From the NCBI GenBank assembly GCA_965235115.1, contig OZ249436.1, forward strand, positions 13,394,001-13,458,000: a DNA stretch of 64,000 nucleotides, given 5' to 3'. The position numbers and the translations under genes are program-made. This document shows positions 1 to 64,000 of the stretch, one piece after another; position 1 is the stretch's first letter, and every line of letters begins with the position of its first letter. The stretch comes from Laetmonice hystrix (lineage: Eukaryota). The notes beneath the pieces are model-generated. The model saw nothing but the letters and a program-made list of their open reading frames with translations, was not told the DNA's origin and did not search any database.

Positions 1-164
1 GATCTACACCTTACAAAAAATTCAAAGGAACCTTTATCATTTTTCTTGATCACCTCTTCAGAAGCTATCTGGTTTGGCTCTGTCGAGGACACTTTTATGA
101 ACAATCTGAATGAAATCCTGCTATTGGTCCTTTACCTTTGCAAAAGTTTTTCCGACTTGCCTTA

Positions 165-1030
165 TACCCGAGTCACACTAGAGGCGGAATGAGCCAGAAT
201 ACTGTTGGAATAAAAATTCTTGGTATATTCCTGGATATTCGAAGTGGATTCTAAAAGTTCTGACCGCATTCTGAGTGCATTCCAAATATTCGGGCCCATT
301 CTTGTGGCCGGCCCGAAGGTTTTGCTCATGCTCAAAACTTTCGAGGTGCATTCGAAGTGGAAAAATATTGAACGGCGTTCGAAGTGTATTCTAAATGCAC
401 TCTGACTGCACTCTAAATATTCTTACGGCATTCCAACAGCATTCGAAACATTCTGATCGCATTCGAGGGAGAATCGAAACGGCAAGCCACTTCAAATCCT
501 GCCAGAATGTCCCGAATGCACCTCGAATGAGCCTGAATGCACCTCGAATACATCTCGATTGCAGCCGAAATCTATACTCGGGACATTCTAAGTACATATT
601 CGAAGTACATTCAAAGTGCATTCTCAGTATTCGAGCTGCATTCTGTTTGAATTTTTGTACGTTCGAACCATATTCGGCAGCCATTCCGGGAGCGTTCTGA
701 CTGTATTTGAGGTGAATTCGTACAGCATTCGAGGCACCTTTTAACCAGACTTCGGGCTTTATTTGGGCAGCAATTGAACCACACTCGTACGGCATTCGAG
801 GTGCATTCTAAATATTCTGACTGCATTCTAACAGCATTCTAAATATTCCTACTTTGTTCCAACTACACTCGAGAGCTAATACACCCAGAATGTGCAAGAA
901 TCATTCGAGGCAGGTTCGAAGCACATTCTATAAGTATTCGAACGCCATTCTTACAAAGCTGTAAGAATTTTGGTCAATTTGAAATTCCCTCCCGAATGTG
1001 GCGCGAATTTTGAGAATTCTTTATTCCGGC
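165..1030. repeat. Degenerate repetitive element rich in short GCATTC/TTCGA motifs (probable non-autonomous DNA element)
   Basis: Dense recurrence of gcattc/attcga words. The overlapping ORFs on both strands are low-information. Boundaries are approximate. Confidence 0.45.
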
Positions 1031-2153
1031 TGGTTCTGCTCTGTCTGTCTGTCATGCAGATTTTAAGAACACTGTTATATAAGACAAAGCTTCAAGTAAG
1101 CTCGATACTAATTAGCCTTGGACTAAATTATATACAACTCAAAAAGGTCTTGAAAACAGTCTCACTGCAAACAGCTAAAGTCATAAAATGATAAATACTG
1201 TGTATGTGTGATTATCCACTCATGAATTCTACAAGGTTTATGGCTCCAATACGGTAGAGGGTAGGAGAATCAAGGTCAATCACTTGGTATGATACGGTTA
1301 ACATAAAATCGAGAACTGAACGGAAAGGAATGTGGCTGGCTTTAGTTTAGGTTTTCCTTTTCTCCTAGTTGCCAATAGCTTCGCACATCCCCGCGTGGGA
1401 AGCAGGTCAAAGGTTTTCAGGCTGTAAAAGACCTGTCACATTAATTTCTGTGAACCCGAGAAGAGAGCGGTGAGCTACTACTGGAAAAGAATCTCGTAAA
1501 TTGGGCTTCTCCTAAAACCAGCAATATATTAACACTACGGATGGATCCTCTTATTTTGTTGTAAAGGTGGGCGACTATCGTGAACAACTCACGTATGTAA
1601 GGTCACCGTGTTTCTGGCGACCTCCTGGCAACTGTCCATTAGCAAGTGCTTCAGGGTCAAGGTGCAGACAATGAAACACAAATAATGGGTAACCAAGCCA
1701 TTTTAAGGCCGCCACTAAGCCTAGATCATGACAGGCCAGACCTGACATTTACAGTTCTAGAACAAACCCATGGTGCAGTCCAGAGTCGGTCGCCATACAT
1801 GTACAACAAAATTTTTTTTTGAGCTGCTCAACTTCATCCATGTACAAAGGTCTCTTCTTTTTTGCATCAACACATTTTTTCCAGCAGACGATGTAGACGA
1901 CATAGTTAGTATGTACTAGGCCATGATCTGAATATATGAATATCCCTTTGAGCACAAGGATATTATTCCTACAGAACGACGTGGACAGTCAAAATACTAT
2001 AATACATCTAGGCCTAGAATCTATTATCTCTGAGGCACCAGAGAATAAAACGTTTGTTTAATCCATGATGAGGATTACATTTTAGAGGTGACCAGTATGA
2101 AGAGGGGACCGGGGGGATGTAATCTCCATATCCTACCTGCCTGGTCAGCATGC

Positions 2154-2368
2154 CAGACCAGACCAGACCATGCCAGACCAGACCAGACCAGACCAGACCA
2201 GACCAGACCAGACCAGACCAGACCAGACCAGACCAGACCAGACCAGACCAGACCAGACCAGACCAGACCAGACCAGACCAGACCAGACCAGACCAGACCA
2301 GACCAGACCAGACCAGACCAGACCAGACCAGACCAGACCAGACCAGACCAGACCAGACCAGATCAGAC
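2154..2368. repeat. (GACCA)n pentanucleotide microsatellite, about 43 units
   Basis: Directly visible near-perfect tandem array; it explains the PDQTR and SGLVW ORFs. Confidence 0.98.
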
Positions 2369-5300
2369 CGCTGTTGGACTGATAGGATCCCAATTCCAAG
2401 TCAACATTGGCGGACATATTCAGCCAGGGTCATCCACAACCACAACAAACATGAGACTGCACTGGTCAAACATTACCAGCTGTAGACACAACGCCTGGTC
2501 AGCAAGCTCCTGAAGGGCAAACACGTGCAATGTGCAGGTCAACCAAGTCTCCTGACACAGCCTAACGAATAACAACCTCACTCTCAGTCAGATTTGTGGC
2601 ACCTTCCATCCAGGTGACAACTTTCTTCATAAATAAAATGTTTAGAAAGGAAGGAAAGGGCCCTGAAACTTTCCAGACACGGACATCAACAAGTTTGCAT
2701 GTCTGACTCTCTTTTGAGCAAGAGCATGACGGGTTACTGGACCATGTGATGGAGCCTGCAAGTCGGACTGAACACGGGAGGTAGACCTACAGACCAGAAC
2801 AGGTTACCTAGTGACAGCACTCAGGGTCACCCAGCAGTATCCCATGTGGGTCACTGGGTCCCAAGTGTGAACAAGATGGTGAGCAGGTCGGTTACAGGTT
2901 CTCAAGCTGCCAGACACAGCATAAATCAAGTTCCATACTTGCAAAAACAAAAACGAAAAAGGATCACAAAAGATTGCACATGTTGCAAAGATGCTCTGGA
3001 ATCGGACCCAAAGGAATACTAGGCCTGGAATCTACCATAGCATATAACTGTCATTGGACATGTTGCTTGATGCTATGCCTGACATGACATGAATTTATCT
3101 GGATTCAGTGTTGAGCTTTGGAGAACTTAATGTTCCTCACAAGTCTGACGAGGCCTCGGATTCAGTACAATTTAAAGACCTTTCTGATGTAATTTATGAG
3201 TGTACATGTAAGGATGTGAGCAAGCAAATCCAAACCGTAACTTTCATAAGATCCTCCAAGTTTTCACACACTTTTGGGTCATGCAATCAGTAAGAACTAA
3301 AATAATTCGGAAGATCTTTTTCAAAGGGTTGAAGAAATGCTTTAATCCTTTCTGCTAAAAACTGTTTCATAGTGGAAAAACTTGGTTGAAAGCATCATGA
3401 TGGATGATGATGCATTCCTAACTAGAGTTTTTCTTCACCTCAAACAAGCTTCACCCAATACATGCATAGGTTGGAGGGATGGTTACAGGCCCACAGTGTA
3501 ACTGTTAAACACTGGTATACACAGTTAACACTTGACACGGTTCTATAAAAACCTAACTTTAATGTTTCTCAAAATAAGTACAAGTTTTCTACTGTACAGT
3601 CATTGTTTGCCAAAGAGGGAAGAAGTTTCTTTCATCCTCTCCAAACCTCATGTTGTACCTTGATGCTTTTAACATTAATCTTCCTTCGAAGACTGGTTCC
3701 AGGTACGGTACTCAATTAACAATGTACATGTACAGGTCTGGAAGTTCCTGCTTTCTAGTCAGGATGGCGAATATTTTACTGATTCCACGACCCGCTAAAG
3801 TCTCAAAAGTCGGCAACACAACATTAGAAGCGACCACAACACCCTCGGTTGCTATGACTGTGCTAACACAGCGGCGCCCGGAGCCAACCTCACAGGCTGG
3901 TGGATGAGAGAGATTCCCAGGCCCTGGGGGCTGACCCGACTGTTGACACCACCCCACCTGGGACCAAGACGTCAAGCCACGGTCTCAGTGACTGACACTC
4001 CAACCACCCAGACACCCCCACCGCTTACATCTGCTGCCACAGGGCTAGACCGACTGAAACCGACAGTCTCGGTCAGGTCCCAGGCGCTGGCCATGTGGTC
4101 TCTAGTTGCAGGGAATGAAGAAAGGTTAGGCTAGCGCCCCACTGCTATCATGATTCACCCCTTGATCCAGTTCCACCAAATTAATGATCCACTATATTAA
4201 AACTAACATAATAAATGTTTCCAGCTAAGTTGGCAATTTGCCATTTTTACCTTGGTTATCACTCAAACACTCGGGTTTAATGGCCTTCACTTCAGTTTGG
4301 AGGGCGTTTACTTCGTACTTAAAGTTCAACAATGGTAACATGTCAACACCATCATGGTCTTGATAACTTCAGTATGCCTAATGAAATATTGATCGAGTTT
4401 GAAGAAAATAGTCTCATTGTTTTATGAAGGATGGCCCATACGCTATAGAACTGATCTTGCATTCTGTATCTAACTATAAAATTTGATTGAAAATCTTGAG
4501 AATGACCAACAGGTTGACACTAGCGTCGTGTCCGATGCCGTTAGATTCTACATTATATATAAGCAGGAAACATGAAAAGACCTTGTTGTTTTTGCACTGA
4601 ATGAAGTCTGCTCACATATGACGACATGGGTGTGCATACAGTACACGTGTTAGGATGCCTACAATGCGTACATGTTTAAGGTGACTTCCCCTGCAGGACC
4701 CTTCCCCTCTGACCTTCCCCTCAAGATATGTTTGCCGGTGTCTCTGTGCGTATTGGTGCTGTTTCATAAACAGGACTTTATGGTCACATCCAGGCACTGC
4801 TGGGAGGAACAAAAATGATATCTGCAGTGCTTGATCTAGAAGAATATTGCGATGACCATTCCCAATATTCTTGCATGATTTAGTACAAAATAACATTAAT
4901 ACGAGCATTATTACTGCTGCCTTATCAGAGAAAAATAACACACGAATGGACTGCACTTTATTTGTAAGCATCTTCGGGTCATTTTAATAATGGAGAACCT
5001 TCCAGCCGACAAACGCCGCCATCTTTATAAATGCTGTAGTAACCGGTCATCAGATAATAAAAGAAGTACTGCAAAATTTTTAGATATCCCCAGATCTGTC
5101 ATCACTATCACCGGTGGCAGTACAAGTAGTTTACATTGAAGAAACGGTTTTAAGTCAGGCACATTCAATGCTTGGTGTTCTTTTTCTCAAAGTTTCCACT
5201 TAATTAAAAAATGGGGGACGCCTTCAACCTGGATAATATACTATCAAGATTTCGGTCAAGCATAAGTCGTTACTCTCTTTACTTGAACCTATGTACATAA

Positions 5301-8300
5301 ATGTCTATGCTTGCAGTCGGTTTTGAGCCGTTTCTTTCACTCGCTAGGTCGGAGATATGAATAGTTTCCCCTCATTTCATTTGATGTGAATTCTATGGGG
5401 GATGGTTGGCTGTCTTCTTTCAGACTTTGGTGTGTGTCGCTCACTTCCTTGACCACGGCCGCCCATCATTGTATTCAGTGTTGGCCTGACAATGGCCGGA
5501 GGGAGAGCGTCACACCAGTGGCAGGTCAAGTGTCCCAGACTGGTCTCCGGTCACCACGGTACTCACGCACTGTGAGTACCTCTAATGTGAGTGGTGACAA
5601 ATGTCCTGCTAATACATCAATTGCTGGTTGCTGGGTTGTCCCTTGGGGAACCTTAAAGCATTCGTCCCTCTCCAGAATTATCTGCCTAAACAGCAGCTGT
5701 TTATGAGCAGCCAGCATGGAGATTGCAAAGTTTAGGTTAAATCTGACATACATCTGAGAGACACTCTATGAAAATATCGTGTAATAACATTTACAAGTGT
5801 ACTTTTAAAACCCTTGAATCCATGGTAAAAATTTAGTGGTATCCCCAACCTTTATTGACTTGAGATGACATTACCTGGTACTATAATTAGGTTTTTTACC
5901 TCTTACCAATGCATTATATTCCTGCACAATTTCTGCACTTGTCTCACTCTTCACAACCTTTGCAGCGCTAGAATTAAACATACGCCCGGGCACCACTGGT
6001 GCCTAATTTTCAATCTGGGCACCTTAAAATGCCTAAATCATATGCTCTGGTGATTTCCGTTAAAAAGTCAAAATCTGCGTTCAGGTGCAGCCGTGCAGGT
6101 CACAATATTGTGATGTCAAGTACTGGTAACATCACCATGGCCACCTCGTTATGTGCACCTACTTATCTGAATATTGGGATGTGCCTATATGAATATATTG
6201 TGGGTGCGCTTATGCCCGGATATAGGCACATGCGCCTCTATCTGACTTTTTTTTATTTTGAAATTTCTGCAAAAAATGCAAAAATCCGCTTATATATATA
6301 GGCGCATGCCTAAAAGTGCGTCAATATGCAGTGACCACAGAAGGGTTCCATAAGAGCCTACTAAGGTGAAAACATTTTTTTATAAGTACTTGTACACATT
6401 ATAATACAAATTGATTCAAAGCTCGCAAACTTCAAGAAAATCAGGGCCAGACCTGGAGAGGGTTGAACGGGGCATTGTCCCTCTAAAAATAAGATTTTTA
6501 CTTTTTTCCCCCAATTAATATTCACGATCTACTCTCCTCCCTCCTCCCCACCAACTCAAAATTCTGGACCTTGCCCCCACTAACCGAAAATTCTGGATCC
6601 CCTACTGAAAATCAACCTAATAACAAAACCTGATAACAAAATTCCATATCTGTTCATGACGATTTCAGGCCTGAGAATAAGGGAAACCTGAAAAGTGACA
6701 TAGTAACCCATCGTTAGGTTGTAAACCTGAAAACATTCTGGGTACCGGGATAACACAAAGGTTACCTAGTGGGTTACCCAGAAATTTTAATTTATAAACC
6801 CCAATACTCACTTGTGTTTCATGTTATCACCATTACCATACAATATTGTTGTGGAATTAGGGGTTCTGATTATATTTTATCTGATGCTACAGTTTGCTAC
6901 AGTATTCAGAATTCAACTGGCTAGATGTAGGCTCTGGCGGTGGCAAAAGCTAAAGTGACCGCCAACTCCCACTCTCCCATGTGACTGATTATGGTTGGGA
7001 CCCCCCCCCCCCCCCCATCTCAGTTGGACACCCCCCCCCCCCCATCTCAGTTCTGCCTACACATGACCCTGAATGCAAGCCTAACATGTTACACAAACTT
7101 GAAATCATTATGCAGCAATAACATTTAGACCTACATAAGCTAATGTATGTCATGGTATTGATAAAAAAATAAGTAGGCCCAGGCTATGGAATTTAAAACA
7201 AACTGCGGGACTGTTATCTCACAGTTATGGCCAAAATGTGAAGTGACATAAATCTAAATTCCATGACTTTTCCATATTTTTCAGTTTCCATGACTTTGAT
7301 TTTCCCCCATTTTCTATGACTTTTCAGGACTTTTTTTCATGGATTTTCCCTGGGGGAACCCTGTGAAGAGGGCGAGGCCTATAATAAAAAACTTTCAGGC
7401 TGAGGTTATTGGTTGTTCACCCACATAATACAGCCTACACTCCACACGACGACCACGGCACATGCTGTCAGACTGTCACTGCATAGGCGTAGGAACCGGC
7501 GGGGTAGGGGGCAGAGGGGCGTCAGCCCCCCCCCCAATATCAAAAGTGGGGGGGGGGGGCTGGCAGTGGCGTACCGTACCCAGAAACTGGACCTGGGGGG
7601 GGGGGGGTGCTGAAAATAACTAACGTCATAGGCCCTGCAAATTGGGAAGGCTATGGGCAACAAGAGCACAAAAAAAATTGGGTATGCTACTGGCTGGAGT
7701 GTGTTTCAGCCCTCCCCCCCCCCCCCAACATTTGGGTGCTTTCTTGGTCGAGGTGGGTTTCATGCCGATTTTCTATGTATCAGTCATAAAAATGATGGAA
7801 TTTTGTTGATAGATTTGAGAGATTTTTGCTCCGAGATGCTCAGAAAACGCGTCTCCGGCATTCCTGAAAAAAACACCTGCCATATTGGCCACTTGACTTG
7901 GCCTACGGTGGCCATGGATTATCCCCCCCCCCCCCAACCTTCAGGCTACCACCTTCAGCCCCCCAACCAAAAAGAGCTTCCTACGCCTATGCACTGGGTC
8001 TTGCAGAAATATACTGCCAAGTAGTCGACATCACTTACAACAATGTCAATATTTTTAAGATCCCTAGGTTGTTAGCTCGCGGGTTTATGGCGAGAGGGAC
8101 GCGCCCATGGTGAAACTCCTCCGGGAGCTGGTCTGACGGTCGAGGCAGAGAGGCGGTGGGCCTCGCGAGTCGCGCGGCCCACCGCCCAACACACGCTCCA
8201 ACAACAACAACAGGGGCCCGCGACGGTGCGACCCCGCTACCTCGGGATGCCGCCCACCTACCCGCTCATCTCACCGGCAATTCTACATCAAACCCTATAC

Positions 8301-8367
8301 TTTACCGCCAACTGATGCTCTCAAGAGCGCTAGTAACAATAATAAAGGTCCCACAAACTGCATTTAC

Positions 8368-8490
8368 CTCTCTGTATCTTGCATTTTCTGGATTGAACGT
8401 CGAGTTCATGCGCTGGAAAGTGAGATCGACGTGTGGGAAGGAGTGGAAGAAGTCGGCCAGCCACGGCACAACGTACTCCTTCGAGCCCAT
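8368..8490 (-). CDS. TTYH: Tweety-family (TTYH) membrane protein, first coding exon; remaining exons not found in the window (probably left of base 1)
   Basis: ATG at 8490 gives MGSKEYVVPWLADFFHSFPHVDLTFQRMNSTFNPENARYRE, followed by a GTAAAT donor in phase 0. This matches the tweety N-terminal pattern (H.LPH...F...NSTF.P...Y.E) and the usual position of the first intron. Confidence 0.85.
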
Positions 8491-10455
8491 TGTCACCGCA
8501 GTGTATCCTCCAAATTAAAACCTTTCCACGCAGTATTTGCTGTTTTCTACTAACGAACCACTGCTCTCGATCGTCATCCACATGTGGTATCCTTTATAAG
8601 TACACAATCCTTTGCAGTAGACACCACTTTTGCAAAATACATAGAGCGACTTCGCCCACAACTTCAACCACCTGCCATATTGGCCACTTCCGTCAGACAG
8701 AGCGGGCGCCATCTGCCGACAAAACCGCGAACTATGCGAAATGGCATGTACTCAGTGCACCCCAAACGTATAATAATCAACGGGGCCGCGTGGCGAACGA
8801 CTACCTCTGTTCTCGACAGCCAGGGCAACTTTTAGGGGGTTCAACACGGTTAATTCAGAAAATTCTATAGGGAAAAGAGAGAAAAAATGAAAAATTAACG
8901 CGTTGACCCCTTGGCCCCCCACCCACCTATTTATTTGCTTGGGCCTTGGCCCTTGGGGGGTTTAGCATGGGCAATTCAGAAAGCTCTAACAATTTTATAA
9001 TGGCTGCCTAGGCCTAGGGGAGCCGGGGTGTTTAAACCTCTAGCTTTAACCCCTCCCCCGGATCCGCCACTGCCTTAATTTAGCCCTCCCAGTAGGCCTA
9101 TAGGCTACAATACTCAACAATAGGACTGTCGATGATTATTACGTATAGGCCTAACAGGGGCGCCGCTGCCTATTTCAAAGTGGGGGGGGGACAATCTTGG
9201 TGTGATTGACCTTTCCCCCCCCAGATTTATGTACCATAAGAATTGCAAAATAACAGTGTATTCACCCCCCCCCCCCCCGGGGGCGGATCCAAGATTTTTT
9301 GTTGCAGGGGGGGGGGGGGTCAGAAGGTGCCCGCGCCGAGAGGGGGGGGGGGGGCTCCGACTGAAAATGTATCAAGCAATATTTATCAGAAGCAAAAACA
9401 GTTGACGATTAAGCCTAAAACACACTTTTACCAAATAAAATAGAGACCGTCCCCATCCTATACTTGCCACTCTCTATTCTACCACACTAGGCCTAGTAAA
9501 AAATTGGTAAACCTCACTCATTAATAATAAATGAATACATGGCCTAACGCTGTCAGACAATAATTAAAGCGTGGCCTAGATTTTCTAGAGCTAAATAATA
9601 GACCTGAATATTCAGGTGCTAAACAAGAGACGGTACAGGGGCAGATCCAGCTTTTTCAAGTAGGGGGGGTCCAACGTTTTTAGGGGGGCAACCGGAGTGA
9701 CTGTACGAGCACCGAAGGCCCAAAGCCTTGCTAAGGGGTCGGGGCATGCCCCCGGAAAATTTTCAAATTCAAGGTGTAATTTAGTGAAATCTGATGCATT
9801 TTGGAGCACAAAATATGCTATTTAAAGACCAATGATGTCAAAAGTCTTATGTAGCCCTACAATGCCGTGAGGCGCCATTAACGGCAGGAGGGGCGCCATG
9901 AAACTTTAGAGGGGTCCAGACCCTATGTGACCCCCTCCCCTGGATCCGCCAGTGTGGTAGGACTGAGGTACACAGGAAAGCTGCAGGGGGCCTGGGCCGC
10001 GGTTAGGCCCATATTAATTATAGAAGAGCAAAGCATAGACCTATCTCCTAAACACATAGGCCTAGGCCTAGGCCTATATTATAGGCGAAAGCCAAGATTA
10101 AAAATGATCAAAATCTATCTTAAATTTGCCTCCCATGGGCCATTGACCTTAAAAAGCAGGCATAGGGAGTATAAGAAGACCTGTAGATCTATTAGGCCTA
10201 GCGTCAACTTCAGGGACCCTTTGACCTTTTTAGGTCGCCAGCAAAAGTGGGGGGGACATGTCCCCCCCGTCCGCGGCGCCCCTGCCTAACCACTGGGGGA
10301 TCCGGGGACACAAGCCCCCCCCCTTAAATTTTCCTTTCCCTCTCTTTTTTTAAGAAGATGCATTATTCAGACCCTGAAACCAGGATTCCAACAAAATTCT
10401 CTTTAAAAAGCCTCACATTGTACGTAGATCTCGTACCATCGGGCCCATACATAAG

Positions 10456-10835
10456 TACGGTGGCCCATAAGTACGGTGGCCCAAAGGGACATTTAATTTT
10501 ATTTTAGTTCTTATTGTATTTTTATCACTTTCCACCGCGGAGAAAATGTTATCTACGGGGAAATTAATTTTCCACCGTGGAAATAAATTTTCCACCGCGG
10601 AAAAAAGTCTTTTCTTCGAGGAGAAAACCTTTCTCTGCGGAATTATACCTTTCTCTGCTGAATTATACTTTTCTCCGCAAAATTATACTTTTCTCCATGG
10701 AATTAAACTTTTTCCGCGGAATTAAACTTTTTCCGCGGAATTAAACTTTCCACCGTGGACTCGGAGGAAATACTTTTTTTCTGCGGTGAACAGTTTATTT
10801 CCGCAGAGAAAAGTTTAATTGCGCGGAAAAAAGTG
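10456..10835. repeat. Truncated element starting TACGGTGGCC with about 21-bp internal tandem subrepeats (TTTCC-CCGCGGA-type units)
   Basis: Repeated tttccaccgcgg/ttttccgcggaattaaac units. The start motif is the same as that of the element at 11591. Confidence 0.55.
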
Positions 10836-10882
10836 TTACAGGGGTTGGGGGGTCTTTGAAATAGGCAAAAAAGGCGTTACGT

Positions 10883-11254
10883 AATAGGAGACTCGAGACG
10901 CATGCGCAACGGCGCATTCCAGTAATATTCGCGCGGCGGCAGCACTGTCGCCCCGGACCTCTCGACTGCACATTAGCATGACGTTATTTAGGACGACGAA
11001 ATGCTAATCTGTGGCAGGATGCGTTAAGACTATTTGTTATGAAAATTAATAACTCGATAGGCTCCGCCATGTCGAATAGCTCCTAAACGCACCATAATAT
11101 TTCATAACAAATAGCACTATACGGCACCCACCTACGGATTAGCATTTCGTCGTCGTCTCTAACGTCATACTAATGTGTAACCATACGGGACCGAGGCGAC
11201 ACTGCTGTCGCCACGCGGAAAAGACGGGAACTCCATTATTTCGAGTCTCCTATT
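10883..11254. mobile_element. Palindromic MITE, family A
   Basis: Ends AATAGGAGACTCGA...TCGAGTCTCCTATT. Internal inverted arms (gacgacgaaatgctaatc / gattagcatttcgtcgtc). Related copies at about 46713-47048 and about 63330-63677. Confidence 0.85.
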
Positions 11255-11590
11255 TATGGACAGCCCCAACAGGCCTACAAGCCCCAAATATCTAGTATGG
11301 CCCAGGGCCAGGCTTTTAGGACTCCACCATTCTTGCCTATAGGCCTAGCCTACTACTAGGCATCTGAATTTATAGGCCAGGGGTCCTACAGAAGGCATGA
11401 TGCCCTGAGGTCATCAAGGATATAGGCCTAGCTATAGTATAGCCTATAGTGGGTTTCATGGTTGCCTGGACCCCCCCCCCCCTCCCAAAAAGATAATCAA
11501 TAAAGAATTAAAAATCTAAATAGATCTAAATGAATTACTAATATGGTATAGCTAAGCTAATCTGGTTGACACTGTGGGTTCCCCGTACTA

Positions 11591-13479
11591 CGGTGGCCGA
11601 TTAGTGCCAACGACGAATACAAATTCAAAACGACGAATAAAAAAGCAAAACGACAAATACAAAAGCAAAACGACAAATACAAATTCAAAACGACGAATAC
11701 AAAAGCAAAACGACAAATACAAAAGCAAAAACGACAAATACAAATTCAAAACGAAGAATACAAATTCAAAACGACAAATACAAAAGCAAAAACGATGAAT
11801 ACAAATCGCTCTCACACCGCAAACAACAACTTGGCGTGAAGCACGTTTACAAAAAGGATATCCATGTTCCGGGCCGAGAGTCGACCAGGACGAGTCTAAG
11901 TGTAAATGTGGGACAGGGGTGAGCTGACGTGACATCTACCGAGGCCTGCTATGGAATACCTGAAGGGAAATTCTTCGACTTCCAGCTCGACGTACATGTA
12001 TAGGTCTACATTTACTGAGACACCAACCATAACTTCGACTTCGACTTCGACGTAAACTTCGACTTCGAGTTGGGAGGCACATTCTCAAACTCGTTCCAAA
12101 GGCAACCTTTTTAGCGTGTTTGGGCTTTGGCGTGGCTCCTCCGTCCATGCAGTGGCGGATCCAACGGGCCAGGCGCGGATTTAGGGGGTCATTGTCGGGG
12201 GGGGGGGGGGGGAGGCGTTGCCGGGGCGGGGCGGGGGCACCGACCCCCGCACCGGTGTGACTAATTACCGAAATCTACCGAAATCTACCTGAATCTACCG
12301 GAATTCAGAAACCCCATGACTAATTACCGAAATCGACCCCCAAACTTACCGAAATGGACCTCTAGTTGTGTTTGGGAGCCCCCAAACTTCCCGAAATCGA
12401 CCTCTAGTTGTGTTTGGGAGTCCCCAAACTTACGGAAATCGCCCCCCCCCCCTCTAATTGGGTTTGGGAGCCCCCAAACTTACCGAAATCGACCTCTAAT
12501 TGGGTTTGGGAGCCCCCAAACTTACCGAAATCTGGGGGCTTCCAAACACAACTAGAGGTCGATTTCGGTAAGTTTGGGGGCTCCCAAACACAACTAGAGG
12601 TCAATTTCGGTAAGTTTGGGGGCTCTCAAACACAACTAGAGGTCCATTTCGGTAAGTTTGGGGCTCCCAAACACAACTATAGAGGTCGATTTCGGTAATT
12701 TTAGGGGCTCCTAAACCCAATTACAGAGGTCGATTTTGGTAAGTCTCGGGGCTTCCCAATACTATTAGAGGTCGATTTTGGTAAGTTTGGGGGCTCCCAA
12801 ACACAAAGTTCTAGAGGTCAATTTCGGTAAGTTTGTGGGCTCTCAAACACAACTAGAGGTCGATTTCGGTAATTTTGGGGGTCGATTTCGGTAATTAGTC
12901 ATGGGGTTTCTGGATTTCGGTAGATTCCGGTAGATTTCGGTATATTCCGGTAGACTTCGGTAATTAGTCACACCCGTGGACAGTTTCCGCCCTAGTAGGA
13001 ATTGGAACGAGTTGCGCATGTCCGAGACTTTGGCTCCCTTATGCCAATCTCCTACCGCAGCGTCTCAGTATCGCCAGAACTAGTCAGAGTGCAAACACCC
13101 CTGTCCACTTAGACTCGCCCTGGTCGTCCCTGGGCCCCGAACATGGATACCATTCTTGTAAGCGTGCTACACGCCAACTTGTTGTTCGCGTTTGTGATCT
13201 CTCTCTTGCATTTGCGTATTTGAATTTGTTTTCGCGGTTTTTGTTTTGTAATTGCCGTTTTGGCGTTTGCGTTTGTGTGTTCTCTTTTGTTTTTGCGTTT
13301 TTGAATTTGTGGTCGTGGTTTCTGTTTTGTAATCGCCGTTCTAACTTTTGCGTTTGTGTTTTCTCTTTTGCATTCGTCGTTTTTAATTTGTAAACGTGTT
13401 TTCTCTTTTGCATTCGTCGTTTTTAATTTGTAAACGTGTTTCCTCTTTTGTAATCGTCGTTGGCACTAACCGGCCACCG
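11591..13479. mobile_element. Foldback-like DNA element with long (about 350-400 bp) diverged inverted arms containing tandem subrepeats
   Basis: The left end CGGTGGCCGATTAGTGCCAACGACGA is mirrored by the right end TCGTCGTTGGCACTAACCGGCCACCG. Inner arm segments (acaacttggcgtg...gagtctaagt) are also mirrored. TACTA flanks both ends (11586-11590 and 13480-13484). Confidence 0.8.
12250..12977. mobile_element. Nested inverted-repeat element built from about 41-bp tandem units that switch orientation near 12530
   Basis: Termini GGTGTGACTAATTACCGAA...TTCGGTAATTAGTCACACC. Units ccccaaacttaccgaaatcgacctctagttgtgtttgggag run forward, then appear as their reverse complement. Confidence 0.85.
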
Positions 13480-13704
13480 TACTAACCTAACACAAAGCGG
13501 TAGTATGCTCTGTCTGGAGTGGTCGTTTTGGGAGCGCCCCCCCCCCCCCACCCACACACAACACCAACATGCCACCGGTCGATATACACCAGTGCCTACT
13601 GGCGGCACTTTTATGAACCCTTGAAAGCTGAAATGATTACATCAACAACACACGTTCGACACGATTCCTTTAAGTTAACAATTCACTTAGAATTTGCAGG
13701 GAAT

Positions 13705-14130
13705 CCAATCATCATTTCAACCTTTGACTTCTTAACTCCCTCTTGACACGCGATAAGCAGTATTTCGTTCGTCGCTATAAACGTTTGAAGTGTCGAACTG
13801 AAGTTCCACCGCTGCCGCAGCCGATGAATAGTGATTAATTCCATAATTCCCGCTAGATGGCACGGAAAAAGGTGCTGCCATCTATCTTTTAGACTTGGAA
13901 CTCAATATTAGTTCAGAGTTAAAACGATAGATGGCAGCACCCTATTAAGTGCCATCTAGCGGGTATTATGGAACATCAGTCCCAGTGGCCGCCTGTGTCG
14001 CTACAGTCGGCTGTCGGACCGTCTGGCGCTGCTCATCAGCACTTCAAACATCAATATCGACGAACAGAAACATAACTAGGCTATCATATGTCAAGCAGGG
14101 ATAAGGTATCAGAGTCTAAAATGATCATAA
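13705..14130. mobile_element. Imperfect palindromic element (MITE-like) carrying CTCF-like motifs
   Basis: ttccataattcccgctagatggcac / gtgccatctagcgggtattatggaa and ggtgctgccatctatc / gatagatggcagcacc are inverted pairs. The outer arms are weaker and their boundaries approximate. Confidence 0.7.
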
Positions 14131-14288
14131 TATTTTAGTAGAGTTACAGATTGTAAGGGAATCTCCAACTAATCCGATAGGCTATAGGCCTATTATCTAC
14201 TAGGCCTAAGATAGTTATCAAAATTTCCGGCAGCAGGCGCTGCTGCATCTCGACCGTGTGGCCTTTCCGGGTTGCCTGTAGGAAGCCC

Positions 14289-14866
14289 CCAGCGGCGTAT
14301 CCAGGGGGGTTTCCAAGTATCCCGGACCCCCCCCCCCCCCTTAAAAAATTACTATGTTAAAGGGCCATATTATGAGGAAATGTTAAAAATCGGTATTTCA
14401 TAGAACTTTTGCTGTTTTCATAAAGAGATCCTTCATTAAAATTGCTTGGTAAACAAAGACAGACTTATTTAGTTTCATTTTGCGTGAGAAATCGAAGTTT
14501 ATTATGCTCCCTTGCCCGCTTCTCTGCCGTTAGAAAACACGTCCGAGGACAAAATGCTGTGGTAGGATTATTTACTTGGATCCCTAGTACACGGTCATGT
14601 TGGATAATTGCCGGAAATCCTCAAAAACGTGTTTCATAGTATGCCCCTTTAAGGACATTTGGGTAAAAAAGGGGGTGTAAAATGCATTATTTTAACCAAA
14701 GAAAACCTTCATATTTCCACACAAGATGTCCCGAGATTGCATTATTTGATGAAATTGATGTCTTTTTGTTAAATTTCCTAGAGGAGCATGCGCCTAATGG
14801 CCATCTCTGAAGTAGATCTACCTAAACTTCGGAAACCCCCCTTAAAAAATTCTGGATACGCCACTG
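14289..14866. mobile_element. MITE (CAGCGGCGTATCCAG...CTGGATACGCCACTG) containing a nested TTAA-flanked element
   Basis: Terminal inverted repeats are visible. Similar CAG(T/G)GGCGGATCC-type ends occur at about 9635-9953, 16684-16868 and elsewhere. Confidence 0.7.
14361..14648. mobile_element. Non-autonomous element with TTAA TSD and AGGG termini (Kolobok-like)
   Basis: TTAA|AGGGCCATATTATGA ... TCATAGTATGCCCCT|TTAA; 13/15 TIR match. Confidence 0.7.
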
Positions 14867-15339
14867 CCCCCCCCCCCCCTAAATTCTGGACGATGTTATT
14901 TTGGTCATCCAACTATGATCATATTTAGATCTAGCCTATCATGTAGATCTAGGCCTAGGCCTATATTTTAGGCCTAGGGGGCTAGGCTAAGCCGAATAAT
15001 ATGTTTTTGCCCGATGGTTAGCCCCCCTAAAAAAAATCCTAGATCCGCCCATGAATCCCCCCCCCCCCCTTTCAAAAAAAGATAATTGTATAGAATAGAT
15101 CCTATTTAGGGGCCTAATTGAATACATGTATCTAAATGATTGACTAATTTAGGCCTAGGCCAGGGCTAGCCCCCCCCCCCCCATTTTGCCCCCCCCCCCC
15201 TTATCTCAGTTCTGCCTACACCCCTGGCACATGGTGAAAAATACTCCAAAAATGTAAATTTGGGGACTTCAACATTATCGCCGCTGGCTGGCGGGAATGG
15301 GTGCACGCACCCGGTGGGCCTTACCAAGGTCTCCGTGAT

Positions 15340-15395
15340 CTCGCATGAGTCACCGCTATGTGATGACGTCACAACACTGGCTGGGTTTTCCTTCG
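15340..15395 (+). promoter_or_regulatory. AP-1 (TGAGTCA 15346-15352), CRE (TGACGTCA 15364-15371) and NF-kB-like (GGGTTTTCC) motif cluster upstream of candidate MKK3/6 exon 1
   Basis: Exact consensus words lie within 50 bp of each other, about 200-250 bp upstream of ATG 15593. Confidence 0.5.
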
Positions 15396-15592
15396 CCAAG
15401 GCAGGACGATTAGACGATCTTGCAGCACGAGATCCTAGAGGCCACATCCTTAGTAATTGTAGCAGATTTACTTCCACAAGGAGGCAAGCATTTGGCAGGG
15501 TAGACAGGGAACAAGCCGAAGCGTGAGAGAGTCGGTGGAGGGGGCGTGCGTCTGCACATTTTCCTGTCGAGTGGACCCTACCCTAACGGAGA

Positions 15593-18500
15593 ATGGCAGG
15601 TGTCGGAGCCTCCCGAGGTGAGTGGCGATATGTAACAAATGACACGGGAGCACGAGAGATGGACTGGACGGTCTTGACTTGAGTGACCAGTTTATTTTTT
15701 AACTAAGCATGCCACATTCTTGGGGTTGTACAAGTAGAGCAGATTACGTTTCCTACATAATCACGAGGAACACCGTACATGTACAGTCTAGGGTTGAGTG
15801 TGGCGGATTTCCTGCATACATATTGAGTCAGTTGGAGTGGACGGTTCAGTCTGACTCGGGGCTGCTTGATGTCAGTTTGAGGCTAGAATCAGGTCAGTGG
15901 GCTAACCTGCCCTAGCTAGAAAACTAGCTGAGTGAGTGTGTGTACAACTACAGGACATAATACATGATGAATAACTTAAGTTAAGGGTGAATATAGATAG
16001 ATCTATGAATGTGACTGAGTGAAGTACTATATCTTGTGCATTATTAATTTACACATTAGATAACTAGTTAGTATTAGGCTATAGCAACTTCTAGTTTTAC
16101 TTTTCTAAAGATTGATACCAAACTTGAAACTAGGTCGTTGCTATAGACTTCAGTATGTAGCTAGCCCCAGTAGTGGTATGGTAGCCAGGTTAGCCATGGG
16201 ATGATGGGGTGATGGAGATGAGATCCATGGAAAGTTCTGTCTACACAGACAAACTTGATAGGCCCACGAGTCCGGGAAACAGGGAAAAGTCCGGAATTTT
16301 TATATTGGGGCCTCCCGGGCCGGGAAGAGTCCAGGAATTTGATAAATAGGTGCTCAAATCCCGGAAAAGTCTGAGAATTTGACCAACAGTACAGATTCGT
16401 CAATATCCCATGCTAAGAAAAAATGGAAGGAGACCTGAACATGATCATGGAAAAAGTCATAAAAGTCCGGGAAAAGTCCAGGAATTTAGGAAAGTTTATA
16501 GCGTCGGAACCATGGGCCTATTGATCAATGGTAGATGATAGGTGCATATGAGGGGCATTGTATTTGCCAATGTATTTCCAGATCAGAGCAAATGTGGTGA
16601 CATGGCGGCCATTTTTACCGCCCCCCCCCCCCAAATAACATAGTATTTTGGCCCATATCTTGAAAAAGGTGCAAGATAACACCAGGGGCGGATCTAGGGT
16701 CTATATTCAGGGGGGTCCAGCATAAAAAGGGCAAATCAAGGGGGGGGGGTCCGTTGTAAAAACAAAAGGCATTTTGGTTATAAAAAATTAAATTTGGCAA
16801 ATTTGAGGAGGGGTCCTGACGTCGCCGACCCCCCCCCCCCCCCCCCCCCCTTCCTGGATCCGCCACTGAACACAATAGTTACCGGTAATTATTGACCAAT
16901 AGGAAGTCATGCAGTTTCATTTGGTGCCATTTTCCATGACCTTGAGCCACCTTGAAAGGTCAATCAAAGTCATGCATATTTTTAATGGCTGCCTGTACCT
17001 CCAAACCACTTAAAGATAACAACATCTAATCTTGCATGAAACATTATTACCAGGGACAGTCTAAGGAGGACACAGGTCAAACACCATTAAAAATGGCTGC
17101 TTGACCAGTAGCCATCGTGTTTCCTCCTGGGTCTTGCCCAAAAAAATCGCGTGTGTAAATAAACGAGTGCGTACTACTATACACGATAATTTATGGTACC
17201 GTAGTCATTCAATTTCAAATGGGAAGAGTGTTTAGGAGACATTTGAAATCGGTGAGGTTGACTGGCATAGATCTATGAGCTGTTGATTTGGATGACAGTT
17301 GTCATTCTTACCACAGGGCTATCGTACCCCAAGTTTCACTATGGGCTACTCTTGCTCAAAACAATGGACAGACAACCTATGTCAGAGACAATCCTTATCT
17401 CTAGTTTAAATTGTGTACCTTTGATTTACACCCAGAAAGATTATATGTTCATTATAGACATTTACCAACCATGTTGAGGTGCATTAAGGATTTAACCACC
17501 GTTCTCAGATGTTCAGTTTGTATTCATTGTTTGCTACCAGCATCTTAAGTTAACAAACAATATAATCTCTTGGGTGACATATGTTCTCCATTGATGGTTT
17601 TCCCCAGCTTTCGTTTGGGAGGTTGTTTTATTAATGAAGGCAGTACAGTCATAGGGGCAGAGTCGCTCATCACAGGGAACCCGTAATACAGGTGTTTTCT
17701 CACCTATTGTTTCCCACCTCTGTGAAGCAGCTCACTAGTGCCAGGATGTCGGCCTCAGTAATCACTGCTCATTAGACTGTCTGCCAGTGCCAACTTACTT
17801 GTCTTTAACAACAATATACAATCCCCAAAGTGGCCTGCCCTGTGATGGTTTAGCCAATCAGGAGCCAGCATTTTTATGTTGTATATCATTGGTCAGTTTG
17901 ACAATGGTTTTCTCTATATATACTCATGTTATAACTTTGTACAAAAGACTGGGAAAGTGAACTGGAATAAACTTCATATAGTTGACCAGCTCAACCTCGT
18001 CCTTCTGCTGTACACGCAGTCTTCTGGAATGTCGTAGGAACCCTCCCTACGATAATTGGTGGAGAACCCGGGTAGTTAGCTCTTTTTAGCTGCTAACAGT
18101 CCCTATATGTATTAGCTCCCAGAAGACACAGCCTGCCTGAAGACAACCATGGACGGATTTCTCCCACAACCTGTTCTGGCATTTTTACATGATGCCAAGA
18201 ATCTTGGAGTGTCGCTAAGCTGGTCCATCTCCAGCTCACAGGATAAGAAGTCCATAGTTCTGGAGTGGAATACCCATCCAGACACAGATAAGTCCATTTG
18301 TGTGTCATCGACCTCTGGTCACAAATCTCCAAGCAGACGTCGCCGTGATGCTCAGAGATACCAGGCATGGAAAAACAAGCAGAAGTCTGTGGAACAAGCA
18401 CCCAGCAGCCGAGAGGAGGAGAGCAAGGGACCAGGCAAGCCAGTCCACCATCCTCAGGGGCAGAGATCAGCGGCTTTGCAGCAGAAACGTCACAAGAAAT

Positions 18501-21500
18501 GCAAGTCAACTGCCATGCTCTCTACCCCACAACAGAATCAACATCCTCCTCCAGTGAGTGCCGTTTCGCTCGACCATGGACCATCCAGGTCAAACACATC
18601 AACCCAGACAGACAGGCAAGTGACCATCTCTTGTGAGCTGCAAACTGCCCCTCCCATTGCCCAGTCTATAGGTGTGCAAGCACTTTGCCCTGTGCCATCC
18701 GAGACCAAGAGTTGTCAGAGTGAGGCAGTGAGCAGATCTGACTCTGCTACTCAGACTTGGACAATCAGGGGTGACCAGAGTACCCAGACTGTGGGAAATG
18801 GCCCCCAGAAGACAAAGCAATTGTTGGATCCCATGTGTCTAGAATCTAGTGAGCTGGAGTTCCCAGATCAACACTTCCTTGATTCCCTGGTCAGAAATAG
18901 AAGTGATCCACGGTCACTTCCCATACTGCTTCAAGCTGGACAGAGAAGTATACCCGTGTGTGATAAGAGCCTCACAAGGAAATTGTCTTATAGACAAGAG
19001 ATCTATGAGAGCCATGTGTTACTCTCTGAACCCATTGATTACGATATCACACATATCAAAGACTGTTTTGGATTTCTTGAACGTGACGAGGCATTTTATC
19101 TTCTCACAAAGTATAGAGGGCTGCATTACCTTATACCAGATCAAGGACGTTACTCAGACTTTGAACAGTTGGACCATGCTGGATCCCTCTGTGTGACACT
19201 TTTAATTTATGATTATAGAAGACGGAGGTATATCCAACCAGAACCTCGATATAATAACCTTGTTCAAGTTTAACATGACTGTCAGGAGATGACAATCACA
19301 TCTGTATCCTGACATTTGGTATTTTTCATAGCAGATATCTTCTACATGATATCCAGTCATGAACAATTATTTTTATTTTTCTTCGAGATTGGATGCTCCA
19401 ATCTCAGTTGAGCGAGGGGGATATATCGTACCCCAAGTTTCACTATGGGCTACTCTTGCTCAAAACAATGGACCGACAACCTATGTCAGAGACAATCCTT
19501 ATCTCTAGTTTAAATTGTGTACCTTTGATTTACACCCAGAAAGATTATATGTTCATTATAGACATTTACCAACCATGTTGAGGTGCATTAAGGATTTAAC
19601 CACCGTTCTCAGAGGTTCAGTTTGTATTCATTGTTTGCTACCAGCATCTTAAGTTAACAAACAATATAATCTCTTGGGTGACATATGTTCTCCATTGATG
19701 GTTTTCCCCAGCTTTCGTTTGGGAGGTTGTTTTATTAATGAAGGCAGTACAGTCATAGGGGCAGAGTCGCTCATCACAGGGAACCCGTAATACAGGTGTT
19801 TTCTCACCTATTGTTTCCCACCTCTGTGAAGCAGCTCACTAGTGCCATGGTGTCGGCCTCAGTAATCACTGCTCATTAGACTGTCTGCCAGTGCCAACTT
19901 ACTTGTCTTTAACAACAATATACAATCCCCAAAGTGGCCTGCCCTGTGATGGTTTAGCCAATCAGGAGCCAGCATTTTTATGTTGTATATCATTGGTCAG
20001 TTTGACAATGGTTTTCTCTATATATACTCATGTTATAACTTTGTACAAAAGACTGGGAAAGTGAACTGGAATAAACTTCATATAGTTGACCAGCTCAACC
20101 TCGTCCTTCTGCTGTACACGCAGTCTTCTGGAATGTCGTAGGAACCCTCCCTACGATAGGGCAGTAGTGTTGACTTTCTCTAGTCTGACCTCAGGGCTAC
20201 TGAATTCTCCAGTCAGGCTTGCAGTGGCTATATCAAAGGCTTGTGTCCAAAGTGCACCACTGCCTACCCTTACTGATACAGGCCACAGGGAGTTTAGAAA
20301 TAAAAATCTTAAGTTAAAGTAAATGTGGTGTTCTTAAGTAGTTACTATACAATACAAAAAGACAACAGGGATGGGAAAAACCATTTTGTGCAGAGTATAC
20401 AAGTATGTACATTGGTACTGGTAGTACTAAATTTTACTGAAGCTGGGGCTTGTGGACAAAGTTGGGCGTATTCTGAATCAAGTGCTACTTAGTCCATGGC
20501 TACCAGTCGCAGAACGTCAACATCACTCTATAAGGCAACACGAGGAACCTTGTTTTCAGAGAACAACACAGATACCACAATATTTATAAAAGAGACAGGT
20601 TCACTTGAGAAGGTAGTCATGACTTTGACGTCCGAGGTTGGTTTTTCAGGTCAGTGACAGCACTTCGGAATGATCTAACTCTAGGCATGAGGGGCAGGGG
20701 TGAGTTACCTGTACTAGTTTATAGGGCCAGTGTTATCATCTTTGGAGTGATTTTTACTCAGTTGTGCTGGTTTAAATGAGAAGGCAAGTGTTAGCCACCT
20801 CATGTAGAATTTTCTGTTGCCAGGCTGTTCTTTGTGGACCAGACCCTGGATGCATAGTTTGGTGACCGTGACCTTGACCCTCATAACATCCAGGGGCATG
20901 GGTAGCCATGTATACATTAAATACTTTATAGCGAGAACATAGTCTGCTTAGTGGCTGCCCCAACTCTGCATGGTCAGTCATTGGTATGGGTTCCTTAATG
21001 TTTTGGTCAGTCACATGCGTGAAGACCCAGTGGATCAGGAATGTAACTTGAAAGTGTTAATAGTTAACTCCAGTCTAAGTGGGATTTATGAAGGCAGTGG
21101 AAATTTGTGTCTGGCCTGGCTGCCAGCCTTTGAAGCTCATATACTAGTGAACTAAGTCTGACTGGTGTCTGCGGTATTGCACATTTCATAACCGAATGAT
21201 TAATTTGAGCTTTCTATGACTTGTAAAGACAAGGCGGTTTTATTAATGACATGTGCTATGCATTATTACTAAATCATTATGGGTACTGAAATCAGGTAGC
21301 AATCATAGCAGTGCCAGATCTTGAAAGGTTTCAAAGGGTCATATATGTACCTGGTTGGCATTGCAATTTGCGACAGAATCGGAGCAGTTGGCAACTCCAA
21401 TGAGAAAACTTCTTGAGTACTACCGAAATAAGTTTTTTTTAATAGATCTACGTTGGAGATTTGTGACTGAGCACGATTCATTTCCTTGCAAAGTATGGGG

Positions 21501-24500
21501 TATATCAGGAAATAATCAGCAAATAATGATGGTAAAACTTTCTAAATGAATTTTTCCTTTGTATCAGAAAGTTGTTCACGGGTTGCTAGATATATATGTA
21601 ATTTTATAGTCTGAATATCCTTACTGAACCAGGCTGGCAAGACCCCAATGGACCTGTTCACATCAATTCCTATCCAGGTCAGTTAAAATATGCAGCACAC
21701 AGGTAAACGGGAGGGCTGGGACGTTTCAAAAACAAGTAACATTCCACCAGCAGTAGGGAGGTAAAAGCATCAAAATAAACAAAGGTCACTTGGTTTTATT
21801 TGCAGAGAGAAGCTCTTTTTCTCACAAATTGCTACAAATTGGTTAGGATTTAGTATCTGTGCGTTTGTCAGATTTACAGCTCTATTACTGGTAGTTTCAT
21901 AAATTTCATGTCACTTTATGTTTATAACTAACTGTAACATGTCTTTGACTTTGGTTGGCATGGCAACTTGAGATCACTTTATCTGTCAAAATATGCACTG
22001 AATTATAATTTATGATTATGGTTGTCTAGAACTTTATTCCAGGGCTAGAAAACTCTAGTACCGATAAGTCAGTAGTGACCCATCAAGTTAAGTTTCAAGA
22101 ACCATGTAAATAATTGAATTCGTCTGTAGATCTATAACAGATGATATTGCAACTTATCTTAAACCAATCAGGGTTTCCTGCAGGAGGGGGGGGGGGGGGG
22201 GAGACTCCCCCCCCCCCCATTATTCAGCTACTCCCCCCAAACATATCCAGGGGGAAATAGTTTGCATTACTCTCCCCCCCCAACTCGCACCATTCCCGCC
22301 CCCCCCCCCCCCCAAAAAAAAAAGAAAAAAGTCGAAAATCTCCAGGAAACCCTGCCAATAATCCCTGACAAGCTTGAAAAAGTTGATTTTTTAACGGTAC
22401 GTAGTCTTATCTGTGCAGCAAACTTCTACAGTTCTCTTCCCCATTAGTAAACAAATTACACTGTGGTAAGGTACTATATTTTTGTATATATATTGGACAC
22501 TGCGACCTGTATGTAGGCTGTATAAACCTGTACAAAGAAACGAACTTAAGCAAATAGTGGCCTAAAGGAGTTGTGAGAGTGCACACCAAGCAAATTGTGT
22601 GAAGAGCACATTTTCAATGGCACCTCGCCAGCTATTGAAAATACCGTTTTGGTCACAGAAATGTTCCAATTGGTAGACAGTTTATAAGTTATGCTGGCAT
22701 AGCTTATATATATACCACACTGACATGCCTGCAGTGTTTTCGCCAGCCTTTTTTTGCATAGCGGGCCACTACTATGTATTATAGGGGTGATGGGGTGGGG
22801 GGGGGGGGCTTCACCCCTTCTGTACCCCTGACCAGGCTCTGCCCTTGGCCTTGGTTTGACCACTACGCTGTCGAAAATTTCTGGTGAGAACCCTCTGGTA
22901 ATAGTTTGAGTGCACAATATTTTACACCGTATCAGGCAGTCGTGCCAGGCTGGCTGGGTCAAGGGCCCTGACGACGCCAACTTTGCCAAAGCGTCACAGG
23001 ACACCTTGACGACTGCTATAGTTGTAGGGGGAAGTCCTGGCTTGCTGTGCCAGTCTGATTCATGCTCCACATATCCCAGGTGACGTCTACATACGTAATG
23101 AAGCTGAACTCTGCCTGGATCATGCTTCAGTTGACGTCAGAATGGAGCCTGTAGTCTTGTATGGAAACGACACAAGTACAACTTTTACAACATTGAGTTC
23201 GGTCTTCTGTCATCGTGCTTTGTCATGTTGCAAGTCATAGTCAAACAAACGAATTCAGTTTCTCCTACACAGAGGAGGCTTGCTATGGGATTCTCGGCCA
23301 ATAAAAGTTGAAAATTGTATGCCATAAAATTTTACCATTTTAGGTCGTCATTAGTGTATTGGTAAAGTCAGGCTTCCCATAGCTTCATGGAGTTATGGGA
23401 AATATGTGGCAGCTTCCAAGTCACGGTAATTATTACTTTGACATCCAAGAGCTCAACCTTTTTGAACACAAAGGAGAGAGAATCCTTTTTTTAAAAAGTA
23501 CGTGTAATACTTCGACTTGCTGATAGTGTGCAAGTTTCTGTCTGCATATCAGTGGATATCCTTACAAGATTTTAACAGACATTATCCTTTGCTTAGTTTG
23601 TGTAGTTTTCTGTGGTCTTCTGCGTATATAATGGTTGTTTCCTGAGGTTTTTTGGTGAATATATTCCACCATTCCATTTACTCAGAATTTGAACATTGCG
23701 TGGAACTCCTTTTGTCAGAGTTTGAGGAAATTCAAGCTGTGTTAAATTACCCCAAAGCAATACTTCCCCCCCCCCCAATACACCCACACACATGGGCTTG
23801 CTATTTTTAGCACCCCTGAGCTATAAATTGCTGGCAGCGTGTACAGCAGAGAGGCCTATGGAGATAAAAATAGCCATGGGGCCAAGCTGCACTTGCAGGA
23901 GAGGCTGGGGTGATGGTGAAGAGGGAAGTCAGTCATTAGCATTCATGAGTTGGTCACTGTTGGCACAGTTTTGGCATTGTGCTCTCAGCAGTTCTCACAG
24001 ATTCGTTACTGCTGAAGATGTTCTTCTGATCTGTCATTTACTTATTAATTAATTAGGTCTACCTGCACGCATAAATATTAGGTGTTTGGGGTGTTAACAT
24101 TCTGGCGGTAATTACTAAGGATGAGAATTTTCCACCGACTAGCAAAATTGCGACATTTGAAAGGATTTCATCTTGCTTTGGTCATCCCTATTAAGATGGG
24201 TGCAAATTCGTTCAGAAAAAGAAAAGTGGTATTATGTGTGTGGCGTAGGGTGGGGTGTGGGGGGGGGGGGACTTCTTCTTGTCGGTCTGGGCCCACATCA
24301 CAACTAATGGAGCTACTGGTGTCTCCTTTTTACCAAATTCCATTCCCATGCCTAACAATATGCTATTGCCTTACGTTCAGCCCATATTGTCAGCATTATT
24401 TCTAAGAAAGAGGACGTTTATATTCGCTGCAGGGTCAAGAGATCCCTCCTGCATGAAAGAAAAGAAGAAACTGGGAGAAAGCAGATCGATAGAACATGCT

Positions 24501-27500
24501 TAAATTATTATGAACCTGCTAGAGAAGAACTTACTATTTTCATTTGAAAGAAACACAGATTGTTCACGCGTAGTGAATCCTGGAGCGTTAGCTTTGGTTT
24601 TCACTCTAGCCAGCAATATGTTTTCTCGACAACACAGGGAGTGGGCAGAATGGAGATAAATCACATAATTCATTATTATTAACCCATCATTGTTGAACAG
24701 ATGTGGCGGCTGTGTAGCCCGACTCCCATGCCTGCAGAGCGAGCTCGGCATGAATAACATTCCCTGAAAGTTTTTAAAGATTTGATATAGAACGCCCTGT
24801 CCCGGCCGGCTAGCTTCTATTCTTCCTTCTCAGTGTGTGGGGCTTGCTGTGTGAGCTGCAGAATTTCACTAAGAGCTCGTATCGTACCAATTCAAATTTC
24901 TTGTTGAGCAAAAGCCCGTAGCTATATACAAGGAGTACGTGGCGTCATATACGAGGGAATAATGGGGTATACGAGCTTGTATAATCTTACTGAAACGGGC
25001 CAGACTCATAATGTGCTTGGTTTAGAACTAATAAAGAAAGGTTGCAGGAGCAAATAAATGAAAAAAGATGAGAATTTAATTTTTCAGGAGAATTGTAAAG
25101 AATGAAGGAAAAGAAGAGAAAAAAATGATCGTCGTATAGGAATTCTTAGTTGTTTAGCAGACTCTTGGCTCAGGCTTTAGCTGTAGATGAGCCACTCCCT
25201 GCCATTTCTGGTGGTATTTCCTAAATGGGGATGATTTATAAAATAGGACAGTAGAAATGACTTTGACATATGATATTAGAGTACATGTACTTAACAAATC
25301 GTAGGAATAATGACGTATATCTTCTCACTCTTCTGTCAGAATTGTTATCGGTTCTTAGTCTCATGTTACAGGCAGTCACAAACAGTTGGCCTGTCAAATA
25401 AGAAAAAAGAAGAAGAAAAAAGAAGACATTTAACACTGAAAAGTCAGACAGTAGATCACATCCGCCTGCAAACAGATTATATAGGGTAAAGGTCAAAAGG
25501 TTGGGAGACACCTAGGAATTAAAAATTGAGCAGGCAGGGCTAAATAGCAGCACTGGATAAGCATGTACCCCACATTGGTCTAATATCAATTGGGTGGGTG
25601 GGTATTTGGGGTTTTACGCCTTACAACAGCCAGGGTCACATCACGGCGGTGAAGAGCTGTTACTAGCTAAAGGTAGCTCCTAGAGTACATGAATTGTTTT
25701 AGTTCACTGGAAGAACATTTTCATTGTAATGGTATGTTTTTTTAATTCCGTATCAGACTTATTTTAAAAAGAAAGTGATGTCTACAATTCTACATAGAAG
25801 GTCGAACCAGTACATATGTTTTAATGGGTGCTTATGTTCCTTGCTGTGGCATTTGTGTAGGGAAAACAATTCTGAGCATTAGTTTTTTCTTTTACTTTTT
25901 AGAAGGAAATTGCTTAGAACCCGTGTGACGTTCTGCCTAATGTGATGAGTGACCCAGTGGATGTGCTCTGTGATTGGTAGCTGGGACCTGATATGTTGAT
26001 CAGTTCCAGGAAGAAAGTGGATAGATGAGGTGGGGGGGGGGGGGGGGGGGGGGACTGGCGACGGCTGTATCGTCTGACAGCAGGGTCTGTGGATCACGCG
26101 CTGTGCTGGGAATTCCCGCCTCAGTGTTGTTGCCACTATTGGGCAGTAGTAAAACTCGACTAGGTGCCTCACATCCTGGTTGCCGTGTGCACCACCAAGC
26201 TACATCCTTGTTGGCTCCAGCTGCAGTCAATTCGCAAGTGACAACCGCGTTGTCCGATATTGCCAGTGGTCCAGGGAAGTCCGTGCAGCCAGACTGACCA
26301 TTATGTCATGTGCTGTTGGCAATCACATTTATGTTGATGTCCTAACCAGAGTCTCGACCAGCGCTGGACGACGCGTGGGGAATCCCCACTCTTCACTCTA
26401 GAAACTGAGACTCCTCAACACTGCACACAGCAAGCAGAGGCCCTTCCCAGGCCTGCAGTGGAGTTCAGCATCGTGAAAAATCCCAAGAGTTTCAGGTCTA
26501 CATTTGGTGCAGCTCTTGGAAAAGTTTGTAGCAAGTGACCAGCATACGTGGGTGTTAAAGAATAATCCGAATCTCTAGACCTAGTTGTGACTGTCAGTGA
26601 ATCAGGCCAAATGTTCCGCTGTCTATATCAGTGCAACATCACGATGCCAGAGGCACCTCAGCATCAGTCAACACCTCAAACTCCAGTCACAACCACAAAC
26701 ACTGTGGACTGTCAGCTGCTGGCCTCAGGAAGCCGGCCACCCAGGAAAGGTAAGTAGCTGGCTCGGCATGCAGCCGCTTTCCTCCACACTTCATCTACAG
26801 CCCATTTAGGTGGTCAACTATTTTTTCCACATGTTGTCCGCTGTTTTTTGCATCATTAGCTCCGATGGGAAACCCAACATAAACAATATGTGCAACCTTG
26901 GAAATCAAGCCAAGCGGTAGGGTGACAATGCTAGGTAACCATGACATTCAGACATATCTACGGGTCGCTAAGGGATGTGGTAGCAAGGGTTCGGTCAGCA
27001 AAATCAGTACTTCTAGGACACTGATGATGTTGCAAGATCTTGTTTTAAAACATAATATCATGAGTAGGCGTTTAGGGAACATCTTGTCAGCATTTTAAGG
27101 CTGTTTATTAGAAGGAGCCATGGCTGGAGTATGTATATGTTGAGGGTAAGGGAATGCCATTATATGTTCAGTAAGCATGTCAGGTAGTACGGGTGGGATG
27201 ACTCATACCGACCGTGAGGTAGAGTGGGGAGCAGGGAGGGCTGTGACTGGGTGAGTCAGCTGTCTCATTCACAACCCACCCATCGTGCTGGTTAGTCATA
27301 CCCGGGGCATCCCCCCCCCCCCCCCCACCGCACCCACCGGAGGGGAGGGGTACACAGGGGAACACGTGGACGACGTCATCTGCCGGCTGAGCAACCACTG
27401 CAGCTGTGGTCATCGGTTTGGTGGGCTTCCACAAGCTGGTGATCTATTTCCAGTGGTTAGTCATGCAATGCAGAAAGAATTAAGAGTTCAGAAACCCACA

Positions 27501-30500
27501 TATCATTAATCGTATTTATATTTTTTTATCTGTCATTTAATATTGAAACGTTCATTTTAAGATATTATGGTGACTGGCAGCAAAATTTTGTTGTTGTAGA
27601 AATGGTGTGGAAAAATGTCGCTGAATGGCTGTGATGTCATAAAATGAGAGATAAAAGACCCTAACCCTGGCCCTGATCCAAACACTTATTTTATTGTTCA
27701 TTTGGTGACGTCAATGCCATTCAGTGATTTGTGCTGAAGATGTTCATGAGCACTCCTTTTTTGGTGGTCAATGCATTTATTTAAAGTAAAGCTACATGAA
27801 CTAACTTGATAACATTATGTCCTTCACTGGCCTTAACATTATGGAAGCCACCCAGATCTGTGGTCCAGTAGAAATGTAGACCAGCTCATTACTTTTGCTT
27901 AGTTTTACAATTTAGGAAATGTTATGTTTATCTTTAGAGCCTTTGATTTCAGAATCTTTAAAAGTTCCTAAGTTTCTGATATAAGAATATATGAAATGAT
28001 TGCTGGTTCGACTTCCCAGTGTTTTATATCTGTGACATAAGGAAGTGGGTCATTGTTATCTATGGTCATGAGATGAAGTCTTGTCCGATATCTGCACATC
28101 TACCTGTCTAAAAAAACAAAGAGGTGAAATCAGCCGGTAGTCCTATGGTACCAGGTTACTGCCTATTCATTGAAAGCCACCTCTATGATAAAGGGTGTAA
28201 TTCATGTGGCTATAATAATAAAGGTGATAGATTTTGGTAGCTTTCCTTTGTTTCCCCACTCACTGATTGTCCACTCATGGAATGCAAAGAATGCAACACT
28301 TGGAAAGAAGTTTGTGATTGTGCACTCAATAATCCTTGTAAAAGGGATCTCTGTTTCAAGTAACTTATGATAAGCTGATTTCTGACGTAAGACTGATATT
28401 ATTCTCCTCGTGAAGCAGCCTGAGATTCAGGTTGGCCTAGTTGCAAATGGTCCATAGAACATAGGGATTCTTGGAGGATTTCACCTTTCTGGGGAGGACT
28501 TTGGAAGGCAGGTTTTTTGGGGGGAGGTCATACCCCCCTCCCCCCAAAAAGGGCTTACAGAAAACCGTTGACATCATCCTTAGTTTAGCCTGTTAAAAAT
28601 TCTGAGGTTTTCAGTCATGATACCATGTTGCTAACATGTTACATGTAGACTAAAGTTTATAAGTAGGGCTACCAGTAAAAAAAGTCAGAGCATGAGGACA
28701 TTTTCTACACCTGACGCTGGGAAAACAGCCATGACAACTAGTCATGTGGAAACAGCTTCACGATCGGTTAGGACTACATGAGATGATTGACATCGGTGCC
28801 TGTTCTTTTATTTAGAACCCAAGATGCAGTAGGCATGTGTTTAATGATGGAGCAGTGCGATGGTTATAGGCACTGTCTGACAGTAGACCAGACTGTATGT
28901 GTGTAATTATTTACCAGTAGTACTGAACAGGTTCCAAGGCAGATTAATGTCAGTCCAGTGGTTAACATGCTAATGCTCCACTTCCATTGTGGAGCACTGC
29001 GGTCACATTTGGGATTGATAACGTGAAGGGGCACACATTGGTGCAGGCTTGGGTTGACCTTGATATAAGTGATAATACTGACAGAAACTGACATACAGGA
29101 CCTTCCGTTCACAGTGTTCAGTTACAAGTTTGAATGAATGCAGAAATAGGGGCACGATCATAGCTTTGAATACCGGTATATGTACGACTTAGTTAGAATC
29201 AACATTATTGCCGTGTATTATCATATGCATCGATTGCAAGATTAGAACAGGTAAAAACCTAAATATAATAGGAGAGATAGAATAAAGGCCGAGTGGCTGA
29301 TTTTATTGTGACAACTACCAGTATACATTGGGTGATGTGGGCTAGGTGATAAGTCCTAGGCATCAAAGGTCGTTGGGGGCAGAGTTCTCGAGTTGACATC
29401 TCGCATGGAAAGGTCCTATGGGTAAAAGTCAATCCATGTTCTCATGGGAGAATGGAAAACTGAATAATTCGATGCATCAGATACATGGTTTTAGAACATT
29501 ACTATGCAAAATTACTATGCATGTCAGTGCATAAGTTTCCTTCTATTATTGGTGACAGTCTGAATGAATTCTAAAATAGTACGTGTACAATCGGGTTTTG
29601 TACTTACAATTTATGGAACTGCCATCTGTTGTGTTTGGTTACAGGCCGAATAGTTTGTTGTAGTTTTTTTGTTATTGAGGAAAAGTTTATAATAGAATGT
29701 TGCATTTTGATGGATTTGCTAGTCTTGCTCCACTAAAATTTCATGAAAAGAGATAGACATTTATATTGGTACAGTTGATTCTTCATAGATACATTGTACT
29801 TTTACCATAGATGAAAAGCCCAGCAAGCCAGGTAGAGTTATTTAGTACTTAAATATACTGTGTGCAGTCATCATACAGTTCATTGATATGCTTGAAAGTG
29901 ATGGGATTTCAGAGAAACCATGGAGTTGTCAAGGAAGTGCGTATTTTTCCTCTTTCAACGACAATCGGTGTTCTCTTAGAAAACTTTATCAATTTGATTG
30001 TGGTTAAAATATAATTTGAAAGTTTCTCAGGGACATTCAAAGGTGGTCCGATTTGATGATGACCCAGGAGTAAGGGTCCTGTATGTATACAGGTATGTGT
30101 GGGGCATACTGCACCTGATGTACTTGCAGTAGGTAACTAATGAGGAATGTTGGTATGTTACAGGAAAGAAGAAAGGACCCAAGATCCAACTCACACCAGT
30201 GCAGACTCCAGCCCCAGCAGTGTAAGTATACCTACTTACGAATCTCGGGCAGTGGCCAGGGAACAGTATGATGATCTGTATCAGTGTATGAGCCAGGGGC
30301 TGCTGGGAGGCAGAACATACCCCAGGGCAGAATTAAGGGCCAGGCCTCCTTCCCATTAGATAAAGAGGAGAGCATCTGGTTGTCTTCCTCCCCCCTCCCC
30401 TCCCTCTTTCTCCTCTTTACGTAGTTGCTGATTAATTTTAGCATTGTTTTTCCAGCCCTCCCCGAAACTTGGACTCCAAGACAACAATTACTATAGACGG

Positions 30501-32552
30501 TAGATGCTGATTAATTTTAGCATTGTTTTTCCAGCCCTCCCCGAAACTTGGACTCCAAGACAACAATTACTATAGACGGTAGAGAGTTTGAAGTGGATGC
30601 TGCTGATTTAGAAAGTATGGGTACCCTAGGACGTGGTGCTTACGGTGTTGTGGAGAAGATGAGGCATAGACAAAGCAACACAATCATGGCTGTCAAGCGG
30701 ATAACGTGTACCGTAAACTCGAGGGAACAACATAGATTGTTGATGGATCTTGATGTGTCGATGCGGTCATCGTCATGCTCCTACACAGTCCAGTTCTATG
30801 GAGCTCTATTCAGAGAGGTACATATTTATGTAGTTGTCGCAAGCATTTCATTGTATCGCTTTATCAAAGTTGTGACCATTTGTATGTGCGTTGTCTGCTT
30901 TGACTTGTCTATCTAGTCTTTTCTTCTTTTCCAAATAACAAAAGCTGTACTTGTTTCAGGGAGATGTATGGATATGTATGGAAGTCATGGACACCTCTCT
31001 AGATAAATTCTACAAAATTGTATATGAAAACAAGCAACAGATTCCAGAGGAGATCCTAGGAAAAATAACAGTTGCCGTGAGTATCGTTTTCTAAGTAGAA
31101 CTTGATAAGGTAGTTGATTAGAGTACAGAATGTGAATAATGTGCAAATCCCGTCATGTGGCGTGTATAGACACATTTGATAATTTTATTTAACAGGTGGT
31201 CAAGGCGTTACACTACCTCCAGTCCCAGTTACAGGTCATCCATCGTGATGTCAAGCCTTCCAATATTCTCATCTCCAAGGATGGCACAGTAAAAATATGT
31301 GATTTCGGCATCTCAGGCCACTTGGTTGATTCAGTGGCCAAGACCATCGATGCTGGCTGCAAACCCTATATGGCAGTACGTGACTTTTTAATGTATTGAT
31401 GTATGTGCCCCTAAAGACACCAACTCAATGTAAATCTTGGAACGGAAGGTGTTAGAGATATTGTGTCAAACATGTTTTCTTGTTATTAGTTATGTGTGTT
31501 TGTAGAAGCAAATGGATTTCAGTACATACCACTAAATTATTACTTAGGAAAAACAGTAAAATCTTGCTGGTTATGGCGTGATGTTCAGAAATTTTGATTA
31601 TTTTGATTTTATATTTTCCTTTATGATCAAGATATTTTAAATGAAGGCATAAACAGTTGCAACATTGTTGCTTCAGCCTGAGCGCATCAATCCTGAACGA
31701 GGCGGCCAAGGTTATGACATCCGCTCTGATGTTTGGAGTCTTGGCATCTCGCTGGTAAGTCAGGCATAAGTCATTCCCTCTTTAATTTATAGATATCGAT
31801 TAAATGAATAGGTTTACAAATAAATTTAATGGAATAAATATAGAAAATCGTTATACAAGGACTAAGACCGAGCTTGGTTATATCAGTTAATGGGACAGAT
31901 AAGAAGAATAGTGATGGGACATACATGGAATGTGTACAATTTTCAGATTGAGCTTGCCACAGGCCAGTTTCCGTACTCCTCATGGGGAACTCCATTTGAA
32001 CAATTGAAACAAGTTGTCAAAGATGATCCCCCACGCCTGCCAGCATCTCGCTTCTCGCCGGAATTTGATGACTTCATCATCCAGTGGTAGGTCAAGCAGT
32101 CAAGATAATCTGTGTACCCCATTGTTAATAACACTACAGGATGGGTTCGTAGTTTGTTGTTATTTTAGTTTGGCACAGCATCAGTGATATTTCTGTTGAC
32201 AGTTGCTAAGATAAACAAGTTTTTGCCTTGTGATGTATCCTGCTGTCTGAAGTTCACACTGGGATGAATGTACCCGGTATAGCTATATTGAATGGCATAG
32301 AAAGCACAAATGGAGCGCCAGTCTTCAGATAAAATATTTGTCCCCAATATCACAGCTGCGGTTGAACCAGACTGATCTTACTTGTTCATCCATTTATATT
32401 TCAGCTTGAGGAAAGACTGCAGCATGCGGCCCAACTATGTGCAACTACTTGAACACCCGTTCGTGCGAAATTCTGAGGAGAAGACAGTGGACATGGCTGC
32501 TTATGTTACAGAAATATTGGACAATTACGCAGACAAATCTCTCGCCGCATAG
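15593..32552 (+). CDS. MAP2K6: Dual-specificity MAP kinase kinase MKK3/MKK6 (p38 activator), about 342 aa
   Basis: Confident exons: 30164-30221, 30535-30817, 30960-31076, 31196-31375, 31677-31754, 31947-32086, 32405-32552, all GT-AG and phase-consistent. Motifs: KKKGPKIQL docking site, [26 protein letters not shown], activation loop DSVAKT, GCKPYMAPERI. The 5' end is less certain: candidate phase-1 first exons 15593-15617 (MAGVGASR), 20687-20699 (MRGR) and 26611-26749, plus an optional 21-nt exon 29811-29831. Confidence 0.95.
17320..20158 (+). mobile_element. Non-autonomous LTR retroelement, 2839 bp
   Basis: LTRs 17320-18054 and 19424-20158 (735 bp each, about 4 mismatches seen by eye). Termini TATCGTA...TACGATA. 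GGGC TSD at 17316-17319 and 20159-20162. PBS TGGTGGAGAACCCGGGTA at 18057-18074. Purine-rich tract just before the 3' LTR. CCAAT, TATATA and AATAAA (17966-17971) in each LTR. Confidence 0.95.
18149..19273 (+). CDS. 374-aa uncharacterised protein, sole cargo of the LTR element
   Basis: Uninterrupted intronless ORF with good ATG context (accATGg), filling most of the internal region. No recognisable CCHC knuckle, protease, YxDD or integrase motif. Confidence 0.8.
   Translation: MDGFLPQPVLAFLHDAKNLGVSLSWSISSSQDKKSIVLEWNTHPDTDKSICVSSTSGHKSPSRRRRDAQRYQAWKNKQKSVEQAPSSREEESKGPGKPVHHPQGQRSAALQQKRHKKCKSTAMLSTPQQNQHPPPVSAVSLDHGPSRSNTSTQTDRQVTISCELQTAPPIAQSIGVQALCPVPSETKSCQSEAVSRSDSATQTWTIRGDQSTQTVGNGPQKTKQLLDPMCLESSELEFPDQHFLDSLVRNRSDPRSLPILLQAGQRSIPVCDKSLTRKLSYRQEIYESHVLLSEPIDYDITHIKDCFGFLERDEAFYLLTKYRGLHYLIPDQGRYSDFEQLDHAGSLCVTLLIYDYRRRRYIQPEPRYNNLVQV
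22731..22896. mobile_element. Partial copy of MITE family B
   Basis: Shares ggtttgaccactacgctgtcgaaaatttctggtgagaac with 45648-45954 and, in reverse, with 51925-52250. Confidence 0.75.
30426..30583 (+). repeat. Perfect 79-bp tandem duplication spanning an MKK3/6 splice acceptor
   Basis: 30426-30504 is identical to 30505-30583. Confidence 0.95.
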
Positions 32553-35500
32553 ACCAGGCACAGAGCGGGTGTCCTGGAGGACTTCCCCTCGGAGAGGGAG
32601 GGGGGTAGCCTCGGGGTAAAAATAAAGTTATAAAACATTTGGGGGGAGCAACTAACTTTTACGGGTGAGTCCTTCGCTCCTCAAAAAAAGGCCTGACTGT
32701 TAATCTTTAGTGACAGCACACTATATCACTTTGCAACAACGACGCATTGAAACTTTATGGGCGCTTGGCTCAGGCTGTCGTCAATCAATATCATGCAGAG
32801 GTCCTTTCAGGGTCATAATGACGAGGACTCGCCAAATCCCAGGACATATGTCTTGTATTTTTAGACTGGACATGGCACTGTGTGTGTATATGTACATATG
32901 CCTTTGTATATACATAGATTATGTGTATGCATGTATACATGTATACCTATGTGTATACATAAAAACATAAATTTGTCCACAGATCAGGGCACCGCATAAA
33001 CTTCCTAACAGAACCATAGGTGGTTAACAGTTCTCACTCTATTTGTGTCCGAAATAACATGGCCGTTTGGGATGCTGCAGAACGCTTGTGGACGACCTGC
33101 TGGATGTGGTAGCCAGGGTGCTGCCGCCTGGTGGTACTAAACTAAACCATCACCAACGAAAGACTACTATTTATGATTCGAGGACGAGAAAAGGCCATTC
33201 ATTCATAGATATGTATATCATATCTATGATTCATTAGTGTTACGATATGAGACGCTCGGAGATACACTTCATTTATCTTGGCATACCATTGATACACAGA
33301 TTAGCCGCAGATTCTGTAAATGGGCGACTTCATTAGTTTTTGAGACGTGCATATATGCCTGTTTAACCAGATACTGATTGAATATTGTAATATTGTTCTT
33401 GAAAGGCTTTCTTTCTAAAGTCGTCAATGGTTAGGGGCATGTCTTTCGTCTGACCCTAAATGAGATGATATCAGGAAAAAAAGAAGAAAAATCGCAGTCC
33501 CATTATTGTATGAGAAGAGAAAAGATGACCTTTTGTTTTACTCCGATTATCACTTTACTAGGCACTCGGAAGGCTTGGTTGACCTCAACATCTACCATTA
33601 TCAAGCCGTTGGTGGTAGAGTTAGTGTTTAGGATGTAAATATTACATGAGGGCGTTAACTTTGGAATCCGCAGTGATGTGTGGTGTTCAGGTGAAGATGT
33701 GCAGTATAGTTTTGTAGCCAGCGAGTTCATGTCGGTTCAATTACAGTGTTTTATGTAGAATGACAATAATGAAAATAATAATTTATGCAAGTACTGATGA
33801 GGATACAGAACATCTTCTTGGTGTCTTTACAGGATAGTAAATACCATACTGGGGATGGATATATTAACTGTTGATCATAGTGGACAGACAAAAGTTCACC
33901 TACGACACTGCTCTTTCAGCACGATTTGTTAGAATCAAACGATCCAAAAACTAACAGATTGAGAAAGAGTTTCTCAAATGTACAATCACCCCATGACATT
34001 AATTTTGTGACCAAAAGATCGGGTGGGAAAACTGCGAAAGCAACTGTAAAATGATTAGGTTAAATGTAAGGGTATGTTAAAGAACGCCTCCATGTGCCAA
34101 ACTATTACTTCTGTAAATCAGCTGTCATTGGCACTGTACACACGTATATGGCACTTTCCATACATTTAAAGTAATATTGGCTCCATTACCCGTACAGCAG
34201 CGATATTATTTGAAGTAAATTTGTCTCAGATTTGTGCGTCATATATGTAGACAACCATAATAAATAACTACCGGTAATTATAAATAAGGGGAGTAGTATG
34301 AGGGCGTAGTATACAGAAGAATGACAGAATCTGTGTGGGTGTTTGCAGTGTAAGTTCCTTCTATAAGTTACCGCACACTGCCTTGGAGACAGAGAGCTGC
34401 ATGTAAAAGTATAGGTTGGATCGGTAATCAATGTCCAATACAGATCATAGATTCATTGAACACAGCTACAGGTAACTGATTCATTGCATATAGGCCTAGC
34501 TACAAATAAAATATTGTTGATGAAGACAATAGTACTGACATATTGGCTACGATCTATCGTTAGGGATTCGATAAAGACACTTTTGCAGAACTCTTAGTAA
34601 CAAAAATCACTAATTTTTGCTGCAGAAGTTTATATTTTTGCTTCTCCTAACACGTTTAGAAATATTTGTCCTTGTAGGCATTGCATGGTGGTCACATTGT
34701 TTCCTTTCTGACCTATTTCCCCGTGTATGGTACAATTGTACTTGGTTATCGATAGTTGTCCATAAGCGCAACCAACACCAAAGATAGTTGAATGCTGGCC
34801 TGCAACATGGACCAATGTGACACCACTTGATATCAAGTAAGCTCGGATTAGTGAACGACATTTACTTGTTAACCAGGTCTGGTTGTAGGTATTTTTGGTC
34901 TGGTTTGTAGGTATGTTATAGTAGGCCTTTGTTACCAGGGACTGGTTGTACAGAATTCCAGACCCGTTGTTGTCCAGACTTGTTGTGGTCGTTATAACGG
35001 CATCTTTCCCTTGATCCACATAAATCCACAATTGAGACCAGTTTGCATATAATTGTCAACTGGACGTCAACAGACCTGTGTTGGCCAAAAGGGCAGGCCA
35101 GTGAGCTGTCTTGTTTTTAGATCAAAAATATTTGGTACCTGTCGTCAAGATAACCATGTTATTTCAATGGTAAATGAGGCACGGAAAACATGAAGTTAAC
35201 TACATGATCAGTGTATGGAGTGAACGTAGTCACTGCTCCCGACAGTGGGCATTGCGTGCCGCGCTTCATACATGTATTTATGTCAACCTATAGTATGTAT
35301 GCTTTGAATGACTGAGGTGCATTAGCGGCGCAGGATACATGGTGGATGCGTAGGGGCTAGACCTGCTGTCCTCGAAGCCCTTACAACAGCATTATCTGCT
35401 ATCCTCATAGTACAACATTGACAAGACAAAACACATAGAAAAAAAAGACAATTATCATGTGTAAAATTTTGTAAAGAAAGAATAATAGATGGAATAAACT

Positions 35501-35964
35501 TTATACATGAAATGGAAGCCAGTGTTTGTCTTGGCATGTTATCTTGCAAACATTTAAGTCATGAAAAGTCATTAAGTCACGGAAGCTTTGAGATCAACTA
35601 TGGCTTAATACATTAACTTAAGCACTAGACCACGACTGCGCTTAGTTTTCGAGTCACTTCCTAGTGATAGGCATGGCAACAATTGTGCAATGTTGTTAGG
35701 CAACATGAAATTTTGCAACTACATGTATTCAGTCCGAAAAGGTGTACATGTTCATTGGTTGGGGTAACAACTGATAACAGAACAGCCCTATCAAAAGCAT
35801 TGCTTTCCAACCCATTCAGTATTATCAGGATTTCTGGACTTTGAAATTTTATGCATTAGGGAATAGGACAGGTAAGTGGGGGAATAAAGTATACCCTTCG
35901 ACAAATGTTTGGGTCATGACGAAATCCATCGATTTTCGGCAGTTTATTTGGCAACCAAAAAGGG

Positions 35965-36210
35965 GATACTTTTAAAGACAAATTGAAAACATCCGTTTGA
36001 AATACTTTAACCCCGAGTACATCTAAAATTACTCCATCCTTCATTTCTTTTTTTAAATTACCCTATACTTTAAGGACGAATTGAAAACATCGGTTTGAAA
36101 TACGTTAACCAAACCCCAAGCACACCTAACAATTACTCCATCCTTCATTTCATATTTAAATTACCCGGTACTTTACGAATTGAAAACATCGATTATTCCA
36201 TCTTTCATCA
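35965..36210. repeat. Degenerate tandem repeat of about 100 bp (about 2.5 copies)
   Basis: Recurring aattgaaaacatc...aattactccatccttcatttc...taaattaccc. Confidence 0.7.
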
Positions 36211-37590
36211 TTTCGTATTCAAAATGCCGAAGTTCCGTTTTCACTTATGCTCGAAAGCTAGTTGAAAAAGACAATGAAAATCTGGAAATAGAAAAGCATG
36301 CCATAATACAAGAAAAGTGAAGGTGAAGTACGATATTGAGGAAAAAAGTTCTAATTACTGAGCAATTGCCCTTAGCACCGATGGCCACTTCCGTTTCACT
36401 GAACACATGCATAACAAGTTCCAATAGATTCTTATTTAACATTTATTTTCCACTGAGCTTACAGAAAGATTCGGACACTGAAGTGCAGTCAGTCCGCAGT
36501 AAAAAGTGTACTCGATGCATTAATGACTCAGGTAGGTGGTGCTGCAAAGGTGGCAGACGATGAACAGATTATGTATGACACCATCATCCAAACAGACTAC
36601 AAGACATAAGCCACAAATTTCCATTCCTTCTGTTAATAATAAAATTTCCATTATTATAAATACCGATTTCAATAAAATGCACCTTTTTACACATGTAATC
36701 TTCACCAACTAGAAAAAGTATCATACCCTTTACCATCTTTCTCATTTGGTAAATTACTTTGTTTTCCAACATCTAATCACCACACAGGACTTTTGACGTA
36801 ATGACTGGGTCCTGCTCCAAAACCATCCTGTCTATACCTGTATTCCAACTATAGCTCTCACCTATCTTCTAATTCACCGATATCGTCCTCTTCGTGTTCA
36901 CACAACATTCTGAACGATATTGCTGCTACCACTGGGCCACATTTAGCCTGACTTTTCCAGTTTTTAACTCTAGTTATCATTGCTCGTCAACCAACTGACA
37001 GGTGAACATAAAACACATCTCCCAAAAAGAACACGGCAGGTTTAAAAAAAAAAGAAGCAAGTACTGAAACACTGATGCAATAATGAATTACAGTTACATC
37101 GACATGTAACCTAAACACCCCCCTTCAATTGCAGTCAACTTCAGGAAAGTTCCTTTTTTTTGTATGATCTGTTTGCTCATTCACATTTGAAAAAAGGGGA
37201 AAGGTTGAGTTCATTTGAGGCCTGTAAACAATTTTCAATGGACAAAACGAATTTATTAAATCTGTCAATCTGTAATCTCAAATACCAATTTTATAAGTAG
37301 TTATCCTGACAACCTACATTATTTGAGCCCCACATATATTAAGGGTGGGGGGGGGGGGGGGAGACCTATCCTCTATATTTTGTCCATCTTGACAACAGCA
37401 GTTAGTTTTACTTCCACTGACAGGAAAAAAAGAAGTGATTGCCATGAGAGGACAAAATTCCACGTTATGAAATTTTTCTTTGTTGTGCATAATTTCCCAA
37501 TTTTGTCACAATTTTGCCTTGTGGTGGCGGAAAAAAGAGCTATTTACACAAACCTGGAACACAATACCCCTCAACCTTATATCCCACTGT

Positions 37591-48756
<11,166 letters not shown>

Positions 48757-48899
48757 TTTCTGCAACAGTAAAACGTTATTATGCAAATATCAATATATGA
48801 GGACGACAAATGGAACTGAATCATAAAATCGACAAGAGGAGCTGCTGGATAAAATAATAAATTACCATTTCATCCAATGTTACGAATCTTCCGATTTCT

Positions 48900-48960
48900 C
48901 TCAATATGGCGGCCGGGTCGCGTGTGTGTTCGCGTCAGATCAAAATCTCGCGAGCTTTTG
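48900..48960 (-). promoter_or_regulatory. U2AF2 promoter region: YY1-type CAATATGGCGGC and TCTCGCGAG palindrome
   Basis: CpG-rich patch with both motifs, immediately upstream of the donor at 48865. Confidence 0.6.
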
Positions 48961-50211
48961 ACATATTGCATCTTTTTTATTATATCTTATAAACGGAAAA
49001 TAAACGAACATGTTTTTCAAATTCCTATTTAATAACTTGTCATTCAATATGAAAAAAGAGAAAAATTACCATTGAACAAAAAAGGAAAGTTTTTTTCTTC
49101 AACCTTGGGAAGCTACAAAATGAGAGACCAGCTGGTCCCTGGAAGAGATTCAGACAATTTTCAAGAAACAATAAAACAATACTGCACTCTACAATCCATG
49201 CCTAAATTTAAAGGAATATAACTGCACGTTCTGTTAAAAGACCTTTTAAAACATTACACAGAGGTAATTTAAGCCTATCTTCTTCTTCAGATATCGTAAT
49301 TTCGGTTTCAATGTAATTTGGTTTTTCTAATACACCGGTTTCTAACCTCACACATACATCTGCTAAAAAAGTAGACCTAAGTAGCCACAAGTTTGAGGAG
49401 AACGTCTCTAATTTACTACAGTCCACTAAAGATTTCTATGGCATTACCCTTCTAATTTCTATCTATATTTCTAATTTCTATTGATTATTAGGCCTATAGC
49501 GCTAACAATTATATTCCTGCTTTTCCCTTGTTTTGGAGGCAATCCATCCATCCATCCGGCTAAGTAAGTTCACATGTAGACTCTATGTTTATTTAATTAC
49601 TTTGCAGGCCCATTTGGGGATAACGAGGCTGAGTCTAGTACAGTAGTAGCGAGCTTATTTAATAGACATTACTTTATTTGACCGGCTGATTAAAAAACAA
49701 GGTTGATTGAAGTATTTATTCTGACCAGCAGATGCCAGATTATGGCATTGGGGGGGGGGGGGGGGGGGGCTGCTGTGTGTCACTATTCACAGTCACTCTG
49801 AGTCAGTGGAGACTGTACTGCTGGACTAGGCCTACTGTAGTGTATAAGTAGTAGACTAAGTAGTACTACTATTGGTACTAGTATAGCCAAAGAATTCTGC
49901 TCTGTGCTAGTACTAGTACTACTACTACTACTACTAGGCCTAGTACGTATCACTATATTATATAATCACCAGTGTCGACACCACTATCACTCACTGACTA
50001 TCAGTGACAGTGTAGACTGTAGGCTACTCACTTACTCAAGTTAATACTGTTGACGTGTTGTTACTGTTATGTTACTTACGACTAGTGACCACAGTGTTAG
50101 CCTGGCTAACTTTGGAAGTTTGGTAAATACCACCTATTTTGACAGGATTTTATTTGATAAAAATTGACTAATTACCGACACGAAACAATATTATGTTTGG
50201 GTTAGAGTTGA

Positions 50212-50705
50212 GGTTAGGCCTAGGGCTAGTCTTAAGCCACCCTGACACTTGCACGATTTTTGTCTCCGCAATGCCATGCAATGCGTTGTGGCAAGGTGGT
50301 ACGCAGCGTGAAGCCCTGTTTGCACCCGGTTCGCGCACTGTACTTAGTTACGGACTGTCTACGCAATGCGCTGCCAAAAATTGGCACGCATTGACATGCA
50401 ATGGCACGACTTGTTTATGCATAGGTTAAGTATTGTTCGCGCATTGTTCCGCAATGTCACGCTGTCTTCACACATTGTCACGCACCGTCAGCAGTGTTCA
50501 CGCCGAGTTGGCACAGTGTTCATGTATGGTTCATGCAAGTGGCACGCACATGGCACGAACGTTGATGCCAAATTTGTTAAACATTTTGAAATTCTCTCTA
50601 CAACATGCCATGCACCCCCACACCCTTCACACTCTCCTCACGCTCATTCCCAAAGACTTTAATCATTGGCATGCCGAAGTGCGTGGCATTGCGGGAACAA
50701 AAACA
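50212..50705. mobile_element. MITE-like element with partial terminal inverted repeats
   Basis: ttttgtctccgcaatgcca near the left end versus tggcattgcgggaacaaaa near the right end; GCAC/GCAT-rich interior. Confidence 0.5.
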
Positions 50706-51924
50706 AAAAGTTTAATCTCAAATTGGTTAATTAATTCCAAAACCACTAGTATTAGTAAATTAGTAAAAGGTGCCAAATAGATAATCCGGTCAAAATAAGG
50801 CAATTACACATCCCCAAAAGAATTCTAACCACTGTCAGGAATAGAAATTGGCACCTCCCAATTTTTTCGTTTGTGTCCAGACCCTTTTTTCGAGCAACGA
50901 GCGGCCTCTAGTGGGGAAAAAGGTTCTGGTGATTGAGACCAGGTGGGGGATGTCGTTGTGCTACACCCCTTGACACCCCTCATGTTTAAGCTGTGCATTG
51001 ATATAGGCCTATAATGGGCATGAGGTTGCCTCCTCTGCATACAAGTAGAACCACACTCTCCAACGACGGCGGCCTACTGACTCTTCACTCTGCCACCAGG
51101 TCCCGCACTACTTCTGTGTAAGGATCAAGTTCCTGACTAATTCTGATCATTTACAGCATTTATTTGCCTCAAATCTTACATCTTAAATCTTACATTTCTA
51201 GTTTTGTTAAATGCAGATCTTTTATTTCAATTGACTTAATTTTCTTTTATCGGTGTTAAATGAACTGGCACTATATGTCAGCCAGAATGACAAGTGATGA
51301 GGCAGCCAGTGCTAGTGCCATAAGAGGCCCGTACAAATGAGGTCAAGCATACGCAGTAGGAACTAGTAGTAAGGAAGAAATTCACAGATTCCTCCTCATG
51401 AGTATGCCTAAGTATTAAAGCAGTCGTGTGGAGATGAAATTTAAGCTGTTAACCATCTTTGACCTAGATCTCCAAAAGGTCAAAGGTCAGAGGTCAAATT
51501 CAGGTAAATGATGATTAATGCCTAAGTGACTAATATAAAACTATCATGGAGATTGCTTCTACTGGTCCAGAAATTCAAGAAATGAGCCCTCCTTTGAGAA
51601 ACTTTAACACGTCATAAGTCAGTGACGTGACGTCATATGATAAAGTCAGTCAATAGCTGGTAATTTTAGTGGATGATGAATGTTCATGACAATATCTCCA
51701 GGGATAACCGAGATACAGCCATAGTCTTACTACAACAATAATCAGAAGAAGACGAATAGTGTAGACGAAACCCAGTAACTTCAAAATCCCTTTTCCCCTC
51801 TTTTTTTTTTTTGGGGGGGGGGGGGATAATTAGGGTACTAGTCTTGCAACCTAGGCCTACATCCCCTAACAATACTGAGTAAAACATATCGATCAATCTG
51901 AACAATATGCAATTAAATACTAGT

Positions 51925-52250
51925 CAGGGTTCTCGCCAGAAATTTTTGACAGCGTAGTGGTCAAACCAAGCGCAGAGCCCTGGTTAGGAGTATGGGAGGG
52001 GCGACGCCCCCCCCCCAGTTCGGGTAATTTAGGCTATATTAGTGGTAAATACAAACAAATATGGCCGCCCTACATATGAGTACGATTTCGACATGTTCGA
52101 ATGACATTTTACCAGTATTCCTGTGGGTTCTGTTGAATTTAGACAATGCTTTACCGCTACGCTGTTCAAGAGACAACGTAACGGCAGCATAATTTCCCTG
52201 ATAGACAGCGTAGCGGCCCGCTACGCTGAAAATGGCTGGTGAGAACCCTG
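51925..52250. mobile_element. Complete MITE family B copy
   Basis: TIR CAGGGTTCTCGCCAG...CTGGTGAGAACCCTG, flanked on both sides by CTAGT. Confidence 0.85.
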
Positions 52251-52837
52251 CTAGTAATGTATAACTTGATCAGTTGTTATTATGTAGACATTCGCTTGCA
52301 CTACAAGACATTTGAGAGCCCACAAATCTGTAAAGACAATTAGAACTTCCAATTTGTTAGACTATTATAAGAGTACTGCATGGTTCAAAGCTGAGTAGGG
52401 CCTACAGTACAATCATATATATTCCTACTGTATTTAAGACGTTAGATCTAGGAACAGGGGATTTTCTTCAACCTCTGTGGAACAGGAATTTACGGGATAA
52501 CATAATGGTAGCTGCAGAATTATGTGCTGGAAAAACAAGTTTGTCTCTGCCACCTCGGGGAACAAATTGGGAGAAAAAAAGTTTAGTTTTCTGTTGTGGA
52601 GTGTTGGAAGTAAAAAAAAGTGGAATTTATTCTTCAGTATAGAAATATTGCACCGATAGCCTAGATTTTTATGACCAAAAAAGGGGGGATCCGGACCCCC
52701 CCCCCCCCCCCCCCATTCCATCTGCCCCTGAATAGGTAGTGTATATTTAGCCGGCAACGGTCGGGTAAACATCATGTAGGCCTAGCCATAGCCCAGCCAG
52801 CCGAGGGTCAAACGACTGTTGCACGGCTCATGCAGGG

Positions 52838-52934
52838 ACGTCGCCCCCTAGCGGGAGAACAGTGAAACGGAGCATTCGCATGCGCAGTAACGCTCAACTA
52901 ACTTCCGCTTCCGGGCGCTGACATCAACATGGCG
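52838..52934 (+). promoter_or_regulatory. Housekeeping-type promoter motif cluster: CTCF-like, NRF1-like (GCATGCGCA), tandem ETS (ACTTCCGCTTCCGG), YY1-like (CAACATGGCG)
   Basis: All motifs are visible in a CpG-rich 100-bp stretch ending at ATG 52929. Confidence 0.6.
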
Positions 52935-55378
52935 TCGTCCTGCATACTGTTTCTCGGACAACAATTTAGCAGTTACAACGAGATTAAAGATGCCATATCG
53001 AAGTTTCAAGAAGAGCAGCATGTGACATTTTGGAGGCGAGATTCACGGACGATAGAGAGGGCCCAAAAGATTGGCATCCGGTGTGTTCTTAACAATGATT
53101 TAGTGTACCATGATCTTCTGTATGCGTGTGTGAAAGGCGGCCGAAAGTACACAAGCAAAAGCGCAGGACAACGCCCAAATCAGCGGTAAGTTTTCAAATT
53201 TGTCACCGGTTACACAGAGTTCGCAGCGACTTGAAAAGTGCTTGAGTTTTCAGGCCTGGCTTGAAAAGTACTTGAATTTTGAGAGGGTCTTGAAAAAAGA
53301 ATTATAACCTGGCTTGAAAAGTGGTTGAATTCCTGTATTTTTATTTTATTTTAGCTTGATTTTTTTTTGGGGGGGGGGGGAGCAGTAACGAAGTCAGGGC
53401 TACTCCAACAAGTTAAGCCGGTTGCACATATATACCGACTACTTGACCCGGTTCAGATATCACAACCGACGACCGATATCACAACTGACGTCAAAATTTG
53501 ATAGTGATAGAAATGATAAAAGCTGTCGTTTTAGCCGGCTGAATATACATTCCACTACTAAACTAGCCGTTCTCACACACGGCCGGTCGCGATCTGGTAT
53601 CCGACCTGGTTGCACATATCCCAGTCACGACCCGAACAGCTGACTCGGTCGGGCAAAGTCTGACATGTCACATTGTCGGACTTTGCTTGACCGCCCGGTC
53701 CTGCCACCCAGTCGGGTCAGAATGTATTGCACATAATTATATATATAACGTTACCATTAACTTCTCATACCGGTGTCGCGCACTCAGATTTCTGTTGGTC
53801 TCAGAACTCTGGGGGCATGGTTTCCTATTGTTTATATGCTTTAATCTGACTAAATGAGCACCTCTGGTCGTCTGCTACCTGATGGACGGTGGAATTTTCT
53901 TCCAAACAAGAATAAACGACAGTCTTGATAGGCAAATTGTTGACCAAATGTCGCTGAGGAGATAAGACTAAGAGTTATTATCTGTGACTCAACTGAGACC
54001 TGATAATTCGGATAGTTGAACTAGCACATACAGCTATGAAGCTAACCTTCCGGAGATCAGAGACCACTGAGATCTGAGACAGCGACACCGGCACTCAATT
54101 TTTTCTGGGCACATCCTGATAAAGCCATGTCAAATGTCTGTAACAGCTACATGCTTTCATGTTCCCACTGTAACAAGCAGACGCTCCCATGTTTGGACTC
54201 TTAAAGTCCAACAGACATCCAAATTTACATGAAATTTAGTGCCAGATCCTGATGATACATGTCATTTGTTGTTGTTTAACTTAAAGGAGCGGTTATTGTA
54301 CAAGAATATGAACTGTGTGTAAGCCATTTTAAAGACCAATTCCCCTAGTGACGTCATCAGGGGCAATGGTAAAGAATAGGCAGGAGTGAGACTGTGATGA
54401 GGCGCGAGATTCGAGTTTTCAATATTTTTCTAAATTGAGAGGACTTTTCAGAAAACCTATCAGGGATACGGCTACAACTCAAAGTGATCTATCTAGATCA
54501 GTAAAGTTACCTATAAATGTGATGTCAGTTGCACTTTAAGAAAGTAAAGCACAGAATTGGCTTTGGGTCAAAACCTGGAAAATAAACTTCTCTAAAATTA
54601 TCCTTATAGGACCTTCCGAGATGGCTGTAAATCTTGTGTTCGATTTCGACAAAAGGGTGACAAGTTGGAGGTGGTGAAATTGGACATGAATCATAACCAC
54701 CCGGTGGATGAGGTAAGTAGGTCAAAGATTTAGAAAATAATATTAGCACAACATATTTCATTTTTTGCAGTGATAACGTCATGATATGGCAAAGATACTG
54801 GACAGAAAAAATGAGCATTTAATGCATGATGTGGACAAATGGGAGGTGAATAAATTCAAATGGAAAGGGTTTAAGCTAGGGGAATGTGAAAGTGGGCTAC
54901 TTCAAGGGGGATACTGGGCTGTTACTTCAAGGGGATACTAAACTTCTTGAAGGGGATGCCGATACTTTTTAAAAGGAAGATTTAGACAGAATTCCCAACC
55001 TTTCCAAATTTAGCGGAAATTTTCCGATCTTTACTCCTTTTCTGCCTTACCCTCTTAATTTTTCACAAATCTGCTGGATTTCTTTTGGTTTACAGCTGAT
55101 TTATCAAATCTGTAAAGGCATCATGTTATAAATATAGATAAATATAGATGTATATGATAAATTCCACTATTGTCTGTTTCCGTTCTGAAGTGCAACCTCA
55201 TATATTTCATATTTCCAGTTATCAGCAATAAATTTTCTACCTAAGAGGAAAGTAAGAGGGCGCCCCAAAGGAGCTGAGCTGACGTCTATTAGCCTGCCAA
55301 AGCAAAGAAGGAAAATTGGTGAAATCCGAAAGAAGCTTATTGCTTCTGCAAGGAAAACCCCTTCAGAAAAAGATGAAA
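52929..55378 (+). CDS. Mutator (MULE)/ZSWIM3-type transposase-derived exons: WRKY/FAR1-like zinc DNA-binding domain plus an RGRP AT-hook segment; no catalytic core
   Basis: Exons 52929-53185 (ends phase 2), 54610-54712 (phase 2 to 0) and 55219-55378 (phase 0 to 1) splice in frame: GQQFSSYNE...YACVKGGRKYTSKSAGQRPNQRTFRDGCKSCVRF...LEVVKLDMNHNHPVDE|LSAINFLPKRKVRGRPKGAELTSISLPK. All three donors begin GTAAG. Confidence 0.75.
53770..54091. mobile_element. Intronic MITE
   Basis: CCGGTGTCGC..CTCAGAT..TGGTCTC is mirrored by GAGACCA..ATCTGAG..GCGACACCGG. Confidence 0.7.
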
Positions 55379-56024
55379 GTAAGTAGACAAGCCAGACTGG
55401 CAGAAATAAGCAAAAGTGAAATGGTGGTTTGTTTCTTAACTGTTCACTGTTGAACATGCATGGCTTCTGGTTCACTTTTTGCTAACGCGGCATTGTAAAA
55501 AAAAAGTTCTGAGTGGACAGTGAAGTAATTGGTAATATATTGTGATAATGATTTGTCTTCATCTTTATCATGAAGTATGGAGACAACTCTCAATAGATTT
55601 TGTGTTGTTTCTTTCACCATGGTGCCTATCCTTGCCAGTATTTTACCACACTTTTGAAATGCAGTATGAATAGGAGTGCTAGGTCATTCTCAAGGCAGTC
55701 CAGTGTGTATTGTCAATGCCAACATGGCATCATCAGTTTCAGGTGAAACAGTCTGTAACTGTCAAAGATGGCATGCCTTTATACATACTGCTAAAATATA
55801 TTGCATCCTGAAGGGAAACACACAAACAAATGGAACAGTAGAGATTGAAAAGATTACTGTCTGCTACAGGGGTAGGACAAGGGGCCCGCCCCACGAAAGG
55901 GTTAAGGCAAGGCCTGTTCACAAGCTTGTTAAATGCGGATTTGATTGTTGAATTTTGTATATTCTCGTGTACTGTTGCAGTAATGTGATAAATCATAATG
56001 GAAGATGAAATATTTGACTATATA

Positions 56025-56797
56025 ATTTTTTATATTGTTACAGCTGAAGCCAACGGAGAACCAGTAGTTATAAAGCCAGATTTACCCATCACACCACACT
56101 ACCTTGCACTGCCACCCTTTCCGCAGCCAGTCCATGACAGCTATCATGGGATGATGGACATGACCTACCATCAAATAGCCCAACCTGTGTATGCTGCACC
56201 CTACCATCATCCTCTACATCACAGTTTTGTCAGTGAAGGTAAAATATACTGACCTGTATTCATTATTTATGCTCGGTTTTGTTTGGATAATGATAGAAGT
56301 TCTCCAGATATTCTGTGTACACAACGGCACAATTTTTTTCTCAATGTTTTGTTTTGTTTATGACTGCAAAACACCTGTACTGGGTATAACGTACAAATGT
56401 AGGGATCCTGAAGCTATGGTAACTCTAAATATTGTATATTGTAAAAGATGTGACAGGAGAAAGTTAACTGTTTCAATGACCCTGTTCATCCTCATCTGTA
56501 CCTATCTACATTTTGCAGAGCTTGTCCTGAAGGCACGTGTAGCAAACACTGGAGATTCTGATTTCATTGAGGTGGAGCTTCCTAGGACAAGTCTAACATA
56601 TGAGGCTTTACTCACTACCCTTTGTTGTGAACTTGAAGTTGACAAACGGTTGGTACAAAAGCTACGGAAACTGCCAAACACGGTTCTTCGTAAAGATAAA
56701 GATGTGGAGCGACTGTGGGACCTGCAGGAATTGGAGCTGGTACTTATAGCAGAGCAGTTAGCCAGCAGTCTAGAAATTAAGGGGGACCATCACTGCG
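56025..56797 (+). pseudogene. ANKRD40: Partial duplicate of ANKRD40 exons 3-4 with their intron (either a pseudogene fragment or the 3' half of a chimeric gene)
   Basis: Exon copies 56044-56238 (21-nt in-frame deletion) and 56519 onward are highly similar to 60226-60441 and 61604 onward. A 1-nt deletion near 56746 shifts the frame only after ELELVL. Splice sites are intact. Confidence 0.9.
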
Positions 56798-59197
56798 ACA
56801 AATGGAAAAGTAGAGTGTAGAGATTACTGTCTGCTACAGGGATGACCAATTCCTACTGCGAGTGGTTACGGGCCTGGTTAACAGTTTGTTGAAACTTAAA
56901 CTGCCTGATCCTTAAGAATTGTCCTCAAAGTGAAGAGACCATACTCTCCTACTCGGGCGTCATGGACGATCTCGGTGTCCCTGACCAAAATGGCTCACAT
57001 GTGGCCTCCCGTTTAGGGGGAGGCTCTGTGTTGTCCTCATCACTATCCCCTTTAACACTGATGTCGTGCTCCAGCTCCCTCGTGCATGGAGCTGGTCAGT
57101 GTTACTGGCCGAGGGCACACTATGGGGTCTAGAGTTCATTTTGAAACTCTTCGAAAGGTCCAGAATCTGAGCAAAATTATCACATTGGGCCTTTTGAGAC
57201 TTCCTAATTTCTAGGGCCAAATCAGTCAGGCTGCAGTTCATGGTCTGGAGTGAAGACGCAGTCATTGTTCTACCATGCTGTCCCTTCTGATGATGGAGCT
57301 CAGACTGCCGGAACGGCAGCAATTATTGTCGCTACTGTGGAGCCGTAGCTGATGCCGAAGTGCAGGGCTGCTCCCTCGCTCTGGCTGGATCCAGGGCGTG
57401 TGGCTGTTCCCCTGCTCATGTTATTGTTAACACGCTGGTCATCCCCAATGCCATTATTCCTCTGTGTGACTGCCAGCTGTGATTTCTTGCGCTGCTTGTC
57501 GGTAGCTGTGTCACCTTGGCTAGTATTTATACTGCATTCTCCTGAAACGTCGTTCTGGCCCCTGTTGGCCAGAATTGTGCCAACTAGGTCAAACTTTTGC
57601 AAACCCTTGTTGAGTGTGGAACTTGTAGAGTGCTCGCATATGTAACAAAACAATAAACAATAAAACCAGATATACTACAGAAATGTCAGCGTTATTTTTC
57701 CCTAATCCATTGTTTTTGAAGTCTTTCTTGAAGGAGTCTGTTCATGCTGGTGTAATGACGTACATCTCTCCCTCCATAGCATGAAAGAATTCTTGGTATT
57801 TTGGCATAGTTATTTATGCAATGAAACAAGCTTCTTTTGAAACAAGATTTTTTTTAAGAATGGTGATTCCAGGCCATGGAAAGCCTTGAAATTTGAGCCT
57901 ACCATGATAATTTCCTGAAAAAGCCTGGAATTTCACCCTTTCCATATTTAAAAGGTCACTGGCACTGCTATTTTTTCAAATCCTTCACTTTAGGTGCTAT
58001 GTTTAAGTCATAGAATATAAGACATTATCCAGGTGGATTTCTGCGAATTAATTTCGGTGTTCTTTTGGCTCAGTGAGGTGATTTCCTGCAGCAGACAGTT
58101 CACGATTCATAGTACCAGGTATTTCATGATAAGAAAGTCCTCAAAATAGCTTGAAGTTTTCAACATGGTGTCTGTAGTAGCCTGGAATTCTGTCTGCTCT
58201 ATGGGGTACCCACAATGTTTGGTAGGAAAAATTCTCAGTGTAGGACCTATTTGATATTTCACTTACTCCCTGTTCTGATAATCTTCGTTTACTGACCCTG
58301 AAATACCAAATCTGAATTCTGTTGCTTTCCATTGGTTTAATTCTCGTTCTGTGTGAACTTAGCCCACTTAAGACTTAGCTATCTAGCCCCCCCCCCCCCC
58401 CCCCACTCCAAAGCCAAGGGAACTCCAGGGAATGGGAAATACACACCTATGTTTATAATGTATTTTCTCTTAAGTGTTCCAGATCAGGTATCCATACTAA
58501 ACTAGGCCCAATTAAAACCTATGCCATGACTGCCCCACCCCACCAACATCTTTAAGAGCTCTGTAGTTTTCACATTGTGGGAACAAACGGTCACATGTCT
58601 TGGTCGTCGGCGTATATGTTACTGAGCAGACACCTAAAGATGTCGGTACTCCTTTACAAGAAAGGTAACGGCCCTAATATCAAGCATATGATTTGTAGAT
58701 TGCGTTCAGTCTCTGAAAAAATGGAATTTTTGATTCTAACAAAACATTTCTGAACAGAACCAAAAAAGTACGGTAAAACGGAATTTGGTGGGATTTGGAA
58801 AACAGAATTTGGCAAAAGATAACACAGCAACTGCAGTGCTGTACCATCCTGGAACCATGGCGTAACGTTTGCTTGCTTTGCTGCTTACAGACAGCTAAAA
58901 CCGGGTTACCGGATGGTCTGTACATCTTGCTATGTAATTCCAGCTTAGCGAACTAAAAAAAGGTACCATGACCTCCCCTAGGGCAAGGGCATTATGCACC
59001 TAGTAGGTTACTGCCTGGCAAAGTGTGGTGGATCAGGTACTGAACTTTGCACAAAAGTATACAGGATGGTAAGATTTTTTATTCGCAGTTATATTGAAGC
59101 CATCTAGCAGTAGCAGTATCTGCTATGCAGTTTTCATAATGTAAATTATGCCTGAGACAGGTTTACTAAATAACTGCATTATTTAGATTTTCAGATA

Positions 59198-61905
59198 ATG
59201 GATGGGATAAATCAACAAGAGGAAAAGTTGCGTGAAGCTGCCTGCGTTGGCGATGAAGATACCGTTAGGACACTTATCGAAAAGGGAGTTGATATCGACT
59301 CGCAAAATGCCATGAATGGATGGTAACTTTTCAACCTTTTGTGAATAGATGTGTAATTAAAGCACCGTTGTTATGGTCAGAACTTGAGCTGTAATAATGG
59401 TAGAAACATTGATTCCTGTTGGCTGGATTGTCAAAAAAAGAAGTGAATCTGGAAACTGCAATCTCCACTAAAGGCCCAATATCGACATATATTTTACTTC
59501 TGCTGTGTCATAATTTGGGCTTTTACCCCCTCATTCTAGAGTAAAGTTTGGTACTTTCGAAAATGGTGAACTCTACATTAACGTGTACCTTACCTTTCAA
59601 GTTATGGTGTAATGCAAAAAGATATTATTTATAAACTGCTTTGCAATGCAGGACTGCACTTCACTGGGCTGTAAAACGAGGACATGTGAGCCTTGTGGCC
59701 TGGCTGGTTCAGCATGGTGCCAACCTTGCTGTAACAACATCAAAGGGAGAGACTGCCCTACAATTGGCAGATGACCCCCGCCTACGCACCATACTTGGAG
59801 GTACAGTTAAACTAACTACTTCAAGGATTCCACTTATTAATAGAACTTACACATGTTACATCTTGCCATTTCTAATCTATTATGTTAATTATGAGTTTAA
59901 AAATTGCATGACAAATGACCAAGAAAAAACAAATATTGGAGCCACAAGGACTTAGTTTTCTTGTAAAGACAAATGCCGTGAGGAAAAGGTTGCACAAATT
60001 TTTAGGGATGTTTGCAATGAAATGTAATAGGCCTAGAATGTGCCTGGGAACATGTTTTAAAGATAGATGTATAAGGTATGGTAAAATAAATGATTTTTCT
60101 CTAGCCTGTCATTGAGGGTCTACTGATAAAAAAAACTTGGAAATGTATGCATGCCAGGCATTTTCTTTGTTCTTACGATGTGCATGTTTTTTCACTCCTC
60201 CATATTATTTGTTATATTGTTACAGCTGAAGCCAACGGAGAGCCAGTAGTTACAAAGCCAGATTTACCCATCACACCACACTACCTTGCACAGCCACCCT
60301 TTCCTTATGCAACTTCCTCAAGCCAGAAGCCAGTCCGTGACAACTATCATGGGACGATGGACATGACCTACCATCAATTAGCCCACCCTGTGTATGCTGC
60401 GCCCTACCATCATCCTCCACATCACAGTTTGGTCGATGAAGGTAAAATACTGACCTGTATGCATTATTTATGCTCAGTTCTGTTTGGATAATGATATTCT
60501 GTTTGTACACAATGGCTTCTAATTCACCCTTCGTACAGACGTAGGTATGTCTGTAGACAGCAATTTCTCAGAAGTGTATGCGTCAATTTCTGTGAAAAAT
60601 TACAAAATGATCAGGGACGATCAGAGAATGGAGGATGATGCACATCAAAAAGATTTTTGATAGTATTCAAAATGGCTACTTGGTGGCCATCTTGGATGAG
60701 CAATGGCTCAGCAAAACACTCACAATATCTTTCAAACCTGGTACAGGGAGTAGGCAATAATGATGGCCAATATACATTTTCAGTTCAGATCCAAAATGGT
60801 AAGATGGTAGCCATATTTGTTTTTTGAGCCCCCCCCCCCCCCCATGATACTGTTTTGGCTCATATTTTAAAAAACGTGAAAGTTAATGGCATAGGTAGGA
60901 AGTATATATGAACTTTCATTTGGCACCATTTCCATGACCCTAGGTGATCTATTAAGGTAAAACAAGGTCATGCATCTTTTCAGTGGTTCACATCTCCAAA
61001 ATTATGTAAGATAAGCACATAATTACTATTGAACATGGATAGGAAGTCATATATGAAGTTTTATTTGACAGTATTTTCCTTTACCTCAAGTTAAGGTCAA
61101 AGGTTTTTTCAATGGCTTGTATCTCCATAAGTTGAAAATAATATTGAACATGAAAAGGAAGTCATATGAACTTTCATTTGATGTTACATTTGTTGTATTT
61201 TCCATGACCTTGGCTGATCTGGGTCAAACAAGGTCATGCATATTTCCAATGGCTCATATCTCCAAAATTATTTAGGAAGCACATAATTACTATTGAACAT
61301 GAATAAGAATATATGACGTTTCATTTGACAATATTTTCTTTGACCTTTCTTGACCTTGAAAGATCAGTTGAAGTCATGCAACATTTCTTCAAATTCAAGA
61401 CCCCATAGCCCTTGGTGGGGCTATAAGTTTCACAACCTTGTTTCTTAACATTTCGTCTTATGACTGCAAAACACCTGTACTGGGTATGACTTACAAATGT
61501 AGGGATCCTGAAGCTATGGTAACTCTAAATAGATATGACAGGAGAAAATTAACTGTTTCAATGACCCTGTTCATCATCATCTGTACCTATCTACATTTTG
61601 CAGAGCTTGTCCTGAAGGCACGTGTAGCAAACACCGGAGATTCTGATTTCATTGAGGTGGAGCTTCCTAGGACAAGTCTAACATATGAGGCTTTACTCAC
61701 CACCCTTTGTCGTGAACTTGAAGTTGACAAACGGTTGGTACAAAAGCTACGGAAACTGCCAGACACGGTTCTTCGTAAAGATAAAGATGTGAAGCGACTC
61801 TGTGACCTGCAGGAATTGGAGCTGGTACTTACTAGCAGAGCAGTTAGCCAGCAGTCTAGAAATTATGGGGGACCATCACCGCGACATATTGATGTTGTGT
61901 ACTAA
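59198..61905 (+). CDS. ANKRD40: Ankyrin repeat domain-containing protein 40, 263 aa
   Basis: Exons 59198-59322, 59652-59800, 60226-60441, 61604-61905 are in frame. EEKLREAACVGD...DSQNAMNGWTALHWAVKRGH...TSKGE; P.YL..PPFPY; ELVLKARVAN...DFIEVEL...LTYEALL...KLRKLPDTVLRKDKDV.RL.DLQELELVL. Confidence 0.93.
60515..61450. mobile_element. Intronic insertion with about 120-130-bp internal subrepeats rich in TGACCT/AAGGTCA
   Basis: Absent from the duplicate intron (56239-56518). Repeated aggaagtcatat..tttcatttg..ttccatgacc..aaggtcatgca units. Related sequence at about 16890-17120. Confidence 0.75.
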
Positions 61906-62618
61906 TGATCTAGATTTTTATGACGTAAGTTAAACCTAAGTTATTTTTTGTTATGTAATGATTCTGTAATTAAATACAATGTACAACAAAATGTACTATA
62001 GTAAATTTATTATAGACTAAGAATTTTTGCCAACAAAAAAATGCTTCATCATAGGGCTTGATGAAAGTAATCAGTGACAAACTTGAATATGCAGAGGTAT
62101 ACTGGTACTAAGGAAGTACTTTCCACCAGAGAAAATGAAGTATCAGTACTGATCAAGACTGAAGGCAAGGTTTTTAATTTTATCAGGTGTAAAAGGTTCT
62201 TATTTTAAAAAACAGGTAAGAAGAGAGTGGGTAAAAAACCAACCAATCGAGTAAGACGTGAGATGGTTTGGAATTTTTAATGGGCTTATTTAGGTGGTCT
62301 AAATCTTCCAATTTGTTAACTATCTCATTTAAAAAGGTTGTTACGATCCTTGCCTTAGTCGAACTACATGCTGCCTTTTTATTACTTCAAAGCAAATATA
62401 GAATATAAATAACACAGCAAGCACTCTTCCCGAGCTACTAGTCAACAAAGGCTGTGTTGAATATTTAATGTATTAATTAAACTCTAAAGAAATTTTTCTC
62501 TGCCTTGCAACCAATTCTTATTTCCACATTCCGTGCCTAATAAGACCACAAGTAAATACAGGAGTGCCTTTTAATTGAGGTATGTATACATAGAACGTCT
62601 GAAATACCAGTGCCTCGA

Positions 62619-62779
62619 CATGTTAGATACATGCCAGTAAAACTACTGAGTGCAATATTGATTCAACTTGGCACAAAATACAGGCAGGAGATACAAGGCA
62701 TGTTAGATACATGCCAGTTCAAAACTACTGAGTGCAATATTGATTCAACTTGGCACAAAATATAGGCAGGAGATACAAG
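62619..62779. repeat. Tandem duplication of about 80 bp downstream of ANKRD40
   Basis: catgttagatacatgccag...ggcaggagatacaag occurs twice, nearly identical. Confidence 0.92.
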
Positions 62780-63329
62780 AATACCTTGGTTCGATGACAT
62801 TTTGATGTTCACAGGTTATGAGGTAAAGCATAAAGTAATGAAAAAGATTTGATTATTGTTCTTGTATATTTATATCATTTGTTACTACTGGAATCAAGAA
62901 TGCATCTTAGGCTTTTACAGAGGTGAAGCAGAATACCGCAGCGCCCTCTATTTGACACTGAGGTTGTTCCATTCATGACTGCAGGATGGCTCCGCGCTTT
63001 CTGTGCAGCAATAAATTGTGGGAATTGCGACCGAAGCTGGTCGGGTATGGTTTTTTTCTGATTTCCGTGTTTTTTTAAATACCAAATTTGTAATTATTTA
63101 GGTAGTTATGTTCGTGTCAACAGCCGCATCAAATCCCGTGCCTCTGCATTGAACTCAAGCTGCAGCATAGCTTTGTTTACATCTCCACCTCAGTCGTTCA
63201 TAGGGGGGCTTTGCGTTTTGAGATCACAAAAAATGACCTACTTGCATATCCTACAATCCACCATTCTTGCTTGAATGCTGAATTGCATTTAAACTTATAT
63301 GAAGTTGTTGTACTTAACAATGGGGAACA

Positions 63330-63677
63330 TGGTCGCCGCCTTTTCCGCATGGCGGCAGCACTGTGCAAGCGGTTCAGGAGGCGACATTTTAGCATAGAAT
63401 TAGATAGGCTGATATCTGCTAATCTGTGGCTGGTTGCCTTACCGACATTTGTTTTAAAAAGGTATGACAATTTTTAAACATCTTTCATTCACTTTAGTCC
63501 AAATGAGTTAATATTATTTAGTAATGATAAGGTTAGGTCATCCTACAGCACATTAGCATTTCGTCGTCCTATCTAACCTTATGCTAACGTACTGCAGCAA
63601 GGACTGCTTGCACAGTGCTGCCGCCTTGCGGATTTGACTTGAAATCCCCATTGCGCATGCGCCTAATGTACCCCATA
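63330..63677. mobile_element. Diverged copy of palindromic MITE family A
   Basis: ggcggcagcactgtgcaagc / gcttgcacagtgctgccgcc inverted arms; attagcatttcgtcgtcc shared with 11126-11150. Confidence 0.7.
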
Positions 63678-64000
63678 GGGGCTATTGGTTCTTTTTAAAT
63701 GGTTAGGCATAACGACTTTTGAAAAATGTGTCTAAAAGATACTGTGGGAGGCCAAAGGATATTTGTAATCACACTTGTTTGGTGGGTAATGGGGCATGCA
63801 GCAGAACCTGTCGTAGTGGTAAGGTTGTGGAGAGCATCTTGTTTGAGCCAAGGGGACCTAGTCATACCAGCACATGAATATATCCTTCTATATAATCATT
63901 CATGTGTCAGGAGTTTGACTTGGAGCTCATCAAACCTTTTTGCAGTGCATTTGTGGCCAAGACCTCATTACAGTAAAGAGCATTCTACTGCTGTTACAAC

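Follow-up and report, generated by a model that had tools for sequence, protein, structure and literature searches.

The analysed 64,000-nucleotide stretch of Laetmonice hystrix DNA (the window) probably contains a young chimeric transcription unit, which occupies the + strand between about 52.9 and 57.68 kb. Judged from its sequence, the unit combines a transposase-derived DNA-binding gene with a recently copied ANKRD40 tail, and the use of a fused protein is a candidate only.

Architecture of the proposed chimeric gene

The gene was modelled with five exons (Table 1). When these were spliced and translated, they gave 1017 nt coding for 338 amino acid residues in a frame that has no internal stop and ends with the TAG at 56818-56820. 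GT was found at 4/4 donors and AG at 4/4 acceptors, and the phases matched, all in agreement with the preliminary description. Phase compatibility by itself is expected by chance in 1 of 3 cases. An additional exon, previously regarded as optional, was likewise found to be open over its 129 nt, in frame with the model and bordered by AG and GT.

Table 1. Features of the locus and of the neighbouring ANKRD40 gene, with positions in the window
Feature	Position	Strand	Basis
Promoter-like CpG-rich region	52838-52928	+	CpG o/e, ETS-like and NRF1-like motifs
Exon 1: start codon plus the initial two thirds of the zinc-finger DNA-binding domain (ZSWIM3_N/FAR1 type)	52929-53185	+	Pfam, relatives, X4
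Exon 2: remaining third of this domain, with the ligand positions Cys and His-x-His	54610-54712	+	FAR1, tblastn, alignment
Exon 3: basic linker, RGRP (AT-hook-like) core and K/R runs	55219-55378	+	alignment, 16 relatives
Optional in-frame exon candidate	55743-55871	+	AG/GT borders, 129 nt, open frame
46-bp direct repeat, left copy	55826-55871	+	89% identical to 56798-56841
Filler, 148 bp, left end of the inserted block	55872-56019	+	without source in the window
ANKRD40 partial duplicate: end of intron 2, exon 3, shortened intron 3, most of the last exon	56020-56806	+	blastn, pairwise alignment
Exon 4: P/H/Y-rich linker from ANKRD40 with 21-bp in-frame deletion	56044-56238	+	alignments, X4 depth
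Coding part of exon 5: C-terminal core of ANKRD40 (75 aa), new 24-aa tail, TAG	56519-56820	+	alignment, AlphaFold2, Foldseek, X4
46-bp direct repeat, right copy	56798-56841	+	89% identical to 55826-55871
3' UTR, unique, not ANKRD40-derived, AATAAA at 57652 and 57659	56821-57681	+	X4 records 29, 30, 31
Parent ANKRD40	59198-61905	+	tblastn with 5 named ANKRD40 proteins; ankyrin Pfam matches
Parent ANKRD40 coding exons	about 59198-59323, 59635-59835, 60226-60441, 61604-61905	+	

The promoter-like motif cluster noted upstream of exon 1 was confirmed. The CpG o/e is 1.19 at 52800-52999 versus 0.53 across the whole window, and two ETS-like cores (52901-52914) and one NRF1-like site (52876-52885) are present. 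Contigs of the RNA-like run X4 span 52769-52918 at a depth of 6.9 and resume at 52932 at a depth of 45.1. Since the high-depth contig begins 3 nt past the A of the ATG at 52929, from which the protein would be translated, most transcripts could begin at this codon or beyond it.

The transposase-derived exons

Exon 1 matched the Pfam family ZSWIM3_N with an E value of 3.8e-10 and 40.7 bits and passed the cut-off of 27.8 bits. Exon 2 matched FAR1 with an E value of 4.4e-4 and 21.3 bits, which is under the cut-off of 28.1 bits. At E<=1e-3, a profile-free search with exon 1 detected 598 relatives, none of them more than 53% identical. In the relatives that were scanned for domains, ZSWIM3_N was found in 18/18 and the RNaseH-like/MULE core in 7 of these as well. 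The alignment with relatives showed that the family-conserved residues are retained in exons 1 and 2, including the Cys and His-x-His positions, and that the start of exon 3 aligns with the 'LPK-RR-L' stretch following the DNA-binding domain (n=16). The MULE-type, ZSWIM3-N/FAR1-like DNA-binding domain proposed earlier is therefore present. Exon 3 matched no Pfam family at E<=1, so the AT-hook assigned to it is a motif-level call only, for which the RGRP core with its K/R flanks was recovered but not a family match.

The catalytic part of the transposase was searched in two ways. Pfam families of the MULE, RNaseH-like or SWIM type were found in 0/80 ORFs of at least 45 aa at 50172-59356, which were drawn from 152 ORFs listed over 44045-59356. 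When 15 relatives were compared with the whole window by tblastn, exon 1 was matched by 15/15 and exon 2 by 7/15, no catalytic part was matched, and elsewhere in the window only three matches at chance level (E 0.2-0.9) were obtained. This agrees with the stated absence of the DDE/SWIM core. The decayed transposase-like sequence reported after 55378 was not detectable in either search.

Within the 627-Mb genome, the exons for the DNA-binding domain occur once and thus do not belong to an active transposon. The exon 1 protein matched only its own locus and a relic of 25 codons containing 2 stops, and PF21599 gave 1 match when 111 candidates were scored. Terminal inverted repeats were looked for around the transposase-derived gene and none were found. 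Both flanks of the ANKRD40 copy (55379-56019 and 56807-57800) are single-copy in the genome, and the introns of the chimeric gene carry later repeat insertions. One would not expect an old relic free of constraint to remain intact across three exons. Exons 1 to 3 are a single-copy gene derived from a MULE transposase and reduced to the ZSWIM3_N/FAR1 (WRKY-GCM1-type) domain and a basic linker, which would be driven from its own CpG-rich promoter.

The ANKRD40-derived exons

Exons 4 and 5 had been described as a duplicated, frame-compatible ANKRD40 C-terminal domain, and blastn and pairwise alignments to the neighbouring gene verified this. The parent ANKRD40 is located 3.4 kb further downstream, also on the + strand. 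The copy of about 0.8 kb was made at the DNA level, with intron sequence included: 56020-56295 is 85.9% identical to 60202-60496, and 56358-56806 is 92.9% identical to 61458-61892 (blastn). The mismatch rate is 3.1-7.2%, depending on the segment, plus several indels. Intron 3 of the parent is enlarged by high-copy repeats, with a DNA-run depth of 11,000-41,000 at 60496-61203. The inserted block is bracketed by the 46-bp direct repeat, and for the filler at its left end no source was found within the window.

An error of the assembly, by which the copy would be a mis-join, a collapse or a false duplication, might be suspected from the short distance to the parent. However, short-read contigs of the DNA runs X1-X3 cross the copy-specific joints, namely both ends of the copy (54486-56101 and 56750-57065) and its short intron (56080-56383, with 0 other letters). 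In addition, the copy differs from the parent at 3-7% of sites plus the indels, and an RNA-like contig fits the copy with 0 other letters and does not fit the parent. The four runs (X1-X4) come from one sample, possibly the one behind the assembly, and the read evidence may thus be the assembly's own data. Taken together, an artefact is very improbable.

The in-frame deletion announced for the ANKRD40 copy was located in exon 4, where 21 bp are missing at 56122/56123, so that the conserved motif PPFPY has lost its Y. In exon 5, a 1-bp deletion at 56746/56747 follows directly after the core, just past the last strand of the predicted ubiquitin-like domain, so that the frameshift indeed falls beyond the conserved C-terminal domain. 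It costs the copy the nearly invariant C-terminal Tyr. The copied core retains 25/25 columns that are invariant in an alignment of 25 sequences and is identical to the neighbouring ANKRD40 in 71/75 residues (about 95%). AlphaFold2 modelled the exon 5 part with a pLDDT of 83-89 at residues 1-70 and below 50 at residues 81-99, and Foldseek matched the predicted structure to SUMO-like, ISG15 and ubiquitin chains. The ubiquitin-like fold suggested for the ANKRD40 C-terminal part was obtained as a prediction in this way, and the beta-grasp is predicted to be complete ahead of the frameshift.

A local duplication at the DNA level, about 0.9 kb long, put the last two exons of ANKRD40 behind exon 3, and an acceptor, a donor and an intron came along with the copied block. 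The preliminary description had referred to the capture of transposase domains by splicing to host domains. The route found here differs from this: a host gene did not take in a transposon; the host exons were copied in behind the transposase-derived gene.

Transcription of the locus

Run X4 behaves like RNA; its library type is not on record. Its record 26 (385 nt, depth 45.1) covers 52932-53184 with letters 1-253. Bin depths of 13 in exon 2 and 3.82 in exon 3 correspond to 102 and 30 letters, and 253+102+30 equals 385. Record 29 (519 nt, depth 39.4) covers 56517-56939 with letters 97-519 and 0 other letters, and the bin depth of 10.7 at the end of exon 4 corresponds to the last 96 letters of this exon. 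With the joints deduced from record lengths and bin depths, the contigs fit splicing of exons 1-2-3 and of exons 4-5. Records 30 and 31 cover 56942-57445 and 57456-57681 and end 22-29 nt beyond the AATAAA signals. The 55378-56044 junction between exons 3 and 4, for which a transcript check had been proposed, was not among the X4 contigs listed.

This last result would also be expected if the locus gave two unrelated transcripts and no fusion protein, one from a truncated transposase-derived gene and one from an ANKRD40 pseudogene fragment. The RNA of exons 1-3 would then end elsewhere or take other exons, e.g. 55743-55871, and the RNA of the fragment would start inside or just before exon 4 and use the downstream poly(A) site. 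The most likely start of record 29 is 56141, right after the AG at 56139-56140, and this could be an internal acceptor, which would not keep the frame of exon 3, or the 5' end of an RNA within exon 4. When the candidate exon 55743-55871 is spliced to 56842 onward, the frame is open for 68 codons until a TAA (chance about 0.04 in a post hoc test), and it is possibly the front of the terminal exon that the gene had before the insertion. The frameshift, the loss in the conserved motif and a dN/dS of about 1 are also what a pseudogene fragment would show.

Against two transcripts, the donor of exon 3 (AAA/GTAAGT) and the acceptor of the copy (T-rich run, CAG) are strong, and no other usable pair comes before them on this strand. 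The sequence ahead of exon 4 is AT-rich and intron-like and has no promoter-like feature. Record 26 stops exactly 30 letters (k-1) into exon 3, which looks like a branch of the assembly graph and not like an RNA end, and the gaps between the contigs therefore carry little information. We regard two separate transcripts as unlikely, though a serious alternative. In the chimeric transcription unit, splicing to an RNA for the 338-residue protein is expected, since the donor of exon 3 and the acceptor in the copy share phase 1 and are near consensus.

Selection and possible action

Copy and parent were compared for dN/dS, as had been proposed. They differ by 17 non-synonymous and 5 synonymous changes (13 and 2 in exon 4, 4 and 3 in exon 5), which results in a dN/dS of 1.04 over exons 4 and 5. 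No purifying selection was detected on the acquired part, and no departure from the neutral expectation was observed for both exons or for each exon (P 0.25-0.6). As the acquired part evolves like neutral sequence, the gene may be a neutral newborn and not an established regulator.

The 338-residue product would contain the DNA-binding domain, an AT-hook-like/NLS-like basic stretch, the P/H/Y-rich linker and the ubiquitin-like core with a new 24-residue tail. It might act as a nuclear DNA-binding protein that brings the ubiquitin-like module of ANKRD40 to DNA or, alternatively, might compete with ANKRD40 for the partners of this module.

A transcription regulator or transposon repressor that is already functional and kept by selection would be consistent with the intact DNA-binding domain of a single-copy gene that has no family left in the genome. 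All 4 amino acid changes of the ubiquitin-like core are in variable columns (chance about 0.09). The stop codon is in the last exon, so that nonsense-mediated decay is not expected. The joining of DNA-binding domains from transposases to domains of the host is recurrent, according to Cosby et al. (10.1101/2020.05.07.082677). However, the dN/dS is no different from neutral, the frameshift strips off the tail with the nearly invariant terminal Tyr, and the genome has no target transposon copies to repress. Word-index searches found no close orthologue of exon 1 against which conservation could be judged. No established function is known for ANKRD40 itself, and of 81 papers mentioning this gene, the 10 listed do not carry its name in their titles. 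An established regulator is therefore doubtful. That the protein represses the transposon family it came from is unlikely, because the genome has no other detectable copy of the domain except the 25-codon relic.

For the young chimeric unit, the domains, the duplication, the frame, the promoter-like region and the X4 contigs agree with the nascent regulator or repressor that had been suggested. With the exon 3-4 joint and an ATG within the main transcript predicted and no purifying selection detected on the acquired part, this role stays inferred.

Comparison with known systems

Host-transposase fusion genes of tetrapods include KRABINER, SETMAR and PGBD3-CSB, in which the transposon lands in a host gene and is spliced to upstream host exons (Cosby et al., 10.1101/2020.05.07.082677). 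As in these genes, the transposase DNA-binding domain and the host domain are on separate exons, which here would be joined by splicing; the part for catalysis can be done without or is gone, and a DNA-binding regulator would be the expected product. Unlike in the tetrapod fusions, the transposase part comes first, upstream, under a promoter of its own, and the host exons were duplicated behind it. The host module is a ubiquitin-like domain and not KRAB, SCAN or SET, the species is an invertebrate, the joint is predicted, and the acquired part is neutral-like.

ZSWIM1/ZSWIM3 and the plant proteins FAR1/FHY3 are domesticated Mutator-like transposases (Pfam PF21599, PF03101, PF21056). The chimeric gene shares with them the N-terminal WRKY-GCM1-type zinc-finger family and is, like them, a single-copy immobile gene, but the RNaseH-like/MULE core and SWIM finger that they have retained are both absent from it. 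With ANKRD40 and ANKRD40CL it shares the C-terminal core of the PF27687 family, which was found in 101/101 ANKRD40 matches. Forms without ankyrin repeats occur among the named matches, e.g. a 'putative ANKRD40 C-terminal-like protein'. In contrast to ANKRD40, the chimera lacks the ankyrin repeats, has a frameshifted tail and carries a transposase DNA-binding domain in front. A part like exon 1 or exon 2 was found in 0/101 ANKRD40 matches, and a part like exon 4 or exon 5 in 0/150 ZSWIM3_N relatives among the matches listed (both at E<0.1).

Drosophila jingwei is one of the young chimeric genes that arose by partial gene duplication or exon shuffling. The gene described here differs in that its recipient is transposase-derived and its duplicate is local and DNA-based, not a retrocopy. 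As in jingwei-type genes, a partial duplicate would have been recruited as new exons of a young, lineage-specific gene whose acquired part evolves fast or under relaxed constraint.

Gene structure and DNA-binding exons

The candidate chimeric gene was borne out as a model of five exons with GT donors, AG acceptors and matched phases, in which 1017 nt encode 338 amino acids and end with a single terminal stop. Three of the introns start with GTAAGT and one with GTAAA, and a pyrimidine-rich run lies ahead of each acceptor. The transposase-derived and the host-derived domains are on separate exons and share one open frame. At the start codon the proposed promoter-like cluster was found again: the CpG observed/expected ratio was 1.19 in the surrounding 200 bases versus 0.53 window-wide, and a motif scan of the same 200 bases showed two ETS-like cores and one NRF1-like site, identified by the consensus sequences of these motifs. 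What the preliminary description had observed at this locus is confirmed, and its interpretation as a nascent transcription regulator or transposon repressor is partly supported.

Features of the chimeric locus, of the ANKRD40 parent and of the remaining window
Feature	Position	Strand	Content	Mismatch, copy versus parent
Model exon 1	52929-53185	+	ZSWIM3_N	
Model exon 2	54610-54712	+		
Model exon 3	55219-55378	+		
Optional exon	55743-55871	+		
ANKRD40 copy	56020-56806	+	holds model exons 4 and 5	
Model exon 4	56044-56238	+	linker exon	7.2%
Two intron pieces of copy			intron 2 end, part of intron 3	5.5% and 3.4%
Model exon 5	56519-56820	+	last exon	3.1% (up to frameshift)
Parent ANKRD40	starts 59198	+	two ankyrin exons, linker exon, last exon	
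Parent linker exon	60226-60441	+		
Parent last exon	61604-61905	+		
Low-complexity region	2017-2510		open in several frames on both strands; weak sub-threshold 'Lamprin' matches; probably a Gly-rich repeat	
Open frame	18116-19270	+	385 aa; no Pfam match at E<=1e-4	
Exon-like ORF	30521-30913	+	start of a Pkinase domain, E 2.1e-8; another gene upstream in the window	

All protein searches were run exon by exon and not with the joined 338-residue sequence. Exon 1 alone matched the Pfam family ZSWIM3_N with 40.7 bits at a cut-off of 27.8, and exon 2 gave a sub-threshold FAR1 match to the final part of the DNA-binding domain. A profile-free search with HMMER among 1.84 billion representatives returned 598 relatives of exon 1 at E<=1e-3, the best with 53% identity. 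ZSWIM3_N was present in all 18 relatives that were scanned against Pfam and the ZSWIM1-3 RNaseH-like/MULE core in 7 of them, so the family is that of the animal Mutator-like transposases. Two other scanned relatives had BEN or short-chain dehydrogenase in place of the core; such pairings with ZSWIM3_N are seen in the library proteins P0110 and P0135. Among the 150 relatives listed, 121 are shorter than 200 aa. Forms of ZSWIM3_N that are DNA-binding-only or re-fused may be common, or the short relatives may be fragmentary gene calls. Two ORF-style calls, P0102 and P0103, stop at the same 'RPNQR' as exon 1, which suggests an intron position common to this transposase family.

When the model was aligned with 16 relatives, the family-conserved residues were retained, including the Cys and His-x-His positions, and with the exon 1 match over the cut-off the proposed MULE-type DNA-binding domain holds. 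In the same alignment, the start of exon 3 corresponds to an 'LPK-RR-L' stretch that lies downstream of the domain in the transposases. As for the AT-hook assigned to exon 3, an RGRP core in K/R-rich surroundings is AT-hook-like by eye, and Pfam gave no family in this exon at E<=1.

Absence of a transposase core

The DDE/SWIM core had been described as absent, and the searches agreed. The DDE/RNaseH-like core (PF10551, PF21056) was found in none of the 80 ORFs submitted for 50172-59356 and in none of the 128 ORFs of at least 75 aa in the remainder of the window, and 15 relatives used as tblastn queries matched nothing beyond exon 2. The decayed transposase-like sequence that had been proposed after 55378 was therefore not detectable by the ORF scans or by tblastn. 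The SWIM zinc finger PF04434 had no match among the window ORFs scanned, and no search recognised a SWIM finger in the C-x-C stretch of the optional exon. No terminal inverted repeats were found; the only inverted repeats were poly-G/poly-C tracts. Long tracts of this kind lie at 49742-49775, 52680-52735 and 58385-58416, within a recurring element.

In the 627-Mb genome, the ZSWIM3_N profile (PF21599) matched at one place among 111 candidates scored, which is this locus, and the RNaseH-like profile matched at 12 other places. The exon 1 protein found itself and one relic on another contig (L010, G000:C21:17139569-17139643), where about 25 codons match the end of exon 1 at 76% identity and contain two stops. 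Both flanks of the ANKRD40 copy are single-copy in the genome. Intron 1 contains a short high-copy repeat at 53210-53296, with at least 39 other copies of 92-95% identity on many contigs, and at about 54124-54514 another repeat of high depth. The locus is not a transposon now. Since its three-exon frame is intact while the family has vanished from the genome and the introns have gathered repeats, exons 1-3 suggest a domesticated gene. Word-index searches at longer and near lengths returned no orthologue of exon 1.

The ANKRD40 copy and its parent

The parent ANKRD40 is an intact gene in its own right, apart from the copy. The copy was made at the DNA level. It begins in the end of intron 2, 24 bp ahead of parent exon 3, takes in the linker exon and a portion of intron 3, and covers most of the last exon. 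No ankyrin repeats are present in it; the Pfam ankyrin matches fall only in the parent, at 59174-59952. In the parent, intron 3 exceeds that of the copy by about 960 bp. The missing part, 60496-61458, had DNA-run depths of 11,000-41,000 and hence consists of high-copy repeats, which were either inserted after the duplication or lost by the copy.

As described earlier, the deletion in the copy is in frame and a frameshift falls directly after the last conserved residues. The deletion of 21 bp takes out the Y of a widely conserved PPFPY motif, and the loss of 1 bp at 56746/56747 swaps the last 24 residues, so that the variable tail and the nearly invariant terminal Tyr are missing. All 25 invariant columns of a 25-sequence alignment are kept, and the four amino-acid changes of the copy are all in variable columns (chance about 0.09). 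The conserved C-terminal core gave 101 matches at E<=1e-3, and PF27687 is annotated in these matches.

The guess that this domain is ubiquitin-like was backed at the fold level. An AlphaFold2 model of exon 5, built with 34 homologues, had a pLDDT of 83-89 over residues 1-70 and the order beta-beta-alpha-beta-beta, with residues 69-75 as the last strand, followed by a new tail that is disordered. Its Foldseek neighbours were SUMO-like, ISG15 and ubiquitin chains, with three matches at E<=1e-3 and a TM score of up to 0.79 by target length to ubiquitin-like chains. The C-terminal domain of ANKRD40 is thus predicted to be a ubiquitin-like beta-grasp domain. The literature, judged by the titles listed, offered no established function of ANKRD40.

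Among proteins with names, gastropod ANKRD40s come nearest to the parent, at 60-67% identity. Among longer proteins, exon 5 had P0001 as its sole close match, which is 97% identical to the parent versus 84% to the copy and is therefore parent-like. No orthologue of the copy was found among these longer proteins, a weak negative, since only ORF-style calls of at least 175 aa could appear there.

Selection on the copy was addressed by the proposed comparison with ANKRD40, which gave a neutral-like result. There were 17 non-synonymous and 5 synonymous differences to the parent (dN/dS 1.04), with 13 and 2 in the linker exon and 4 and 3 in the domain exon, and neither the whole nor either exon departed from neutral expectation. 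The acquired part is either too young or too free for visible constraint.

Origin of the inserted block

A direct repeat of 46 bp, whose copies at 55826-55871 and 56798-56841 are 89% identical, encloses the block 55872-56797. The block opens with 148 bp of filler, for which no source was found in the window. It has the look of a duplication by local repair or template switching rather than of a transposon-mediated event. When the block was excised, the optional exon joined to 56842 onward stayed open for 68 codons in the phase of exon 3, for which chance is about 0.04 in a post hoc test. We therefore suspect, as an idea and not as a result, that the insertion split an earlier terminal exon of the gene.

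Transcription

Four sequencing runs, X1 to X4, were available from one sample of one study, and none of them is on record as RNA. In X1, X2 and X3 both introns and exons are covered; in X4 (58 million bases) only exon-like pieces are. Record 26, an X4 contig of 385 nt and depth 45.1, has its first 253 bases on 52932-53184. The X4 bin depths of 13 at exon 2 and 3.82 at the start of exon 3 correspond to 102 and 30 bases at depth 45.1, and 253, 102 and 30 add up to 385. Record 29 (519 nt, depth 39.4) has no mismatch to the copy; its bases 97-519 lie on 56517-56939, and the bin depth of 10.7 at exon 4 accounts for its other 96. Records 30 and 31 extend to 57681, which is 22-29 nt past two AATAAA signals. 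We read X4 as cDNA, with exons 1-2-3 and 4-5 spliced as predicted, the joints being derived by depth and length arithmetic, and with a transcript whose 3' end is at a poly(A) site in unique sequence outside the ANKRD40 copy.

X4 contigs fit each half of the proposed fusion, and none of those shown joins exon 3 to exon 4 (55378 to 56044). X4 contig cover is absent at 55249-55378, at 55540-55893, which includes the optional exon, and at 56044-56140; since record 26 stops exactly 30 bases into exon 3, this is a hole where contigs are missing. Two observations speak for caution: the start of record 29 is probably at 56141, directly behind an AG, and the high-depth 5' contig begins 3 nt past the first base of the start codon. 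If the joint is unused, the locus reduces to two ordinary neighbours, a truncated domesticated gene and a transcribed pseudogene fragment. X4 cover is also absent at 61558-61911, at the parent last exon, from which we draw no conclusion.

Two candidate variants were rejected. In X1 and X2, a contig placed on the copy shows T>C at 56550 as well as an inserted C behind 56746; it is of the parent type and was read as mis-placed and not as an allele free of the frameshift. Apparent joints of about 5.7 kb in the DNA runs, such as 52715 to 58386, arise from poly-C repeats and are not deletions.

Meaning and comparison with known fusion genes

The most likely reading, more probable than not, is that the locus is a genuine chimeric transcription unit of recent birth; its protein, if made, would bring a ubiquitin-like module to DNA as a tethered part. 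Rather unlikely, taken whole, is the fuller account of a birth caught early as the reverse of the usual 'transposase capture'. There, a domesticated, catalytically dead Mutator-type gene of a marine invertebrate would have taken the ANKRD40 module, a 0.9-kb local duplication would have split its old terminal exon, and the fused mRNA would be the main product, encoding a working DNA-tethered ubiquitin-like protein. Such a working fusion protein would be a new transcription-factor architecture.

Confirmation of the exon 3-4 joint would make a chimeric gene visible at about 5% divergence from its source, with the parent gene and the scars (the 46-bp direct repeat and the 148-bp filler) still readable, and possibly the displaced older terminal exon too. 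It would extend transposase-derived fusions to an invertebrate, to the Mutator/ZSWIM3_N domain and to another route of birth, the copying of host exons into a gene of transposase origin, and it would provide a handle on the unstudied C-terminal domain of ANKRD40 that is predicted to be ubiquitin-like.

The locus would be a further case of a mode of gene birth that is already known. For tetrapods, at least 94 independent cases of transposase DNA-binding domains spliced to host domains are reported, and their birth is described as transposon insertion into a host gene (10.1101/2020.05.07.082677). Such an insertion followed by alternative splicing was not found at this locus. A part like exon 4 or exon 5 occurred in none of the 150 ZSWIM3_N relatives listed, and a part like exon 1 or exon 2 in none of the 101 ANKRD40 matches. 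Compared with ANKRD40, the copy lacks the N-terminal ankyrin repeats and the Tyr-ended tail but keeps the C-terminal core. With a MULE transposon the gene shares the DNA-binding domain, but it lacks the core, the SWIM finger, the terminal inverted repeats and the multiple copies. In contrast to the host-transposase fusions of tetrapods, the topology is reversed, with the host exons duplicated in behind the transposase-derived exons.
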